Shown: one piece after another, positions 1 through 44,466 of the stretch | Layout of the letters: the number at the start of each line of letters is the position of its first letter | How positions within the stretch are numbered: the first letter of the stretch is position 1 | Virus record (IMG/VR): IMGVR_UViG_3300020536_000001 | Coordinates: 1-44,466 of that record | Direction: 5' to 3' (one strand) | Source: a virus | DNA length: 44,466 nucleotides | Position numbers and translations under genes: made by a program | Notes under the pieces: model-generated | The model's database searches: none | What the model was told of the DNA's origin: nothing | The model's input: the letters and a program-made list of their open reading frames with translations, nothing else

Positions 1-99
1 TTAGACTCTTTTTGGTGTGCAAAATGCGACTCAAAAAAAAATGAGCATAAGATTTAATATAAGTGTTTATATTCTATATAGATGTCTATATGTTATATA
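1..99. repeat. Terminal direct repeat, copy 1 (identical to 44368..44466); marks a circularly closed contig or a short DTR
   Basis: Compared base by base: nt 1..99 equal nt 44368..44466 exactly. Confidence 0.95.
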
Positions 100-141
100 A
101 ATGTCTATATTAAATATAGATGTCTATATAGTATATAGACA
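76..141. repeat. Cluster of TGTCTATAT boxes (3 direct, 1 inverted) in an AT-rich tract
   Basis: TGTCTATAT at 83..91, 102..110 and 121..129. Inverted copy ATATAGACA at 133..141. A 16-nt unit ATATAGATGTCTATAT occurs at 76..91 and 114..129. Confidence 0.85.
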
Positions 142-230
142 CTTATATATATAGTAAGGGATAAAAAACAAATTGCGCCCTTTGTGGGAAAAAACACCTT
201 TTTTGTGGAAAAGGGGTACCCCCCATTTTT

Positions 231-265
231 TTTGGGCGAATTAAACTTGACTTGTGGTAATTTTG
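231..265 (+). promoter_or_regulatory. Candidate Bacteroidota-type promoter for the packaging/late operon
   Basis: TTTG at 231..234 and TAATTTTG (TAnnTTTG) at 258..265, 7 nt before the ATG at 273. The 23-nt spacing is slightly longer than the remembered consensus. Confidence 0.35.
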
Positions 266-272
266 TGGGTGC

Positions 273-677
273 ATGGCGATACATGAGTTTGTAAAGAAGA
301 AGAAGGCTGAGGTTATTGAGGAGGAGGTCTCTGAGGCCCCTGAGAGCGTTCCGAGTGCTGAACCGAAGGCAGAGATACCTGTTCTCCTAAACGCTCGTTC
401 TACGAAGCCTAAGACGGTCACGAGGCGAGATATCCGGGACTTGCTTGATGCCGACTTGGACAGAACGATTGGCGGTGTGAAGCGGATGGATGCGTTGATT
501 GCCCGATTGGTGACTGAGGCGATTCGTGGCAATATGCGGGCGATGGAATTGGCCTTGGCCTATTTGTATGGCAAGCCCCAGCAGCAGACCACCGCACCGA
601 ACACGGGGCCTTTTGTTCTTGAGTTGACTGAACCAATTGTGGATGAAACTAACGGCGAGGCAGAGTCAGGCGTATAA
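273..677 (+). CDS. Putative small terminase subunit (134 aa)
   Basis: Small charged protein immediately upstream of and overlapping the large terminase. The assignment rests on position; I see no strong motif. Confidence 0.45.
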   Translation: MAIHEFVKKKKAEVIEEEVSEAPESVPSAEPKAEIPVLLNARSTKPKTVTRRDIRDLLDADLDRTIGGVKRMDALIARLVTEAIRGNMRAMELALAYLYGKPQQQTTAPNTGPFVLELTEPIVDETNGEAESGV

Positions 678-2010
678 GATGGCTTTGTCGGGGGAGAAGC
701 AATTCATCCTCTTTGGCGGAGCGATCCGAGGCGGGAAGACTTACTGCCTCCTTCTAACCTATATCTCCCTCTGTTCCAAATACCCCGGCAGCCGGTGGGT
801 GATTATCAGGCAGAGTATGCCCACGCTTCAGAGGACAACGCTTGTGACCTTCACATCCCTGATGAACCAAGGCTTAGGGATGCACGTTGCCTCTTGGGAC
901 AAGCAGGCGCAGATTGTGCGGTTCACCAACGGCTCCGAGTTAATCTTTATGGGCGAGAATTACGATACCGATAAAGACTTTGACCGATTCAAGGGCTTGG
1001 AGATTAACGGCGGTGGGATTGACGAGATTAACGAGTGCCAGGAAGGACTCCTTTACAAGGTCTTGGAGCGTGCCGGTTCGTGGCTGAATTGCGAAGGCCG
1101 ACCGCCCATTGTCGTGATGGCCACTTGCAACCCAAGCAATAATTGGGTGAAGGAGTTGATTTACGACAAGTGGAAGGAGAACGACCTACCCTCCACCTGG
1201 GCTTACATCCCATCCAAAATCACCGACAACCCCCACATCCCCGAAGATTACCTTCAATCCCTTCGGGACAATATGCCCGAATACGAGTACAAACGATTCG
1301 TGGAGGGCGATTGGGAGGTGCAGGAGAAACCCGAAAACCCCTTCTTCATCTCTTACGAGGCGAAAAAGCACGAAACCCACAACGCTTCCTTCAACCCGAA
1401 CCTACCCATTTACATCTCCCTTGACTTCAACTTACAACCCTTCTGCGGTCTGGTGGCGCAGATGTGGACGGATAGCCAAGGAGACCACGTTCATATCGTT
1501 GACGAGTTCCAGGTCGTTGATGGGAGCATCCCCAAGATGGTGGACACCATTAAGGCCAAGTACGCCCCCTTCCTGTTTTCCTGCCTGCTCACGGGCGATG
1601 CGATGGGCAAACGGGGCGATTTATCGCAGAGGGACAATGCCAACTACTACGAACAATTAGCGAGGGGCCTTGGATTGGCGCAGCGGCAGATTAAGGTCGC
1701 TCCGAACCCGAAGCACGAGAACAGCCGAGCGCAATGCAATTACCTTCTCCAATTCCACCCCGACATCAAGATAAACCCCAAGACGGCCCCCGGCGTGGCG
1801 AGGGACATGAAGATGGTGGCGTGCGATGCCGCTGGCAACATCATAAAGCGAAACCGATACATCATTACCCAACAGTCCGACTTTGCCGACTGTTTTCGGT
1901 ATCTTTGCAACAGCTTCTTGAGCGAATGGTACCTTAAACACCTCAAAAAGAGCGGTTACACACACTTTAACAACAATTTTGTCCCCGAACTTAAAACACC
2001 AAGCCGATGA
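637..2010 (+). CDS. terL: Terminase large subunit
   Basis: Walker A-like FGGAIRGGKTY, Walker B-like GGGIDEINE, 457 aa. An alternative ATG at 679 (MALSGEKQ...) lies just after the upstream stop. Confidence 0.9.
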   Translation: MWMKLTARQSQAYKMALSGEKQFILFGGAIRGGKTYCLLLTYISLCSKYPGSRWVIIRQSMPTLQRTTLVTFTSLMNQGLGMHVASWDKQAQIVRFTNGSELIFMGENYDTDKDFDRFKGLEINGGGIDEINECQEGLLYKVLERAGSWLNCEGRPPIVVMATCNPSNNWVKELIYDKWKENDLPSTWAYIPSKITDNPHIPEDYLQSLRDNMPEYEYKRFVEGDWEVQEKPENPFFISYEAKKHETHNASFNPNLPIYISLDFNLQPFCGLVAQMWTDSQGDHVHIVDEFQVVDGSIPKMVDTIKAKYAPFLFSCLLTGDAMGKRGDLSQRDNANYYEQLARGLGLAQRQIKVAPNPKHENSRAQCNYLLQFHPDIKINPKTAPGVARDMKMVACDAAGNIIKRNRYIITQQSDFADCFRYLCNSFLSEWYLKHLKKSGYTHFNNNFVPELKTPSR

Positions 2011-2378
2011 GTTGTCTTGAATGCACCGACTGCCCCGATATTGGCACCTTTGACATCTGTGCCGATAGCGTTGTGATTGGCTATACCACACCAAGCGCAG
2101 CTGTTACCGTTGTGATTACCGATGTGGCCCTTGACCGCCCCTTCCGTTTCACGATGGCCACGCCCGTGTCGGGAGCGATTACCATCCCCAACGCCACGAT
2201 TGATAACCTCCAAGCGTATTTCGCCATTGGCCGAACCTACGAGGTGCGGGCTTATGCGAGTTACACCGGCGGTGCCTCGCCGAACCTGGATGGCGATGAG
2301 TTACCGCTGACCCTCGCTCCGACTTACCCAACCGCAGAATCTTGCTTTTCCTTTCAATTCAAATATATCAATCCATGA
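2007..2378 (+). CDS. Hypothetical protein, 123 aa, probably beta-rich structural
   Basis: ATGA start/stop overlap with terL, same-strand packing, no recognisable motif. Confidence 0.6.
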   Translation: MSCLECTDCPDIGTFDICADSVVIGYTTPSAAVTVVITDVALDRPFRFTMATPVSGAITIPNATIDNLQAYFAIGRTYEVRAYASYTGGASPNLDGDELPLTLAPTYPTAESCFSFQFKYINP

Positions 2379-2536
2379 AAAACCTAATTCTCCCCCTCCT
2401 GCGCCACGCATTGACCTTTGCTGGCGGTTTACTCGCTGCGAAAGGCTATTTGGACGAATCGTCCGTTACCGAAATCGTTGGTGCAACCATCTCTCTCGTG
2501 AGTGTCCTTTGGATGACCTTTGAGAAGAAGAAATGA
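2375..2536 (+). CDS. Small membrane protein, 53 aa (MKNLILPLLRHALTFAGGLLAAKG...), holin-like shape
   Basis: ATG at 2375 overlaps the upstream stop (ATGA). Two hydrophobic stretches and a basic C-terminus. The ORF track lists it from an upstream TTG at 2342. Confidence 0.55.
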   Translation: MKNLILPLLRHALTFAGGLLAAKGYLDESSVTEIVGATISLVSVLWMTFEKKK

Positions 2537-2841
2537 CATTCGCCCTTGACACAATGGCACGGGCTTTGGTTGTAAGCCTGATGACCGTATCGCTCTCCAT
2601 TATGCTTGAGGAGGAACAACTCCTCGGCAAGGTGGGCAAGTGGTTCAAGAAAACCATCCCCCCGCATAAGTTTCCCAACCTTCACAAACCTATTTATGGG
2701 TGCGTGGGCTGTATGGCTTCGGTATGGGGAGGCATCTTCTACCTTGTAACCGCCCCGATGATGGGCTTTGACCTCCTGCAAATGGGTGTCGTGATGCTCG
2801 TGGGCGTAACCCTTAATTTCATCCTCATTAAACTCTCGTGA
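2533..2841 (+). CDS. Membrane protein, 102 aa, with a KPIYGCVGCMASVWGG motif
   Basis: ATGA overlap with the upstream gene and several hydrophobic segments. Confidence 0.6.
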   Translation: MTFALDTMARALVVSLMTVSLSIMLEEEQLLGKVGKWFKKTIPPHKFPNLHKPIYGCVGCMASVWGGIFYLVTAPMMGFDLLQMGVVMLVGVTLNFILIKLS

Positions 2842-3482
2842 TACACAAACTCGTTTACAAGCTTTTCAAGAAGGAGCTGACCCAAATGGTGTGGGACGAT
2901 ACCTACAAGCCCGACAAGATGCGTGGCTTGAAGTTTGCGTTGACCTGTAAGGGCCACCGGTATTTCATTTACCAGAACATCTTTGACATCCCCATTGACC
3001 GAATGGGACGGATTCAAGACCTCGTGATTCAGTTGCAGCGGATGGTTTCAAGGGAAGAGCTGGATGTCTTCCTGGAGAACATGGAGGGAGCCTTGAACAA
3101 GGCCGTGGATGGCACCGCCGTGAAGAACCTGGCGCAGATTGGCTTCCTTGTCGGAGAGATGCGCAGGAGGAAGGATATGCTCGTTCACCCCGAAGTAATG
3201 ATGGAGTTGGCCGGAGCGGTGCTGATCCGTGAAGACCAAAACCCAGGCGAGTGGAACAACGAGTTTGAGCAGAAGAAGGTGCAGGCGTTTAGGGAAGCGT
3301 ACAAGGGCAAGGAGTTGTACGATTTTTTCGTTTTAGCCGGGCTGAGTCAGTTCTTTCCCAATATAGAACATTTAGAAGAAGATTGGACAATCTTCTGGGA
3401 GATGGCCTCCTCCCGGCTGGAGCAGACGAGGGAACTCCTGAAATCCGAAATCTCGGCTCGGAACTCTACCTCAACGACTTAA
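2838..3482 (+). CDS. Putative tail assembly chaperone (G-like), 214 aa
   Basis: Lies immediately upstream of the tape measure. GTGA start/stop overlap with the previous gene. An overlapping -1 frame is open through to the tape-measure start. Confidence 0.55.
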   Translation: MIHKLVYKLFKKELTQMVWDDTYKPDKMRGLKFALTCKGHRYFIYQNIFDIPIDRMGRIQDLVIQLQRMVSREELDVFLENMEGALNKAVDGTAVKNLAQIGFLVGEMRRRKDMLVHPEVMMELAGAVLIREDQNPGEWNNEFEQKKVQAFREAYKGKELYDFFVLAGLSQFFPNIEHLEEDWTIFWEMASSRLEQTRELLKSEISARNSTSTT

Positions 3483-3631
3483 ATTGGCGTGAGTTCTTCG
3501 TTTTCTTAGCGAGGGGCGATATATTCCTCTACAAGGAGTATATGAAAACATCCGTTGAGGATGTCTTAACTTTGCTCAAGCATTTCCAGGAGGAAAGGCA
3601 ACGCAAAGCTAAACAAGACACCAATGGCTGA
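2838..3631 (+). CDS. Predicted frameshifted chaperone (GT-like): 2838..3329 joined in the -1 frame to 3329..3631
   Basis: The -1 frame has no stop from 3293 to 3631 and ends 8 nt into the tape-measure gene. This matches the arrangement known for long-tailed phages. Confidence 0.4.
3323..3329 (+). other. Candidate -1 slippery heptamer T_TTT_TTC
   Basis: Zero-frame codons are gat ttt ttc (..YDFFV..). It is the only X_XXY_YYZ heptamer I found in the part of the chaperone ORF where the -1 frame is open (3293..3631). Confidence 0.45.
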
Positions 3632-6557
3632 TAAAATATCGGTAAGTTACGATGCGAATATAGACGATATGAAGCGAAAGCTTGAAGAGCTTATCGCACT
3701 CAATAATAGGTTAAAAAGGAGTTCCGAGGATGTTTCTGGTGCTTATTCAAAGGCAGGTTCTTCCATAAGTTCTGCCAATGCGTCCGTGGCCCAATCCACC
3801 ACGGTCATAAACAATTACAACAACTCCGTAAACAACACGACCAACAATGTGACCCGAATGGGGTCGGCGGTCAATAATGCGAGCAAACAAGTTTCGGAAT
3901 TTGACGGGTTATTGTCTCGTGTTGCATCAAGAATGGCCGCCTATTTTGCGATTGACTCGCTTGTAAACTTTGGAAAATCCGTTGTTGATACGACAAGAAA
4001 GGTTGAGCTTATGCAAAACCGACTTTCGTTCGTTTTTGGCAGCGTTACCGGTGGGCGAGAAGCGTTTGACAGGCTTTATGATACTTCCCAAAAGCTCGGC
4101 ATAGGATTCCAAGAACTTGGCGATGGATTTTCAAGTTTTGCGATTGCCGCAAAGATGGCAGGGTTCTCGGCCAAAGAATCCGAAGGGATGTTCACCAAGG
4201 TGGCGATTGCATTACGAGGAGCAGGAGCGAACTCGCTTCAAACCCAAAGATCATTCTACGCCTTGCAGCAAATGTTGTCCAAGGGAGTGGTTGCTGCGGA
4301 AGAATTACGCAGGCAGTTAGGTGAAGCGTTGCCGGGTGCATCCGACTTGATGACCAAAGCGTACAACCGCCTTCACCCCGCCCAACAAGTCACCAACCTT
4401 GGCTTCACAAAGTTGCTTGAGAACGGCAAAATCATATCAGCTGAAATCCTGCCCGAATTTGCACGAGTATTAGAAGAAACCTTTGCCCCTGCCGTTGCAG
4501 GAAAATCGGGTTCTTTGGATGCGTCTTTGACAAGAGTGACGAACTCGTGGGAAAGATTCAAGTTATCCCTTGGCGAGGCAAACTTCCAAACAATCATCTC
4601 TTTTACGACAGAACTCACAGAGGCCATAGACCTGCTTAATCTTTCACTCACCAACGAACGATTAAGCCTTTTGGAACGCATTGCCATTGCCTTTGACGGC
4701 ATATTCAATCCAGGAAAAAAAGACTTGTTTACCGCACAGCTTTATACCGAAAAAGTATTGAACCAAGAATTAAGGAAACGACAATCAATCATTTATGCTT
4801 TGTCTGGCGAATACGAGAATATAGGGGATGCGAGCAAGGCATCTACTATTGCGATTGAAATGCTAAACGAAAAAGCCGCTTCATCTCAGGCAGAGTTTAA
4901 CAGATTGACCCTTGAGCAACTTGAGGAAAAGAGAGAAAGTATTGCGGCAGAACTGAAAGACACCGAGCATCTCCTTAGTTTGGGCAAGGCAGGGACCGAC
5001 CAACTCCGAGTTAAAGGCAAAGCCTATCAGATTATTTTGGATAGGATGGAGGAAATAAGAATCAAAAACAAGGAAACCGAAAAGCAGGAAGGCGATGCCA
5101 TTGCAGCGGCCAAAGAACGAGTTGCTCTTGAGGAAACCCGATTGCTCAAAACCACCGAAGGAACCACGGCGTATTACAACCAGCTCATAAAGCTCATTCA
5201 GGCCCGTAAGGACTTGGTAAAGCTTGAGAAGGCGGGAACACCGAATCAAATGGGGCTTGACCTTGCAAAGCTTGACAAAGACCTGGAGAAGGCCCGGAAG
5301 ATGGTTGAGTCCTTTGACCCGAATGTTGCCGAGGTCATTGAGGAAGGAGTCTATGTGCCGAGCGTTGAGTCCCTTCAAAAACTCAGCAAAGACATCAAGG
5401 ACTTGACGGTTCAAATGTTGCAGGATAGTGCCGCAGAGATTGAGGCCGAGATTCAATTACACGCCGAAGGAACGGACAGAAGGCTTGAACTTGAGAAGGC
5501 GTTGGTGATGGCCAAGGCAAGACTCGCCGCTAAGAGTGCTGAGATTCAAGGCAAATCGGTCAAAGAGATTGAGGCCATCTTCGCCAAGGCCAACATTGAT
5601 ATGCAAAAGCTTGACACCGACTTTAACGATGGCAAGAAGAAGGAGGCCGAGGATTATGCCGAGTTCTACAAGCGACTGCAAGACGGCCTGGATGGGTATG
5701 AGGGAAATTCCCTGGATAAGCGACTGAAGGCCATTCGTGAATACTATGGAAAATTAATTGACGAAGCGAAGGACTATGGTAGGAGTAAAGAAGAGATTGA
5801 CGCTCTTGCCGCAAATCGGGATAAAGCCCTGTTTGAGGAGAATGTAAAAGAGGTTGGCAAATTCGTTAATGCGGCTGGCGATTTATACAACCAATTCACT
5901 CAGATTCAAGAGATGGAGTTTAATAACCAAAAGACCGCTCTTGACAACAAGCTTGCCCAAGGATTGATTTCCGAGGAGCAATACAACGCAGAACTTGCGG
6001 ATATTGAGAAAAAACAATTTGAGCAAAACAAGAAGACCCAAAAGGTAAATGTCTTAATAAATAGCGCATCCGCTATTGTTCGTGCTTTCAGCGAACTTGG
6101 GCCGATTGGAGGTGCGCTTGCGGCCTTTGCGATTGGGGCTATGGCGATCAAGCAAATGAGTCTTATTGATTCGGCTCAGTTCCCAGAGGGATTCAAGGAA
6201 GGGGTTATTGATTTGAACGGCCCAGGCACCGGCACATCCGACAGCATTCCTGCAAGGCTCTCTCGTGGCGAGTCGGTAATGACCGCAGACGAGACCAAGC
6301 GGTACAAGCCCGTCCTCCAAGCCATCCGTGACAATAACTTTGAGGAGTTTGTCTCCAAGCGATACATTGACGCAATGAGCGGCACCAAGCGTTCCTTTGC
6401 CGACAATGTTGGAGCATCCATTGAGCTGAACAACTTTGAGATGATTGATGCTATCCGAAAGAACAAGAGCGTGAAGATTGCGAATTGGGATGACTTTGAC
6501 AAAGTTCTCCGCAAACCAAGGACGGCCCACAAGGTCCATAGAAGGAGGGCTTGGTAA
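3624..6557 (+). CDS. Tail tape measure protein, 977 aa
   Basis: Length, coiled-coil K/E-rich middle, and an N-terminal region (FGKSVVDTTRKVE...GIGFQELGDGFSSFAIAAKMAGFS...ALQQMLSKGVVAAEELRRQLGEALPGA) typical of tape-measure core domains. Confidence 0.9.
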   Translation: MADKISVSYDANIDDMKRKLEELIALNNRLKRSSEDVSGAYSKAGSSISSANASVAQSTTVINNYNNSVNNTTNNVTRMGSAVNNASKQVSEFDGLLSRVASRMAAYFAIDSLVNFGKSVVDTTRKVELMQNRLSFVFGSVTGGREAFDRLYDTSQKLGIGFQELGDGFSSFAIAAKMAGFSAKESEGMFTKVAIALRGAGANSLQTQRSFYALQQMLSKGVVAAEELRRQLGEALPGASDLMTKAYNRLHPAQQVTNLGFTKLLENGKIISAEILPEFARVLEETFAPAVAGKSGSLDASLTRVTNSWERFKLSLGEANFQTIISFTTELTEAIDLLNLSLTNERLSLLERIAIAFDGIFNPGKKDLFTAQLYTEKVLNQELRKRQSIIYALSGEYENIGDASKASTIAIEMLNEKAASSQAEFNRLTLEQLEEKRESIAAELKDTEHLLSLGKAGTDQLRVKGKAYQIILDRMEEIRIKNKETEKQEGDAIAAAKERVALEETRLLKTTEGTTAYYNQLIKLIQARKDLVKLEKAGTPNQMGLDLAKLDKDLEKARKMVESFDPNVAEVIEEGVYVPSVESLQKLSKDIKDLTVQMLQDSAAEIEAEIQLHAEGTDRRLELEKALVMAKARLAAKSAEIQGKSVKEIEAIFAKANIDMQKLDTDFNDGKKKEAEDYAEFYKRLQDGLDGYEGNSLDKRLKAIREYYGKLIDEAKDYGRSKEEIDALAANRDKALFEENVKEVGKFVNAAGDLYNQFTQIQEMEFNNQKTALDNKLAQGLISEEQYNAELADIEKKQFEQNKKTQKVNVLINSASAIVRAFSELGPIGGALAAFAIGAMAIKQMSLIDSAQFPEGFKEGVIDLNGPGTGTSDSIPARLSRGESVMTADETKRYKPVLQAIRDNNFEEFVSKRYIDAMSGTKRSFADNVGASIELNNFEMIDAIRKNKSVKIANWDDFDKVLRKPRTAHKVHRRRAW

Positions 6558-8338
6558 TGGCGAGTTTCACGGTAATACTTGACGGACAGACCTTGGCCAA
6601 CGAGCCAATGGGTTTGCAGGACACGGCCATATCCATCCAGCGGAACGAGGACTTGCCTGGCCTGTTCACAACGATGGTTTCGGACTTGGAGTTCTGGGGC
6701 GATGGCTATGAGATTCTTTATGCCTACTACCAGGCCAACGACTTATGCAAAGAGGTTTCCTGCCAAATCATTGAGGACTGCAACGATGGCTTGAACTTTC
6801 GTGGCTTGATTTACTTGAGCGATGTGGAGTTCAATTCATACAAGTGCATTGCGACTTGCTCGGTGGAGGACGATACCGTTCAGGGGAGATTGATTCGGAT
6901 GAAGGACTTGCTTGTTCCAATCAACTCGGTGAATGGGCAAACCGTAAATGGGCAAGGATTGAGCAACTGTGCATCCTATCAATTTGCTACCGGGACAACC
7001 TACGGCAATAGGTTTGCCTTCAAGATGTCGGAATTGTTTCAGTATGTAGTTAGCTACCTGACCGACAACACGACCATCTTCCAAAGCGACATTTTCACGA
7101 ATATCAATTACCGACCTCAATTCATTCAACTTAAATGTGTTTATGCCGGAGGAGCAGGGTTTCCCTTAGAAATGAAATGGATTGATGTTTATGGAAACAA
7201 TGTCACAAGGGTTTTTATTGGACCAGCGCTATTTGCCGTAACAGACAACGCCACCTATGCGAGGGCCGTTGCGACCGTGTTGAATCAACAAGTCTTTACA
7301 AATAGCGGAGGCAATAGCTACCAAGACATTGTGTTCCCTTATGCGGCAAGAGCAACGACTGATGGGGTTGACGATTTCGTTGAGGTCTATTTCTACCACC
7401 AAACAACCTTCACGGAAATCAATGTCCTTGCAGGAGCCAGCACGGTGACTGTTGTGTCAACAGTTGATGCTACCTACGGAGCAAAAAACCTATACACGAC
7501 CAACACCTCGCTGATAGAGCCATCCGTATCAATGCCGTCCATATCCTTCACTCAGCTCTTTATGGGGATGAACGCATTCTTTAATTTGAGCCTTTCGTTC
7601 ACGAGGGTTGGGACGCAGTTGTATCTAAGGGCCGACACTCAGCCTTATTTCTTCAGCAACGCTCAATCCGCATCCATTAGCGATGCGAAAGATGTGATGC
7701 TGAAGACCGATAACCCATTGGTATTCTCGGTGCTGAATTATAGCAATGCCACATTGAACAACGCATCTATCTACTACCAAGATGCAGGCTACGCTTCCAC
7801 TCAATGCGCAGAAAGCGATGCAGGAACAACGCCATATTTTCTTATCCCCAATGATTATTACAACGGCAGTATTGGTTCGCCTGCCCCAATAGGAGGTTTG
7901 TACTATGGCTTTTCGGTAAACCAAGAGAACAAGTGGATTTTGCTTGAAGAGAATACTGACCTTCTGACAACGCCGAAGACCGTGTTGAATATGGCTCATA
8001 CAGGCACCACGAGTTCCATCAACCAACAGAACGCCATTATTGCGGACCCCATTTCCTTTACCTATGCCGGTTCGTGCATCCATCCATTTGCGGCCAGAAA
8101 TTATTTGTTTCGTGCGCCATTGGGCCTCCGTTATGCTGGGTACTTTTTGAGTAATAACTTGCCAATCAAAATAGCAAAATCACTCTCGTTTGAATATCCC
8201 CTTGACCGAGCGCAATTCAATCAAATAAGCAACAATCCAACGAACTATATCGTTGTGAACGGCACAAGAGGATGGATTATGAGCGTGGAGCATAACCTCA
8301 AAACAGGAATGACAACCTTTGAACTTCTGACCGAATGA
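6557..8338 (+). CDS. Tail protein following the tape measure (distal tail / baseplate-like), 593 aa
   Basis: TAATG overlap with the tape-measure stop. The call is by synteny only. The ORF track begins at a TTG at 6551. Confidence 0.6.
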   Translation: MASFTVILDGQTLANEPMGLQDTAISIQRNEDLPGLFTTMVSDLEFWGDGYEILYAYYQANDLCKEVSCQIIEDCNDGLNFRGLIYLSDVEFNSYKCIATCSVEDDTVQGRLIRMKDLLVPINSVNGQTVNGQGLSNCASYQFATGTTYGNRFAFKMSELFQYVVSYLTDNTTIFQSDIFTNINYRPQFIQLKCVYAGGAGFPLEMKWIDVYGNNVTRVFIGPALFAVTDNATYARAVATVLNQQVFTNSGGNSYQDIVFPYAARATTDGVDDFVEVYFYHQTTFTEINVLAGASTVTVVSTVDATYGAKNLYTTNTSLIEPSVSMPSISFTQLFMGMNAFFNLSLSFTRVGTQLYLRADTQPYFFSNAQSASISDAKDVMLKTDNPLVFSVLNYSNATLNNASIYYQDAGYASTQCAESDAGTTPYFLIPNDYYNGSIGSPAPIGGLYYGFSVNQENKWILLEENTDLLTTPKTVLNMAHTGTTSSINQQNAIIADPISFTYAGSCIHPFAARNYLFRAPLGLRYAGYFLSNNLPIKIAKSLSFEYPLDRAQFNQISNNPTNYIVVNGTRGWIMSVEHNLKTGMTTFELLTE

Positions 8339-10068
8339 TTACACCGAATCAACCAATATCGTGCGTGCCAAGTACGGCAACGAATAACGCTCCTGCTAAC
8401 GCAGCAACTAACTTGTCTTATTATACGCCCAGCGCAAGCGTGACAAAGGATAATACCACGGGGTTTGTTAGAATAACATTCGCTGGCTCTGGAGCAAGAT
8501 TTTGTGCGGTTAATTACAATGTAAATCCAGCCACCACCTGCAAAAACGCTATTCTTAGAATTGAGATTTCCAATTTTACAAAAACAGGAGGAGATGTGCT
8601 ATACATCTATGGCTATAATGGCATAGAGATAGATGATAATGGAATATATCAAATACCAATATCCACAGCCACTTTTAATTTTGAATTAGCAGGAAGCACG
8701 ACACTTCAATTCACAATAAAAAGCGCCCAGGTATTTTGCGTATCCGAAAGCGAGGATTGTGATAATTGCAAGACGGGGGATTATCAGCAACCGATATTGA
8801 CGGAGTTCAATGGCTCTGGCTGGACATCTGAGTCACTCAGTTTCCAGGCTCCTGCGCTTATGTTCAAAAACCTCCTTTACAGCATTTGCGATGGAAACCC
8901 CGAATGGACATTAACCTCTGGATGGGGATCAATAGACACAACGCCTGTTTGTGGCGTTGATTTGAATTATTGCTACCCAAGTGCAGGAACGTACAATGGT
9001 TTTGTAAATGGTCTTTTTTCTTCTTCGCTGATCAATGGAAAAACATACAGAATTTCATATACATTAGAAGAGATAGGGGGAGAGTTTTGCGGCTTTGTTA
9101 ACACGCTTGCCGTGCTTAATCCTTCGGCGGCTTCTTTTACCGATGACGCTATTTGTCCAGGAGATTACGTTCATTACTTTACATACACCGGCACAAGCTA
9201 CCTAACGGGTACGAATCTAAACTTTAGCATTAGGACAAATGCGAATGGAAAAGTAAAGATGAGGATTAGCAATGTAAGGGTTGACGAACTCGGTGGATAT
9301 ACGGCTACTCTTCTTCCTTCCGATTTGATATGGTCTAATCCTGCTTTTGATTCTTTCTATAAAAGCATAAAGACCCAAGTTGACTCGGAGTCTTTTTATG
9401 GTGACACTTTTTTCTGCACTTTTCATTTTGTATCAAATAATCCAAACGCAGGATTCAATAAGAACGATTGCTTTAGGATAGTAATTACTCAAGACACTTA
9501 TGATGGGGGGAGTGATTGGTATTGCTTGAGCGAAGAGTACAAATGGATTACCGATCCGTGCAACACCATCCGAGTCTTGGCATCCCAAAATGTGACCGAC
9601 GCGAAGGGGGCTTGCGCTTTTGGATTCAACTATCCCTCCAGCACCGCATTACCAGCTGGCTTCTTTCATCGCACCAGAATCTATGGTGAGTTGAGGAATC
9701 CGCAATACGATGGCGAGGTTGTTTCGTATCAGGATAGCGCAGGCCGCAAGAGGGTCGTGTATGCGGAGAGTCGGGAGTTCGTGGAGTTGGTCGTGAACCT
9801 CTCGCCGAGGTATGTCCACAACTTTATGCGCCTCGCTTGCAGGCACGACATCTTCAACATGAACGACCTCATCATTCCTGCTGCCGATTACTTCACTCGC
9901 TCGGAGGCGTACTCTCCGACCTGGGTTCGGACACGGCTCGTTGCCCCTGCCTTCCTTGAGGTTGAAGTGAAGGAGCAGAACTTACGCAAAGACCCTTGTT
10001 GCGATGGTTTGCCCGTGAACCCCGAAAACTGCGAAACGACTTGTGAGCCTTGTCCTGAGATAGGATAA
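8335..10068 (+). CDS. Tail-tip / receptor-binding candidate, 577 aa
   Basis: ATGA overlap with the upstream gene. The first two thirds are visibly AT-rich and the last third is GC-rich. Cys-rich C-terminus. Confidence 0.55.
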   Translation: MITPNQPISCVPSTATNNAPANAATNLSYYTPSASVTKDNTTGFVRITFAGSGARFCAVNYNVNPATTCKNAILRIEISNFTKTGGDVLYIYGYNGIEIDDNGIYQIPISTATFNFELAGSTTLQFTIKSAQVFCVSESEDCDNCKTGDYQQPILTEFNGSGWTSESLSFQAPALMFKNLLYSICDGNPEWTLTSGWGSIDTTPVCGVDLNYCYPSAGTYNGFVNGLFSSSLINGKTYRISYTLEEIGGEFCGFVNTLAVLNPSAASFTDDAICPGDYVHYFTYTGTSYLTGTNLNFSIRTNANGKVKMRISNVRVDELGGYTATLLPSDLIWSNPAFDSFYKSIKTQVDSESFYGDTFFCTFHFVSNNPNAGFNKNDCFRIVITQDTYDGGSDWYCLSEEYKWITDPCNTIRVLASQNVTDAKGACAFGFNYPSSTALPAGFFHRTRIYGELRNPQYDGEVVSYQDSAGRKRVVYAESREFVELVVNLSPRYVHNFMRLACRHDIFNMNDLIIPAADYFTRSEAYSPTWVRTRLVAPAFLEVEVKEQNLRKDPCCDGLPVNPENCETTCEPCPEIG

Positions 10069-10084
10069 TTGCGTGGCGATTCGT

Positions 10085-10092
10085 TATATTTG
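10085..10092 (+). promoter_or_regulatory. TAnnTTTG box (TATATTTG) upstream of the 192-aa structural gene
   Basis: Sits in the 94-bp intergenic gap; no clean TTTG at -33. Confidence 0.3.
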
Positions 10093-10162
10093 CAATTACA
10101 TCGTGCGTTGTGGCCTGTCTGCCAATAAATGACGAGATTGAAATCCTTTAATTTTTAACAAA

Positions 10163-10741
10163 ATGGCTTATTTAGAATACGGCTGTACTGCTTTGCCGAA
10201 TCACGAGCTTGTGCTTTGTGGTGCTTACAACAGGGGCGGTATCTCTGCGATTGGTATTCTTGAGGAGGACGCATTTGGCACCGGGGCTACTTTTGCAACC
10301 GCTGCCGATTGGAGCAATGGTGCGAAATACACCACCGCTATCAACGCTGGAGACCTCAAAATTATCAAGAATGTTCGTGGAACGGTACCCGATGCATCTC
10401 CCGTAGATGTTGACAATCCTGTTGGATGTGGCCCAACCTCGCTCTTGGCTGGGTTTGACTTTACCGCTACCTGGATGGATGCCAACACAACCGATGGAAG
10501 CATTGACTTTTACAACGCCCTCAACAAGCGTGTAACGGGCTTGATTCTGTACCTGTGTGGCTCTAACGAGGTGATGGTGATCACTCAACCCGTGAACTAT
10601 GTGTGCCTGCCGGTTAATGTCCCTGCTTCCAACAAGGAGCTTCAGATGTTCAACTGCACAGCCCGTGCTTCGCTCGGCCCAGACCAACTCCCACAGAAAT
10701 ACGTTGCGCCTTCAAACGCAGACGCTATCTTCGGGGTTTAA
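10163..10741 (+). CDS. Structural protein, 192 aa; possible major tail protein
   Basis: A stand-alone unit with its own upstream gap and a strong downstream terminator, which suggests high expression. No tube protein is recognisable elsewhere. Confidence 0.4.
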   Translation: MAYLEYGCTALPNHELVLCGAYNRGGISAIGILEEDAFGTGATFATAADWSNGAKYTTAINAGDLKIIKNVRGTVPDASPVDVDNPVGCGPTSLLAGFDFTATWMDANTTDGSIDFYNALNKRVTGLILYLCGSNEVMVITQPVNYVCLPVNVPASNKELQMFNCTARASLGPDQLPQKYVAPSNADAIFGV

Positions 10742-10764
10742 GTTTCGGTTTGGTTTTTTTGAAT

Positions 10765-10792
10765 CCTCGGCCTTTGGTCGGGGATTTTTTTT
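10765..10792 (+). terminator. Rho-independent terminator
   Basis: Stem CCTCGGCC / GGTCGGGG (8 bp with 2 G-U pairs), loop TTT, then ATTTTTTTT. Confidence 0.7.
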
Positions 10793-10799
10793 ATCTTTG
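10792..10799 (+). promoter_or_regulatory. TAnnTTTG box (TATCTTTG) 5 nt before the first glycosyltransferase ATG
   Basis: Directly follows the terminator T-tract, which implies a very short or absent leader. Confidence 0.3.
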
Positions 10800-10804
10800 C
10801 ACAG

Positions 10805-11752
10805 ATGAGTGCAAAAACAACAGGGATAGTGCTTATGGCTTTTGGAAAGTCAGCCTATCACGAAATGGCCTACAATTTTGCGTTGTCGGTCAAACATTTT
10901 GACAAAGACCTTCCGATTCAACTTATTTGCGACAAAACCGATGTCCTCATAAGCCATAAGTATTGGGTATTTGATATTAAGACCATTATTGACCAAGATG
11001 ATTTGTATCATAACGGGGCGTTCAGTCCTGGCAGAGCCAAGACCCGAATGGACAAGTACCTGGCTTTTGACAACAACTTATATTTTGACATTGATGGAGT
11101 TTGCCTAAAGTCTTTGAAGCCTCTCGTTGATCATCTGCATAGCCTTCCAAAGGAGGGCTTTTTTTATTCCCAGGTAGCATCTTGGGAAGACCCGAAGGGA
11201 GGCACACCAAAGGCAAACCTAAAAAGGGATGGGGCAGATTTTCCTCCTATGCAATGGGCCACGCTTGATACCATTTGGGAATACCATGAACTTGACGATG
11301 ATGCCGAGGTAACGGCCATAAACAGTTCCTTTATGTTCCTTCGCAAGGGAGAGAAGCTCACGGAGTTCTTTGCTCAGGTAAGGGACAACATTGACAACGG
11401 CATCCCTATTTCAAGGCTTAAAATGGCTTGGGGAAATACTTATCCTGACGAACTCGCCTTTAATATTGCTTGCGCCCAATACAAGATTGACCCATTCCCT
11501 GGATGCAACCCTGTTTATTTCCAATACCGAAATGCATTGTCAGTCAAGACTATACCTTGGATGATGGACAATTATTATGTTTTAGGCTTGTTTGGTGGCG
11601 CAGGATTCACTCACAATTCAGCCTGGGAGCATTCTTGCGCCCTTCTTGGCCAATACCATAGGAATATGGGCCTCACCCACGAATACAAGTGGCATAATTT
11701 GGTAAAACAAAAACACGCAGGACAACAAAGACTATTGATACGATGGAATTAA
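10805..11752 (+). CDS. Nucleotide-sugar transferase-like protein (GT8-like), 315 aa
   Basis: GIVLMAFGKSAYHEMAYNFALSVKHF N-terminus and a DxD-like YFDIDGV motif. Confidence 0.5.
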   Translation: MSAKTTGIVLMAFGKSAYHEMAYNFALSVKHFDKDLPIQLICDKTDVLISHKYWVFDIKTIIDQDDLYHNGAFSPGRAKTRMDKYLAFDNNLYFDIDGVCLKSLKPLVDHLHSLPKEGFFYSQVASWEDPKGGTPKANLKRDGADFPPMQWATLDTIWEYHELDDDAEVTAINSSFMFLRKGEKLTEFFAQVRDNIDNGIPISRLKMAWGNTYPDELAFNIACAQYKIDPFPGCNPVYFQYRNALSVKTIPWMMDNYYVLGLFGGAGFTHNSAWEHSCALLGQYHRNMGLTHEYKWHNLVKQKHAGQQRLLIRWN

Positions 11753-12390
11753 GCGGATTCATCTCGGTCATTACGACCTGCAAAGGCCGTATGCATCATT
11801 TGGAAGAGGCATTACCTACTTGGCTTGCCCAAGAGGGGGGCAATTACGAGATTATCGTGGTGGATTATGGAGACCCCGATAAGAGCGCCGATTATGTGGA
11901 GGAGTTGAACGACCCACGAGTTCGTGCGGTAAGGCACGAGGCCGAAGGCTTTAACCTTAGCCGCGCAAGAAACATCGGTGCCTTGGCCGCTTCCGAGAAG
12001 GCCGACACCTTTGTTTTTATGGATGCCGATGCCTTGATGACCAACTCTGCATTCCTTAACTACCACAAAATCAAGGTTATGGATGGTGGGACATTCGTTA
12101 CGGGATGGAATTATGGCGATGGTACGGGATGTTGTATGGTTTGGAAAGAGTTGTTTTACCGGGCCAAGGGTTACAACGAGATAGTGGATGGATGGGGCAT
12201 TGACGATGTTGACTTTTATTGGAGGGTTGAGCGTCTTGGGTTTGAGCAAAGAAGTTTTCACAACGGCCTGCAAACCATTAAGCACGATGACGAGGATAGG
12301 GTCAGGTTCTATGCGAACAAGAACATTTTGGCAACCAATCAGAGCAATTACGATAGGTCTAAAAGAGCATTTGTGAGCTGCATCCCATGA
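11743..12390 (+). CDS. Family 2 glycosyltransferase, 215 aa
   Basis: ISVITTCKGR...YEIIVVDYGDPD, FMDADA (DxD), and GYNEIVDGWGIDDVDFYWR (GT2 / galactosyltransferase-C-like). Confidence 0.75.
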   Translation: MELSGFISVITTCKGRMHHLEEALPTWLAQEGGNYEIIVVDYGDPDKSADYVEELNDPRVRAVRHEAEGFNLSRARNIGALAASEKADTFVFMDADALMTNSAFLNYHKIKVMDGGTFVTGWNYGDGTGCCMVWKELFYRAKGYNEIVDGWGIDDVDFYWRVERLGFEQRSFHNGLQTIKHDDEDRVRFYANKNILATNQSNYDRSKRAFVSCIP

Positions 12391-13238
12391 ACATTAAAGT
12401 AAGAGCGATATGTAATTGGACCGATTCTGCGTCTTTGAACCGCAGGATTATGGAGCAGTCCTTGTGGAGCGAGGCCGATGGTATCACCTTCGTTGATGAC
12501 GATTCTTACGATTGGCTCGTGGTATTCAACGACAAAAGAGGAGCCGAGCCTCGTGTCCCCAAGGAACGAGTCATAGGCTTCATCCAAGAGCCACCAGACC
12601 ACGATTTCTTTGACCGGGGCATTGGGTCCTATTGCTCCGTTGTTTACACTTGTACGGAGCCACAAGCCTATGGAATTGAGGGCAACTTGGTTGGCTTCCC
12701 TTGCGGTATGTTTTACCATATGGATGGGCCTTTGTCGGATTATCTTGACGGCTTTGAGAAGCGAAGGGTTGCAAGTATGGTGACGAGCAACATCGCCCAC
12801 GGATTTTACCTCTTTAGATATAAGATAGCCAAGGAACTTGCCTCTTGTGGATGGGTTGATGTTTATGGCCGTGGCCTGAATGTCAGGGGATGCAAGGGCG
12901 AACTCGGCAACAAGGCCGATGGGTTGATTCCCTACAAGTTCTCGGTATGTATGGAGAACGGCATTTGGGACGATTACATCTCCGACAAGATTATTGACGC
13001 TGTTCTATGTAGAACAATCCCTATTTATGTGGGAGCAAGGAACATCCACGAGCATATCCCTTTTGCCATTCGCCTTGAATCTTATGGCAACGCATCCTTC
13101 GCAAAGGCCGAGATTGAACGCATCGTGTCTTCGGTTGATTACGATTTCATTCTGCTCCAAATGAATGCTTGGGTTCGTAAATATGCCAACGAATACACGA
13201 TTTACTCAAAGATTAAACAAACCATTCTAAACCAATAA
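12387..13238 (+). CDS. GT10 (fucosyltransferase)-like glycosyltransferase, 283 aa
   Basis: YKFSVCMENGIWDDYISDKIIDAVLCRTIPIYVG matches the remembered GT10 signature (KF..afEN...dYvTEK..da......P.y.G). Confidence 0.6.
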   Translation: MNIKVRAICNWTDSASLNRRIMEQSLWSEADGITFVDDDSYDWLVVFNDKRGAEPRVPKERVIGFIQEPPDHDFFDRGIGSYCSVVYTCTEPQAYGIEGNLVGFPCGMFYHMDGPLSDYLDGFEKRRVASMVTSNIAHGFYLFRYKIAKELASCGWVDVYGRGLNVRGCKGELGNKADGLIPYKFSVCMENGIWDDYISDKIIDAVLCRTIPIYVGARNIHEHIPFAIRLESYGNASFAKAEIERIVSSVDYDFILLQMNAWVRKYANEYTIYSKIKQTILNQ

Positions 13239-13241
13239 GTT

Positions 13242-13760
13242 ATGCACGGAGAACAAGTAAATTTCATTAATGTCGTTAAGGCTGGATTTCCAGAAATGTT
13301 CAAGGGGAAGAAAGTTTTGGATGTTGGAAGCCAAGACATAAACGGTAGCAACTTGCAATTCTTTGAGGAATGCGAGTATTTGGGGATGGACATTGGTGAG
13401 GGTAAGAATGTTGACATTGTTGCCTATATCCACGAATGGATTGAAGAAACGGACGAGCGTTTTGATGTGGTGATTTCGGGGGAGATGCTTGAACACGATA
13501 AGTTCTGGAAGAAGAGCATTAAGGCGATGTATAAGGCTTGCAAGCCTGGTGGCTTAATCGTTATTACTTGTGCTGCTCCTGGCAGACCAGAACACGGCAC
13601 CGCCAAGTCGGAGGGATGGAACTCTCCATTCACAACCGATTACTATCGCAACATATCGGACAAGGATATGGAATTGGCCTTAAAGGGATGTGAGTTTGAG
13701 GAGAAAGAAATATCCATCCAAGGTTGGGATATGTATTTCTGGGGCGTTAAGGCGAAGTAA
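13242..13760 (+). CDS. Class I SAM-dependent methyltransferase, 172 aa
   Basis: KKVLDVGSQDINGS (motif I), FDVVISGEMLEHD, KPGGLIVITCA. Confidence 0.8.
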   Translation: MHGEQVNFINVVKAGFPEMFKGKKVLDVGSQDINGSNLQFFEECEYLGMDIGEGKNVDIVAYIHEWIEETDERFDVVISGEMLEHDKFWKKSIKAMYKACKPGGLIVITCAAPGRPEHGTAKSEGWNSPFTTDYYRNISDKDMELALKGCEFEEKEISIQGWDMYFWGVKAK

Positions 13761-14512
13761 TGTATATCGGCATAACGACCTTCAAGGAGCGTTTCCGTTC
13801 CCACCTAATCCCCTTGATTGAGGATTTGAGTGGAATGGATGTGATTGTTGCGGTCAACGCTTCAAGCAAGACGGGCCTTGACAACGAATACCGAAGGGAT
13901 ATGCTTCGGTTTCTTGCCGATCACGACAATGTAAGCCCCATCTTCTACCAGGAGATGCGAGGCTTGGCCAAGATGTGGAACGATTTGGTTGTCCACTCTC
14001 CGACCTCTCATATTTTGATTCTGAATGACGATTTAAGGGTGAGCAACAAAAAGGCCCTTATGGACAGGGTGAGTCAAATAACGACCACCCAAGCCAATAT
14101 GTTCGTGCTGAATGGTTCTTGGTCGCACTTCGTGACCTCCAGGAAGATGATGCAGGAGTTGAATTGGTTTGACGAAAGGCTTTTGGGATTCGGGGAGGAG
14201 GATGGCGATATGATGTACCGGCACATTGAAACCTATGGGTTTATGCCTCCATCGTTTGAATGCCCCCATATCCATAATGTCTCAAGCGATGTGAGGGACA
14301 ATGGGGTAAAGCCAGGGGTGGCCAAGTACAGTCTGTTCAACCGTGCCTTCGCTGGGTTTTGCGAACACGACATCCCCAATCTGCCGAAGAAATACCGGCC
14401 AGAGCGAAACGGAATCCAGGCAATGTTCAATGTGCCTATGAGGAATCAGCTTGAGAACAAGCAACAATACCCTTACGAATCGTTCTTTGATGAGTTTAAG
14501 GCATACTTGTAA
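13760..14512 (+). CDS. Glycosyltransferase (GT2-like), 250 aa
   Basis: ILILNDDLRV (DxD region) and LLGFGEEDGDMMYR. TAATG overlap with the methyltransferase gene. Confidence 0.55.
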   Translation: MYIGITTFKERFRSHLIPLIEDLSGMDVIVAVNASSKTGLDNEYRRDMLRFLADHDNVSPIFYQEMRGLAKMWNDLVVHSPTSHILILNDDLRVSNKKALMDRVSQITTTQANMFVLNGSWSHFVTSRKMMQELNWFDERLLGFGEEDGDMMYRHIETYGFMPPSFECPHIHNVSSDVRDNGVKPGVAKYSLFNRAFAGFCEHDIPNLPKKYRPERNGIQAMFNVPMRNQLENKQQYPYESFFDEFKAYL

Positions 14513-14527
14513 TAGCGAATTATGCCT

Positions 14528-14535
14528 TAATTTTG
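14528..14535 (+). promoter_or_regulatory. TAnnTTTG box (TAATTTTG) upstream of the portal gene
   Basis: Lies in the 76-bp gap between the glycosylation island and the portal gene. Confidence 0.3.
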
Positions 14536-14588
14536 AGCATAAAACCATTCCAAATGTGCAAATGCAGAGGCGGTAAAAAGCGATAGCC

Positions 14589-16454
14589 ATGACAACAGAG
14601 GAAATTCTCCCACTGTTAGACAAAATCATAACGGAGTACAAAAAGTACGAGGTTAAGAAAAAGTCTGACAAGTTCTATATCCCCGATTTCTACCCGACCT
14701 ATCAGTCTTGCGTGGAGATGGAGATGAGGCTTCGGATCCACTCCGATTACGATGCCTTCCCCGAAAAGCTGTTCCGGGAGAAAGCCCCCAACGAACTCCC
14801 TCACGAGTTCAATTATCGGAAGAACATCTACAAGCCCATAACGGTCCCTTATTTCCATAAGGCCGTAAACATCGCTGGGCGAGTGTGGAACCGGCAGAAT
14901 TACGAGGTTCGCTTTGAGGACGCTTCCCAAGAGCGGTATTTCAACGAGGATTATCCTCGCTTTGGTTCGTTGGAGAACTATTTCCAGCAGATCGTGACCT
15001 TTATGACCTTGACCGACCCCAATGCGGTCTTGGCCGTTATGCCTACCGACCTCCAATACTTTGAGGACGGCACCTTCAACGACACCGTTGAAACCACTCC
15101 CGTGGCCCATTGCTTTCACTCCAAGCGAGTGTGGGGATGGAAGGATGGCGAGTACGCCATCCTAAAGGCCGATTACGGTTCCGAGGTTGAGCATGGCCGT
15201 ACCAAGACGGATGATGGTTTGGTTTTCTACATCTTTGACAGGAACGAGATTCAGATAGCCAAACAAATCGGCAAGAAGGGCGATTATGAGTTTGAGATTG
15301 GCCTTTACTATCGCCACAACCTTGGCTATTTGCCTTGCACGAGGCTCGGAGGTATTTCGGTGCAGGAGCATGGCGATTACTATTTTCAATCCTTCTACAC
15401 CCCTGCCATCCCGGCTTTGGACCAAGCCGTGTGCGATTTCAGCACCTTGCAGATGTCCAAGTTCAGCCACGCTTTCTTGCAGAAGTGGGAATATGTGGAT
15501 GAGTGCGATAAGTGTAATGGATCGGGGTACATTGAGGAGGCTTTAGGCTTTGAGGAGAAGGTTGCCATCGCTTGCTCTAATTGCGCTGGCTCTGGCACGA
15601 AGCGGATGTTCGGGCCGATGTCGGTGTACCAGGTGCAGACCCCAAACCGCTTCACCACCGAGGTTGAGACCAAGGTGAACATCCCTCCTGCCGGGTTCAT
15701 TGAGTTGGATCCGCAAATCCTTGACTTCTTAAACAAGCAAGTCATTACCAATATTCAAATGGCCTTTGAGTTGTTGTCCATTGATGTAATGAACAACGAG
15801 AAGATTTCGGGCCGTGAGACCGCCACAGGTAAGGCCATTGACCGTGAGGAGTTGTATTCCTTTCTGCTCCGCTTTGCCAACACCATCTTTGCCGATTATG
15901 AGTTCGCTATGGACACGATTGGGAGGATGCGTTATGGCGATGCTTGGTCTATGCCTGCGGTTCGTTATCCGCAGAACTTTGAGATGCGCACCGATGCGGA
16001 GTTGACCGCAGAGATTAAGTTGGCCCCGACCTTTTCCAAGGCGATGTTGGCCCAGCAATACCTTGACACTCGCTTCCCCATCCAAGAGGAGAAGAGTGCG
16101 ATAATGAAGTTGAGCGTCCAGGTTGACCCCTTCTTCAATCTTGAAACGAGGGATGTCTTGGCGTTGGTTGCTTCGGGCATTGCCCCCAAGTGGAAGGCGA
16201 TAATGCACTTTGAGTTGGAGTCCTTGATTAAGGAGGCTTTGTCGGAGAACGAGGAGTTCTTGACGCTGACCTTGGCCGAGCAGAAGGCGGTATTGATAGA
16301 TATGGCTAAGAAGTTGGTGCCAGAGGATGAGGGTTCGTCCAGGATGACTCCCCAAAGCGTTATGAACGCACGGACGGCTGTTCCTGCCGCACCGGTAGAG
16401 GAAGAAGAAGAGGAAGAAGACGAAGAGGAAGAGGAGGAGGAGGAAGAATCGTAA
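14589..16454 (+). CDS. Portal protein, 621 aa, with an internal CxxCxGxG x2 zinc-finger-like insert and a poly-Glu tail
   Basis: Size, position directly before a MuF-like gene, scaffold and capsid, and acidic C-terminus EEEEEEEDEEEEEEEEES. The call is by synteny. Confidence 0.65.
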   Translation: MTTEEILPLLDKIITEYKKYEVKKKSDKFYIPDFYPTYQSCVEMEMRLRIHSDYDAFPEKLFREKAPNELPHEFNYRKNIYKPITVPYFHKAVNIAGRVWNRQNYEVRFEDASQERYFNEDYPRFGSLENYFQQIVTFMTLTDPNAVLAVMPTDLQYFEDGTFNDTVETTPVAHCFHSKRVWGWKDGEYAILKADYGSEVEHGRTKTDDGLVFYIFDRNEIQIAKQIGKKGDYEFEIGLYYRHNLGYLPCTRLGGISVQEHGDYYFQSFYTPAIPALDQAVCDFSTLQMSKFSHAFLQKWEYVDECDKCNGSGYIEEALGFEEKVAIACSNCAGSGTKRMFGPMSVYQVQTPNRFTTEVETKVNIPPAGFIELDPQILDFLNKQVITNIQMAFELLSIDVMNNEKISGRETATGKAIDREELYSFLLRFANTIFADYEFAMDTIGRMRYGDAWSMPAVRYPQNFEMRTDAELTAEIKLAPTFSKAMLAQQYLDTRFPIQEEKSAIMKLSVQVDPFFNLETRDVLALVASGIAPKWKAIMHFELESLIKEALSENEEFLTLTLAEQKAVLIDMAKKLVPEDEGSSRMTPQSVMNARTAVPAAPVEEEEEEEDEEEEEEEEES

Positions 16455-16455
16455 T

Positions 16456-17262
16456 ATGACTTTAGAACAAATTCAGTCCAAGAAGCAGAAGAACTTGGAC
16501 ACGATTGGCGAGGAGTTTGGCAAGCAGGTGGAGGAATCGCAGAACGAGGTTCTGCCCCTTATCATTGCCCTGCTCGCTTTATTCAGTTACGACAAGAACG
16601 GCAATATATCTTTTGACACGGCCAATTATGCTCGTGTCAATGCCTTTATGGATGGAGTTGATGGGGCCGTTGCCGGGAGCAAGTATTTTGATGCCTTGGT
16701 CTTCTTGATGGACAAGGTGGATGCCCAGGCCGAACTTACCAGAGAGATGTATCGCAAGATGGACCTTAACCCCGATGCGGTTTCCGGCATTGATTACGAG
16801 GCCCAAGCGACCTCTATGCTTGAGGACTTGACCAATTTTAAGTCGGGATTTTCAACGGCCTTGAGAAACTTCATCCTTGCGTCTATTGCCTCTGGCTCTG
16901 ACCGAACCGCTTTGGAGGAGGGCATTGCCCAAATCGTGAAAGGGGGTGCTGGAAAAAAGGGGTTGCTCTTTGACACGGCCACGCTTACGGCTGACACGAT
17001 GTTTGCGGTGATTGACCGCTCCTTCACCTTTGCGATGGGCGAGGCTTTGGGCATTAAGAAATACTTGTACGCAGGAGGCTTAATAAACGATTCTCGGCCA
17101 TTTTGTGTGGCGAGGGATGGTAAGGTATTCACGAAGGAAGAAGTGCGCTCCTGGGGCAAATTAGGCGATTGGAAGGGCAAGATTGTCGGCACCGATGAAT
17201 CCACCATTTTTATCTACTTGGGAGGATATCGTTGCAGGCATTGGCTTGTCCCTCAAGTTTAG
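16456..17262 (+). CDS. Head morphogenesis protein (SPP1 gp7 / Mu F-like), 268 aa
   Basis: C-terminal RPFCVARDGKVFTKEE...YLGGYRCRHWLVP resembles the MuF family signature; it follows the portal gene. Confidence 0.7.
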   Translation: MTLEQIQSKKQKNLDTIGEEFGKQVEESQNEVLPLIIALLALFSYDKNGNISFDTANYARVNAFMDGVDGAVAGSKYFDALVFLMDKVDAQAELTREMYRKMDLNPDAVSGIDYEAQATSMLEDLTNFKSGFSTALRNFILASIASGSDRTALEEGIAQIVKGGAGKKGLLFDTATLTADTMFAVIDRSFTFAMGEALGIKKYLYAGGLINDSRPFCVARDGKVFTKEEVRSWGKLGDWKGKIVGTDESTIFIYLGGYRCRHWLVPQV

Positions 17263-17321
17263 TTTGCCCATTATTGTTTATATTTGCGGTACAAACCTTT
17301 CACCCTTAAACCCATTCATTT

Positions 17322-17615
17322 ATGATTGAAGTAAAAAGAGGCAGGCACATCCGTGCCATCAAGCCTGACGGTGAGGTCGTTTTCATTAGCGATGCGACCG
17401 CCCGAAACAGTAAGTTCTTGCAGAAGTACAACATCCGCATTGACGATGAGGAGTACTTAAACCCAAGCAAGCCTCAGAGCATCGTTATTGAAGAGGCTCC
17501 AAAGCGCAGGCCGATTGCAAGAAGGCGAACTGAAGAGGTCATCGTGTCTCAATCAGCCGATAGCATCGTTGAGCAGTCTCCAAACATTGACCTTGAACCA
17601 TCTGAAATCCAATAA
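17322..17615 (+). CDS. Hypothetical protein, 97 aa
   Basis: ORF in the head module. A TATATTTG box at 17279..17286 lies upstream. Confidence 0.6.
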   Translation: MIEVKRGRHIRAIKPDGEVVFISDATARNSKFLQKYNIRIDDEEYLNPSKPQSIVIEEAPKRRPIARRRTEEVIVSQSADSIVEQSPNIDLEPSEIQ

Positions 17616-17626
17616 ACCCATCAATT

Positions 17627-18445
17627 ATGTCTATTGACTCCAAAGAAATGTCTAAGTGGCTCTTTGACCAAGAGAAAGAGTTTGAAAGCCTTGACCAATT
17701 CAAGGAAGAGCTTGCCAAGAAATATGTCGCTCGTGAGGTGGCCGTTGATGACGAGGACATCCGCAACAAGGTAACGGGCAAGACGCTCGGAAGCCTTGAG
17801 ACCAAGTTTAAGCGTTCCTTCAACCTCACCGAGGAGGATGTCAAGGGCAAGAAGTTGTCGGATTTGTTTGAGGTTGCCCAGCAGCGCATTCAAGCTCAAG
17901 TGGATGAGCTGAAAGCTCAGGCTCAAAACACGGGCAAGGACGATGAAGCCTACAAGGCGCAGCTTGCCGAACTGAAAAGGCAGAAGTCTGAGTACGAAAC
18001 CTTGGCAGGGGAGTTGACGCAGAAGTTGGAGCAGAAGGAGTTGGAATCGCAGAAAGCGATTGACAATTACATTGTGAATCAAGAGGTTATGAAGATTAAG
18101 TCAAGCCTCGCCTGGAGCGATTCTGTCAATACCTATGCGAAAAAAGGCTTTGACATAGAATTGAATGAAAAGTATATCTTTGCATTGTCGGATGGGAAGT
18201 TGATGGTGACGGACAAGCAGGGCAACCAAATCAAAAACGAGAAGGGGACCGGCTATCTGACACCAGAGGAGTTGGTGAAGAGCGAAGCGGAGAAAGCTCA
18301 AATGCTCAAAAAGGCAGGCGAGGCAGGAGGAAGAGAGTCGGCCGCATCTGTTCGCACCACTTCATCCCAAAGACAAGAGACCGCTATTGAGCGGCACTTG
18401 CACCCAAGAGCCGTAAAACATAGACAAGAATTGAACGCACGATGA
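17627..18445 (+). CDS. Scaffolding protein, 272 aa
   Basis: K/E/Q-rich sequence with coiled-coil character, immediately upstream of the capsid gene. Confidence 0.6.
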   Translation: MSIDSKEMSKWLFDQEKEFESLDQFKEELAKKYVAREVAVDDEDIRNKVTGKTLGSLETKFKRSFNLTEEDVKGKKLSDLFEVAQQRIQAQVDELKAQAQNTGKDDEAYKAQLAELKRQKSEYETLAGELTQKLEQKELESQKAIDNYIVNQEVMKIKSSLAWSDSVNTYAKKGFDIELNEKYIFALSDGKLMVTDKQGNQIKNEKGTGYLTPEELVKSEAEKAQMLKKAGEAGGRESAASVRTTSSQRQETAIERHLHPRAVKHRQELNAR

Positions 18446-18528
18446 TGTGTCTTGGGAGACAATAAATCCCATAGTGCCTGGCTTGGCAATCAATAGCCTC
18501 AATCAAACTTTGTTTTACTTCTAACAAA

Positions 18529-19587
18529 ATGTCTTACGCTTTTTCATCCTTTGTATCGTGTCCCGATATTCAAGGTCGTTTGGATGATGGCTATTTCAAT
18601 GCCGACCCAACGATGTTCCCCGGACACATCAACACTCTTCGGGCGATCACCTCTCCGATGAACGAATCTGGTATCATTCAGAACCAGATTGACACCAAGA
18701 ACGGCCATTACCGCCAGGTGGAAGTTGTCTATCAGCCTCGTATGAACGATGTAGGTACCACAACCTCCGCTGAGTTGAATTGTGCCGCTGGCCCCACCTA
18801 TGGTGAGACTTCAACCGTTTACAACATCAATCCTGCGGTCGGGGCTTCTCGCCGTTGGTCTGTTGGGTTGGACGATTTGGCTCCTCGTTGTGAGAATGAC
18901 GAGAACTATATCGCTCGGCAGTTGGCGATGAATTTGCAGGCTCTCAAGCGTTTTATGAACGAAGAGGCCGTGAATTACATCTCCACCAATTTCGGTAAGT
19001 TCGCCTATGGTGCAGGCTCTACTGTTGACGGAACTCGTAGCTTGATGACCACCAAGACCAAAAACACCACCAATGGTTGGTTCTTGGATGATTATCTCTC
19101 CGATGTGACCTATCAGTATCAGCTTGCTGAAGGTTGGGATCGCCCCATCATCATCGGTGGTGAGCTTTCTCACAAGTACATGACCGCATTGAAGTCGCAT
19201 TGCTGTGCCACGGTGAATGTTGACCTTCAGGCTATGATGAACTCGGACGCTCAGTCCTACTTCTTCTTTGAGCCAAAGGCCGACAGCACTTTCGGTGCCG
19301 GTGAGTTCGCTTTCCTCGCCCCAGGCGGTGTTCAGCTGATTCGCTACAATGCCTTCCGTGGTGCCAATGGCATCCGTGTAATTGATGACCAATCCATCAA
19401 GAAGGGTACGATTTCCGACCCCGAAACCGGCTTGGAATTTGATTACTACGCTCAGTTGGATTGCAACACCTGGAAGTTCTTCCTGGGTCTTTCCTACAAG
19501 TATGTGGATCTGCCTGCTGACCTCTTCTTCAACGATGACGATTTGGCTGGTGTGAATTACATCTTCAACGGTAAGGTGTCCAACTAA
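18529..19587 (+). CDS. Major capsid protein, 352 aa
   Basis: Position after the scaffold, own upstream gap, strong terminator downstream, and size typical of HK97-fold capsids. Confidence 0.7.
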   Translation: MSYAFSSFVSCPDIQGRLDDGYFNADPTMFPGHINTLRAITSPMNESGIIQNQIDTKNGHYRQVEVVYQPRMNDVGTTTSAELNCAAGPTYGETSTVYNINPAVGASRRWSVGLDDLAPRCENDENYIARQLAMNLQALKRFMNEEAVNYISTNFGKFAYGAGSTVDGTRSLMTTKTKNTTNGWFLDDYLSDVTYQYQLAEGWDRPIIIGGELSHKYMTALKSHCCATVNVDLQAMMNSDAQSYFFFEPKADSTFGAGEFAFLAPGGVQLIRYNAFRGANGIRVIDDQSIKKGTISDPETGLEFDYYAQLDCNTWKFFLGLSYKYVDLPADLFFNDDDLAGVNYIFNGKVSN

Positions 19588-19609
19588 TCCTTCGGGATTA
19601 TGCTCAAGG

Positions 19610-19640
19610 AAGGGGGTGCGAAAGCATCCCCTTTTTTGTT
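19610..19640 (+). terminator. Rho-independent terminator after the capsid gene
   Basis: Stem AAGGGGGTGC / GCATCCCCTT (10 bp, one G-U), GAAA loop; the T-tract begins within the 3' arm (TTTTTTGTT, 19632..19640). Confidence 0.85.
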
Positions 19641-19641
19641 T

Positions 19642-19649
19642 TAACTTTG
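19642..19649 (+). promoter_or_regulatory. TAnnTTTG box (TAACTTTG) just after the capsid terminator
   Basis: Overlaps the TTG start used in the ORF track (19647), which favours the ATG at 19677. Confidence 0.3.
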
Positions 19650-19676
19650 TCCAATGAGTATCTTAATCTTGCCAAA

Positions 19677-20693
19677 ATGAGTAATTGCTGGGATAATGTC
19701 ATCGGGATTCGTGGTTTGTGTGATGCAAGCACGCCTCCGATTAGCGGTTTGTATATCAATGACTTGACAGGCATTAGCCTTGCAGACCTTGATTCGGGCG
19801 TGAATGAGGAGGACAAGACCGCCTATACCTTGATTCAGCGCAAGATTGACCAAGCGGCCAATATGCTGAAAGCGGAGTCCTTGGCCTATTTGCAGAGTCG
19901 CTGGAATTACACCACATCGTCCTGGACGGGCGATTTAGGCTTTTATGCCGAATCGGTCTTGCCTTTGTCTGCTTCTGCCGTATGGCGAGGCATTGGGATG
20001 CGTTATCGCCAGGTTGATTACATCGGAGTCACCATAAGCTCTGTAAGCCTTCTTCTCCCCGTGAGTGGCACTATACCTGTCCAGGTCGTTGATTTGCGTA
20101 CAGGAGTCACCTTAGACACCTTCAACGTCACGGCCGTGGCCAACTCGGTGTCTCGCCTCGTGGTGAACAAAACCTATCAGTCCAATGGCCAAATGTTGAA
20201 CTTGGCCGTCCTTTACGATGCGACCTCGGTGGCCTCGTTTCAGACGAGTCTTTACCCGACTTATGGATGCAGCAGTTGCGGTCGGAGCGGAGGTGCTTAC
20301 GGATGGAACGACAATATGCTTGAGAGGGCGATAGAGATTTCAACGGCAGGGCAGCGTATTGAGAGCAACATTGCAGGAGGAAGTTTCACGGGTGGCTTGA
20401 GTGTTCAATACCAGGTCACTTGCAGCTTTGAGTCGCTTTTGTGCGCTCATGTCACGCAACTCGGCTATCCTTTGCTTTACAAGACGGGGATGTTGCTTTT
20501 GAAGGAGATGGAGTTCTCCAAGCGTTTGAATGGCGTGATTGTGTTTAACAGGGACATGAACCAAGAGTTGTCCAACTATTACCAAGCCCAATACGACCAA
20601 TATATGCAGCGATACTTTGAGCAAGCGAACTTGCCAGAGGGCGGTTGTTTTGCGTGCAGGCAGAGGGTAAGGCAGGCTTCTCGCATACCGTAA
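19677..20693 (+). CDS. Hypothetical virion protein, 338 aa
   Basis: ATG MSNCWDNVIGIRG...; sits in the head-to-tail joining region by synteny. Confidence 0.6.
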   Translation: MSNCWDNVIGIRGLCDASTPPISGLYINDLTGISLADLDSGVNEEDKTAYTLIQRKIDQAANMLKAESLAYLQSRWNYTTSSWTGDLGFYAESVLPLSASAVWRGIGMRYRQVDYIGVTISSVSLLLPVSGTIPVQVVDLRTGVTLDTFNVTAVANSVSRLVVNKTYQSNGQMLNLAVLYDATSVASFQTSLYPTYGCSSCGRSGGAYGWNDNMLERAIEISTAGQRIESNIAGGSFTGGLSVQYQVTCSFESLLCAHVTQLGYPLLYKTGMLLLKEMEFSKRLNGVIVFNRDMNQELSNYYQAQYDQYMQRYFEQANLPEGGCFACRQRVRQASRIP

Positions 20694-20697
20694 AGAG

Positions 20698-21147
20698 GTG
20701 GACATTAAGGATTACATACAAAAACTTGAAACGCAGAAGTCTTCCTTGGCAAGGCACTTGGCTTCATCGCTTAACGAGGCGGCTCCGCAAACGCAAGAGC
20801 AAGAGGTTTTGCCGAGGATTTTTGAGAAGGGTCTGAAGCCCGATTTAGCCAAGATTGGGAACTATAAGAGCGACAAGTACAAGGGGGTCCGAAGGAGGGC
20901 GGGGCTTCAAGTGGCCTTTATTGACATGAAGTTCACGGGCGATTTGAGATCCGAGTTCAGCACTCCCAAGAAGAACTTGATCGGCTCCAAGCCCAAGGTT
21001 GAGTTTATGGTTGTGAGCGAGTTGAACACCAAGAAAGTTGTTGACAATGAAGCCCGTAGAGGCACTATCTTTGGGTTAGCGAGCAAGGAAAAGGCTTATT
21101 TCGTTGACCTACTGACCAAGTTATTCTTTAGCAAAGTATTCAAATGA
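20698..21147 (+). CDS. Hypothetical protein, 149 aa (connector/adaptor-sized)
   Basis: GTG start and same-strand packing. Confidence 0.55.
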   Translation: MDIKDYIQKLETQKSSLARHLASSLNEAAPQTQEQEVLPRIFEKGLKPDLAKIGNYKSDKYKGVRRRAGLQVAFIDMKFTGDLRSEFSTPKKNLIGSKPKVEFMVVSELNTKKVVDNEARRGTIFGLASKEKAYFVDLLTKLFFSKVFK

Positions 21148-21773
21148 TAGCGACCCAGGTTATTGACGAGATATTCACTCGCTTGAATGCTTACAAGTTG
21201 GTGAGGCACACGGGCTTTGCCGAGTTGTTACCCGATAGGGACGGCAAGATCATCCCGGCCATTTACTGCAACAACGGCGATTACAAGCACGTTGTGGACG
21301 ATTACGATTGGAGCGAGGGCATTGCCTACATCCGTTACAATGGAAGGGAGCGTGCAGAGGTTACGGACGAGAACAACTTTATTGGGTGTCAGGACCTGCT
21401 CCGCATCGTTTATCCGTTGACCTTGGTGATTATCGGCAAGCGTAAGGGCAAGCGTCCTTACGAGGTCGCATCGCTCGTTCAGGGCAAGATTAGCGGTATG
21501 TACGAGGCTTTGGCCACGACTGTCGGTGCGGTGAGTATTGATGTCACTTCCATCACGGCCAATTACTCCATCAAGGAGAACCTTGACACCGAGTTTGAGG
21601 GGGCGAAGGTCGTGTGGGACACGGCTTTGTATATGATTGCCTTGGATTTGGAGGTGGAGGTGATTGGCGATGCTTCTTGCCTAAACACCGAGGAGCCTTG
21701 CGATTACAACACTCTGGCCGTTGATGCCCAGGATGATTTTTCTTACGATGGCGATAATGTTTTAACCTATTGA
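21144..21773 (+). CDS. Hypothetical protein, 209 aa
   Basis: ATGA overlap with the upstream gene. Confidence 0.6.
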   Translation: MIATQVIDEIFTRLNAYKLVRHTGFAELLPDRDGKIIPAIYCNNGDYKHVVDDYDWSEGIAYIRYNGRERAEVTDENNFIGCQDLLRIVYPLTLVIIGKRKGKRPYEVASLVQGKISGMYEALATTVGAVSIDVTSITANYSIKENLDTEFEGAKVVWDTALYMIALDLEVEVIGDASCLNTEEPCDYNTLAVDAQDDFSYDGDNVLTY

Positions 21774-21774
21774 T

Positions 21775-22347
21775 ATGGCACGCAAAAGAATCAGGGACTT
21801 AGATGCCCAAGCATCCATTACCAGCACGCTCAAGTTAGCGGTTGACGATACCTCTTTGCCGGAAGCAAAGAGTATAAGCATCTCTCAGTTGGATGCTCGT
21901 TATTCCTCTGCTTTTGCCCCTTGCTTTATTGAATGGTTTCAATCGTCTTCGGAGGCTACCAACATATCGCAACAGAATGTCTTTCAAAAGTTCACGATAA
22001 GCTCCGCTTCCGCAGGGGTTACTTCTGCGAATGGACTTGCGGTTAACTCGCAGGGAAGGGTTACATACACGGGGGCAACGGCAATCTTTCGTGTTCAGGT
22101 GTTCGCCTCTATATCGGGGCAAAACAATGATGACATTCATATAGCGATTGCATTGAACAATTCTGTTTTAGCAAAGACAGAGCAATCCCTCATATTGGGG
22201 TCTGGAGGAAAGGATGGCGGCGTTGGCACGCAATGTTTGGTAAGCGTTGCCTCTTCGGGGTTTTTGGATATTTTCGTTAAAAACGCAACCGCTACAAGTG
22301 CCGTAACTTTGCAGAAGATTATTGTGATTGTTGAAAAAATAGCTTGA
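21775..22347 (+). CDS. Hypothetical virion protein, 190 aa; possible small fibre or knob
   Basis: N-terminus RIRDLDAQASITSTLKLAVDD..SISISQL resembles fibre N-termini, and the C-terminal half is beta-rich. Weak. Confidence 0.5.
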   Translation: MARKRIRDLDAQASITSTLKLAVDDTSLPEAKSISISQLDARYSSAFAPCFIEWFQSSSEATNISQQNVFQKFTISSASAGVTSANGLAVNSQGRVTYTGATAIFRVQVFASISGQNNDDIHIAIALNNSVLAKTEQSLILGSGGKDGGVGTQCLVSVASSGFLDIFVKNATATSAVTLQKIIVIVEKIA

Positions 22348-22348
22348 T

Positions 22349-22864
22349 ATGGCATTAGCACGGCTCACATCGTTTTCGTTCGGGGAGAAGTTATTGACTT
22401 TGACCTATGCCAATTCGCAGACCTATTATGTCTCCTATGCCCATTTGGTCGCTTTTGAGCTTGACCCCCGAACCACAGACCCAAAGGTTTACATCTATAC
22501 GCACGGAGAGACGAGTGAAACGCTCTTTGTGAGCAGTAGCGATCTTGTGGCCCTGGGGAGTAGCATTAGTGCATTCTTGGCCTCGTTGCAAGGCGTGATG
22601 GTGAATCAGCTCTTTTGGTTTGAGATATGGGCGAATTTTCTCGCTCGTGCCAAGGCCAATTCTGCGTTGACCCCCGAACTCGCAAGCACTTGCGGTCGGT
22701 ATTTCCGATACGAATTGAATCCTCCCTTGGTCCCTACGGCCACGGAGGATTATGCAGACTTCTGGTACTTCAATCAGCGGTGCGACAACGATAGTGCCAC
22801 CGTGAAGGAGGCATCGGCCTATAATTGTTTGCTCACGAGGTTTTCAGCCTTAAATCCGAATTAA
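22349..22864 (+). CDS. Hypothetical protein, 171 aa; its N-terminal ~80 aa are paralogous to 25343..25597
   Basis: MALARLTSFSFGEKLLTLTYANSQTYYVSY...SSSDLVALGSSISAFLASL compared with MALPTLTARTFGSTQLQLTYADGRQYFLNY...TNGDLVALGTTAAAFLSTL. Confidence 0.65.
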   Translation: MALARLTSFSFGEKLLTLTYANSQTYYVSYAHLVAFELDPRTTDPKVYIYTHGETSETLFVSSSDLVALGSSISAFLASLQGVMVNQLFWFEIWANFLARAKANSALTPELASTCGRYFRYELNPPLVPTATEDYADFWYFNQRCDNDSATVKEASAYNCLLTRFSALNPN

Positions 22865-22866
22865 CG

Positions 22867-24141
22867 ATGTCCAATCCATCTTTTCTGAATGTCCCTTACC
22901 GCTTTAAGGCCGGGACTTTGTATAGCCAAATCCCTGAGAGCGGTCTTGGTGATTTGACCGTAACTCGTGCGACCACTCCAACAGCCAATCTTTCAACGAG
23001 GGTTAATGCTTCGGGCTTCATTGAACTCGTTGCCAACAATGTCCCTCGTCTTGATTATCCTTTGGGGGGAATTGCAAATGGATGTCCTGCGTTGCTTGTT
23101 GAACCGAGTGCGCAGAACTTGGCATTACAGAGCGAGAATTTCGGGACCACTTGGAGTTCTGTTGCTTTGCTTGCATTTGGAAGCGGAAGCGTCTTGAATA
23201 CAACCGCAACTCTTGACCCATACGGCACAAATGTTGCCGACTTGATTGTTGCAAATACCTCGGTTACCCAACACAGAGTTGACCAAACAACTGTTTCTGC
23301 GGCTGGAAGTTATACATTTTCCATTTTTCTTAAAGCCGCAGGATATGGGTTTGCAAGGCTTCGGATAGGTGGAACGGGTGCTATTTTTAACCTTACCACA
23401 GGAGTGGTTAGTGCAACAGATACAGGCATCGTTTCTTCAATCCAATCTTATGGAAATGGATGGTATCGTTGCATTGCTTCAAAAGCGGTTTCAGTCGCAA
23501 ACGAGATTATCCGTGTTAATGTTCAATCAACTCAAAGCAGCGCAGACTTTGGAGGCGATGGGACTTCGGGCATATACATCTTTGGCAGCCAATATGAGTT
23601 AGGGGCGGTCGCAACCTCTTACATCCCCACAACAACCGCCGCCATAACCCGTGGCGCAGAGGCCGTAAACAAGACGGGCGTGAGTTCATTGATTGGACAA
23701 ACCGAGGGGACGATTTATGCAGAGGTAGATTTGCGAGCGTTAAGTGTGGCGAGGAGTATTTTTGGGGTTTCTCTTAATTCAAATACAACCGATTTCGCTA
23801 ACATTCAAATAAATGCTTCAAATCGGATTTTTGCAAGAATACGCTCAAATACCGGAACGCTTCAAGATATAACGGCAAGTTCAACCATTACGGGTATAAC
23901 AAAAATCGCTATGGCTTATGGCTCAAGCGGAAGTGTTCTCGCTATTAACGGAGCAATAATAGGAACAAACCCAAGTGGCATTCCAACTTGGGCAAGTAGC
24001 GTTAATTTCGTTCATGTCGGTAACGGCCCATCCGCTGTATCGGGATCTACTCAAGGTGGATTCTTCAACGACTGCATCCGCTCCTCTGCCATCTACTCAA
24101 CAAGGCTTACCGACACTCAACTCCAGGCCCTCACAACCTAA
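22867..24141 (+). CDS. Tail fibre / LamG-type lectin-fold protein 1, 424 aa
   Basis: ATG MSNPSFLNVPYRFKAGTLYSQIPESG. C-terminus ...IRSSAIYSTRLTDTQLQALTT is typical of LamG-domain ends. Paralogue of the next gene. Confidence 0.7.
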   Translation: MSNPSFLNVPYRFKAGTLYSQIPESGLGDLTVTRATTPTANLSTRVNASGFIELVANNVPRLDYPLGGIANGCPALLVEPSAQNLALQSENFGTTWSSVALLAFGSGSVLNTTATLDPYGTNVADLIVANTSVTQHRVDQTTVSAAGSYTFSIFLKAAGYGFARLRIGGTGAIFNLTTGVVSATDTGIVSSIQSYGNGWYRCIASKAVSVANEIIRVNVQSTQSSADFGGDGTSGIYIFGSQYELGAVATSYIPTTTAAITRGAEAVNKTGVSSLIGQTEGTIYAEVDLRALSVARSIFGVSLNSNTTDFANIQINASNRIFARIRSNTGTLQDITASSTITGITKIAMAYGSSGSVLAINGAIIGTNPSGIPTWASSVNFVHVGNGPSAVSGSTQGGFFNDCIRSSAIYSTRLTDTQLQALTT

Positions 24142-24144
24142 GAT

Positions 24145-25308
24145 ATGTCCACTCCTTCTCTCCTAAACATCCCGTATGTCATAAAGGCTGGCACTCTTTA
24201 CAGCCAAATCCCCGAAACAGGGGCAGGCGATTTTGTGGTTACTCGTGCCACCACGCCCACGGCCAATCGTTCCACGAGAATCAATGCCGATGGCTTACTT
24301 GAACTCGTAAATGACAATGTGCCGAGGTTGGATTATCCAGTTGGTGGAGCGGTGAATGGGTGTCCTGCTTTGTTGGTGGAGCCTGCTGCTACAAACTCAA
24401 ATCCAAACAGCAATACATTTTCGGTTGAAACGGCTCCTGTTGCTACCGTTGTTCAAAATCAAGTTGACCCATTTGGCAATCCTAATTCGGCTTGGCTAAT
24501 GAGCGGTGCGGATAGCGCATCCGACTCAGCGAGTGCGAATAACGTTAGAATCATTCAATCAGGTTTAGCTTCTAATATTTATACCTGCTCAATTTATATA
24601 AAAAGCCCAACAGGAAGTCCTGTTACTTTTAGGTATAGGCAAACCGCTGGAGGAGTCATAAGTGGTTCAACCGTGGTTAGCGGTTCTGGGTTTCAAAGGA
24701 TTCAACTCACAAGTCCAAACACAGATACAAGTTCTCGCTTTATCATTTATACCACAGGTGGCGAACCTATAATCATTTCATGCCATCAACTTGAAACAGG
24801 CACCGTTGCCACTTCCTACATCCCCACCACCACCGTGGCCATTACTCGTGCTGCGGATGTGATAAATAAGACGAGCATCGCCTCGTTAATAGGGCAGACC
24901 GAGGGAACGATTTATGCAGAGGTGGATATTTCTGCATTTGTTACAGGTAAGAGGCTTGTTGAGTTATCTAATGGTAGTGCAGCAAATAGAATGGTAATAA
25001 GTGTTCAAGGCTCTCTTATTCAATTTTTGGTTCAAAACGCAAGTTCTACACAAGCAACGATTGATAGCGCAACATTAAGCGCGGGAAGATTTAAGGTTGC
25101 TGCTGCATACGCATCAAACGATTTTGTTTTTTATGTGAATGGCGTTAAAGCAGGTGAAGATTTTATTGGAACAGTTCCTACTCTTAATCAAATTAACATA
25201 GGAAGCACTTGGAACTCAATTCTACAATTCAACGACCGCATCCGTGCCGCTGCCATCTACCCCAACCGCCTTACGAACGCTCAACTCCAAACCCTCACCA
25301 CCCCATAA
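24145..25308 (+). CDS. Tail fibre / LamG-type lectin-fold protein 2, 387 aa
   Basis: Shares its N-terminal ~95 aa, the central ATSYIPTTT.AITR...SLIGQTEGTIYAEVD block and the C-terminal RLT..QLQ.LTT with fibre 1. The intervening domains differ. Confidence 0.7.
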   Translation: MSTPSLLNIPYVIKAGTLYSQIPETGAGDFVVTRATTPTANRSTRINADGLLELVNDNVPRLDYPVGGAVNGCPALLVEPAATNSNPNSNTFSVETAPVATVVQNQVDPFGNPNSAWLMSGADSASDSASANNVRIIQSGLASNIYTCSIYIKSPTGSPVTFRYRQTAGGVISGSTVVSGSGFQRIQLTSPNTDTSSRFIIYTTGGEPIIISCHQLETGTVATSYIPTTTVAITRAADVINKTSIASLIGQTEGTIYAEVDISAFVTGKRLVELSNGSAANRMVISVQGSLIQFLVQNASSTQATIDSATLSAGRFKVAAAYASNDFVFYVNGVKAGEDFIGTVPTLNQINIGSTWNSILQFNDRIRAAAIYPNRLTNAQLQTLTTP

Positions 25309-25342
25309 AAATTCGCCCATTCTTTAATAAATTTGACGCACT

Positions 25343-25597
25343 ATGGCACTACCTACCTTAACCGCAAGAACCTTCGGCTCAACGCAATTACAACTCACAT
25401 ACGCTGACGGAAGGCAATACTTCCTTAATTATCGGGACATTATCTCCACGGAGCTTGATGCAACCGATGGCATTACAAAGGTGCGGATTTACCTTTCGGG
25501 GACTTTGGACGAGTCCATATTCGTGACCAATGGAGACCTTGTGGCCCTTGGAACCACGGCAGCAGCATTCCTGTCCACCCTCAACACTTACTTGTAA
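25343..25597 (+). CDS. Hypothetical protein, 84 aa, paralogue of the N-terminus of 22349..22864
   Basis: See the alignment under 22349..22864. A TAAATTTG box lies at 25328..25335. Confidence 0.65.
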   Translation: MALPTLTARTFGSTQLQLTYADGRQYFLNYRDIISTELDATDGITKVRIYLSGTLDESIFVTNGDLVALGTTAAAFLSTLNTYL

Positions 25598-25905
25598 TGG
25601 ATATCAAGCAGGCATTGACGGAACTCGGCATTAATGTCGGGATGTCCGTAGGGGGCTTTCTCGGAAGCCTCGTCCTCGTAGGAAAGCAAAAGGGAGCATC
25701 TTTACGCACCCAACTCTTCTCCATCCTCGCAGGAACCTTGTCTGCCAATTACCTTACCCCTCTCGCTATCACCTTCCTTGGTATTGAACTTGAATCCGCT
25801 CAATTCGCTATGGCCTTCCTTGTTGGCTTCAGCGGTTTGAGGGTCGTGGAAACGCTCTCCAATTACTTCCATAAGAAAGTTGAATCCAAAGGCGATGAGT
25901 CTTGA
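25597..25905 (+). CDS. Holin candidate, 102 aa
   Basis: Three hydrophobic segments and a charged C-terminus. Lies directly upstream of and overlapping the endolysin gene. Confidence 0.6.
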   Translation: MDIKQALTELGINVGMSVGGFLGSLVLVGKQKGASLRTQLFSILAGTLSANYLTPLAITFLGIELESAQFAMAFLVGFSGLRVVETLSNYFHKKVESKGDES

Positions 25906-26503
25906 GCAACGCCTTTCCCCAAGAGTCCCCAAGCTCGTTATAGACCGCTTCCTTGAAATACAGGAGCGGTTTTCTATTAATACCGACCTTCGGATTGCTC
26001 ACTTCTTTGCTCAAACGGCCCACGAATCGGCCAACTTCACCACGACCAAGGAGAACTTCAATTACTCCGCCTCACGGCTCTTAAAGGTCTTCCCAAGGCA
26101 TTTCAACAAGGACACGGCCAAGTTATACGCAAGGGATTACATCGCCATAGCCAACAAGGTCTATGCGAACCGCTTTGGCAATACCGAACTTGGGGATGGA
26201 TGGAAATACCGAGGCCGTGGGTACATTATGACCACCTTCAAGGCCAATTACGCTGAACTTGACAAACTCGTCCCCGAAGACCTTTTGGAGAACCCCGAAC
26301 TCGTGGCCGGGAGGTATGCGATGCTATCGGCGGGCTACTTCTGGCATAGCCGTAAACTCAACGCCCTTGCCGACAAAGGCTCCGATGTCGCAACGATTAC
26401 CCGAATCACCAACAAGATAAACGGAGGCATCATCGGCCTGGATGACCGCATCGCTAAGTTCAACGAGTTCTACGACCTGCTCACCAAAGGCCAAACCGCT
26501 TAA
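25895..26503 (+). CDS. Endolysin, glycoside hydrolase family 19 (chitinase-like)
   Basis: RIAHFFAQTAHESANF...GDGWKYRGRGYIMTTFKANY matches the GH19 phage-lysin signature. An alternative TTG start is at 25880. Confidence 0.85.
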   Translation: MSLEQRLSPRVPKLVIDRFLEIQERFSINTDLRIAHFFAQTAHESANFTTTKENFNYSASRLLKVFPRHFNKDTAKLYARDYIAIANKVYANRFGNTELGDGWKYRGRGYIMTTFKANYAELDKLVPEDLLENPELVAGRYAMLSAGYFWHSRKLNALADKGSDVATITRITNKINGGIIGLDDRIAKFNEFYDLLTKGQTA

Positions 26504-26531
26504 TTATATTTGAACCACAAAACGATTCATT

Positions 26532-26693
26532 ATGCCACTCACTAAAGCCAAGGGTTATGGGAAAAAAGCCACCCAAAAAGCCGTCTCCAAAAACATCAAA
26601 GAGCTTACAGAAGCCAACAAATCCAAGCCTAAAAGCAAGAAGCGAAGCAGGAGTCAGATTGCCGCTATTGCCTATTCTGCTGCACGCAAGTGA
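26532..26693 (+). CDS. Small basic protein, 53 aa (DUF6496-like by memory)
   Basis: Hand translation: MPLTKAKGYGKKATQKAVSKNIKELTEANKSKPKSKKRSRSQIAAIAYSAARK. A TATATTTG box lies at 26505..26512. It is below the ORF-track length cutoff. Confidence 0.55.
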   Translation: MPLTKAKGYGKKATQKAVSKNIKELTEANKSKPKSKKRSRSQIAAIAYSAARK

Positions 26694-26699
26694 TTTTGA

Positions 26700-26963
26700 A
26701 TGCTGAATAAGATGGAGAACAATACCGTAAAAATCCGTTTTGAGATTGACCTTGAACTCTTGAGCAAAATTGAGGACTTGGCCGAAGAAACCGGGCAGAC
26801 CATTAAGGAGACAATGGTTAAGGCTTTGACCGATTATGTTGAACTCTACGAGGACACGGGAGCGGAGTCGCTTGGCGATCACCTGGAACCTTACGAGACC
26901 ACCGAGGAGACTGACGATGATGGGCAGATAATTCGGGTGTTCCCCGAAGACGATGGCTGTTAA
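26700..26963 (+). CDS. Ribbon-helix-helix-like protein with an acidic tail, 87 aa
   Basis: VKIRFEIDLELLSKIEDLAEETGQTIKETMVKALTDYV followed by a D/E-rich C-terminus. Confidence 0.55.
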   Translation: MLNKMENNTVKIRFEIDLELLSKIEDLAEETGQTIKETMVKALTDYVELYEDTGAESLGDHLEPYETTEETDDDGQIIRVFPEDDGC

Positions 26964-27504
26964 CGACAAGGGCCACATCCCCTACCGTGGCATCCTGTTC
27001 GTTGTCCTGCCCATCGCCATAGGGCTTGGATTCCTCATTTACACGATGAAGGATTCTCCCCGGCAAATCATTGACAAGCAACAATGCGTCATTGACTCCT
27101 TGGAGCATCGTGTGGCCCCTTTACAGACCCGTAGAGACACGATAAGGCAAGAGATTGTAAAGACCCAAATCAAATGGCGTGAGAGGCTCATAGAGGCTTA
27201 TGAAGAGCCTGAAACGATATGGGTGGAGGCGTATGTCCCTTTGATGCTTGACTCCTGCCAGGAGGTCGGCAAATTGCTTGCGATGCAAGTGGGGATTGGG
27301 GACTCTCTCCTTAGAACTTATGACTCCCTGCTGATCGCATACAAGGCCAAGGACTCGGTTTGCGTCAAGGCCATTGCCACGAAGGACAGTTTGGCTTTGG
27401 CCTATAAGGAAAAGTGGGCGCAAGAAAGAAAAAACGGGCGCATTTACAGAGTAAGTGCAATAATCGGTAGCGCATTGCTTGGCTCTACTTTGTTTAAGAA
27501 ATAA
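26953..27504 (+). CDS. Membrane-anchored coiled-coil protein, 183 aa (spanin-like position)
   Basis: N-terminal TM segment (ILFVVLPIAIGLGFLIY), a helical middle and a hydrophobic C-terminus. It is the last gene of the plus arm, after the lysis genes. Confidence 0.5.
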   Translation: MAVNDKGHIPYRGILFVVLPIAIGLGFLIYTMKDSPRQIIDKQQCVIDSLEHRVAPLQTRRDTIRQEIVKTQIKWRERLIEAYEEPETIWVEAYVPLMLDSCQEVGKLLAMQVGIGDSLLRTYDSLLIAYKAKDSVCVKAIATKDSLALAYKEKWAQERKNGRIYRVSAIIGSALLGSTLFKK

Positions 27505-27620
27505 TCCCTATATTTGTCACACCACTTTTAGGGTTGTGGTTTTCATTGGAATGCCCGTGAGTAGGCTTTAGGGTGCCGAAAGCGGGCTTTTTCCATTAAT
27601 AATGGATAAACCTTATGGCT

Positions 27621-27755
27621 TTAATCCATCCATTTGCCATCATTCATTAGATGCCAAAAGCGATGACGAATTACTTGTATGATAAGGTCAAGCAAGGAGT
27701 CTGCATAGTAAATACCTTCCTTGCAATGCAATTGAAATTTGTATTCTTTATTCAT
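27621..27755 (-). CDS. Possible small ORF, 44 aa
   Basis: Hand translation: MNKEYKFQLHCKEGIYYADSLLDLIIQVIRHRFWHLMNDGKWMD. Lies in the convergent gap and has no other support. Confidence 0.25.
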   Translation of the reverse strand: MNKEYKFQLHCKEGIYYADSLLDLIIQVIRHRFWHLMNDGKWMD

Positions 27756-27768
27756 ACAAAAGCATTAA

Positions 27769-28644
27769 TTAATAGAACCTATCGCAGGGAGTGAATGTGG
27801 CGAAGACCTGGAGTTCCGGCCCACGCCGATTCTTGCTCTTATCTCTATCCACTTCAAGCTTCATCCAATAGCCTCCCAAAGGCTTCGGGCCTCGGCCTCG
27901 CTCAACGTGAAAGCCCATGTACCCGTCTGCCCATTCTTCTTTGTACGTTGCCGTGCGCACTTGATGAATAGGTTTTTGAATGAGAGTTTTGGTTGACCGG
28001 TCATATCGGTGAATTATATTTTGGTGGTAATAAAGTTCGTGAACGTGGCCCTGCCAAGTGCAATCATATCCTTCCACCATAGCCAAAATCCGCTGATCTG
28101 AAATTACTCCCTTGGTAACAATTCCTCCGCCTGCACTCCCATGATAATAATGTGTTACGAAATTGCTGGTGTGCAAGTGGTCGTGATGCATCTTGAAATC
28201 AATAACGCCACCATACCCTCCTATCTCCACCTTGCTTCCGTAGGAATGATTGAGGATAGCGACAAAGCGTTGCAGGATGTCGGTCTCCTGGTGATGAATG
28301 ATGCTCGTTTCGTGGTTACCATAGCCCACCAAAAGGATGATGTCGGCATACGGCTTGAACCACTCCACCGCCGTGTCCACAATAGAGTCCAGGTACCGCC
28401 CATTGTTGTGTTCGGGGCGAATGTCCTCCTTGCTCCTGCGTGGATCGCCCTTGCCTTGCATTAAACAAAAAAAGTCACCATTGACGATGACTTTGACATT
28501 CCTTCTCTTTGCTTCTTCCAAATGGTTCTTCAACAGTTCCCGGTCGCACTTGGGGTTGTCCCAATGGAGGTCGGAGATGAGGAGAAACTCTTGCTCTCTA
28601 CCGCAGTCCACGGAGTGAACATTCTTGCTGTGTTTCGTTATCAT
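27769..28644 (-). CDS. Calcineurin-like metallophosphoesterase, 291 aa
   Basis: Motifs LISDLHWD, NGDFF, GNHE and GHVHE, in that order. Confidence 0.85.
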   Translation of the reverse strand: MITKHSKNVHSVDCGREQEFLLISDLHWDNPKCDRELLKNHLEEAKRRNVKVIVNGDFFCLMQGKGDPRRSKEDIRPEHNNGRYLDSIVDTAVEWFKPYADIILLVGYGNHETSIIHHQETDILQRFVAILNHSYGSKVEIGGYGGVIDFKMHHDHLHTSNFVTHYYHGSAGGGIVTKGVISDQRILAMVEGYDCTWQGHVHELYYHQNIIHRYDRSTKTLIQKPIHQVRTATYKEEWADGYMGFHVERGRGPKPLGGYWMKLEVDRDKSKNRRGPELQVFATFTPCDRFY

Positions 28645-28647
28645 AGG

Positions 28648-28863
28648 TTAGGTTAAGAGTGGGTCATCGTAAAGGTCATCCATTTCAATCTTGAAATCGG
28701 CTAAGACCGATTCAACTCGCTCCTGCATCTCTGGTTCATCGCTGAAGGTGTGGTGTTTAAGTTCGGCCAAGGCGAGGTACATCGCAGGGGCTTGGATGGC
28801 CTTCTTGTAATTGACCATATCCTGCTCGTTGTCTGTGTCAAACTCAATCGTTATTTTGGCCAT
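28648..28863 (-). CDS. Hypothetical acidic protein, 71 aa
   Basis: ORF with same-strand packing. Confidence 0.6.
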   Translation of the reverse strand: MAKITIEFDTDNEQDMVNYKKAIQAPAMYLALAELKHHTFSDEPEMQERVESVLADFKIEMDDLYDDPLLT

Positions 28864-29440
28864 TGTGTTTTTTTAAGAGGTAAACAACCGCTTCTTCAAA
28901 GGTTTCGGCCAAAGATAAAAGTTCATCCCTCACATAGAGAAACTCCTTTTTGTTAAATCGGAGGATAATCTTCTGAGCCTTAGCGTTGTCCTTCCGCTCC
29001 TCTTCCTCTTCCAACTCTTTCTCAATCTCTTCGGGCATCTGCCAGACATCTATACCGCAATCGGCCAGGAGTTGAGCATCCCACTCATTTGCCAAGGCAT
29101 CGTAATCGTAATCCCCAAAGGCCGAGTTGTCCTTCAGGGCGATGGCCTTTAGTTTCTCCAAAGGCGTGTCTGCGGAGAGAACCTTGCAGGGTGCCGAATC
29201 GTAATTCAGCTCCTTCAAGGCTTTGAGCCTCATATTGCCCCCAATGACCACAAATGTTTCCTCCAAAGGAAACACGATAAGCTCCCGAAGCTTGAGCATC
29301 TCTGGGTCATCCTTGAGGCTTTGGACGAGCTTGTGGAAGCGGTCATCCCGGATGAGCCTTGGATTCTTAGGAAGCCCCTCTATCTGCCCGACATTGTTGC
29401 GGAGCTTATAGAGTTTGATTTCTTTGGTTTCGCTGAGCAT
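28844..29440 (-). CDS. ParB N-terminal (ParB/Srx nuclease-like) domain protein, 198 aa
   Basis: GLPKNPRLIRDDRFHKLVQSLKDDPEMLKLRELIVFP...VVIGGNMRLKALKEL. Start taken at MLSETKEIK, 1 nt after the upstream stop. Confidence 0.7.
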   Translation of the reverse strand: MLSETKEIKLYKLRNNVGQIEGLPKNPRLIRDDRFHKLVQSLKDDPEMLKLRELIVFPLEETFVVIGGNMRLKALKELNYDSAPCKVLSADTPLEKLKAIALKDNSAFGDYDYDALANEWDAQLLADCGIDVWQMPEEIEKELEEEEERKDNAKAQKIILRFNKKEFLYVRDELLSLAETFEEAVVYLLKKHNGQNND

Positions 29441-29441
29441 C

Positions 29442-29711
29442 TTACGGCAGATCAATCTCTCCAAAGAACGGCCTCTTGTCTGCGCTCTTGGATCCCTTAC
29501 AAGACCACAACGCCCTTGCGAACCAATTCGGAGAATGCGTCTCCGTTTTGATACCGGCAGAACGAGAGCAATAGTTGTCCCCCTTCGGAGTGCCGGGAGC
29601 AATCGTATAACCCGATGCCCCGAATTGCACGGTCTTGCCATCCTTGGTGGCCGTGTATTTCTTTCCTTTTGCGGATGACTTGGTTATCATCCATCCTCTG
29701 AACTCTGGCAT
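29442..29711 (-). CDS. Small conserved phage protein, 89 aa (DUF5872-like by memory)
   Basis: KKYTATKDGKTVQFGASGYTIAPGTPKGDNYCSRSAGI...SPNWFARALWSCKG. Confidence 0.6.
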   Translation of the reverse strand: MPEFRGWMITKSSAKGKKYTATKDGKTVQFGASGYTIAPGTPKGDNYCSRSAGIKTETHSPNWFARALWSCKGSKSADKRPFFGEIDLP

Positions 29712-29716
29712 AGCGT

Positions 29717-30190
29717 TTATTTTAAGCGTTTGATAATCATATCGTGCGGAGCAGGAGGAACGCCACCAAAGTACGCAGGAAGCGTGTAGGTGATGAGCGG
29801 TATGCGAACCTTGAAGGTTGTGGACACATCGTTAATCCATACCGAAGCGTTGTTGCCTTGGTTGGATATTAAGCACCTGACCTTCTGCCCGAACTGAACC
29901 TGGCAGAGGTAGCGTATCTCCCGAACGCCATTCACATACGAGGTGGCGTACATCTTGATATATTGCCCTTGCTCGTGGGGCATCCAACATACCCTTACCG
30001 AATTTCGCTTGTGGTAGGGAAATCCAGACACGCCCCAAAGTTTGTTGATGCCATAGCCCTCCAATCCTGTTTGCTTGTAAAGGCAAGACTCCGTGAACTC
30101 GTATTCCCTCCGCCATACCGTGCCTATTGTTGGGAGCATCGGGTCGTTCTCGGCCCAATTCTTTCCTTCCTTGATGACTATTCGTTTCAT
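29717..30190 (-). CDS. Hypothetical protein, 157 aa
   Basis: ORF with same-strand packing; no motif recognised. Confidence 0.65.
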   Translation of the reverse strand: MKRIVIKEGKNWAENDPMLPTIGTVWRREYEFTESCLYKQTGLEGYGINKLWGVSGFPYHKRNSVRVCWMPHEQGQYIKMYATSYVNGVREIRYLCQVQFGQKVRCLISNQGNNASVWINDVSTTFKVRIPLITYTLPAYFGGVPPAPHDMIIKRLK

Positions 30191-30207
30191 AGGCTCAAAA
30201 TTAGTGG

Positions 30208-30612
30208 TTATTCGGTGAAATAGCTGTCTATGATGGCCTTGGCCGAATCAAAGGAGTTGGCCGTGCAAGCGAGATAGCCCTTCCGCAAAAGCCTCTGAAT
30301 CATCTCCCATTGCTCGGCAAAATGTTCCGTTGCTGGTTGGCCATTCTTCTTGAAGAACCGCACTCCTGGCCGCTTCAGCTCAATGAACAAGCCGTGATAC
30401 CCTTTCCTTGGCTCAAAGATGAGCAGGTCTGGTATCGCTCTTGACGAGCGGAGTTTAGCGGTTTTCACGGCAAGGCCCATTGGCAATCGTATGCCCGATA
30501 AGTCAGAAGTGAATATCGCTTGTGGGTAATTGAGTCGGATGTAAAGGCATAGGCTCTTTTGGAGGTCGTATTCGGATTGTACGGGAACCTTTGGGCTTGG
30601 GCATTTCTTCAT
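30208..30612 (-). CDS. VRR-NUC domain nuclease, 134 aa
   Basis: SRAIPDLLIFEPRKGYHGLFIELKRPG (PD-(D/E)xK-type VRR-NUC core). Confidence 0.75.
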   Translation of the reverse strand: MKKCPSPKVPVQSEYDLQKSLCLYIRLNYPQAIFTSDLSGIRLPMGLAVKTAKLRSSRAIPDLLIFEPRKGYHGLFIELKRPGVRFFKKNGQPATEHFAEQWEMIQRLLRKGYLACTANSFDSAKAIIDSYFTE

Positions 30613-30618
30613 TCTTTG

Positions 30619-30873
30619 TTAGGTCGTTGTCGTTGTGTATCGTTTGCCAAATACATTCCTCACCCGGTGAGAGAAAGGCTTAGAGCCTTTCTTCTCGTCC
30701 GAGATGATTAGAGCGATAACAAACACGAGCGACACGAACACGAAGATGAAGCCGAATGTTATCCAAAGCGGAGCGAAGCACCACATCCAGGTCAGCCCCG
30801 AACTTGGCAACAACAACTTCACAACGCACAACACCGCTGAGAGCAATGTCGGCCATTTTGCAAATACCCCCAT
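30619..30873 (-). CDS. Membrane protein, 84 aa
   Basis: Two or three hydrophobic helices. TAATG overlap with the upstream gene. Confidence 0.6.
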   Translation of the reverse strand: MGVFAKWPTLLSAVLCVVKLLLPSSGLTWMWCFAPLWITFGFIFVFVSLVFVIALIISDEKKGSKPFSHRVRNVFGKRYTTTTT

Positions 30874-31148
30874 TAGAACGGCATATCGTCTTTAGGGGCA
30901 GGAGCAGCCGCTTGAGCCGAATTGGGCTTCCAGGTATTCAACTCGGCATTGTGGGTGCCATACTTGTCGGCTTCACGCTTCGGCCAACAGGCGATACGGA
31001 CATAGCCCTTTTCGTCCCGATGCTCTTGGAGGAAGGCGATGAATTGGTCCACATTGCAAGACATCTCAAACAACTCCTTCCCGGAGATGATTTTCTTGTT
31101 AATGTAAATCCCCTTTGCGTACACTTTTTGATTTGATTGGTTTGACAT
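30873..31148 (-). CDS. Small ssDNA-binding-like protein with an SSB-type acidic tip, 91 aa
   Basis: C-terminus AQAAAPAPKDDMPF resembles the bacterial SSB tail (..DDDIPF). Sits in the replication module. Confidence 0.5.
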   Translation of the reverse strand: MSNQSNQKVYAKGIYINKKIISGKELFEMSCNVDQFIAFLQEHRDEKGYVRIACWPKREADKYGTHNAELNTWKPNSAQAAAPAPKDDMPF

Positions 31149-31425
31149 TTTTTACGATTTTATGGTGTGGTTTTTGTTTGCGGTACCCTCTTTCTTCAAC
31201 TCGTCTATACCTATGGGAGTACCATTCAGAGGCAGAGACCGTGTAATTCTTGGGATGCGAATACGCATCATAGCCCTCCTGATAAGCACTCACGAGGTGC
31301 TTGGTTTCAGTTTCCTTCATCTTCATCACTCGCTTGACAATGTCTTGCTTAACGACCAAAGGGGGCAGCGTGGATAGCCAATCCAACAATAGCTCTATCG
31401 GGGTTGATTTTCTTCGGAATCTCAT
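31099..31425 (-). CDS. Hypothetical basic protein, 108 aa
   Basis: ATGA overlap with the upstream gene; its 3' end overlaps the next gene by 50 nt. Confidence 0.5.
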   Translation of the reverse strand: MRFRRKSTPIELLLDWLSTLPPLVVKQDIVKRVMKMKETETKHLVSAYQEGYDAYSHPKNYTVSASEWYSHRYRRVEERGYRKQKPHHKIVKNVKPIKSKSVRKGDLH

Positions 31426-31943
31426 TCTATGGAAGTCACTTTGATAACGACAGCCGACTCACACTCATCCATATCCAACATCGGTTTTATTCTGTCTTGC
31501 AACATTTGGTTCGCTATTTGAGCGGTTTCCCAAGGGCCGAAATACATCTCAGGGCCGAAATACATCTCTGGCTCGGCCTTGAATTTCAGCAAGACAACAT
31601 ACTTGCTTTGGTCTTTTTTTATCCTGACGGACTGTTGGTCTTCAATCGCCTGGGTGATGGCTTTAACATCGGTTTTCGTGCCTCGGTAATCGGTCATAAT
31701 ATCCCTCTCAACCGCCCGAATTGAATGGATGATGGTGGAATGGTCTTGGTTGAAGTATTGCCTTCCAATCGCAAGCTTGGGGATGTTGGTGTACTTGCGA
31801 ATCATATAGCAGGCCACTTGCCTTGCGTGAACGACATCCCACAAACGGGTTTTGCTGAACAACTTGTCCTTGTGGATTCCGTAGTAATCCGATACAATGC
31901 CGATAATGTCTTCGGCCATTGTGTGTTCAATCTTTCCTATCAT
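31422..31943 (-). CDS. DnaA C-terminal (domain IV)-like DNA-binding protein, 173 aa
   Basis: LFSKTRLWDVVHARQVACYMIRKYTNIPKLAIGRQYFNQDHSTIIHSIRAVE matches the DnaA domain IV signature (..R.iAMYL...T..sl..IG..f.rDHSTv.h....). No AAA+ domain is present. Confidence 0.7.
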   Translation of the reverse strand: MIGKIEHTMAEDIIGIVSDYYGIHKDKLFSKTRLWDVVHARQVACYMIRKYTNIPKLAIGRQYFNQDHSTIIHSIRAVERDIMTDYRGTKTDVKAITQAIEDQQSVRIKKDQSKYVVLLKFKAEPEMYFGPEMYFGPWETAQIANQMLQDRIKPMLDMDECESAVVIKVTSIE

Positions 31944-32098
31944 TTGTTCTTGGGTTTTTTGTTGTCGGTGTTTTTTGCGATGACATCAACGAGAGAACCA
32001 CAATAGGGGCAATACGGACCGCCCTTGATGTCTATTTGTGCCTGGGTCACATCGTGTTGTATCAGGCCGTGCTTGTCGCACTTTCCAACGTATTTCAT
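31940..32098 (-). CDS. Small zinc-ribbon-like protein, 52 aa
   Basis: Hand translation: MKYVGKCDKHGLIQHDVTQAQIDIKGGPYCPYCGSLVDVIAKNTDNKKPKNK. ATGA overlaps at both ends. Confidence 0.5.
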   Translation of the reverse strand: MKYVGKCDKHGLIQHDVTQAQIDIKGGPYCPYCGSLVDVIAKNTDNKKPKNK

Positions 32099-34197
32099 AG
32101 TTCCTTCATTAAGTTCTCAACATACTGAATGCGTTGGCCTATCCATCGCATAACAGGCACCGCCATTGAGTTACCGCAAGCCTTGTATCTTGGCCCATCG
32201 GGACATTGGTCGGCTTCCTTGTTGCGATATGGAATCTTCGTCCAATCATCGGGGAATCCCTGCAAGCGTTCGCACTCCTTCGGGGTCAGCCTTCGGATGG
32301 CCATTGAGTGTAACACGGCATTCATATTCGTTCCGTGCTGTTCCCTTACCACTCCAAACTTATCGCCAGTTGTTTTTTGATTGTAAACATCCACGGCAAT
32401 ACAAGGCCCACTCATTTTAGCCAAGTCGGTTTTAAGTGTTTGAGCGATGCCTTGGTCAACTTGTGCAGTACGCCAGTCCACGGCTATCGGTTGCAACACG
32501 GCTCCAATATGCTCTGTATCGGATTGTGATCGGATGGTTTGCGTGGTATGGTCGTTTGTGGTGTAATTGTAGGTGTCCACGGCTATCGGTTGGGCAACTC
32601 CTTGAGTGGCTTTTGTGTCAACGGTATAAGATGTTCCGTCATCGTTCCATCCACGACCATTTTGAGCCTTTTCAATCGGCCTAACATCTTGAATGGCTAT
32701 CGGTTGGGCAACTGCGTGTGGCCCTTTCGCAACCAACGATGACATCGTTTCTCCTTCCTCAATCCTCGGCTCGTATTGTGCGTTCTCTCCTTGATTGAAT
32801 GCTGCTCGGTCAATGATTAGTGGCGCACCTTGGTCTGCTTCAGGTCTTGCTCCTTTGTAATCCCTTGCACATAAAGCATTACTTACTCTCGGAGTGCTTG
32901 GGTTTCTAACGCTTCCTTCAACATTGGAGGCAACTTCTTCCCTCTTTTTTCTGCTCGGTTTAGTATTCCCTTGCAGGCTTTCGGACTCAAATAGAACCGC
33001 TGCGGCAACTCTCCAATCTCCAAGGTATCCGAAAGTAGCGTCTCTATTGTTGGCTTGTTTAATGATATTAGTGATCTCGCAAATCCCCCCCATTTCGCTA
33101 AATATGTCTCTACTTGTTTGTCTCGCATAATTCGTAAGATTTTGTGATAGGGTTAAAAAAGATGATGTTGCGCTTAACGAGTTCGGGGACGATCCGCTCA
33201 AACGAAGAATGAGCCTTCCGATGACTTCCCCTATCCGGAAAAACATAGAGATTTTCGGCTGAATTGTTTCCTTTGTCAAAGTCAATGTGGTGTACAATTT
33301 CATCAGATCGTAAAGGTCTTCCAATGACTTGTTCAACGACTCTTCTGTGAGTATATACTGGCCTTCCGTTGATGAACCCATCAATAGGTCTTCCAGAGTG
33401 ATTTCCTTTTCTGTCTTTGCGCCATTTGGCAAGTCCCAATATTTTTGAACGGGAACTGACTTCTGAAATACCTCTATCAAGAGTTGCCGCCACATCTCGT
33501 AGGAACAATTTTCCGTGAGAATCCCGAACAAACGCATCCTCCTCTGGACTCCATCTCTTGAGAGGCTTGCTTGATCCAAGTTTTTTGGCTCTTGCCCTAA
33601 CAGACATAACGCATCTATCCAAATGGCGTGCAATATCTCTGTGAGACATTGAGCTATAGTTAGCCCTGATAAAGTTGTCTTCTGATTCAGTATAGAATCT
33701 ACGCTTTGTCCACATACGAATACTCTCCTTCTTCTTTGTGCTACTCCAAAAAATTGTGCATCTAAAATTTCAACATCGCAAATATACCCCAACTCTTCCA
33801 AAGAATCAAGAAAGCAAGCAAAATCCCTTCCTCCGTTACTTGACAACACGCCGGGGACATTTTCCCAGACAATCCATTTGGGCTTTTTTGCGTCAGCCAA
33901 TGCGAGAAATGTGAGCATGAGGTTTCCTCGTGGGTCAGCAAGTCCTTTGCGAAGTCCTGCGACTGAGAAGGATTGGCAGGGGGTTCCTCCGACCAGAAGG
34001 TCAATTGATCGTTCATTGAATGTTGGGTTTTGGGTTAGTTGAGTCATATCCCCAAGGTTGGGAACATCGGGAAAGCGGTGTTTCAATACCTCGGAAGGGA
34101 ATTGCTCAATCTCTGAGAACCATTGCGGTTCCCATCCAAGGTTATGCCAAGCGACTGAGGCTGCCTCAATGCCTGAACAAACGGATCCGTATTTCAT
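32095..34197 (-). CDS. DNA (cytosine-5) methyltransferase, 700 aa as read, carrying a ~227-codon insert after motif VIII
   Basis: Motif I CSGIEAAS, motif IV GGTPCQSFS, motif VI WENVPGV, motif VIII QRRRRVFV. C-terminal RRLTPKECERLQGFPDDW and CGNSMAVPV. Confidence 0.85.
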   Translation of the reverse strand: MKYGSVCSGIEAASVAWHNLGWEPQWFSEIEQFPSEVLKHRFPDVPNLGDMTQLTQNPTFNERSIDLLVGGTPCQSFSVAGLRKGLADPRGNLMLTFLALADAKKPKWIVWENVPGVLSSNGGRDFACFLDSLEELGYICDVEILDAQFFGVAQRRRRVFVCGQSVDSILNQKTTLSGLTIAQCLTEILHAIWIDALCLLGQEPKNLDQASLSRDGVQRRMRLFGILTENCSYEMWRQLLIEVFQKSVPVQKYWDLPNGAKTEKEITLEDLLMGSSTEGQYILTEESLNKSLEDLYDLMKLYTTLTLTKETIQPKISMFFRIGEVIGRLILRLSGSSPNSLSATSSFLTLSQNLTNYARQTSRDIFSEMGGICEITNIIKQANNRDATFGYLGDWRVAAAVLFESESLQGNTKPSRKKREEVASNVEGSVRNPSTPRVSNALCARDYKGARPEADQGAPLIIDRAAFNQGENAQYEPRIEEGETMSSLVAKGPHAVAQPIAIQDVRPIEKAQNGRGWNDDGTSYTVDTKATQGVAQPIAVDTYNYTTNDHTTQTIRSQSDTEHIGAVLQPIAVDWRTAQVDQGIAQTLKTDLAKMSGPCIAVDVYNQKTTGDKFGVVREQHGTNMNAVLHSMAIRRLTPKECERLQGFPDDWTKIPYRNKEADQCPDGPRYKACGNSMAVPVMRWIGQRIQYVENLMKEL
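33110..33715 (-). mobile_element. HNH homing-endonuclease ORF (201 aa) nested in a different frame inside the methyltransferase ORF
   Basis: Two Myb/SANT-like repeats (FYTESEDNFIR..., WSPEEDAFVR...) followed by EIVHHIDFDKGNNSAENLYVF...HRKAH (HNH_3-like). GC is lower than in the flanks. Confidence 0.75.
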
Positions 34198-35567
34198 CAG
34201 AATGGTGCTTTTAGGGTTTGAATCTTCTCCTCAAAGGTAGGAATGTTTCCATTAAAATCCAACACTTTTGTGTATTGAAGTTTAATTTTCCCCATAGCGG
34301 TACCAATCTTCCCATTCCGATTCTTCCTCACAAGGATTTCAAGGAGGTCAATGAGTTCTTGCTTTTGGGGGTCGTGGTCTTCCATATACTCGGAAGGACG
34401 ATACACGAACAGAATCTTATCGGCATCAAATTCAAGTTGGCCTGTTTCACGCAGGTCGCTCGGCTTGGGACGCTTGGAGTCCCTCTGCTCCACGCCCCTG
34501 GACAACGATGACACCACGCAAATCCAAATGTTGAGCCTCTTGCAAATCGTCTTGATGTACTTGGAGATGTTGGTCACTTGCTCAATTCGGGGCTTGCCTC
34601 GGTCTTCTGGCAGGGGAGAAATCAGTTGGAGGTAATCAATGTATGCCCCTTCAATCTTGTGCTTCTTGATGAGTTTTATCAACTCCAATTCCATCCGCTG
34701 AGGGTCAATGCCGGGGACATCCACAACGTGCAACGGTGCGCCTTTGACCTTATCAATGTGCTGAGAGATAGCCAAGAAGTCTTGACCGTTCATCCGCTCC
34801 TTGATGTCCAGGAAGACCTCTCCATCCACCTCGGCGAGGTTGGAAACCAATCGGGTCATCAGCTGCTCCGTGGACATCTCCAAGGTGAAGAAGGCCACAG
34901 GCTTTTTGTTCATCGCTTGGTTGAGAGCGTATTGCAGGGCCAAGGTGGTCTTGCCCATTGCAGGACGGCCCCCCAGGATGATAAACTCCGAAGGCTTGAA
35001 ACCCGTTATCAGGCTGTCGGTGTTGTGGTGGAAGGTTCGGGTGATGCTGTTGTCCTTCGCTCCCGTAATCACCTCGTTGAGGCCCATCATAAAGCCCAAG
35101 AGTAATTCGTGAACCTCGGTAGCAATCGGGTCGGGGTCTAAGGACTTGATGTCTTGGATTTCCTTGTAGAGGCGATCAACATCCTGGTGCTTGAGAAAGT
35201 CAATCTTGGTCTTCTCAATTTGGTCGTGGATGTACCGGCAATGCAACTCGTACCGGTACACCTTCCATCCATCGTGAGAATAAAGCCCTGAGTCAAGGCT
35301 TGCGAGAAACACCACATCGGTGGGGACATTCATCTCAATCATCCGTGAACGGACGGTGAGCGTGTTGATAGGCTTGTCCTCGGCCCGAAGGCTCCGAATG
35401 GCTTTAAAGGTATTCTTGCGGATTCCTTCATCAAAATACTCTTCTCGGAGTTGGAGGACTATATCCCCCGGCTTGATGATTTCGCAAATGAGGATGCCGA
35501 GGAGTCGGTCTTGGTATTCAGCGTACAATTCCGCTGGGAGGCGTGTAAAATCGGAGTGGTTGTTCAT
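34197..35567 (-). CDS. dnaB: Replicative DNA helicase (DnaB family), 456 aa
   Basis: Walker A GGRPAMGKTTLAL, plus YIDYLQLI and RNGKIG motifs. Start taken at MNNHSDFTRLP; the ORF track begins at 35633. The stop shares 1 nt with the methyltransferase ATG. Confidence 0.9.
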   Translation of the reverse strand: MNNHSDFTRLPAELYAEYQDRLLGILICEIIKPGDIVLQLREEYFDEGIRKNTFKAIRSLRAEDKPINTLTVRSRMIEMNVPTDVVFLASLDSGLYSHDGWKVYRYELHCRYIHDQIEKTKIDFLKHQDVDRLYKEIQDIKSLDPDPIATEVHELLLGFMMGLNEVITGAKDNSITRTFHHNTDSLITGFKPSEFIILGGRPAMGKTTLALQYALNQAMNKKPVAFFTLEMSTEQLMTRLVSNLAEVDGEVFLDIKERMNGQDFLAISQHIDKVKGAPLHVVDVPGIDPQRMELELIKLIKKHKIEGAYIDYLQLISPLPEDRGKPRIEQVTNISKYIKTICKRLNIWICVVSSLSRGVEQRDSKRPKPSDLRETGQLEFDADKILFVYRPSEYMEDHDPQKQELIDLLEILVRKNRNGKIGTAMGKIKLQYTKVLDFNGNIPTFEEKIQTLKAPF

Positions 35568-36108
35568 TGTTTTGGGTTGAATGGTAGGGTTTGTGTTGGG
35601 AATGGCCTCCAGACTGCGTAGGAAGCTCGTCATTGAACGCTTTATGGGTTAGGTATCTTACGGGGTCTTTGCGGAACTTACGCTCTCTGTGAGCCTCTAA
35701 ATAGGTCGGAAGGGTATTGCGGATTTTCTCAATCTCTTCATCGGTCAGTTTGAACCAAGCGAGGATGGCTTTGTCCTTGCCGACCTTCTTGTCGTAGAAG
35801 TTCCAAAAGCCTTCAAACATAGCCATCATTTCCTCTTGGGAGTGTTTAGAGTTCCTGCGGATGTTTTTGTTGGAGTATTTGGACGTTCCCTTCTCTTTTT
35901 CCTCCCCCACACCCCCTCCTTTATCTCTACCCTTTAGAGTGTTTAGAGTATTAGTATTGTTTATATGTATAGAATTGTCTATATAATTATATATATATAG
36001 TAGGTTTTGTTGAAAAATCAAGTTTTCTCGCTCAATTTTATCCACATAACTCTCCAGGTCTTTGACATACTCGTCCTGGTCAAGGTAGCATTCGGGGTTA
36101 GGCCGCAT
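35518..36108 (-). CDS. Replication-organiser-like protein, 196 aa, with an internal AT-rich low-complexity linker
   Basis: C-terminal FEGFWNFYDKKVGKDKAILAWFKL...RKFRKDPVRYL resembles phage replication/DnaD-like helper proteins (by memory). Lies directly upstream of dnaB. Confidence 0.45.
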   Translation of the reverse strand: MRPNPECYLDQDEYVKDLESYVDKIERENLIFQQNLLYIYNYIDNSIHINNTNTLNTLKGRDKGGGVGEEKEKGTSKYSNKNIRRNSKHSQEEMMAMFEGFWNFYDKKVGKDKAILAWFKLTDEEIEKIRNTLPTYLEAHRERKFRKDPVRYLTHKAFNDELPTQSGGHSQHKPYHSTQNNEQPLRFYTPPSGIVR

Positions 36109-36155
36109 TAGGGTTAGGGGTTTAGCATTTTGGTGGTGTCAACGAAATGGTCGGA

Positions 36156-36374
36156 TCATTGGTTGTTATTTTCAACGACCTGCCCTTCTTCAACAACGGT
36201 CATTTCGTAGTAGTCCGTTCCAAATCCGTATGCATCGTATTCGTTAGGACTGCCCTTTGGGTAAACTTTTTCAATATGCTTGTTTACGGCTTTGATAGCT
36301 TCTTCTTCGCTTTTAGCAATGGTGAAGAACGATTGCTCACCGTGTCCTTGTGGTTGGAATGCATATAGTTTCAT
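36156..36374 (-). CDS. Hypothetical protein, 72 aa
   Basis: ORF on the minus strand with a C/A-rich leader. Confidence 0.6.
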   Translation of the reverse strand: MKLYAFQPQGHGEQSFFTIAKSEEEAIKAVNKHIEKVYPKGSPNEYDAYGFGTDYYEMTVVEEGQVVENNNQ

Positions 36375-36556
36375 GGGGTTGGGGTTTGGTTGGTCAGTTT
36401 ACAGGCTGACGCTGGGGGAGGTTTGGTAAGAGCAGAGGCTGACGGATTTATCATTCATTATATGCAATAAGGGTGCTTATTGACCGATTTATCATTCATT
36501 GTATTCAAATGGGTATAGTTTGGTTGGGTTCACGAATGAGCGAGTTAGTGGCAACC

Positions 36557-36802
36557 CTAAAAAGACTGCCAGACAATTTTACCATCCTTCCAAAATCCAT
36601 AATCAAAATCTGTTATATCTTGGTCTTGATTAAAGATGAACATTTTAAAAGTCCTGTCTTTTTCCATTATTATCTGTTTGGCAAATGCGTAAAATTCAAT
36701 TGTCAAACTTTCTTGATGCGGAGTAGAACTAACATCGGCAAACATTCTTTTGCCGTTTGTACTTACTCTTAATCTTTCTTCACTTGGGATGTGTATTTCC
36801 AT
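36557..36802 (-). CDS. Hypothetical protein, 81 aa (AT-rich island)
   Basis: Preferred over the plus-strand ORF 36473..36772 on strand consistency and composition. Confidence 0.5.
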   Translation of the reverse strand: MEIHIPSEERLRVSTNGKRMFADVSSTPHQESLTIEFYAFAKQIIMEKDRTFKMFIFNQDQDITDFDYGFWKDGKIVWQSF

Positions 36803-36852
36803 TTTTTATTGTTTAAATTGTTAATTAATCATTCATTGTATCCGATTGCGTA

Positions 36853-37059
36853 TTAAACGTGGGTTCGTGTTTCCGAATCCCAAATCTCGGTCCAATTAAA
36901 ATCCTTCCAGCTGTCCTTCCATATAGATTTAAACTTTTCTTTGATTTTTGATTCAAAACTTTTGGCCTCTTCCAAGGTGTCAAAGTCCTGCTGAAAATCA
37001 TTCATCCCTCCCTCAGGATAATAGGAATCACCGGCAAATACTAAGAATCGTTTCATCAT
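36853..37059 (-). CDS. Hypothetical protein, 68 aa (AT-rich island)
   Basis: ORF that overlaps the upstream gene by 4 nt. Confidence 0.55.
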   Translation of the reverse strand: MMKRFLVFAGDSYYPEGGMNDFQQDFDTLEEAKSFESKIKEKFKSIWKDSWKDFNWTEIWDSETRTHV

Positions 37060-37313
37060 TGCATATCATTTGTGTTTGTAGCCAACAAACGATTTCTTTC
37101 TCCATTTAACCAATCTTTAGGCGACATACCACTATTGGTAAATTCTTTTGAATTAAGCATATCCAATGCTATTTCAAGTGCGTGTAATTGATACTTTTTA
37201 TCAGCAATCAAGCCATCTAAATACTCATAAAAAGCCATTTGAGCCTCATACTCTGCTTGTGCTTGTGCTTGTGCAGCCCATCCTGCTTCGTATTCCCATT
37301 GTTCTTGTGTCAT
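37056..37313 (-). CDS. Hypothetical protein, 85 aa (AT-rich island)
   Basis: ORF with same-strand packing. Confidence 0.55.
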   Translation of the reverse strand: MTQEQWEYEAGWAAQAQAQAEYEAQMAFYEYLDGLIADKKYQLHALEIALDMLNSKEFTNSGMSPKDWLNGERNRLLATNTNDMQ

Positions 37314-37314
37314 T

Positions 37315-37509
37315 TTATTTAGGTTTTAAGGTTTGAAATAGTTTGTACGCACCACACGAATCGGTCAGGGTCTTGACTTGTGGCCCGAATCCGTTGGAGC
37401 GGGATAGCACATACTCGCAGGCATCCCCCTTGGCCCGCACCTCAATCACCCTCCAGGGGCGGTCGTTGGTGCAGGCCGTGAGCAGGAATAGGAGGAGGAT
37501 GGCTCGCAT
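37315..37509 (-). CDS. Small lipoprotein, 64 aa
   Basis: MRAILLLFLLTAC: a signal peptide followed by a lipobox (LTAC). Confidence 0.6.
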   Translation of the reverse strand: MRAILLLFLLTACTNDRPWRVIEVRAKGDACEYVLSRSNGFGPQVKTLTDSCGAYKLFQTLKPK

Positions 37510-37995
37510 TTAGGCTCTTGATTGATACTTTGAGAGCAACTCGGCAACACGCTTGTTGGCTTCCTCGGCTTTCGCCAGAAGGTCTTTGAGGGTAGCGTCC
37601 ATCTCGTTGGGCTTCTGGACAACGGCTCGCTTGGCCTTGAAGGTCTTGAACACCTCCTTGATCTTCACGCTTTGCTCGTTGATGCACTTATCAATGTCCT
37701 GTTGGGTAGGGACCTTGTTGAAGTCGGAGTAATACAGCGACTTGTTTTGCCCTAAGCGAGATCCTTTGGCGATGATACCTTGGTCACGCATTGTCAGGTA
37801 GAAGGTGCGACCCACATTGTTGTCGGTCATAATCTTGTTGATGTCAAGGTTCCTCGCTCCGTTAAAGCAGGCGGTCCAAATCATCCAGAACGCTTTGACC
37901 TTGCGGTTGTAGCGGTCTTGCTCGGAGCCAAATACCTTTGGCTTGGATAGGGCGTAGCGGGTCTTGGGGGTTGTTTCAAATAGGTTCGTGTTCAT
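37510..37995 (-). CDS. Hypothetical protein, 161 aa
   Basis: Start taken at MNTNLFETTPK, which is preceded by the C/A-rich leader. The longer ORF-track start at 38169 would overlap the upstream gene. Confidence 0.6.
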   Translation of the reverse strand: MNTNLFETTPKTRYALSKPKVFGSEQDRYNRKVKAFWMIWTACFNGARNLDINKIMTDNNVGRTFYLTMRDQGIIAKGSRLGQNKSLYYSDFNKVPTQQDIDKCINEQSVKIKEVFKTFKAKRAVVQKPNEMDATLKDLLAKAEEANKRVAELLSKYQSRA

Positions 37996-38017
37996 TGTTT
38001 TTGGGTTTAAGGGTTGG

Positions 38018-38248
38018 TTAATTAAGGTTAGGTAAATCATCAATCGTGTTGCCTTGCTCGGCTTCGTGTTCTTCGGTGCATTCCTGCAATCCACGCTGGT
38101 AATCAGCGTCCCTCTGCTCGGCTTCACGGGCCAAGCCTGCTTCCAGGGTTTCGGTGAGGAAAAACTCACCGTTGCTCCTTTCCATATCTTCCAATTTGCG
38201 GAGGCGTAATTCCTTGATTAGCCATTCCATTGCGGTCATATTGCTCAT
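38018..38248 (-). CDS. Hypothetical acidic protein, 76 aa
   Basis: Start at MSNMTAMEW, in a TAATG overlap with the upstream stop. Confidence 0.55.
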   Translation of the reverse strand: MSNMTAMEWLIKELRLRKLEDMERSNGEFFLTETLEAGLAREAEQRDADYQRGLQECTEEHEAEQGNTIDDLPNLN

Positions 38249-38691
38249 TATTTGAAGGTTATTGCGATGGACGATTTGGTGGCCTTGGCTTCGCACACGG
38301 GGATTTCTTCACCGGTGTTAGGGTCCACAATCATTGACTTGCCTGCCTGCCTGAACGCAAGCTTCAGCAGTTCTTCTCGGTCTTTGAGGGCCGCTTTCAT
38401 TTGGGTGTATATCGGGTCTTGGTCGCAGTTCGGGCCAAGGGATCCTTCCCTTATCTGAACACTCGCTCCGTAAACATCAAAGGACTTGCCGGGATGCTTG
38501 GCGGCCTCATCAGCAACGGTTTCTTCCGTCTGCTTGATGACCGCCTCAATCGCCTTGTGGATGGCTTTGAGTTTGATGTGGGCTTCCAGGGCATTGATAT
38601 GCCCTTCGTTGATGCGATCCACCAGGTTGGTGGTGAGGAGTGCGATGTCGGCCTTGCCGACATCACTCCTGGGTATAGATACGAGTTCCAT
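38248..38691 (-). CDS. Hypothetical protein, 147 aa (Gp157-like by position and shape)
   Basis: Helical N-terminal half. Sits immediately downstream of the annealing protein, as Gp157-family genes do. Weak. Confidence 0.4.
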   Translation of the reverse strand: MELVSIPRSDVGKADIALLTTNLVDRINEGHINALEAHIKLKAIHKAIEAVIKQTEETVADEAAKHPGKSFDVYGASVQIREGSLGPNCDQDPIYTQMKAALKDREELLKLAFRQAGKSMIVDPNTGEEIPVCEAKATKSSIAITFK

Positions 38692-38693
38692 AA

Positions 38694-39350
38694 TTAACGA
38701 TTTTTAAAGTATTCAATCCCCTTGCGGTACCGCTCTTCAGTCCAATCCTCGGTCGGGGCGAACCGTGGGTCGTTGCGTTCTTGGTCGGTGGCCTTGACCG
38801 CACGCTCCAAGATGTATTCTTGGTGAATCTTTTGCAGACCGGCAGGGATGATGACGGGTGCCGTAGCACGGGTCTTGGTTGGAGGGGCCACATCGTTCCT
38901 TGGAGGGGCTTGATAGGGCTTTGCAGGGATGACCGGCGCACCGTGTTTGCCTTTGTAAACATCAATCCCAATCCCAATCCAAGAGGCGATTTTGGTGATC
39001 GCATCCGTGGTCGCTCCCTTCGCCGCATCGCCCATATCATCGTTGGTGGACGAGGCTATGCACTCGTAATAGATGCCTGCGGATGGGATTTCAAGGACGG
39101 TCTTGGAGAGAGCGGTGTATTCGGTACGCTCCCGGCCAGAGGATGTTGTCTTGACGATGACGGAGATTGGGGTCAAGAGTTCAGTCTTGACCATCCATTC
39201 CCCAACACCAAAGACTTCATTCAGTCGCTCGGTGACGAAGATGCCCTTGATGGTGGACATCCCGGTTCGTGTTGGGTGGGCCGAAATTGCTTCGGGTGGT
39301 AGAGGCTCGGCTATCTTGCGGAGTTGCTCTGCAGTGAGGTTTTGTTTCAT
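38694..39350 (-). CDS. Rad52/Sak-type single-strand annealing protein, 218 aa
   Basis: HPTRTGMSTIKGIFVTERLNEVFGVGEW... and GDAAKGATTDAITKIASWIGIGIDVY match the remembered Rad52-family motifs. Confidence 0.7.
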   Translation of the reverse strand: MKQNLTAEQLRKIAEPLPPEAISAHPTRTGMSTIKGIFVTERLNEVFGVGEWMVKTELLTPISVIVKTTSSGRERTEYTALSKTVLEIPSAGIYYECIASSTNDDMGDAAKGATTDAITKIASWIGIGIDVYKGKHGAPVIPAKPYQAPPRNDVAPPTKTRATAPVIIPAGLQKIHQEYILERAVKATDQERNDPRFAPTEDWTEERYRKGIEYFKNR

Positions 39351-39568
39351 GGTTTGGATTTAAAGGCTTGAAATACTTCGTTTAATGCCGGGGCGCAATA
39401 AATTCCCAAGGCATCGCATAGGCTGACATACTCATCAACGGTTAGATGAATGACAACAATTTTGTCGGTCAAGGCTTTTATCAAGTTCTCGCCAAGGGTC
39501 GGGTACTTTTCTTTGAACTCAAGGAGCTTCTTGTACTCCGCTGCGTTCATTTGTTGTAATAGGTTCAT
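39347..39568 (-). CDS. Hypothetical protein, 73 aa
   Basis: ORF with a 4-nt overlap with the downstream gene. Confidence 0.6.
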   Translation of the reverse strand: MNLLQQMNAAEYKKLLEFKEKYPTLGENLIKALTDKIVVIHLTVDEYVSLCDALGIYCAPALNEVFQAFKSKP

Positions 39569-39578
39569 TGTTTAGGGT

Positions 39579-39701
39579 TTAGGGGTTAAGGATTAAAGCG
39601 AGGATGAATCGGCCAAAGAATGCAATGCCCAGCATCGTGGTCAGGACAATGTATCCCGTGCCGATGGCGGCCTCTATCTTGGCCTTGGTTTCGTGTGTCA
39701 T
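39579..39701 (-). CDS. Possible small membrane protein, 40 aa
   Basis: Hand translation: MTHETKAKIEAAIGTGYIVLTTMLGIAFFGRFILALILNP. Preceded by the CCCTAAA-type leader. Confidence 0.3.
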   Translation of the reverse strand: MTHETKAKIEAAIGTGYIVLTTMLGIAFFGRFILALILNP

Positions 39702-39752
39702 AAGTTAGGGGTTTAGGGTTATGAACGAAAGTGTGAACAAATATAGTGGGTC

Positions 39753-40196
39753 TTACCCTGCTTGCGCCACCTTGGAAAAATTATTTTCAATAATTTTATT
39801 GACATCCTTTTTCTTCCCAATCCCGTGGCTCCATTGGTACACATAATTGCGGTCAATGTTGAGGGTTCGGGCGATCTTATCAATGCTCGTCTTGTTCCTC
39901 GTCATTAAGAGCCTGCGATACTCATCATCCCGAAGGCGCATCGTGAGGTCGGGCTTGGTCAGGCAGGCTTTGATGACTCTGGGCGATGCTGGTTGGTAAT
40001 CATCGCAAATCAATTTGAAGCAGGCATCAATCGCATCAAATTGCTTAATCCTCGTGACGCCTTCTCTCCACCAGAACACGGTGGATATGGACACCTCGCA
40101 CTCTTTAGCGATTTCGTCCAGGGTCAGGCCCATACGCTTCATCAGAATTTTGATGGCTTCGGGCCGGGTAACGGTTTGTGGTTTTGGTTTCATCAT
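39753..40196 (-). CDS. DNA-binding protein with two HTH-like units, 147 aa
   Basis: GLTLDEIAKECEVSISTVFWWREG and TSIDKIARTLNIDRNYVYQWSHG. Confidence 0.6.
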   Translation of the reverse strand: MMKPKPQTVTRPEAIKILMKRMGLTLDEIAKECEVSISTVFWWREGVTRIKQFDAIDACFKLICDDYQPASPRVIKACLTKPDLTMRLRDDEYRRLLMTRNKTSIDKIARTLNIDRNYVYQWSHGIGKKKDVNKIIENNFSKVAQAG

Positions 40197-40366
40197 TTGG
40201 GGTTTATGGTTCTGTCTATAATTTGATTCGGAATATCAAACCAACCATTATCTTCCATCATAATTAAAACAAAGATGCCGACAATGGTAATGGTTAAGGC
40301 TATGGTAATTACAAACCATAAAAGGTATAACACAAAATCCCTTATAAATAAGATTATTTGGTTCAT
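40193..40366 (-). CDS. Small membrane protein, 57 aa
   Basis: Hand translation: MNQIILFIRDFVLYLLWFVITIALTITIVGIFVLIMMEDNGWFDIPNQIIDRTINPK. ATGA overlap with the HTH gene, and the leader motif lies upstream. Confidence 0.45.
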   Translation of the reverse strand: MNQIILFIRDFVLYLLWFVITIALTITIVGIFVLIMMEDNGWFDIPNQIIDRTINPK

Positions 40367-40430
40367 TTTGTTTGGGTTTAGGGGTTAAATGGCTTTTTTT
40401 GCATCCAGGTAGCGGCCATACAAGGCCCAA

Positions 40431-41111
40431 TCAATCCTGAACGGGGACTTCACCTCGGAGTAATCCGGCTTTATACTTCGCCTGCACGCTCTCTTTATGT
40501 GCCTTAGCCAATTGGCGAGGGGTTCCTGGGATGTAGGGTTCAATGATGTCAAATTCATGGTAAAAGGGTTTAAGGTTTTTTTCAATGTAAACTCGCAATC
40601 GCACTTGTTTTCTTCGGGTGTGCTTTACCGGTCTTCGGTTGTTCTCAGCGGCCTTCAGCAGTTGGTTAATCACGGCCAAGGGATAGCGAAGGGGGGCATC
40701 CCGAACCTTCGTCACTCCACGGGCCGTCACCGTCACCGAAGGCAAATCAAGGCAATGCCTCACGGTCTTGTAATTCCAATTATTCTCGTTGGCGATCCGA
40801 ACGATGTCACCGGTGGCCAGGTGCCTGCGAAGGTCATAGACCAACACGGGGGGCAAAGGAAACCAAGGGCCAACCTCCGCACGCTTCACGCCGTTCTTCA
40901 TCTTCTTGTTGCAGAAATACTTGTTGGCCAATTTCATCTCTCCCTTGGCCGCCTTGTAAAGGTGATAGTCAACAATCTCCCGGACCTTGCGATGCACCAC
41001 CTTGAACGCCAGGGAGCCTTCCAAATCAGCTTTCCTCAAGGCGATGAGCAGTTGGTTCGCTTCGTCAAAATCAAGGCGTATATCGCCCTTAATGCCCTTA
41101 GAATTGTGCAT
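40431..41111 (-). CDS. Hypothetical protein, 226 aa
   Basis: Long ORF in the early block. Its 3' end overlaps an alternative 66-aa ORF (40385..40585). Confidence 0.6.
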   Translation of the reverse strand: MHNSKGIKGDIRLDFDEANQLLIALRKADLEGSLAFKVVHRKVREIVDYHLYKAAKGEMKLANKYFCNKKMKNGVKRAEVGPWFPLPPVLVYDLRRHLATGDIVRIANENNWNYKTVRHCLDLPSVTVTARGVTKVRDAPLRYPLAVINQLLKAAENNRRPVKHTRRKQVRLRVYIEKNLKPFYHEFDIIEPYIPGTPRQLAKAHKESVQAKYKAGLLRGEVPVQD

Positions 41112-41112
41112 C

Positions 41113-41403
41113 TCAGTTCTTGGTTTCAGCCTTGAAATTCGTTGTCGTAATCAGCTCCTCGGCGATGGCGTACCAATCAATGTTCCCAACGGCCAGAATC
41201 GTCAAAGCCTTTAGTTGGGGATCCTTGATCGTTTCGGCTTGGGCCATATAGTAATCGTCCATCATCAACGACAGTTCTTCGGGGTCGGCCAACGACTTGG
41301 CCTTGTTCTTCCAGATGTAGAAGTCAAGGGAAATCGTCCTCCTCCTGGATGGCGTGGACATAGCAAGCCCATCGGTGAGGGCATCATCGTCAAAGGCGGG
41401 CAT
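41113..41403 (-). CDS. Hypothetical protein, 96 aa
   Basis: ORF with same-strand packing. Confidence 0.6.
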   Translation of the reverse strand: MPAFDDDALTDGLAMSTPSRRRTISLDFYIWKNKAKSLADPEELSLMMDDYYMAQAETIKDPQLKALTILAVGNIDWYAIAEELITTTNFKAETKN

Positions 41404-41405
41404 CG

Positions 41406-41675
41406 TTAGTTCTCTGAGGCGAAGATGTTGTCAAAGGAATCCCGCTCGTCATCCCGGACATACTTCTTGTGGATGGCGTACCAATATTGGTGGCCTTCGT
41501 CAGTAGAATCCCAATGGAACGAGTGCAAAGCCTCGTCAAGGCTATCGTTGGTGCAGACATCGTCAGCATCGTGGGGGATTTGCTTGGGGCCGATGTGTTG
41601 CATTTGGATGGCAAAAATCGCTGAGTTTGCGATGGGTTCGGGAAGCCTGGACTTCAATACTTGCTTGATCGTCAT
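41406..41675 (-). CDS. Hypothetical protein, 89 aa
   Basis: ORF with same-strand packing. Confidence 0.6.
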   Translation of the reverse strand: MTIKQVLKSRLPEPIANSAIFAIQMQHIGPKQIPHDADDVCTNDSLDEALHSFHWDSTDEGHQYWYAIHKKYVRDDERDSFDNIFASEN

Positions 41676-41686
41676 GGTTTGGGAGT

Positions 41687-41953
41687 TTAGATTAAGATTT
41701 TGGTGGATTCGCTAATTAACCGGTAATCGCCGGGGGTAACATCGTCACCCTCGTCAAAGGTGAAAACTTGCTCCTCAACGATGGTATAGTCAATCCCAGG
41801 GCCGGGCAATTCGTCAGCCTCGTCATGGCAATAAATGTAATTGTCAACCTGGCCATCGTCATCGCAAGTGAAAACATTCTCGTTTCGTTCGTTGGTCTCA
41901 GGATCAAACCAAACATTCGTGATCGTGTAGTGGTAGGCGGTCTCTTGGTTCAT
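41687..41953 (-). CDS. Hypothetical acidic protein, 88 aa
   Basis: ORF with the leader motif upstream. Confidence 0.6.
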   Translation of the reverse strand: MNQETAYHYTITNVWFDPETNERNENVFTCDDDGQVDNYIYCHDEADELPGPGIDYTIVEEQVFTFDEGDDVTPGDYRLISESTKILI

Positions 41954-41998
41954 GGTTTTAGGGTTTAGGGGGGTTGGGGTTAAAGGTTGCTCTATGGG

Positions 41999-42220
41999 TT
42001 AGATTGCTTCAAATGTGAGTCCGCCATCTTTTAGCTTGGAGCAAGTAATCAAAATGGTAAGGAACTCCCCAAGTGGTAAGGTTGGGACATCTATTTTACC
42101 GCTTAAAAGTTTTTTCTTTGTTTGATAAAGGATGGATTTTGGCTGAAAAGGGCCGGTTCTCAACATAAAGCGTTGCCCGTCATATTGCACAAAAGTGTAT
42201 TCTTTTTTTTCTTGTTTCAC
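41999..42220 (-). CDS. Hypothetical protein, 73 aa
   Basis: GTG start preceded by (CCCTAAA)x3 in mRNA sense. Confidence 0.55.
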   Translation of the reverse strand: MKQEKKEYTFVQYDGQRFMLRTGPFQPKSILYQTKKKLLSGKIDVPTLPLGEFLTILITCSKLKDGGLTFEAI

Positions 42221-42244
42221 GATTATAGGGTTTAGGGTTTAGGG

Positions 42245-42535
42245 TTAAAGGTTGCGTAAGGATTCGTTTACAATGTGGATGTGGTCGTGGTTGACCTTGA
42301 GTTTGCCCATAAAACCGCTGATAACGATTTCAGCGGATGGATTCCCAATCATCGTCAAAGCGTGTTCGTATTGGCGAAGCGTTGGCACATACGATCCACC
42401 AGCGGTGGAATAGTCAAACTTGGATTTCGCACGGTTGGCCTCCATTTTCGCAATTTTGCGTTGGAATGCAGCTTCGGCCTTCGCTTCACGCTGCTCAGGG
42501 GTCAGCGTTGGTTTGTAGGAATGGCGATAGTTCAT
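42245..42535 (-). CDS. Hypothetical protein, 96 aa; first gene of the early leftward operon
   Basis: Start at MNYRHSYKP. The longer ORF-track start at 42613 would translate the leader repeat as NPNPNPNP. Confidence 0.6.
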   Translation of the reverse strand: MNYRHSYKPTLTPEQREAKAEAAFQRKIAKMEANRAKSKFDYSTAGGSYVPTLRQYEHALTMIGNPSAEIVISGFMGKLKVNHDHIHIVNESLRNL

Positions 42536-42570
42536 AGGGTTGGGGTTAGGATTAGGGTTGAATTGTAAAC

Positions 42571-42578
42571 CAAAGTTA
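42571..42578 (-). promoter_or_regulatory. Candidate early leftward promoter, -7 box TAACTTTG (minus sense)
   Basis: Plus strand reads CAAAGTTA, ~36 nt upstream of the ATG at 42535. No clean -33 TTTG. Confidence 0.3.
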
Positions 42579-42587
42579 AAGCGGTCA

Positions 42588-42707
42588 ATCGTCAGTTGCG
42601 CCTCAATCGTCAAATTATTTTTATTTTTTTTTCGTCAACATCGTCAATCGTCAAGCAATCGTCAAGGTATCGTCAATCGTCAAGCAATCGTCAATCGTCA
42701 ATCGTCA
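42588..42707. repeat. Array of 10 perfect ATCGTCA heptamers (plus 1 partial) split by an A/T tract
   Basis: Copies start at 42588, 42606, 42640, 42647, 42658, 42669, 42676, 42687, 42694 and 42701. The partial copy is TCGTCA at 42632. The A/T run aaattatttttattttttttt spans 42612..42632. Confidence 0.9.
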
Positions 42708-42731
42708 AACCAAAGGATCCCAGGCAACCGG

Positions 42732-42824
42732 TGTCCAGGAAAGTGGACAGTGTCCAGGAAAGTGATCATGTCCAGGAAAGTGGACAGTGTCCAGAAAATT
42801 GGACAATGTCCAAAATATTGGACA
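42732..42824. repeat. Five head-to-tail 18-bp dyad-symmetric units TGTCCA-N6-TGGACA
   Basis: Units at 42732..42749, 42751..42768 (right half degenerate, TGATCA), 42769..42786, 42788..42805 and 42807..42824. Confidence 0.9.
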
Positions 42825-42924
42825 GTTAGGGTTCTGGCTGTGGATCGGCCAAAGATAGGGCCAGAGGTCTAAAAATATCTTAAAAATATTTTTATAAATG
42901 TGGCGCAAATAATAAGGCCCGCCG

Positions 42925-42932
42925 TATTTTTG
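42925..42932 (+). promoter_or_regulatory. TAnnTTTG box (TATTTTTG) for the rightward gene 42972..43769
   Basis: Lies 40 nt before the ATG, with a TTAACCCT x3 leader in between. Confidence 0.3.
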
Positions 42933-42971
42933 CTATACATTTAACCCTTTAACCCTTTAACCCTAAAAACT

Positions 42972-43769
42972 ATGTTCACCACTACAGAAGCCCCCACCCG
43001 TTACAATACCGAGCAAATTAATTGGCTTAAGCATATGCTCAGGCTCGGCGAAAATAAGCTTTTAAGCGCAGGATCCACCAACGCCAAGACCGCAAAGAAC
43101 GATCTCAAGACCTTTATTCTTTACCTGGCCCCGGCTGATCAGAATTCTAAGGGCATTAATATATGCCCAGCCGCTGATACCTGCAAGGCCCCGTGCCTGT
43201 TCACGGCGGGCCGTGGAGCCTTTAATAGCGTCCAGGCTGCAAGGATCGCCCGTACTGAATTCTATATCCTGCACCGGGACGAATTCGCCCGTACTTTGGT
43301 TAATGAGCTCTCAAAGCTTTACACAAAAGCTCTAAACACGGGTCAAAAATTCGCCGTACGTCTGAACGGGACCTCCGATCTTGATTTTATAGCAATCCTA
43401 AAGAATAGGACCGGTACCGACATCTTAGAGACCTTTGGAACGTCTATAGACTCTGACCGCTCCGGTCTTGTTTTCTACGATTACACAAAGCTGATAGGCA
43501 AGGTGCGCAAATATGCGGGGACAAACTATACGCTGACCTTTAGCTATCAGCCCGGCAATTTGCAAGAGTGCAGCGAAGCCCTAAGCCTTGGCTCAAATGT
43601 TGCGGCCGTGTTTAGAGATCAGCTCCCCGCCGTTTGGTCAGGATCGCCTGTGATAGACGGCGATAGTTCGGACATTGAGATGTTAACTAATAAGGCCAAG
43701 ATCTTAGGTCTTAAGGCCAAAGGTCAGGCCCGCAAGGATCGGTCGGGCTTTGTGATCGATCCCGCCTAA
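42972..43769 (+). CDS. GP88-family-like phage protein, 265 aa (by memory)
   Basis: STNAKTAKN...FILYLAPA...ICPAADTCKAPCLFTAGRG...VRLNGTSDLDF...VFYDYTK pattern. Confidence 0.55.
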   Translation: MFTTTEAPTRYNTEQINWLKHMLRLGENKLLSAGSTNAKTAKNDLKTFILYLAPADQNSKGINICPAADTCKAPCLFTAGRGAFNSVQAARIARTEFYILHRDEFARTLVNELSKLYTKALNTGQKFAVRLNGTSDLDFIAILKNRTGTDILETFGTSIDSDRSGLVFYDYTKLIGKVRKYAGTNYTLTFSYQPGNLQECSEALSLGSNVAAVFRDQLPAVWSGSPVIDGDSSDIEMLTNKAKILGLKAKGQARKDRSGFVIDPA

Positions 43770-43791
43770 GAGATCGCCACAGCGCAAAGAT

Positions 43792-43818
43792 AGGCCCCTA
43801 TTTGGGGCCTTTTTTTTT
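43792..43818 (+). terminator. Rho-independent terminator
   Basis: Perfect 7-bp stem AGGCCCC / GGGGCCT, loop TATTT, then T x8 (the stem's closing T extends the run to 9). Confidence 0.85.
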
Positions 43819-43835
43819 GGCCCGTACTTTGGGCA

Positions 43836-44235
43836 GGTTGACGGGTTGACGGGCTGAGAGGTCAGAGGGCTGAGGGGTCCCACCAAACAGACTCCGCCCC
43901 AAAAACCTAACTTTGGCTAAGCGATCCCCAAAAGAGGGACCGAAAATAAGGACCCCTAATTTGGGCCGTCCTGCTTTGGGCCGGTGACCTTGACCGGTGA
44001 CCTTTGGCCCGGTGACCAGGCCCGCTGATCAGATGGGACCCAAAGTAAGGTGAAAAGAAGGGACCCCTAATTTGGGACGATCGGCCCAGGGTCTGGCTCA
44101 GAGTCTGGCCCAGGCTCTGGCCCTGTGGCCGTGGACCTGTGGCCCTGGCCCTGCAATAGGGGCGAAAACAAAGGACCCAAATTGCCCAGGCCCTGCAACC
44201 TTTGGCCCTATGGCCCGTATGCCCGGCCCGCCCGT
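43836..44235. repeat. GC-rich non-coding region of nested short tandem repeats with three ~110-bp-spaced anchor motifs
   Basis: GGTTGACG x2 (43836..43851), CTGAGRGG-like x3, CCGGTGACC x3 (43981..44017) and TCTGGC/CTGTGGCC runs (44090..44150). Anchors are AAGGACCCCTAATTTGGG at 43948 and 44058 (44058 has one extra G: AAGGGACCCC...), with a degenerate copy at 44170. Confidence 0.85.
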
Positions 44236-44367
44236 AGTGTATAGTAAATAGGGCAAACCCGCCCATTTTTGTGGACAGTGGGGCGAGTTCCCCTCCCCAC
44301 ATTATTTCTCACCCCTTAACACAGTTTGACAAAATGGCTAAAATCGGGTACCTTTTTGACGCTGTTT

Positions 44368-44466
44368 TTAGACTCTTTTTGGTGTGCAAAATGCGACTCA
44401 AAAAAAAATGAGCATAAGATTTAATATAAGTGTTTATATTCTATATAGATGTCTATATGTTATATA
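44368..44466. repeat. Terminal direct repeat, copy 2 (identical to 1..99)
   Basis: Exact 99/99 match to the window start. Confidence 0.95.

Follow-up and report, generated by a model that had tools for sequence, protein, structure and literature searches.

A candidate virion glycosylation cassette between the tail-tube-like and portal genes of an uncultured phage

Introduction

What is the function of four glycosyltransferases and one methyltransferase encoded among the virion genes of a phage? This question is raised by the complete 44-kb phage genome IMGVR_UViG_3300020536_000001, the whole of which (44,466 nucleotides, hereafter the window) was analysed here. The five genes lie between the gene of a tail-tube-like protein, p192, and the portal gene. 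A first-pass annotation, made from the sequence alone, had described them as an autonomous island inserted into the structural module, and it had left two readings open: glycosylation of virion proteins and modification of a host glycan. To our knowledge, sugar-coated virions among phages have so far been shown for phages of mycobacteria only.

Results

The cassette consists of five plus-strand ORFs, g1 to g5 (10805-14512, Table 1), at exactly the positions given in the first-pass annotation. The genes are tightly coupled, as had been claimed, since their junctions measure -10 (g1/g2), -4 (g2/g3, ATGA), +3 (g3/g4) and -1 nt (g4/g5, TAATG); this translational coupling links the variable genes of the cassette to g1 and g3. 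The base composition of the cassette is unremarkable. No membrane or hydrophobic segments are predicted in g1 to g5 (maximum KD19 1.38). Peripheral O-antigen transferases likewise have no membrane segments. A major capsid protein was looked for and not identified in this genome.

The expression signals proposed earlier were confirmed with a small change in coordinates. The strong terminator, previously placed at 10765-10792, is the top-scoring site in 6000-18000 and has a stem of 12 bp with 6 G-C pairs and a loop of 3 nt followed by a T-run. A TAnnTTTG box indeed abuts the first ATG of the cassette, a position implying a near-leaderless transcript. The spacing of 3-5 nt between box and g1 ATG is kept in relatives, and the layout of hairpin, T-run and box is retained in divergent relatives despite a different hairpin sequence. 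Over the whole window, 11 copies of the motif, among them the one ahead of p192, lie no more than 80 nt before a start on the same strand, versus 1.65 expected (P = 4e-7). No terminator was found between g5 and the portal gene, whose earlier identification is supported by a PHROG match (Table 1). The description of the cassette as an autonomous unit with its own promoter, bracketed by terminator and portal, therefore holds. The enrichment of the promoter box, together with a single relative on a MAG contig of Bacteroidetes, makes Bacteroidota a plausible host.

Table 1. Features of the cassette and its boundaries (positions in the window).
Feature	Position	Strand	Description
TAnnTTTG box	10085..10092	+	promoter-like, upstream of p192; 70 nt before ATG 10163; pattern match
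p192	10163..10741	+	192 aa; tail-tube-fold protein (AlphaFold/Foldseek)
Terminator	10761..10795	+	intrinsic, after p192; stem-loop 10761-10787 + T-run
TAnnTTTG box TATCTTTG	10792..10799	+	cassette promoter; 5 nt before g1 ATG
g1	10805..11752	+	315 aa; GT8-like retaining GT-A glycosyltransferase, unnamed family, core enzyme of the whole clade
g2	11743..12390	+	215 aa; GT2 glycosyltransferase, exchangeable
g3	12387..13238	+	283 aa; GT10-like (fucosyltransferase-like), second core enzyme
g4	13242..13760	+	172 aa; class I SAM-dependent methyltransferase
g5	13760..14512	+	250 aa; GT2-like GT-A glycosyltransferase
TAnnTTTG box TAATTTTG	14528..14535	+	53 nt before portal ATG
portal	14589..16454	+	downstream slot boundary; phrog_7376 7.8e-16

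The enzyme families assigned in the first pass stand, g1 by structure. This protein has no Pfam, PHROG or NCBIfam family, including no match to Pfam Glyco_transf_8, and its profile gave weak matches to glycogenin and a Skp1 glycosyltransferase (E 0.004-0.04). Its AlphaFold model (pLDDT 91) matched WbbM, UGGT, glycogenin, XXYLT1, LgtC and GlyE in Foldseek (E 2e-8 to 1e-6), with about 11% identity and TM of 0.45-0.54 to GT8/GT24 retaining GT-A structures. In common with GT8 enzymes (glycogenin, LgtC, GlyE, XXYLT1) and the catalytic domain of the GT24 enzyme UGGT, g1 has a GT-A fold and a DxD motif; several of these GT8/GT24 enzymes have proteins or glycans bound to proteins as their substrates, in the cytoplasm or ER. 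Protein-directed enzymes as well as enzymes of lipid-linked glycans (WbbM, LgtC) are found among the structural neighbours of g1. Giant-virus GT8-like proteins, found as BFVD matches, resemble g1 at the fold level only. Since all 36 members compared (27-51% identity) have D95-x-D97 and P214-D215-E216 unchanged, g1 is probably enzymatically active rather than a relic. It stands for a family of its own with at least 1670 representatives (E <= 1e-3), tied to this phage clade in every context examined.

The other enzymes were assigned mostly by sequence profiles. For g2, PF00535 (4.6e-15) is above the curated cut-off and Glyco_transf_7C matched at 2.5e-6; for g3, PF00852 is above cut-off (3.8e-10) and a profile search of the PDB found H. 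pylori alpha1,3-FucT (7e-9), the motif being YKFSVCMEN..YISDKIIDA..PIYVG. The methyltransferase g4, a probable sugar O-methyltransferase, matched PF13489 above cut-off (3e-10) and phrog_32762 (2.7e-44). The match of g5 to PF10111 (2.6e-5) is under the Pfam cut-off (24.3 vs 27.3 bits), and its assignment is supported by 820 homologs, of which many match PF10111 or PF00535 and are annotated as GT2.

One g5 homolog, 49% identical, lies in a multi-glycosyltransferase cluster on a 212-kb jumbo-phage-like contig beside replication genes (DNA polymerase B, ThyX). Phage glycosyltransferases that put diverse glycans on DNA are known (reference cited in PMC12619734), and this location would fit a pathway in which the transferases glycosylate modified phage bases against restriction and the methyltransferase acts on the sugar or the base. 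We regard such DNA hypermodification as very improbable. A scan of all ORFs of at least 200 aa revealed neither a dCMP/dUMP hydroxymethylase nor a thymidylate-synthase-like gene, and the cassette shares its strand with the structural genes, away from the minus-strand replication module (27.7-41 kb). The DNA glucosyltransferases of T4, the classic examples, belong to families other than the GT8-like, GT2 and GT10 families seen here. Nor would DNA hypermodification explain why the cassette is so strictly linked to the p192 gene, as described below.

The neighbour of g1, p192, has no sequence family in Pfam, PHROG or further searches. Its AlphaFold model (pLDDT 79) had significant and near-significant Foldseek PDB matches almost all to tail-tube or Hcp-type proteins, including Sf11 (4.6e-4), T1, R4C and SPP1, with modest TM of 0.35-0.43. 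On this structural evidence, p192 probably serves as the major tail tube protein. It ends in a conserved AP.GIF motif, and a potential N108-x-S/T site is not strictly conserved (21/27 sequences).

To compare relatives, a portal search recovered 76 related IMG/VR loci, and 51 loci were examined: 42 from IMG/VR, 5 from MAGs and 4 informative contigs that carry distant members of the g1 family. The order p192, g1, 0-7 variable genes, portal was found in 51/51 loci, down to 25% portal identity (IMG/VR 42/42; MAG 5/5 at 25-38% identity; distant contigs 4/4). Identity to the window tracks portal identity for g1 (rho 0.93), g3 (0.91) and the head-morphogenesis protein p268 (0.94), but not for g2 (0.24) or the tail-tip proteins p577 (0.10) and p595 (0.33), all rho being computed on related, non-independent sequences. 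With the slot filled in every locus, g1 and g3 co-diverging with the portal and no compositional anomaly, the earlier term "inserted" does not apply. The cassette is probably part of the virion module in a large clade of uncultured tailed phages, whose hosts are probably Bacteroidota.

The remainder of the slot is variable. Only the slot and the p192-g1 order are constant in relatives. While g3 is present in 39/42 loci and g2 in 33/42, g2 and the portal-proximal genes are reshuffled into about 13-16 architectures. The breakpoints are gene boundaries; g4 and g5 are swapped as one module and g2 is separately exchangeable. Homology to four relatives (L001, L017, L070, L012), for example, ends at 13224 and restarts at 14511-14516. 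The assignable recruits are mostly glycan-related, namely GT2, GT77-like, FkbM/CmcI-type methyltransferases, an aminotransferase and acetyltransferases. Among loci with at least 94% portal identity, the type of cassette varies independently of the type of tail tip: one locus (L009) has the cassette of the window and p595 at 30%, and another (L008) has p595 and p577 at 96-97% and a different cassette.

Such exchange raises the possibility that g1, and perhaps g3, is an ancestral virion-directed enzyme to which later "moron" genes were added in a recombination-permissive slot, with g2, g4, g5 and the other variable genes acting on unrelated targets or being nearly neutral. The exchange at gene boundaries without tracking the portal is consistent with this idea, as are the g5 homolog near replication genes and three loci (L082, L092, L093) in which the cassette is g1 only or g1 with a tiny ORF. 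Nevertheless, we consider it quite unlikely, as a random moron slot would not be expected to recruit mostly glycan-related genes. The methyltransferase is also retained in 38/42 cassettes, as the last gene in 33, and the genes in question are translationally coupled with g1 and g3.

The main rival to virion glycosylation is modification of a host envelope glycan, which we judge rather unlikely. The soluble transferases would act, on the cytoplasmic side of the membrane, on lipid-linked precursors of host LPS, capsule or a general O-glycan, and export by host machinery would alter the cell surface, possibly for receptor masking, for preventing re-adsorption of progeny to debris or for excluding competitors. 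The O-antigen and LOS enzymes WbbM and LgtC among the top structural neighbours of g1 point in this direction. So do the similarity of g2 to EPS and colanic-acid transferases, which is weak and far below cut-offs, and the hundreds of g5 homologs annotated as "glycosyltransferase involved in cell wall biosynthesis". Some relatives carry DegT-like, PglD-like and acetyltransferase genes in the same slot; DegT-like and PglD-like enzymes are typical of surface-glycan loci, and the mix-and-match architecture is like that of O-antigen loci. The first-pass statement that sugar-nucleotide synthesis and flippase genes are absent is correct for the window, and such relatives qualify it. A cytoplasmic phage transferase would not need its own flippase; TarP, encoded by a prophage, is such a cytoplasmic GT-A enzyme and modifies wall teichoic acid without one.

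Against a host glycan, no integrase was found among the scanned ORFs of at least 200 aa, and lysogenic conversion is therefore unlikely for this genome. The cassette is among virion genes and not in the replication module, and g1 diverges in step with the portal and keeps its place beside the p192 gene in all 51 loci. Receptor masking should go hand in hand with variation in the hypervariable tail tip, but the type of cassette varies independently of the tail-tip genes. The cassette also lacks an initiating phosphoglycosyl transferase, a polymerase, a ligase and a Gtr-type membrane protein. The serotype-converting GtrABC and Oac, and also TarP, are lysogenic-conversion genes of temperate phages, with Gtr and Oac being membrane proteins. 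They are phage-encoded glycan-related enzymes like those studied here; in contrast, this cassette shows no membrane segments, comes without a detected integrase and sits in a block of virion genes, linked to p192.

Discussion

Of the two readings left open in the first pass, the evidence leans, short of proof, to virion glycosylation. This is because the cassette shares the strand of the structural genes and separates tail from head genes, with the tube-fold and portal genes at its flanks, in a genome where no integrase was found; because p192-g1 adjacency is clade-wide and cassette type is independent of tail-tip type; and because analogous cassettes occur in the structural modules of two unrelated phages. 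The adjacency is circumstantial evidence, as g1 adjoins the portal as much as p192 in the g1-only cassettes.

We propose, at about even confidence, that the cassette glycosylates virion proteins in the cytoplasm, with p192 as the prime candidate acceptor and a variable, methyl-capped glycan as the product. The cassette would be a late-expressed, cytoplasmic glycan-building unit, its timing being suggested by its position. The terminator after p192 would reduce read-through from the tube gene and the TAnnTTTG promoter would set enzyme expression, with transcription likely continuing into the portal gene. The soluble g1 may put the first sugar on the virion protein. The glycan would then be extended by g3, probably with GDP-fucose or a related GDP-sugar, and by the GT2-type g2 and g5 from host sugar-nucleotide pools, and g4 would O-methylate it, probably as a non-reducing-end cap. 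Whole-gene swaps in the portal-proximal part would then vary the type of glycan from genome to genome, while the rest of the virion is conserved. The uncultured phages of this clade are good candidates for sugar-coated virions.

Virion O-glycosylation is described for the mycobacteriophages Che8, Corndog/Cluster O and Myrna (Freeman et al. 2023, as cited in PMC11600133, PMC11256854 and PMC12619734). In Cluster O, an O-methyltransferase and three tandem glycosyltransferases are reported to modify capsid and tail tube proteins (PMC11600133, PMC12619734), an experimentally demonstrated precedent of like composition that speaks for our proposal. The F1 glycosylation genes are placed near the genome 3' end (PMC11256854), whereas the cassette here is inside the structural module. 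Both systems combine tandem glycosyltransferases with a methyltransferase, cytoplasmic and without a flippase. Tail tube subunits are among the mycobacteriophage targets, and the present cassette adjoins a tube-fold gene. The Ser/Thr-rich C-terminal extension described for mycobacteriophage acceptors is absent from p192, and those hosts are actinobacterial while the host here is probably a Gram-negative Bacteroidota. In tblastn with g3 and g4, no Mycobacterium phage was found and no enzyme homology was detectable. A clade-wide core enzyme with a hypervariable periphery also sets this cassette apart from the mycobacteriophage system.

A second parallel is the chlorovirus PBCV-1, which encodes its own capsid glycosylation machinery; its A064R combines two GT domains with a methyltransferase domain. 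The pathway puts fucose-containing, methyl-capped glycans on a major virion protein in the cytoplasm using host sugar-nucleotides. PBCV-1 and our proposal thus have in common several virus-encoded transferases that work in one cytoplasmic pathway, together with O-methylation of sugars. The chlorovirus is a eukaryotic giant virus with atypical N-linked glycans, however.

Homologs of g4 flanked by glycosyltransferases were found in four other phages (S-CBS4, phiPsal1, Zuko and ctKR88). No clear homology to g2 or g5 was seen for the glycosyltransferases of S-CBS4 and phiPsal1 (E 0.02 or worse), no g1 or p192 homolog was seen in their cassettes, and no functional data on them were found in the literature. 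In these two of the four, the neighbourhood is inside the structural module: between portal and capsid in Synechococcus phage S-CBS4, and between capsid and neck/tube in Pontimonas phage phiPsal1. Their methyltransferases are about 40% identical to g4 over 98-99% of its length, and these unrelated siphophages have the same kind of glycosyltransferase and methyltransferase arrangement.

Genome organization

The record carries a 99-bp direct terminal repeat (1-99 and 44368-44466) and therefore represents a complete phage genome of ~44.4 kb (about 44.37 kb), either circularly closed or terminally redundant. Its sequence corresponds to JGI contig Ga0335016_0000347. The genome was mapped by PHROG and Pfam scans, which covered all ORFs of at least 200 aa. 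The structural genes (637-25308) are arranged in an unusual order, with terminase, tape measure, tail tip and a tube-fold protein ahead of the portal and head genes, and with further tail proteins (22825-25308) after the head genes. The five-gene cassette, g1 to g5, lies with the virion genes and apart from the minus-strand replication module.

Features of the phage genome and of the five-gene cassette
Feature	Position	Strand	Basis or content
Large terminase	637-2010		PHROG/Pfam scans
Tape measure	3624-6557		PHROG/Pfam scans
Two large hypervariable tail-tip proteins	6551-8338 and 8335-10068		
p192 (192 aa, tube fold)	10163-10741		
Five-gene cassette	10805-14512	+	
g1	10805-11752	+	
g2	11743-12390	+	
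g3	12387-13238	+	
g4	13242-13760	+	
g5	13760-14512	+	
Portal	14589-16454		
Head-morphogenesis and unassigned head genes	after portal		
Two phrog_5939 tail proteins	22825-24141 and 24145-25308		phrog_5939, 1e-47 and 2e-31
Endolysin	25880-26503		
Replication module		-	exonuclease, ParB-like nuclease, 700-aa DNA methyltransferase, DnaB, replication initiators

Megablast of the region 6000-20000 against INPHARED gave no match, tblastn with p192 was blank and the best tblastn matches of the portal, to Polaribacter and Pseudanabaena phages, were only 21-24% identical. The phage therefore has no close cultured relative. PDB sequence searches with p352 and p348, the candidate capsid proteins (18529-19587 and 19647-20693), returned nothing useful and did not find the major capsid protein.

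Promoter boxes and the probable host phylum

The first-pass annotation had described five tightly coupled ORFs behind a strong terminator, with a TAnnTTTG box abutting the first ATG, and all of these elements are present. The ORF junctions within the cassette are -10, -4, +3 and -1 nt. A terminator stem-loop (10761-10787) with a T-run lies 3' of the p192 gene, and the box TATCTTTG (TAnnTTTG, 10792-10799) ends 5 nt ahead of the g1 ATG. Divergent relatives whose hairpins differ in sequence show the same arrangement, the hairpin and T-run being followed by a box 3-5 nt ahead of the g1 ATG, which argues that the arrangement is functional. A second terminator-like hairpin (8 pairs, 5 of them G-C, and a T-run) is located inside the g1 coding sequence at 11141-11159; it may be due to chance or act as an internal attenuator.

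In Bacteroidota promoters, TAnnTTTG serves as the -7 element. It is only mildly enriched over the whole window (39 occurrences against 28.5 ± 5.7), whereas 11 boxes, against 1.65 expected, fall in the 80 nt preceding same-strand starts (P = 4e-7). This concentration ahead of starts supports Bacteroidota as the probable host phylum. Three boxes (258-265, 10792-10799 and 30196-30203 on the minus strand) are only 5-7 nt before the starts at 273, 10805 and 30190 (-), a spacing that would imply leaderless or nearly leaderless transcripts.

Enzymes encoded by the cassette

The family assignments first proposed for the five proteins, namely a GT8-like, a GT2, a GT10, a class I methyltransferase and a second GT2-like enzyme, stand overall, except that g1 is GT8-like at the level of fold only. 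It has no match in Pfam or NCBIfam, its only PHROG match is phrog_1903 at 0.0025, it does not belong to GT8 (PF01501) by sequence profile, and its profile reaches GT8 proteins in the PDB only at E values of 0.004-0.04. The AlphaFold model of g1 (pLDDT 91, pTM 0.90) has a predicted GT-A Rossmann-like fold of GT8-type topology and resembles retaining GT8/GT24-type enzymes. Its top Foldseek matches in the PDB are WbbM, UGGT, glycogenin, XXYLT1, LgtC and GlyE (E 2e-8 to 1e-6, TM 0.45-0.54). The metal/nucleotide-sugar binding motif D95-x-D97 is invariant in sets of 25 and 36 family members, and P214-D215-E216 is invariant across the 36, which are 27-51% identical. The full HMMER search retrieved 1670 representatives at E <= 1e-3, 337 of them at E <= 1e-30; an apparent family size of 27 clusters was discarded as an artefact of word-indexed searching. 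The g1 family, which lacks a Pfam model and numbers 1670 representatives or more, belongs in every context examined to one large clade of uncultured phages.

The protein g2 is a GT2 enzyme (PF00535 4.6e-15, 56.4 bits against a curated cut-off of 23.3; also Glyco_transf_7C), and its D94-A-D96 is invariant in 9 homologs. In g3, the C-terminal nucleotide-binding domain of GT10 (PF00852) was detected at 40.2 bits against a cut-off of 23.9; it was the only Pfam domain, and the N-terminal acceptor-domain profile was not matched in the Pfam scan. Over the nucleotide-binding motif, the g3 profile aligns with the alpha1,3-fucosyltransferase of H. pylori (7e-9); FUT9 and plant FucTA score lower. The alpha1,3-fucosyltransferase motif has the consensus F-x-[LV]-x-F-E-N ... 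Y-x-T-E-K. The g3 protein reads FSVCMEN...YISDK, which preserves E-N (E190 does not vary among 10 homologs) and has S-D-K in place of T-E-K. The class I SAM methyltransferase g4 (PF13489, 40.5 bits against 27; phrog_32762, 2.7e-44) has the glycine-rich SAM motif I, KVLDVGSQD, at residues 24-32.

By itself, g5 scores below the curated cut-off for PF10111/PF00535 (24.3 against 27.3 bits). It has 820 homologs, many of which (40-70% identity) carry PF10111 or PF00535 and family-2 glycosyltransferase names, and it contains the motifs NDD and GFGEEDGD. The g5 and g2 families are only marginally related by hhalign (E 0.021), and a PDB sequence search with g5 returned nothing useful. NCBIfam gave nothing above any cut-off. 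One g5 homolog (49% identical) is found on a 212-kb contig (JGI 3300051399) that looks like a jumbo phage, where it is one of five or more clustered glycosyltransferase-like genes adjoining DNA polymerase B, ThyX, RecA and DnaB.

The tube-fold protein p192

The protein encoded immediately upstream of the cassette, p192, has no sequence family in Pfam or PHROG, and a PDB sequence search was blank. Foldseek with its AlphaFold model (pLDDT 79) retrieved almost exclusively tail-tube/Hcp-type proteins (Sf11, T1, GTA, PVC/AFP, monocin, R4C and SPP1), with modest TM values of 0.35-0.43. The gene has its own upstream TAnnTTTG box at 10085 and a strong terminator after it, and the protein is 88-99% conserved in the near group, compared with values down to 27% for the tail-tip genes. 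These properties point to a major structural protein, and together with the modeled fold they make p192 the probable major tail tube protein.

Across 27 homologs, with identities as low as about 27%, four cysteines of p192 (C8, C19, C89 and C132) never vary, and residues 106-110 form a conserved D-x-N-[VTA]-[TSN] motif. Their conservation suggests a metal site or disulfides, which we consider unusual for a tube-fold protein. We rejected N108-x-S/T as an N-glycosylation sequon, as just 21 of the 27 sequences have S or T at the +2 position and an NGT-type enzyme is lacking. A C-terminal acceptor tail rich in Ser/Thr was likewise looked for on p192 and is absent. Y6, S28, S79, T101 and T166 are candidate acceptor hydroxyls of p192, and N108 is its conserved amide. 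The neighboring tail-tip proteins of 595 and 577 aa (p595 and p577) are 25-97% identical between genomes whose portals are 95-99% identical, and p577 ends in a Cys-rich tail, DPCCDGLPVNPENCETTCEPCPEIG.

A conserved slot with exchangeable contents

A portal-based scan of IMG/VR yielded 76 related loci with 70-99% portal identity, 42 of which contain both p192 and portal. The cassette had been taken for an island inserted into the structural module. This does not hold, for the slot is conserved: the gap between p192 and portal is filled by a cassette of 2.5-5.5 kb in all 42 loci, and the arrangement extends to distant relatives, so that a cassette recurs with the same two neighbors throughout. 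The idea that the island is compositionally foreign was also dropped (GC 0.44-0.48 against about 0.48 for the genome). A g1 profile scan of 185,579 species genomes found five loci (25-38% identity), all ordered p192-like, g1-like and, further on, portal. Five contigs of distant g1-family representatives were sampled as well. In all four informative ones a p192 homolog lies upstream of g1 (E 2e-58 to 9e-11; directly upstream in three) and a portal homolog downstream, with g1 as the sole intervening gene in two, bar one tiny ORF. In none of the loci examined is g1 separated from the tube-fold gene.

A distant relative, one of the five loci found with the g1 profile (QQVM01000017.1, 4412-21290 of a 353,633-bp Bacteroidetes MAG contig), has the order tape measure, tail tip, tube-like, g1-like and portal; its g1-like domain makes up the N-terminal part of a 766-aa ORF. 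This locus could be an integrated prophage and may offer a hint about the host.

The contents of the slot vary. Homologs of g1 are present in 42 of the 42 loci, of g3 in 39 and of g2 in 33, while g4 and g5 occur in only 7. About 18 further families were found. Among them are methyltransferases (FkbM-type ones and one that is Methyltransf_24/CmcI-like), additional GT2s, a member of the Nucleotid_trans family, a short DegT-like aminotransferase, and hexapeptide and PglD-like acetyltransferases. The called architectures number 16, a few of which differ by ORF calling alone (about 13-16 cassette variants). At least one methyltransferase is present in 38 of the 42 cassettes, and in 33 a methyltransferase is the last gene, directly preceding the portal. 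Nucleotide homology to close relatives breaks off at 13224, shortly ahead of the g3 stop, and returns at 14511-14516, at or just past the g5 stop; g4 and g5 were therefore exchanged as a unit at gene boundaries.

Identity to the window tracks portal identity for g1 (rho 0.93), g3 (0.91) and the head-morphogenesis protein p268 (0.94) but not for g2 (0.24), p577 (0.10) or p595 (0.33), all computed over related, non-independent sequences. Cassette type and tail-tip type assort independently in the group with at least 94% portal identity. In our reading, g1 and g3 belong to the virion module and are inherited vertically with it. The periphery of the cassette is a hotspot of recombination; the enzymes drawn into it are mainly glycan-related, and a methyltransferase is nearly always among them.

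In some relatives (L008, L013 and L019) the cassette encodes the short DegT-like aminotransferase (208 aa) along with hexapeptide or PglD-like acetyltransferases. Such phages probably make an unusual acetamido sugar and do not rely only on host pools.

Candidate functions of the cassette

Virion glycosylation by phage-encoded enzymes has, to our knowledge, experimental proof for mycobacteriophages only, and a 2023 study of mycobacteriophage glycosylation by Freeman reportedly found little evidence in other phages. In the cluster O mycobacteriophages, an O-methyltransferase and three tandem glycosyltransferases modify capsid and tail tube proteins (PMC11600133; PMC12619734; PMC11256854). The present cassette likewise combines glycosyltransferases with a methyltransferase. 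The mycobacteriophage acceptors have a Ser/Thr-rich C-terminal tail, unlike p192, and no Mycobacterium phage was returned when 50,697 phage records were searched by tblastn with g4 and g3.

Four other phages have a g4-type methyltransferase with glycosyltransferases on either side. In Synechococcus phage S-CBS4 and Pontimonas phage phiPsal1 these genes are inside the structural module, between portal and capsid genes in the former and between capsid and neck/tube genes in the latter; the other two are Streptomyces phage Zuko and an uncultured podovirus. Homology is limited to the methyltransferase, and we rejected the idea that g4 and g5 form the same mobile module as in S-CBS4 and phiPsal1. 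We found no literature tying S-CBS4 to glycosyltransferases and no further study of phiPsal1.

We favor cytoplasmic glycosylation of virion proteins because the cassette is linked to the virion module, no sign of lysogeny and no hydroxymethylase was found among ORFs of at least 200 aa, g1-g5 lack membrane segments, glycosyltransferase/methyltransferase cassettes occur among structural genes elsewhere, and the mycobacteriophages set a precedent. In this proposal, for and against which we find the case about evenly balanced, g1 would be the initiating enzyme on p192 and methylation would cap the glycan. Adjacency to the cassette, which is circumstantial, makes p192 the prime candidate acceptor.

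Modification of a host envelope glycan is unlikely in our estimate. The fold neighbors of g1 do include enzymes of lipid-linked glycans, but the cassette does not resemble a serotype-conversion module of the Gtr/Oac type, as g1-g5 contain no hydrophobic segment, no integrase was detected among ORFs of at least 200 aa, and the genome bears no sign of lysogeny. If the target were nevertheless a host glycan, this would be an unusual surface-remodeling cassette, linked to the virion module of an apparently non-temperate phage. A virion-directed g1 accompanied by unrelated accessory passengers would accommodate the contrast between g1 and g2 in tracking the portal; given that the slot recruits mainly glycan-related genes, we regard it as decidedly unlikely. 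DNA hypermodification is very improbable: glycosyltransferases also serve DNA glycosylation systems, but neither a thymidylate-synthase-like base hydroxymethylase nor a DNA glycosyltransferase in the replication module was found among ORFs of at least 200 aa, and the cassette sits in the structural block, away from the replication genes.

Glycosylation of the virion leads to a broader and more speculative proposal, which may be correct but which we would not presume: g1 would found a new glycosyltransferase family whose ancestral, near-obligatory job is to glycosylate the phage's own tail-tube-fold protein, with a hypervariable, methyl-capped cassette accreted around it. If so, the cassette would be a viral counterpart, on the virion, of O-antigen serotype diversity, and virion glycosylation would be ancient and widespread in phages of Gram-negative (Bacteroidota) hosts instead of an actinobacteriophage peculiarity.

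The enzyme classes and the concept of virion glycosylation are already known. What is new is the probable phylum of the host, the link between an unnamed GT-A family and a tube-fold gene throughout a very large clade of uncultured phages, the presence of a GT10-like enzyme in the core, and the O-antigen-like modular diversity of the cassette. The clade is abundant in metagenomes and offers a testable candidate for virion glycosylation outside the actinobacteriophages, with g1 and the tube-fold protein as a candidate enzyme-acceptor pair and with natural cassette variants that predict different glycans on one virion scaffold. Confirmation would add the GT-A family to enzyme catalogues and would bear on how phages deal with hosts that forage on glycans, with particles and grazers, and with defence systems that recognize structural proteins.

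Other features of the genome

Residues 304-338 of the portal form a zinc-ribbon-like CxxC...CxxC insert, which matches DnaJ_CXXCXGXG at a sub-threshold 4.5e-4, and the protein terminates in a stretch of about 17 acidic residues, EEEEEEEDEEEEEEEEES. The two phrog_5939 tail proteins are adjacent paralogues with similar C-termini, ...RLTDTQLQALTT and ...RLTNAQLQTLTTP. Residues 1-695 of the 700-aa DNA methyltransferase (32095-34197, minus strand) align only to positions 208-494 of phrog_116, and its N- and C-terminal parts separately match shorter methyltransferase families, which suggests a large inserted region.

Follow-up and report, generated by a model that had tools for sequence, protein, structure and literature searches.

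The locus described here raises the question of how a phage gene for a C5 cytosine DNA methyltransferase can contain a complete HNH endonuclease gene in another reading frame and itself stay open through the whole insert. It was analyzed in a single stretch of viral DNA, hereafter the window, which comprises positions 1 to 44,466 (44,466 nucleotides) of the IMG/VR record IMGVR_UViG_3300020536_000001; all features discussed below lie on the minus strand. An earlier note, made from the sequence alone, had left three explanations standing: an insertion with a double role, translated within the methyltransferase and at the same time coding for the endonuclease, a spliced intron whose read-through frame is open for another reason, and overprinting. 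Our results favor the dual-coding insertion and disfavor the spliced intron, and overprinting applies only in a reverse sense, with the methylase frame as the derived one.

The methyltransferase gene and its insert

The host gene is an ORF of 700 aa (32095..34197, minus strand) that is open through the insert. It matches the Pfam family DNA_methylase (PF00145) above the gathering score (E=4.8e-60) in two stretches, the first of which (residues 1-172) corresponds to profile positions 1-169, while the other is the C-terminus. Motifs I-VIII occupy residues 1-161 (motif I, SGIE; IV, GGTPCQ; VI, ENVPG; VIII, QRRRR), and motifs IX (RRLTP.ECERLQGFP, in frame 0) and X (GNSMAVP) are found at the C-terminus. 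The earlier assignment of this ORF to the C5 methyltransferases, with motifs I, IV, VI and VIII close to its start and IX/X at its end, is confirmed by both the PF00145 match and the motif text. Between motif VIII and motifs IX/X lies an array of target-recognition modules with the separator (V)AQPIA. In the AF2 model of the 700-aa protein, the catalytic domain resembles M.HhaI and M.HaeIII; Foldseek matched this domain only and returned no match for the insert.

In the aligned proteins of alleles that carry the HNH gene (HNH+ alleles), catalytic motifs I, IV, VI, VIII, IX and X are all intact, and the exons of these alleles have codon-position 1/2/3 diversities of 0.26/0.17/0.58, as expected of ordinary purifying selection. 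In nearly all alleles, the methylase frame also remains open downstream of the insert, for ~300 more codons that span the recognition modules up to motif X. In allele L012, a deletion shortly after the insert breaks the frame, and in the cluster J mycobacteriophages and allele L143 the frame stops soon after the ORF3/ORF-X region described below.

Intact homologues have an unbroken RRRRVFVVG(Y/H/C)LGDWR at the end of motif VIII, and the insert is located between RRRRVFV and GYLGDWR, right after this motif. Its edges were derived from a DNA alignment with the near-identical HNH-free allele L137, which places the insert at 33031..33714 (minus strand), where 684 nt, or 228 codons, replace one Val codon; the right junction was placed by eye from the shared GGATACCTTGGAGA, the MAFFT DNA alignment being poor there. 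The insert is absent from intact homologues, and its methylase-frame text has no match in Pfam, PHROG or NCBIfam. Both results agree with the earlier claim that ~227 codons after motif VIII lack methyltransferase character. The AF2 model of the insert is mostly helical, with helices over residues 166-361 and a pLDDT of mostly 63-90; this confidence may be too high because of conservation that HNH imposes on the alignment. The GC content is 0.423 in the insert, 0.365 in the flank 33716..33819, 0.49 in the rest of the gene and 0.478 in the window. The insert is thus lower in GC than the window, as had been proposed, but the drop is smaller than the ~37% against ~50% given at the time.

The nested HNH endonuclease gene

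The HNH homing-endonuclease gene (33110..33715, minus strand) lies in frame +2 with respect to the methylase. Its 201-aa product matches Pfam HNH_3 (PF13392) with E=8e-9 and 35.4 bits, against a cut-off of 24.8, and the PHROG HNH families with a best value of 6e-14, so the complete 201-aa endonuclease that had been read from another frame of the same DNA holds up in profile searches. The N-terminal half contains two R-W-x-x-E-D helix-turn-helix-like repeats and the C-terminal half the HNH_3 domain, whose core (SDEIVHHID..N..NL..H) is invariant among 21 sequences. The ORF is intact in 20 other loci at 44-100% identity.

The HNH start codon (33713-33715) straddles the left edge of the insert and, in line with the earlier placement at the codons that end motif VIII, falls within the Val-Cys codons that come next after RRRRVF; the HNH ORF takes up all but ~80 nt of the insert. 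A Shine-Dalgarno sequence, AAGGAG (33725..33730, minus strand), is found 9 nt upstream of this ATG in the AGA-AGG-AGA codons of motif VIII (QRRRR). SD-like sequences (GGAG, GAGG or AGGA) are enriched at this site in HNH+ alleles (11/15), compared with 2/85 HNH-free alleles. The HNH gene therewith carries its own translation start signals, as is characteristic of free-standing homing endonuclease genes. The HNH frame, which has free-standing homologues, is the older of the two, and the methylase-frame reading of the insert, for which there are no homologues outside the HNH-bearing methylases, is derived.

Selection on the open methylase frame

Relatives of the locus were gathered by a DNA search keyed on the HNH gene alone. 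This search yielded 17 further full-length relatives, all 17 of which are nested in a methylase ORF with the frame open across the insert, and 15 non-redundant alleles were analyzed. The methylase frame across the insert contains no stop codon in any of these 15 alleles (HNH identity 44-100%), and the third frame contains 9-27 stops per allele. Synonymous-codon permutation of the HNH gene predicts 3.1-6.3 stops in the methylase frame, with P(0) of 0-0.009 for each allele; the mean for the window allele is 5.4 stops, with P(0) = 3e-4. The earlier note had relied on a uniform-codon estimate, (61/64)^227, which upon recomputation gives 1.8e-5, and the permutation, as a composition-aware simulation, likewise places the stop-free frame beyond chance. 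Because P(0) is low under permutation and all 15 relatives have zero stops, the openness of the methylase frame across the insert cannot be attributed to chance, and this frame is under selection. The methylase-frame insert was further found in 132 cluster representatives (50% identity), nearly all of them with the insert at residues ~160-390 of proteins of 500-1100 aa; matches in protein databases favor open frames, a bias from which the HNH-keyed DNA sample is free.

Among the 15 alleles, HNH codon positions 1/2/3 differ by 0.39/0.27/0.43, compared with 0.40/0.30/0.63 in the upstream exon. No codon position of the HNH region appears to be free, a set of 5 alleles gave the same picture, and both frames appear to be constrained. 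The amino acid identity of the methylase-frame insert is above a synonymous-recoding null, but an excess is also found in the non-coding third frame (0.45 vs 0.25; 0.37 vs 0.23), so this comparison does not separate selection from shared ancestry. Purifying selection on the methylase-frame amino acid sequence of the insert, beyond the avoidance of stops, is therefore only suggested. As to the HNH gene itself, its low synonymous divergence could partly reflect younger, horizontally spread cassettes.

ORF3 and ORF-X in the third frame

The locus had earlier been read as having two coding frames; we found that the third frame is coding as well. ORF3 (32883..33128, minus strand) is 81 aa long and is read in frame +1 with respect to the methylase. 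It begins in the 3' end of the insert, which holds its first ~33 codons, and continues over the methylase codons GYLGDWR..SNVEGSV; its ATG lies 16 nt upstream of the HNH stop. The ATG and the ORF (80-92 aa) are kept in 15/15 alleles, with codon-position diversities of 0.34/0.30/0.53. The wobble signal in this region is in frame 1 and not in frame 0, and in distant HNH+ alleles frame 1 is conserved whereas frame 0 is not. ORF3 thus has a coding signal and is under purifying selection. Its AF2 model contains two C-terminal helices (pLDDT ~90), it has no match in Pfam, PHROG or NCBIfam, and the ATG in the window is not preceded by an SD of its own. A stretch of 19 nt (33110..33128, minus strand) is shared by all three frames, namely the methylase read-through, the end of HNH (LCETNK and the stop codon) and the start of ORF3 (MRDKQV). 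An example of a peptide unique to the HNH frame/ORF3 is MRDKQVETYLAK.

ORF3 is the C-terminal part of a ~150-codon ORF in the +1 frame, named here ORF-X, that is conserved across the phage C5-methylase family, including P1 dmt. A second ORF in the window (33762..34016, minus strand; 84 aa, beginning MNDQLTFWSEEPPANPSQSQ) is the N-terminal remnant of ORF-X and ends at a stop in the diverged flank of the insert. These two ORFs would be the halves of a pre-existing overlapping gene that was split by the insert. The HNH-free allele L137 has ORF-X at its full length of 148 aa, and the older HNH+ alleles L004-L006 have no frame-1 open stretch of at least 50 codons left at the remnant site. Full-length ORF-X matches phrog_16143, which is labelled 'DNA methyltransferase'.

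On balance, we lean slightly toward regarding ORF-X as an undescribed gene of this family, present in cyanophage-like, Vibrio, Streptococcus and mycobacteriophage members and in P1 dmt, and the cassette as an element adapted to both host genes, with all three frames translated. By the same narrowly preferred reading, ORF-X would begin immediately behind the GDMT codons and end ~50 codons beyond motif VIII, with a start of its own that is usually AAGGAG-N-ATG; in P1 dmt it would correspond to gene nt ~299-787. Purifying selection in the 45 codons after motif VIII would then, somewhat more plausibly than not, act on ORF-X and not on the methylase, and the cassette, with the same modest preference, would keep the methylase open in one frame and, in the other, give the conserved C-terminal module of ORF-X a new start as ORF3.

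Three candidate interpretations of frame-1 sequences were rejected. The text LSDILE..YYLS.KAC.GILRRA, which we took to be a possible canonical C5-methylase segment after motif VIII, was considered as part of a frameshifted enzyme, but the PF00145 match was not lengthened in a chimera that joins the N-terminus to the frame-1 tail. The ORF-X tail was considered as a look-alike of motif IX; the hhalign probability was 0.1%, and there was no PDB sequence match at E<=10. Finally, two apparent stand-alone ORF-X-like genes (P0140 and P0147) are +1-frame calls over another C5 methylase.

Distribution of the cassette and signs of homing

The window allele and the HNH-free allele L137, as read by eye from their alignment, are ~97% identical over gene nt 1-378 and then diverge sharply up to the HNH ATG; the computed identity of the upstream part is 97.3%. 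Around the insertion site, L137 reads GGGATTTTGGTACC...GTTGTCGGATACC. The diverged 5' flank (33716..33819, minus strand; ~105 nt) encodes methylase residues ~127-161 (ACFLDSLEELGYICDVEILDAQFFGVAQRRRRVFV) and travels with HNH, since the version LEE(L/I)GY..D.(E/D)ILDAQ is common to all HNH+ alleles. The TAG at which the upstream half of ORF-X stops also comes with this flank. We read this flank as a putative co-conversion or cleavage-immunity tract. Homing with co-conversion is suggested because the HNH-free allele is nearly identical upstream except in the ~105 nt that adjoin the insert.

The 5' part of the window methylase, so close to that of L137, is only 62-70% identical to those of other HNH+ alleles, and HNH+ alleles are not mutually closest in the exon. 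Two loci, P0002 and P0021, have the same C-terminal text across an HNH+/HNH- difference, and the divergence of the exon correlates weakly with that of HNH (r=0.29, non-synonymous positions). The element occurs in hosts ranging from cyanophage-like contigs to mycobacteriophages, and the distribution of the HNH cassette is patchy. Presence/absence polymorphism together with a co-moving flank is the pattern expected of intronless homing, to which these alignments point.

Proposed origin and expression of the locus

We consider it likely that the locus as a whole is an HNH cassette in a C5-methyltransferase gene that is read through unspliced, with an internal HNH start, spread by homing, and an ORF-X that was cut and re-started as ORF3. 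A cassette of the free-standing type would have invaded the phage gene just past motif VIII, where the catalytic domain is hinged to the target-recognition region. It would stay unspliced at both the RNA and the protein level, and the methylase would be translated through it, one base downstream of the HNH frame. The product would be a ~78-kDa methylase, presumably active, with a mostly helical insertion of ~227 residues at a point where C5 methylases tolerate splitting. HNH would be made separately by internal initiation, with its ATG in the Val-Cys codons and AAGGAG in the Arg codons of motif VIII. By cleavage and homing, the cassette would spread into empty alleles, dragging along ~105 nt of upstream methylase sequence. 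ORF-X would already have been in the +1 frame of the methylase family, and the insertion would have cut it too. The 3' end of the cassette would provide a new ATG and ~33 codons, by which the C-terminal module of ORF-X could be re-started as ORF3, probably by coupling to HNH termination.

Of the other explanations, the one that survives best, while unlikely, is a domesticated, stably inherited dual-coding gene in which HNH, and perhaps the helical insert, works with the methylase, for instance by cutting DNA that lacks the modification or by contributing an extra DNA-binding module. Such a partnership would accommodate an arrangement that is old and widespread (HNH identity down to 44%, 132 clusters, a wide range of hosts), an HNH active site that is intact everywhere, the apparent constraint on both frames, and an insert modelled as a folded helical domain. 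It accounts poorly for HNH+ and HNH- alleles in nearly identical backgrounds (97% upstream in one case, the C-terminus of P0002 and P0021 in the other), and the lack of closest kinship among HNH+ exons, the weak correlation of divergences and the co-travelling flank are typical of homing.

It is quite improbable that the insertion inactivated the methylase and that the frame is open for another reason, such as the avoidance of polarity or premature termination, or that only an N-terminal fragment is of use. Phages can often do without their orphan methylases, a point made for the ShiLan element discussed below, and the frame-breaking deletion of L012 and the early end of the frame in cluster J and L143 would fit such a loss. 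However, the HNH+ exons evolve under the ordinary purifying selection described above, every catalytic motif is intact, and the ~300 codons beyond the insert are open in nearly all alleles.

A group I or other self-splicing intron with an HNH ORF, in which the methylase mRNA would be spliced (predicted junction ..GTATTCGT to GGATACCTT) and the open frame would be incidental or otherwise used, is very improbable. HNH genes are common in phage group I introns, the insert is located exactly at a conserved catalytic motif, and the GenBank annotators of cluster J phages assumed an intron. The Rfam scan suggested by the earlier note gave no match at E<=1 over 32000..34400 on either strand, and hence no ribozyme core (P3-P9); Rfam models do miss some phage group I introns. 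There would be no room for such a core, because the HNH ORF starts at the insert's first base and the ~80 nt left outside it evolve with the codon pattern of ORF3. Moreover, none of the 15 diverged alleles has a stop in the host frame, at P(0)<=0.009 each, whereas a spliced intron needs no open frame. An intein or intein-like protein-splicing element, already argued against in the earlier note, can practically be dismissed: the insert is in frame, stop-free, at a conserved motif and begins with Cys (VFV/CGQS, the slash marking the junction), but it has no Hint or intein Pfam domain, its endonuclease is in another frame, the junction ..DATFG/YLGDW lacks His-Asn with a following Cys/Ser/Thr and is not conserved in distant alleles, and the AF2 model is a helical bundle and not a Hint fold.

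Relation to known systems

The earlier note knew of no described precedent for dual coding; this is superseded by the 'ShiLan domain', a hidden out-of-frame HNH in mycobacteriophage DNA methylases (Gosselin et al. 2023, PMC9957025; Arsenault, Gosselin & Gogarten 2025, PMC11855218). The ShiLan element resembles the dual-coding cassette proposed here in its stop-free methylase frame, HNH in another frame, lack of an intron or intein signature (RNAweasel was negative for an intron; PMC11855218), disjunct distribution read as homing, and methylase-frame insert modelled as a helical protrusion. The window locus is likewise a hidden out-of-frame HNH insertion in a phage methylase, and so of the ShiLan type in kind. 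The host genes differ in class: Bipolar gp76, a methylase of the ShiLan type, has DPPY and belongs to the N6/N4 amino-methyltransferases, whereas the window gene encodes a C5 methylase. The ShiLan HNH is flanked by Zn-ribbons (CxxC) and has a GTG start 18 bp in with no RBS, whereas the window HNH belongs to HNH_3 with HTH repeats, starts with ATG at the first base of its insert and is preceded by an SD. The Bipolar HNH and that of a cluster J relative of the window HNH share the core only (~48-52% over ~50-65 residues). The window element is a separate case from ShiLan, differing in both methylase class and HNH subfamily. The accessible text of the ShiLan papers reports no selection test on the open frame, SD, co-converted flank or third-frame gene.

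Homing endonucleases have been thought to survive in genes that are essential or useful only if concealed in a self-splicing intron or intein, or else to reside between genes, and the locus would represent a third route, recognized only in 2025. The ShiLan element occurs in GC-rich actinophage genomes, in which long open alternative frames are likelier by chance. Given a 42%-GC insert and a frame that is stop-free over >100 diverged lineages, this route appears to be neither limited to such genomes nor a product of chance. The element would recode host Arg codons as its own ribosome-binding site, and the flank would mark its homing. ORF-X would be a conserved overlapping gene in a very common phage methylase, including that of phage P1, that is invisible to standard annotation.

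Intronless homing by free-standing endonucleases is represented by the seg and mob genes of T-even phages and by mobE, which splits nrdA of phage Aeh1. Free-standing endonucleases have their own start signals, enter conserved genes without a splicing element and co-convert flanks. Such elements are intergenic or divide the host gene into pieces that are translated separately, whereas the window host stays one polypeptide, the cassette being stop-free in the host frame. Within the C5-methyltransferase class, M.EcoHK31I consists of alpha and beta polypeptides, of which beta is read from a different frame within the gene for alpha (PMC2836561), and so demonstrates that alternative-frame second ORFs exist in this class. 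Its beta polypeptide supplies motif IX, whereas ORF-X and ORF3 are unlike motif IX, as the hhalign comparison above indicates, and the window methylase has motif IX in frame 0.

The window element has a true homologue in the cluster J mycobacteriophages (among them Thibault, Bombitas, Schatzie and Hannaconda), with an HNH that is 44% identical over 98% of its length. This homologue is inserted after motif VIII at the same position as in the window, leaves the methylase frame open along its whole length and is accompanied by ORF3; the methylase differs in being two CDS, split after the ORF3 region. We found no paper that describes the cluster J element as dual coding. Its GenBank annotations are inconsistent, being given as an HNH plus a hypothetical protein, as one read-through methyltransferase CDS, or with the remark 'unable to determine intron boundaries'.

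Structure of the interrupted methylase gene

The 700-aa methylase ORF (32095..34197, minus strand) matches the Pfam DNA_methylase family in two separated stretches (E=5e-60), and the 201-aa ORF nested in it (33110..33715, minus strand) matches HNH_3 (E=8e-9) and several PHROG HNH families, down to 6e-14. Intact homologues, including Manatee Spring virus, Roseobacter phage CRP-821 and Pseudanabaena phage Pan4, possess the uninterrupted text ..QRRRRVFVVG(Y/H/C)LGDWR... By alignment to L137, a nearly identical allele that lacks the HNH gene, the insert occupies 33031..33714 (minus strand; 684 nt), with 228 codons in place of one Val codon. Its GC content is 0.423, and that of the adjoining 105 nt is 0.365, versus 0.49 in the remainder of the gene. 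The profile matches, intact homologues, insert limits and GC content therefore bear out the earlier note, which described a low-GC HNH gene lying out of frame inside a C5-methylase ORF.

The methylase-frame reading of the insert has no family match in Pfam, PHROG or NCBIfam. AlphaFold2, using a 43-sequence alignment, models methylase residues 166-361 as a helical bundle (pLDDT mostly 63-90), and Foldseek recognized the catalytic domain of this model alone, with nothing for the insert. Residues 1-100 of the HNH protein (33413..33715), its N-terminal half, contain two helix-turn-helix-like repeats around R-W-x-x-E-D and resemble phrog_323 ('transcriptional regulator, D5-like', E=5.5e-17); this half probably serves the endonuclease for DNA recognition.

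The methylase ATG shares one base with the stop of an upstream 478-aa ORF (34197..35633; junction at 34195..34199), whose counterpart in relatives is a DnaB-type helicase, an overlap suggesting that the two genes are translationally coupled as part of the replication module. The recognition region of the methylase (~32290..32990, residues ~400-635) is an array of modules with (V)AQPIA separators. Among the window enzyme and the otherwise near-identical proteins compared with it (P0002-P0007, P0021, P0025, P0031, P0053 and P0117; 517 to 836 aa), the number and order of modules vary, which suggests that target-recognition domains have been shuffled as cassettes, in the manner of multispecific phage methylases.

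Conservation of the open methylase frame

Relatives were sought in public viral and genome contigs using only the HNH protein as a query, and the outcome is therefore independent of anyone's methylase calls. In all 17 further full-length relatives found (HNH identity 44-100%), a C5-methylase ORF surrounds the HNH and stays open across it; more distant HNHs, at 31-36% identity, are free-standing. Four additional diverged alleles were taken from a protein search. Across 15 non-redundant alleles, the methylase frame contains no stops and the third frame 9-27. Synonymous-codon permutation within each HNH gives 3.1-6.3 expected stops, and the per-sequence P(0) is 0-0.009; thus, the open methylase frame is selected and not a product of chance. 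In an exhaustive HMMER search, 132 representatives of clusters at 50% identity had the methylase-frame insert, which in nearly all of them lies at residues ~160-390 of a 500-1100-aa protein.

Codon positions 1/2/3 of the HNH differ by 0.39/0.27/0.43, and those of the upstream exon by 0.40/0.30/0.63 (15 alleles); in a five-allele set the values are 0.36/0.23/0.35 versus 0.26/0.17/0.58. The HNH region has no freely evolving codon position. Its low wobble divergence is consistent with constraint from a second reading frame, and cassettes that are younger and have spread laterally could account for part of it; the two were not separated by a recoding null.

A spliced intron, which the earlier note had retained as an option, finds no Rfam match at E<=1 in 32000..34400. 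The HNH ATG stands at the first base of the insert, and the ~80 nt that alone remain past the HNH stop show codon-like evolution and belong to a third ORF (ORF3). An intein is ruled out by the missing Hint domain (Pfam, methylase and insert) and by a C-terminal junction, between ..TFG and YLGDW, that has no intein residues and whose methylase-frame text is not even kept in distant alleles. Judged by its sequence features, the locus is unlikely to be spliced and holds nothing that calls for splicing.

Predicted translation start and probable mobility of the HNH cassette

In all alleles the HNH ATG sits within GT-ATG-YG, the Val-Cys codons following RRRRVF. In the window, AAGGAG lies 9 nt ahead of it and is composed of the motif VIII codons AGA-AGG-AGA. 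SD-like GGAG/GAGG/AGGA is found at this place in 11/15 HNH-containing alleles versus 2/85 HNH-free alleles, which encode the motif VIII Arg mostly by CGN codons.

In the 5' part of the methylase gene (motif I to ENVPG), the window shares 97.3% DNA identity with HNH-free L137 versus only 62-70% with other HNH-containing alleles, and the insert-free proteins P0021, P0025, P0031 and P0053 have nearly the same text as the window enzyme at both ends. Identity to L137 drops sharply in the ~105 nt directly upstream of the HNH (33716..33819), and all HNH-containing alleles have their own common version of this flank, ..FLD.LEE(L/I)GY..D.(E/D)ILDAQ... We read this pattern as homing with a co-converted flank, and infer cleavage itself; the converted flank would probably be immune to it. 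The best-supported interpretation is a mobile HNH cassette that would home into HNH-free alleles, carrying the ~105-nt upstream flank along, and that the methylase would tolerate through alternative-frame read-through.

A predicted overlapping gene in the methylase family

In the 66-68 insert-free family members compared, the +1 frame stays open from a TGA that the conserved GDMT codons form to ~50 codons past motif VIII, with a median length of 161 codons; ~2 stops are expected by synonymous permutation. The other alternative frame is open for only ~20 codons on one side and ~10 on the other. Diversity per alignment column, split by methylase codon position, is 0.26/0.21/0.61 ahead of the overlap and 0.31/0.22/0.61 at the C-terminus; the upstream overlap has 0.21/0.14/0.42, and the 45 codons that follow motif VIII have 0.42/0.28/0.26. 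The long open frame and these diversities lead us to predict that this phage C5-methylase family carries a conserved overlapping +1-frame gene of ~150 codons, named ORF-X. Directly after motif VIII, for 45 codons, it is ORF-X and not the methylase that shows the wobble signal and exerts the dominant constraint.

ORF-X matches phrog_16143 (139 positions, labelled 'DNA methyltransferase') at 7e-10 and has no Pfam or PDB sequence match; no description of it was found in the literature searched, the coverage of which was incomplete. A tblastn search located it in 158 phage genomes; among these are P1 and P7, in dmt, along with Vibrio, Streptococcus and mycobacteriophages. We noted it in insert-free L001-L003 and L057-L138, in L142 and L143, and in P1 dmt (L145, gene nt 299-787), where the +1 frame runs without a stop through 163 codons and ends ..CLLSQVLEQTSIPQRYFLSSKACAGILRRGEKRRKSLPPLLQMALQSVAKA. 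In most family members AAGGAGTGG precedes its ATG, and an AAGGAG-N-ATG start is usual. The window start (ATG at 34016) has no AAGGAGTGG upstream (34017..34036), nor have L137 and L138, its close relatives without the HNH gene.

In the window, ORF-X is represented by a putative N-terminal remnant of 84 codons (33762..34016, minus strand) and, in the remaining forward frame, by ORF3 (32883..33128, minus strand; 81 aa), which begins 16 nt ahead of the HNH stop. At the place of the remnant, the older HNH-containing alleles L004-L006 have no open frame-1 stretch of at least 50 codons. The ORF3 ATG and an ORF of 80-92 aa are kept in 15/15 alleles, and its codon positions differ by 0.34/0.30/0.53, a pattern of ordinary protein coding. 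Read in the methylase frame (GYLGDWR..), the same DNA is least variable at position 3 (0.42/0.23/0.19, five alleles), and in distant HNH-containing alleles the ORF3 text is conserved whereas the methylase-frame text of this stretch is not. The presence of ORF-X in the family would explain both observations. In the AlphaFold2 model of ORF3 the N-terminus is disordered, and two helices at the C-terminus are predicted with confidence. The cassette would thus have split ORF-X in two, its C-terminal module being retained as ORF3, for which the insert provides a new ATG and ~33 codons; at nt 33110..33128 all three frames are predicted to be coding.

The only broken methylase seen among HNH-containing alleles is L012 (IMGVR_UViG_3300028114_000829), where a deletion directly after GGATACCTT (locus ~3690-3710) fuses the ORF3 frame to the downstream methylase modules and halts the methylase frame.

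Comparison with known systems

The earlier note knew of no precedent, but one had been published. The 'ShiLan domain', 202 aa long and stop-free, is inserted in methylases of mycobacteriophages; its distribution is disjunct, and it has neither intron nor intein features (PMC9957025, PMC11855218). In 2025 its third frame was shown to code for an HNH of 195 aa (PMC11855218). The ShiLan-type gene examined, Bipolar gp76, encodes an N6/N4 amino-methyltransferase with a Zn-ribbon HNH; therefore, both host class and endonuclease differ from the C5 methylase and HNH_3 of the window, which is an independent, better-supported variant of the kind described in 2025. The splitting and re-starting of a family-wide overlapping gene by a cassette appears to be new.

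True homologues of the element, with the same nested HNH and ORF3, are found in cluster J mycobacteriophages (Schatzie, L140; Bombitas, L141; Thibault, L021). Their methylase consists of two CDS, split just past the ORF3 region, whereas that of the window is one ORF. Their GenBank annotation varies between an HNH plus a hypothetical protein, one read-through CDS and, once, 'unable to determine intron boundaries'.

The C5-methylase gene of M.EcoHK31I also contains a second functional ORF in another frame. The product of that ORF, the beta chain, carries motif IX and has no relation to ORF-X. In L143 (Logan SRR11485371_41760), the methylase of which we read as belonging to another, Firmicutes-like subfamily, the methylase frame ends almost exactly at the ORF-X stop and a new ORF continues the enzyme, a predicted natural alpha/beta split at the ORF-X boundary.
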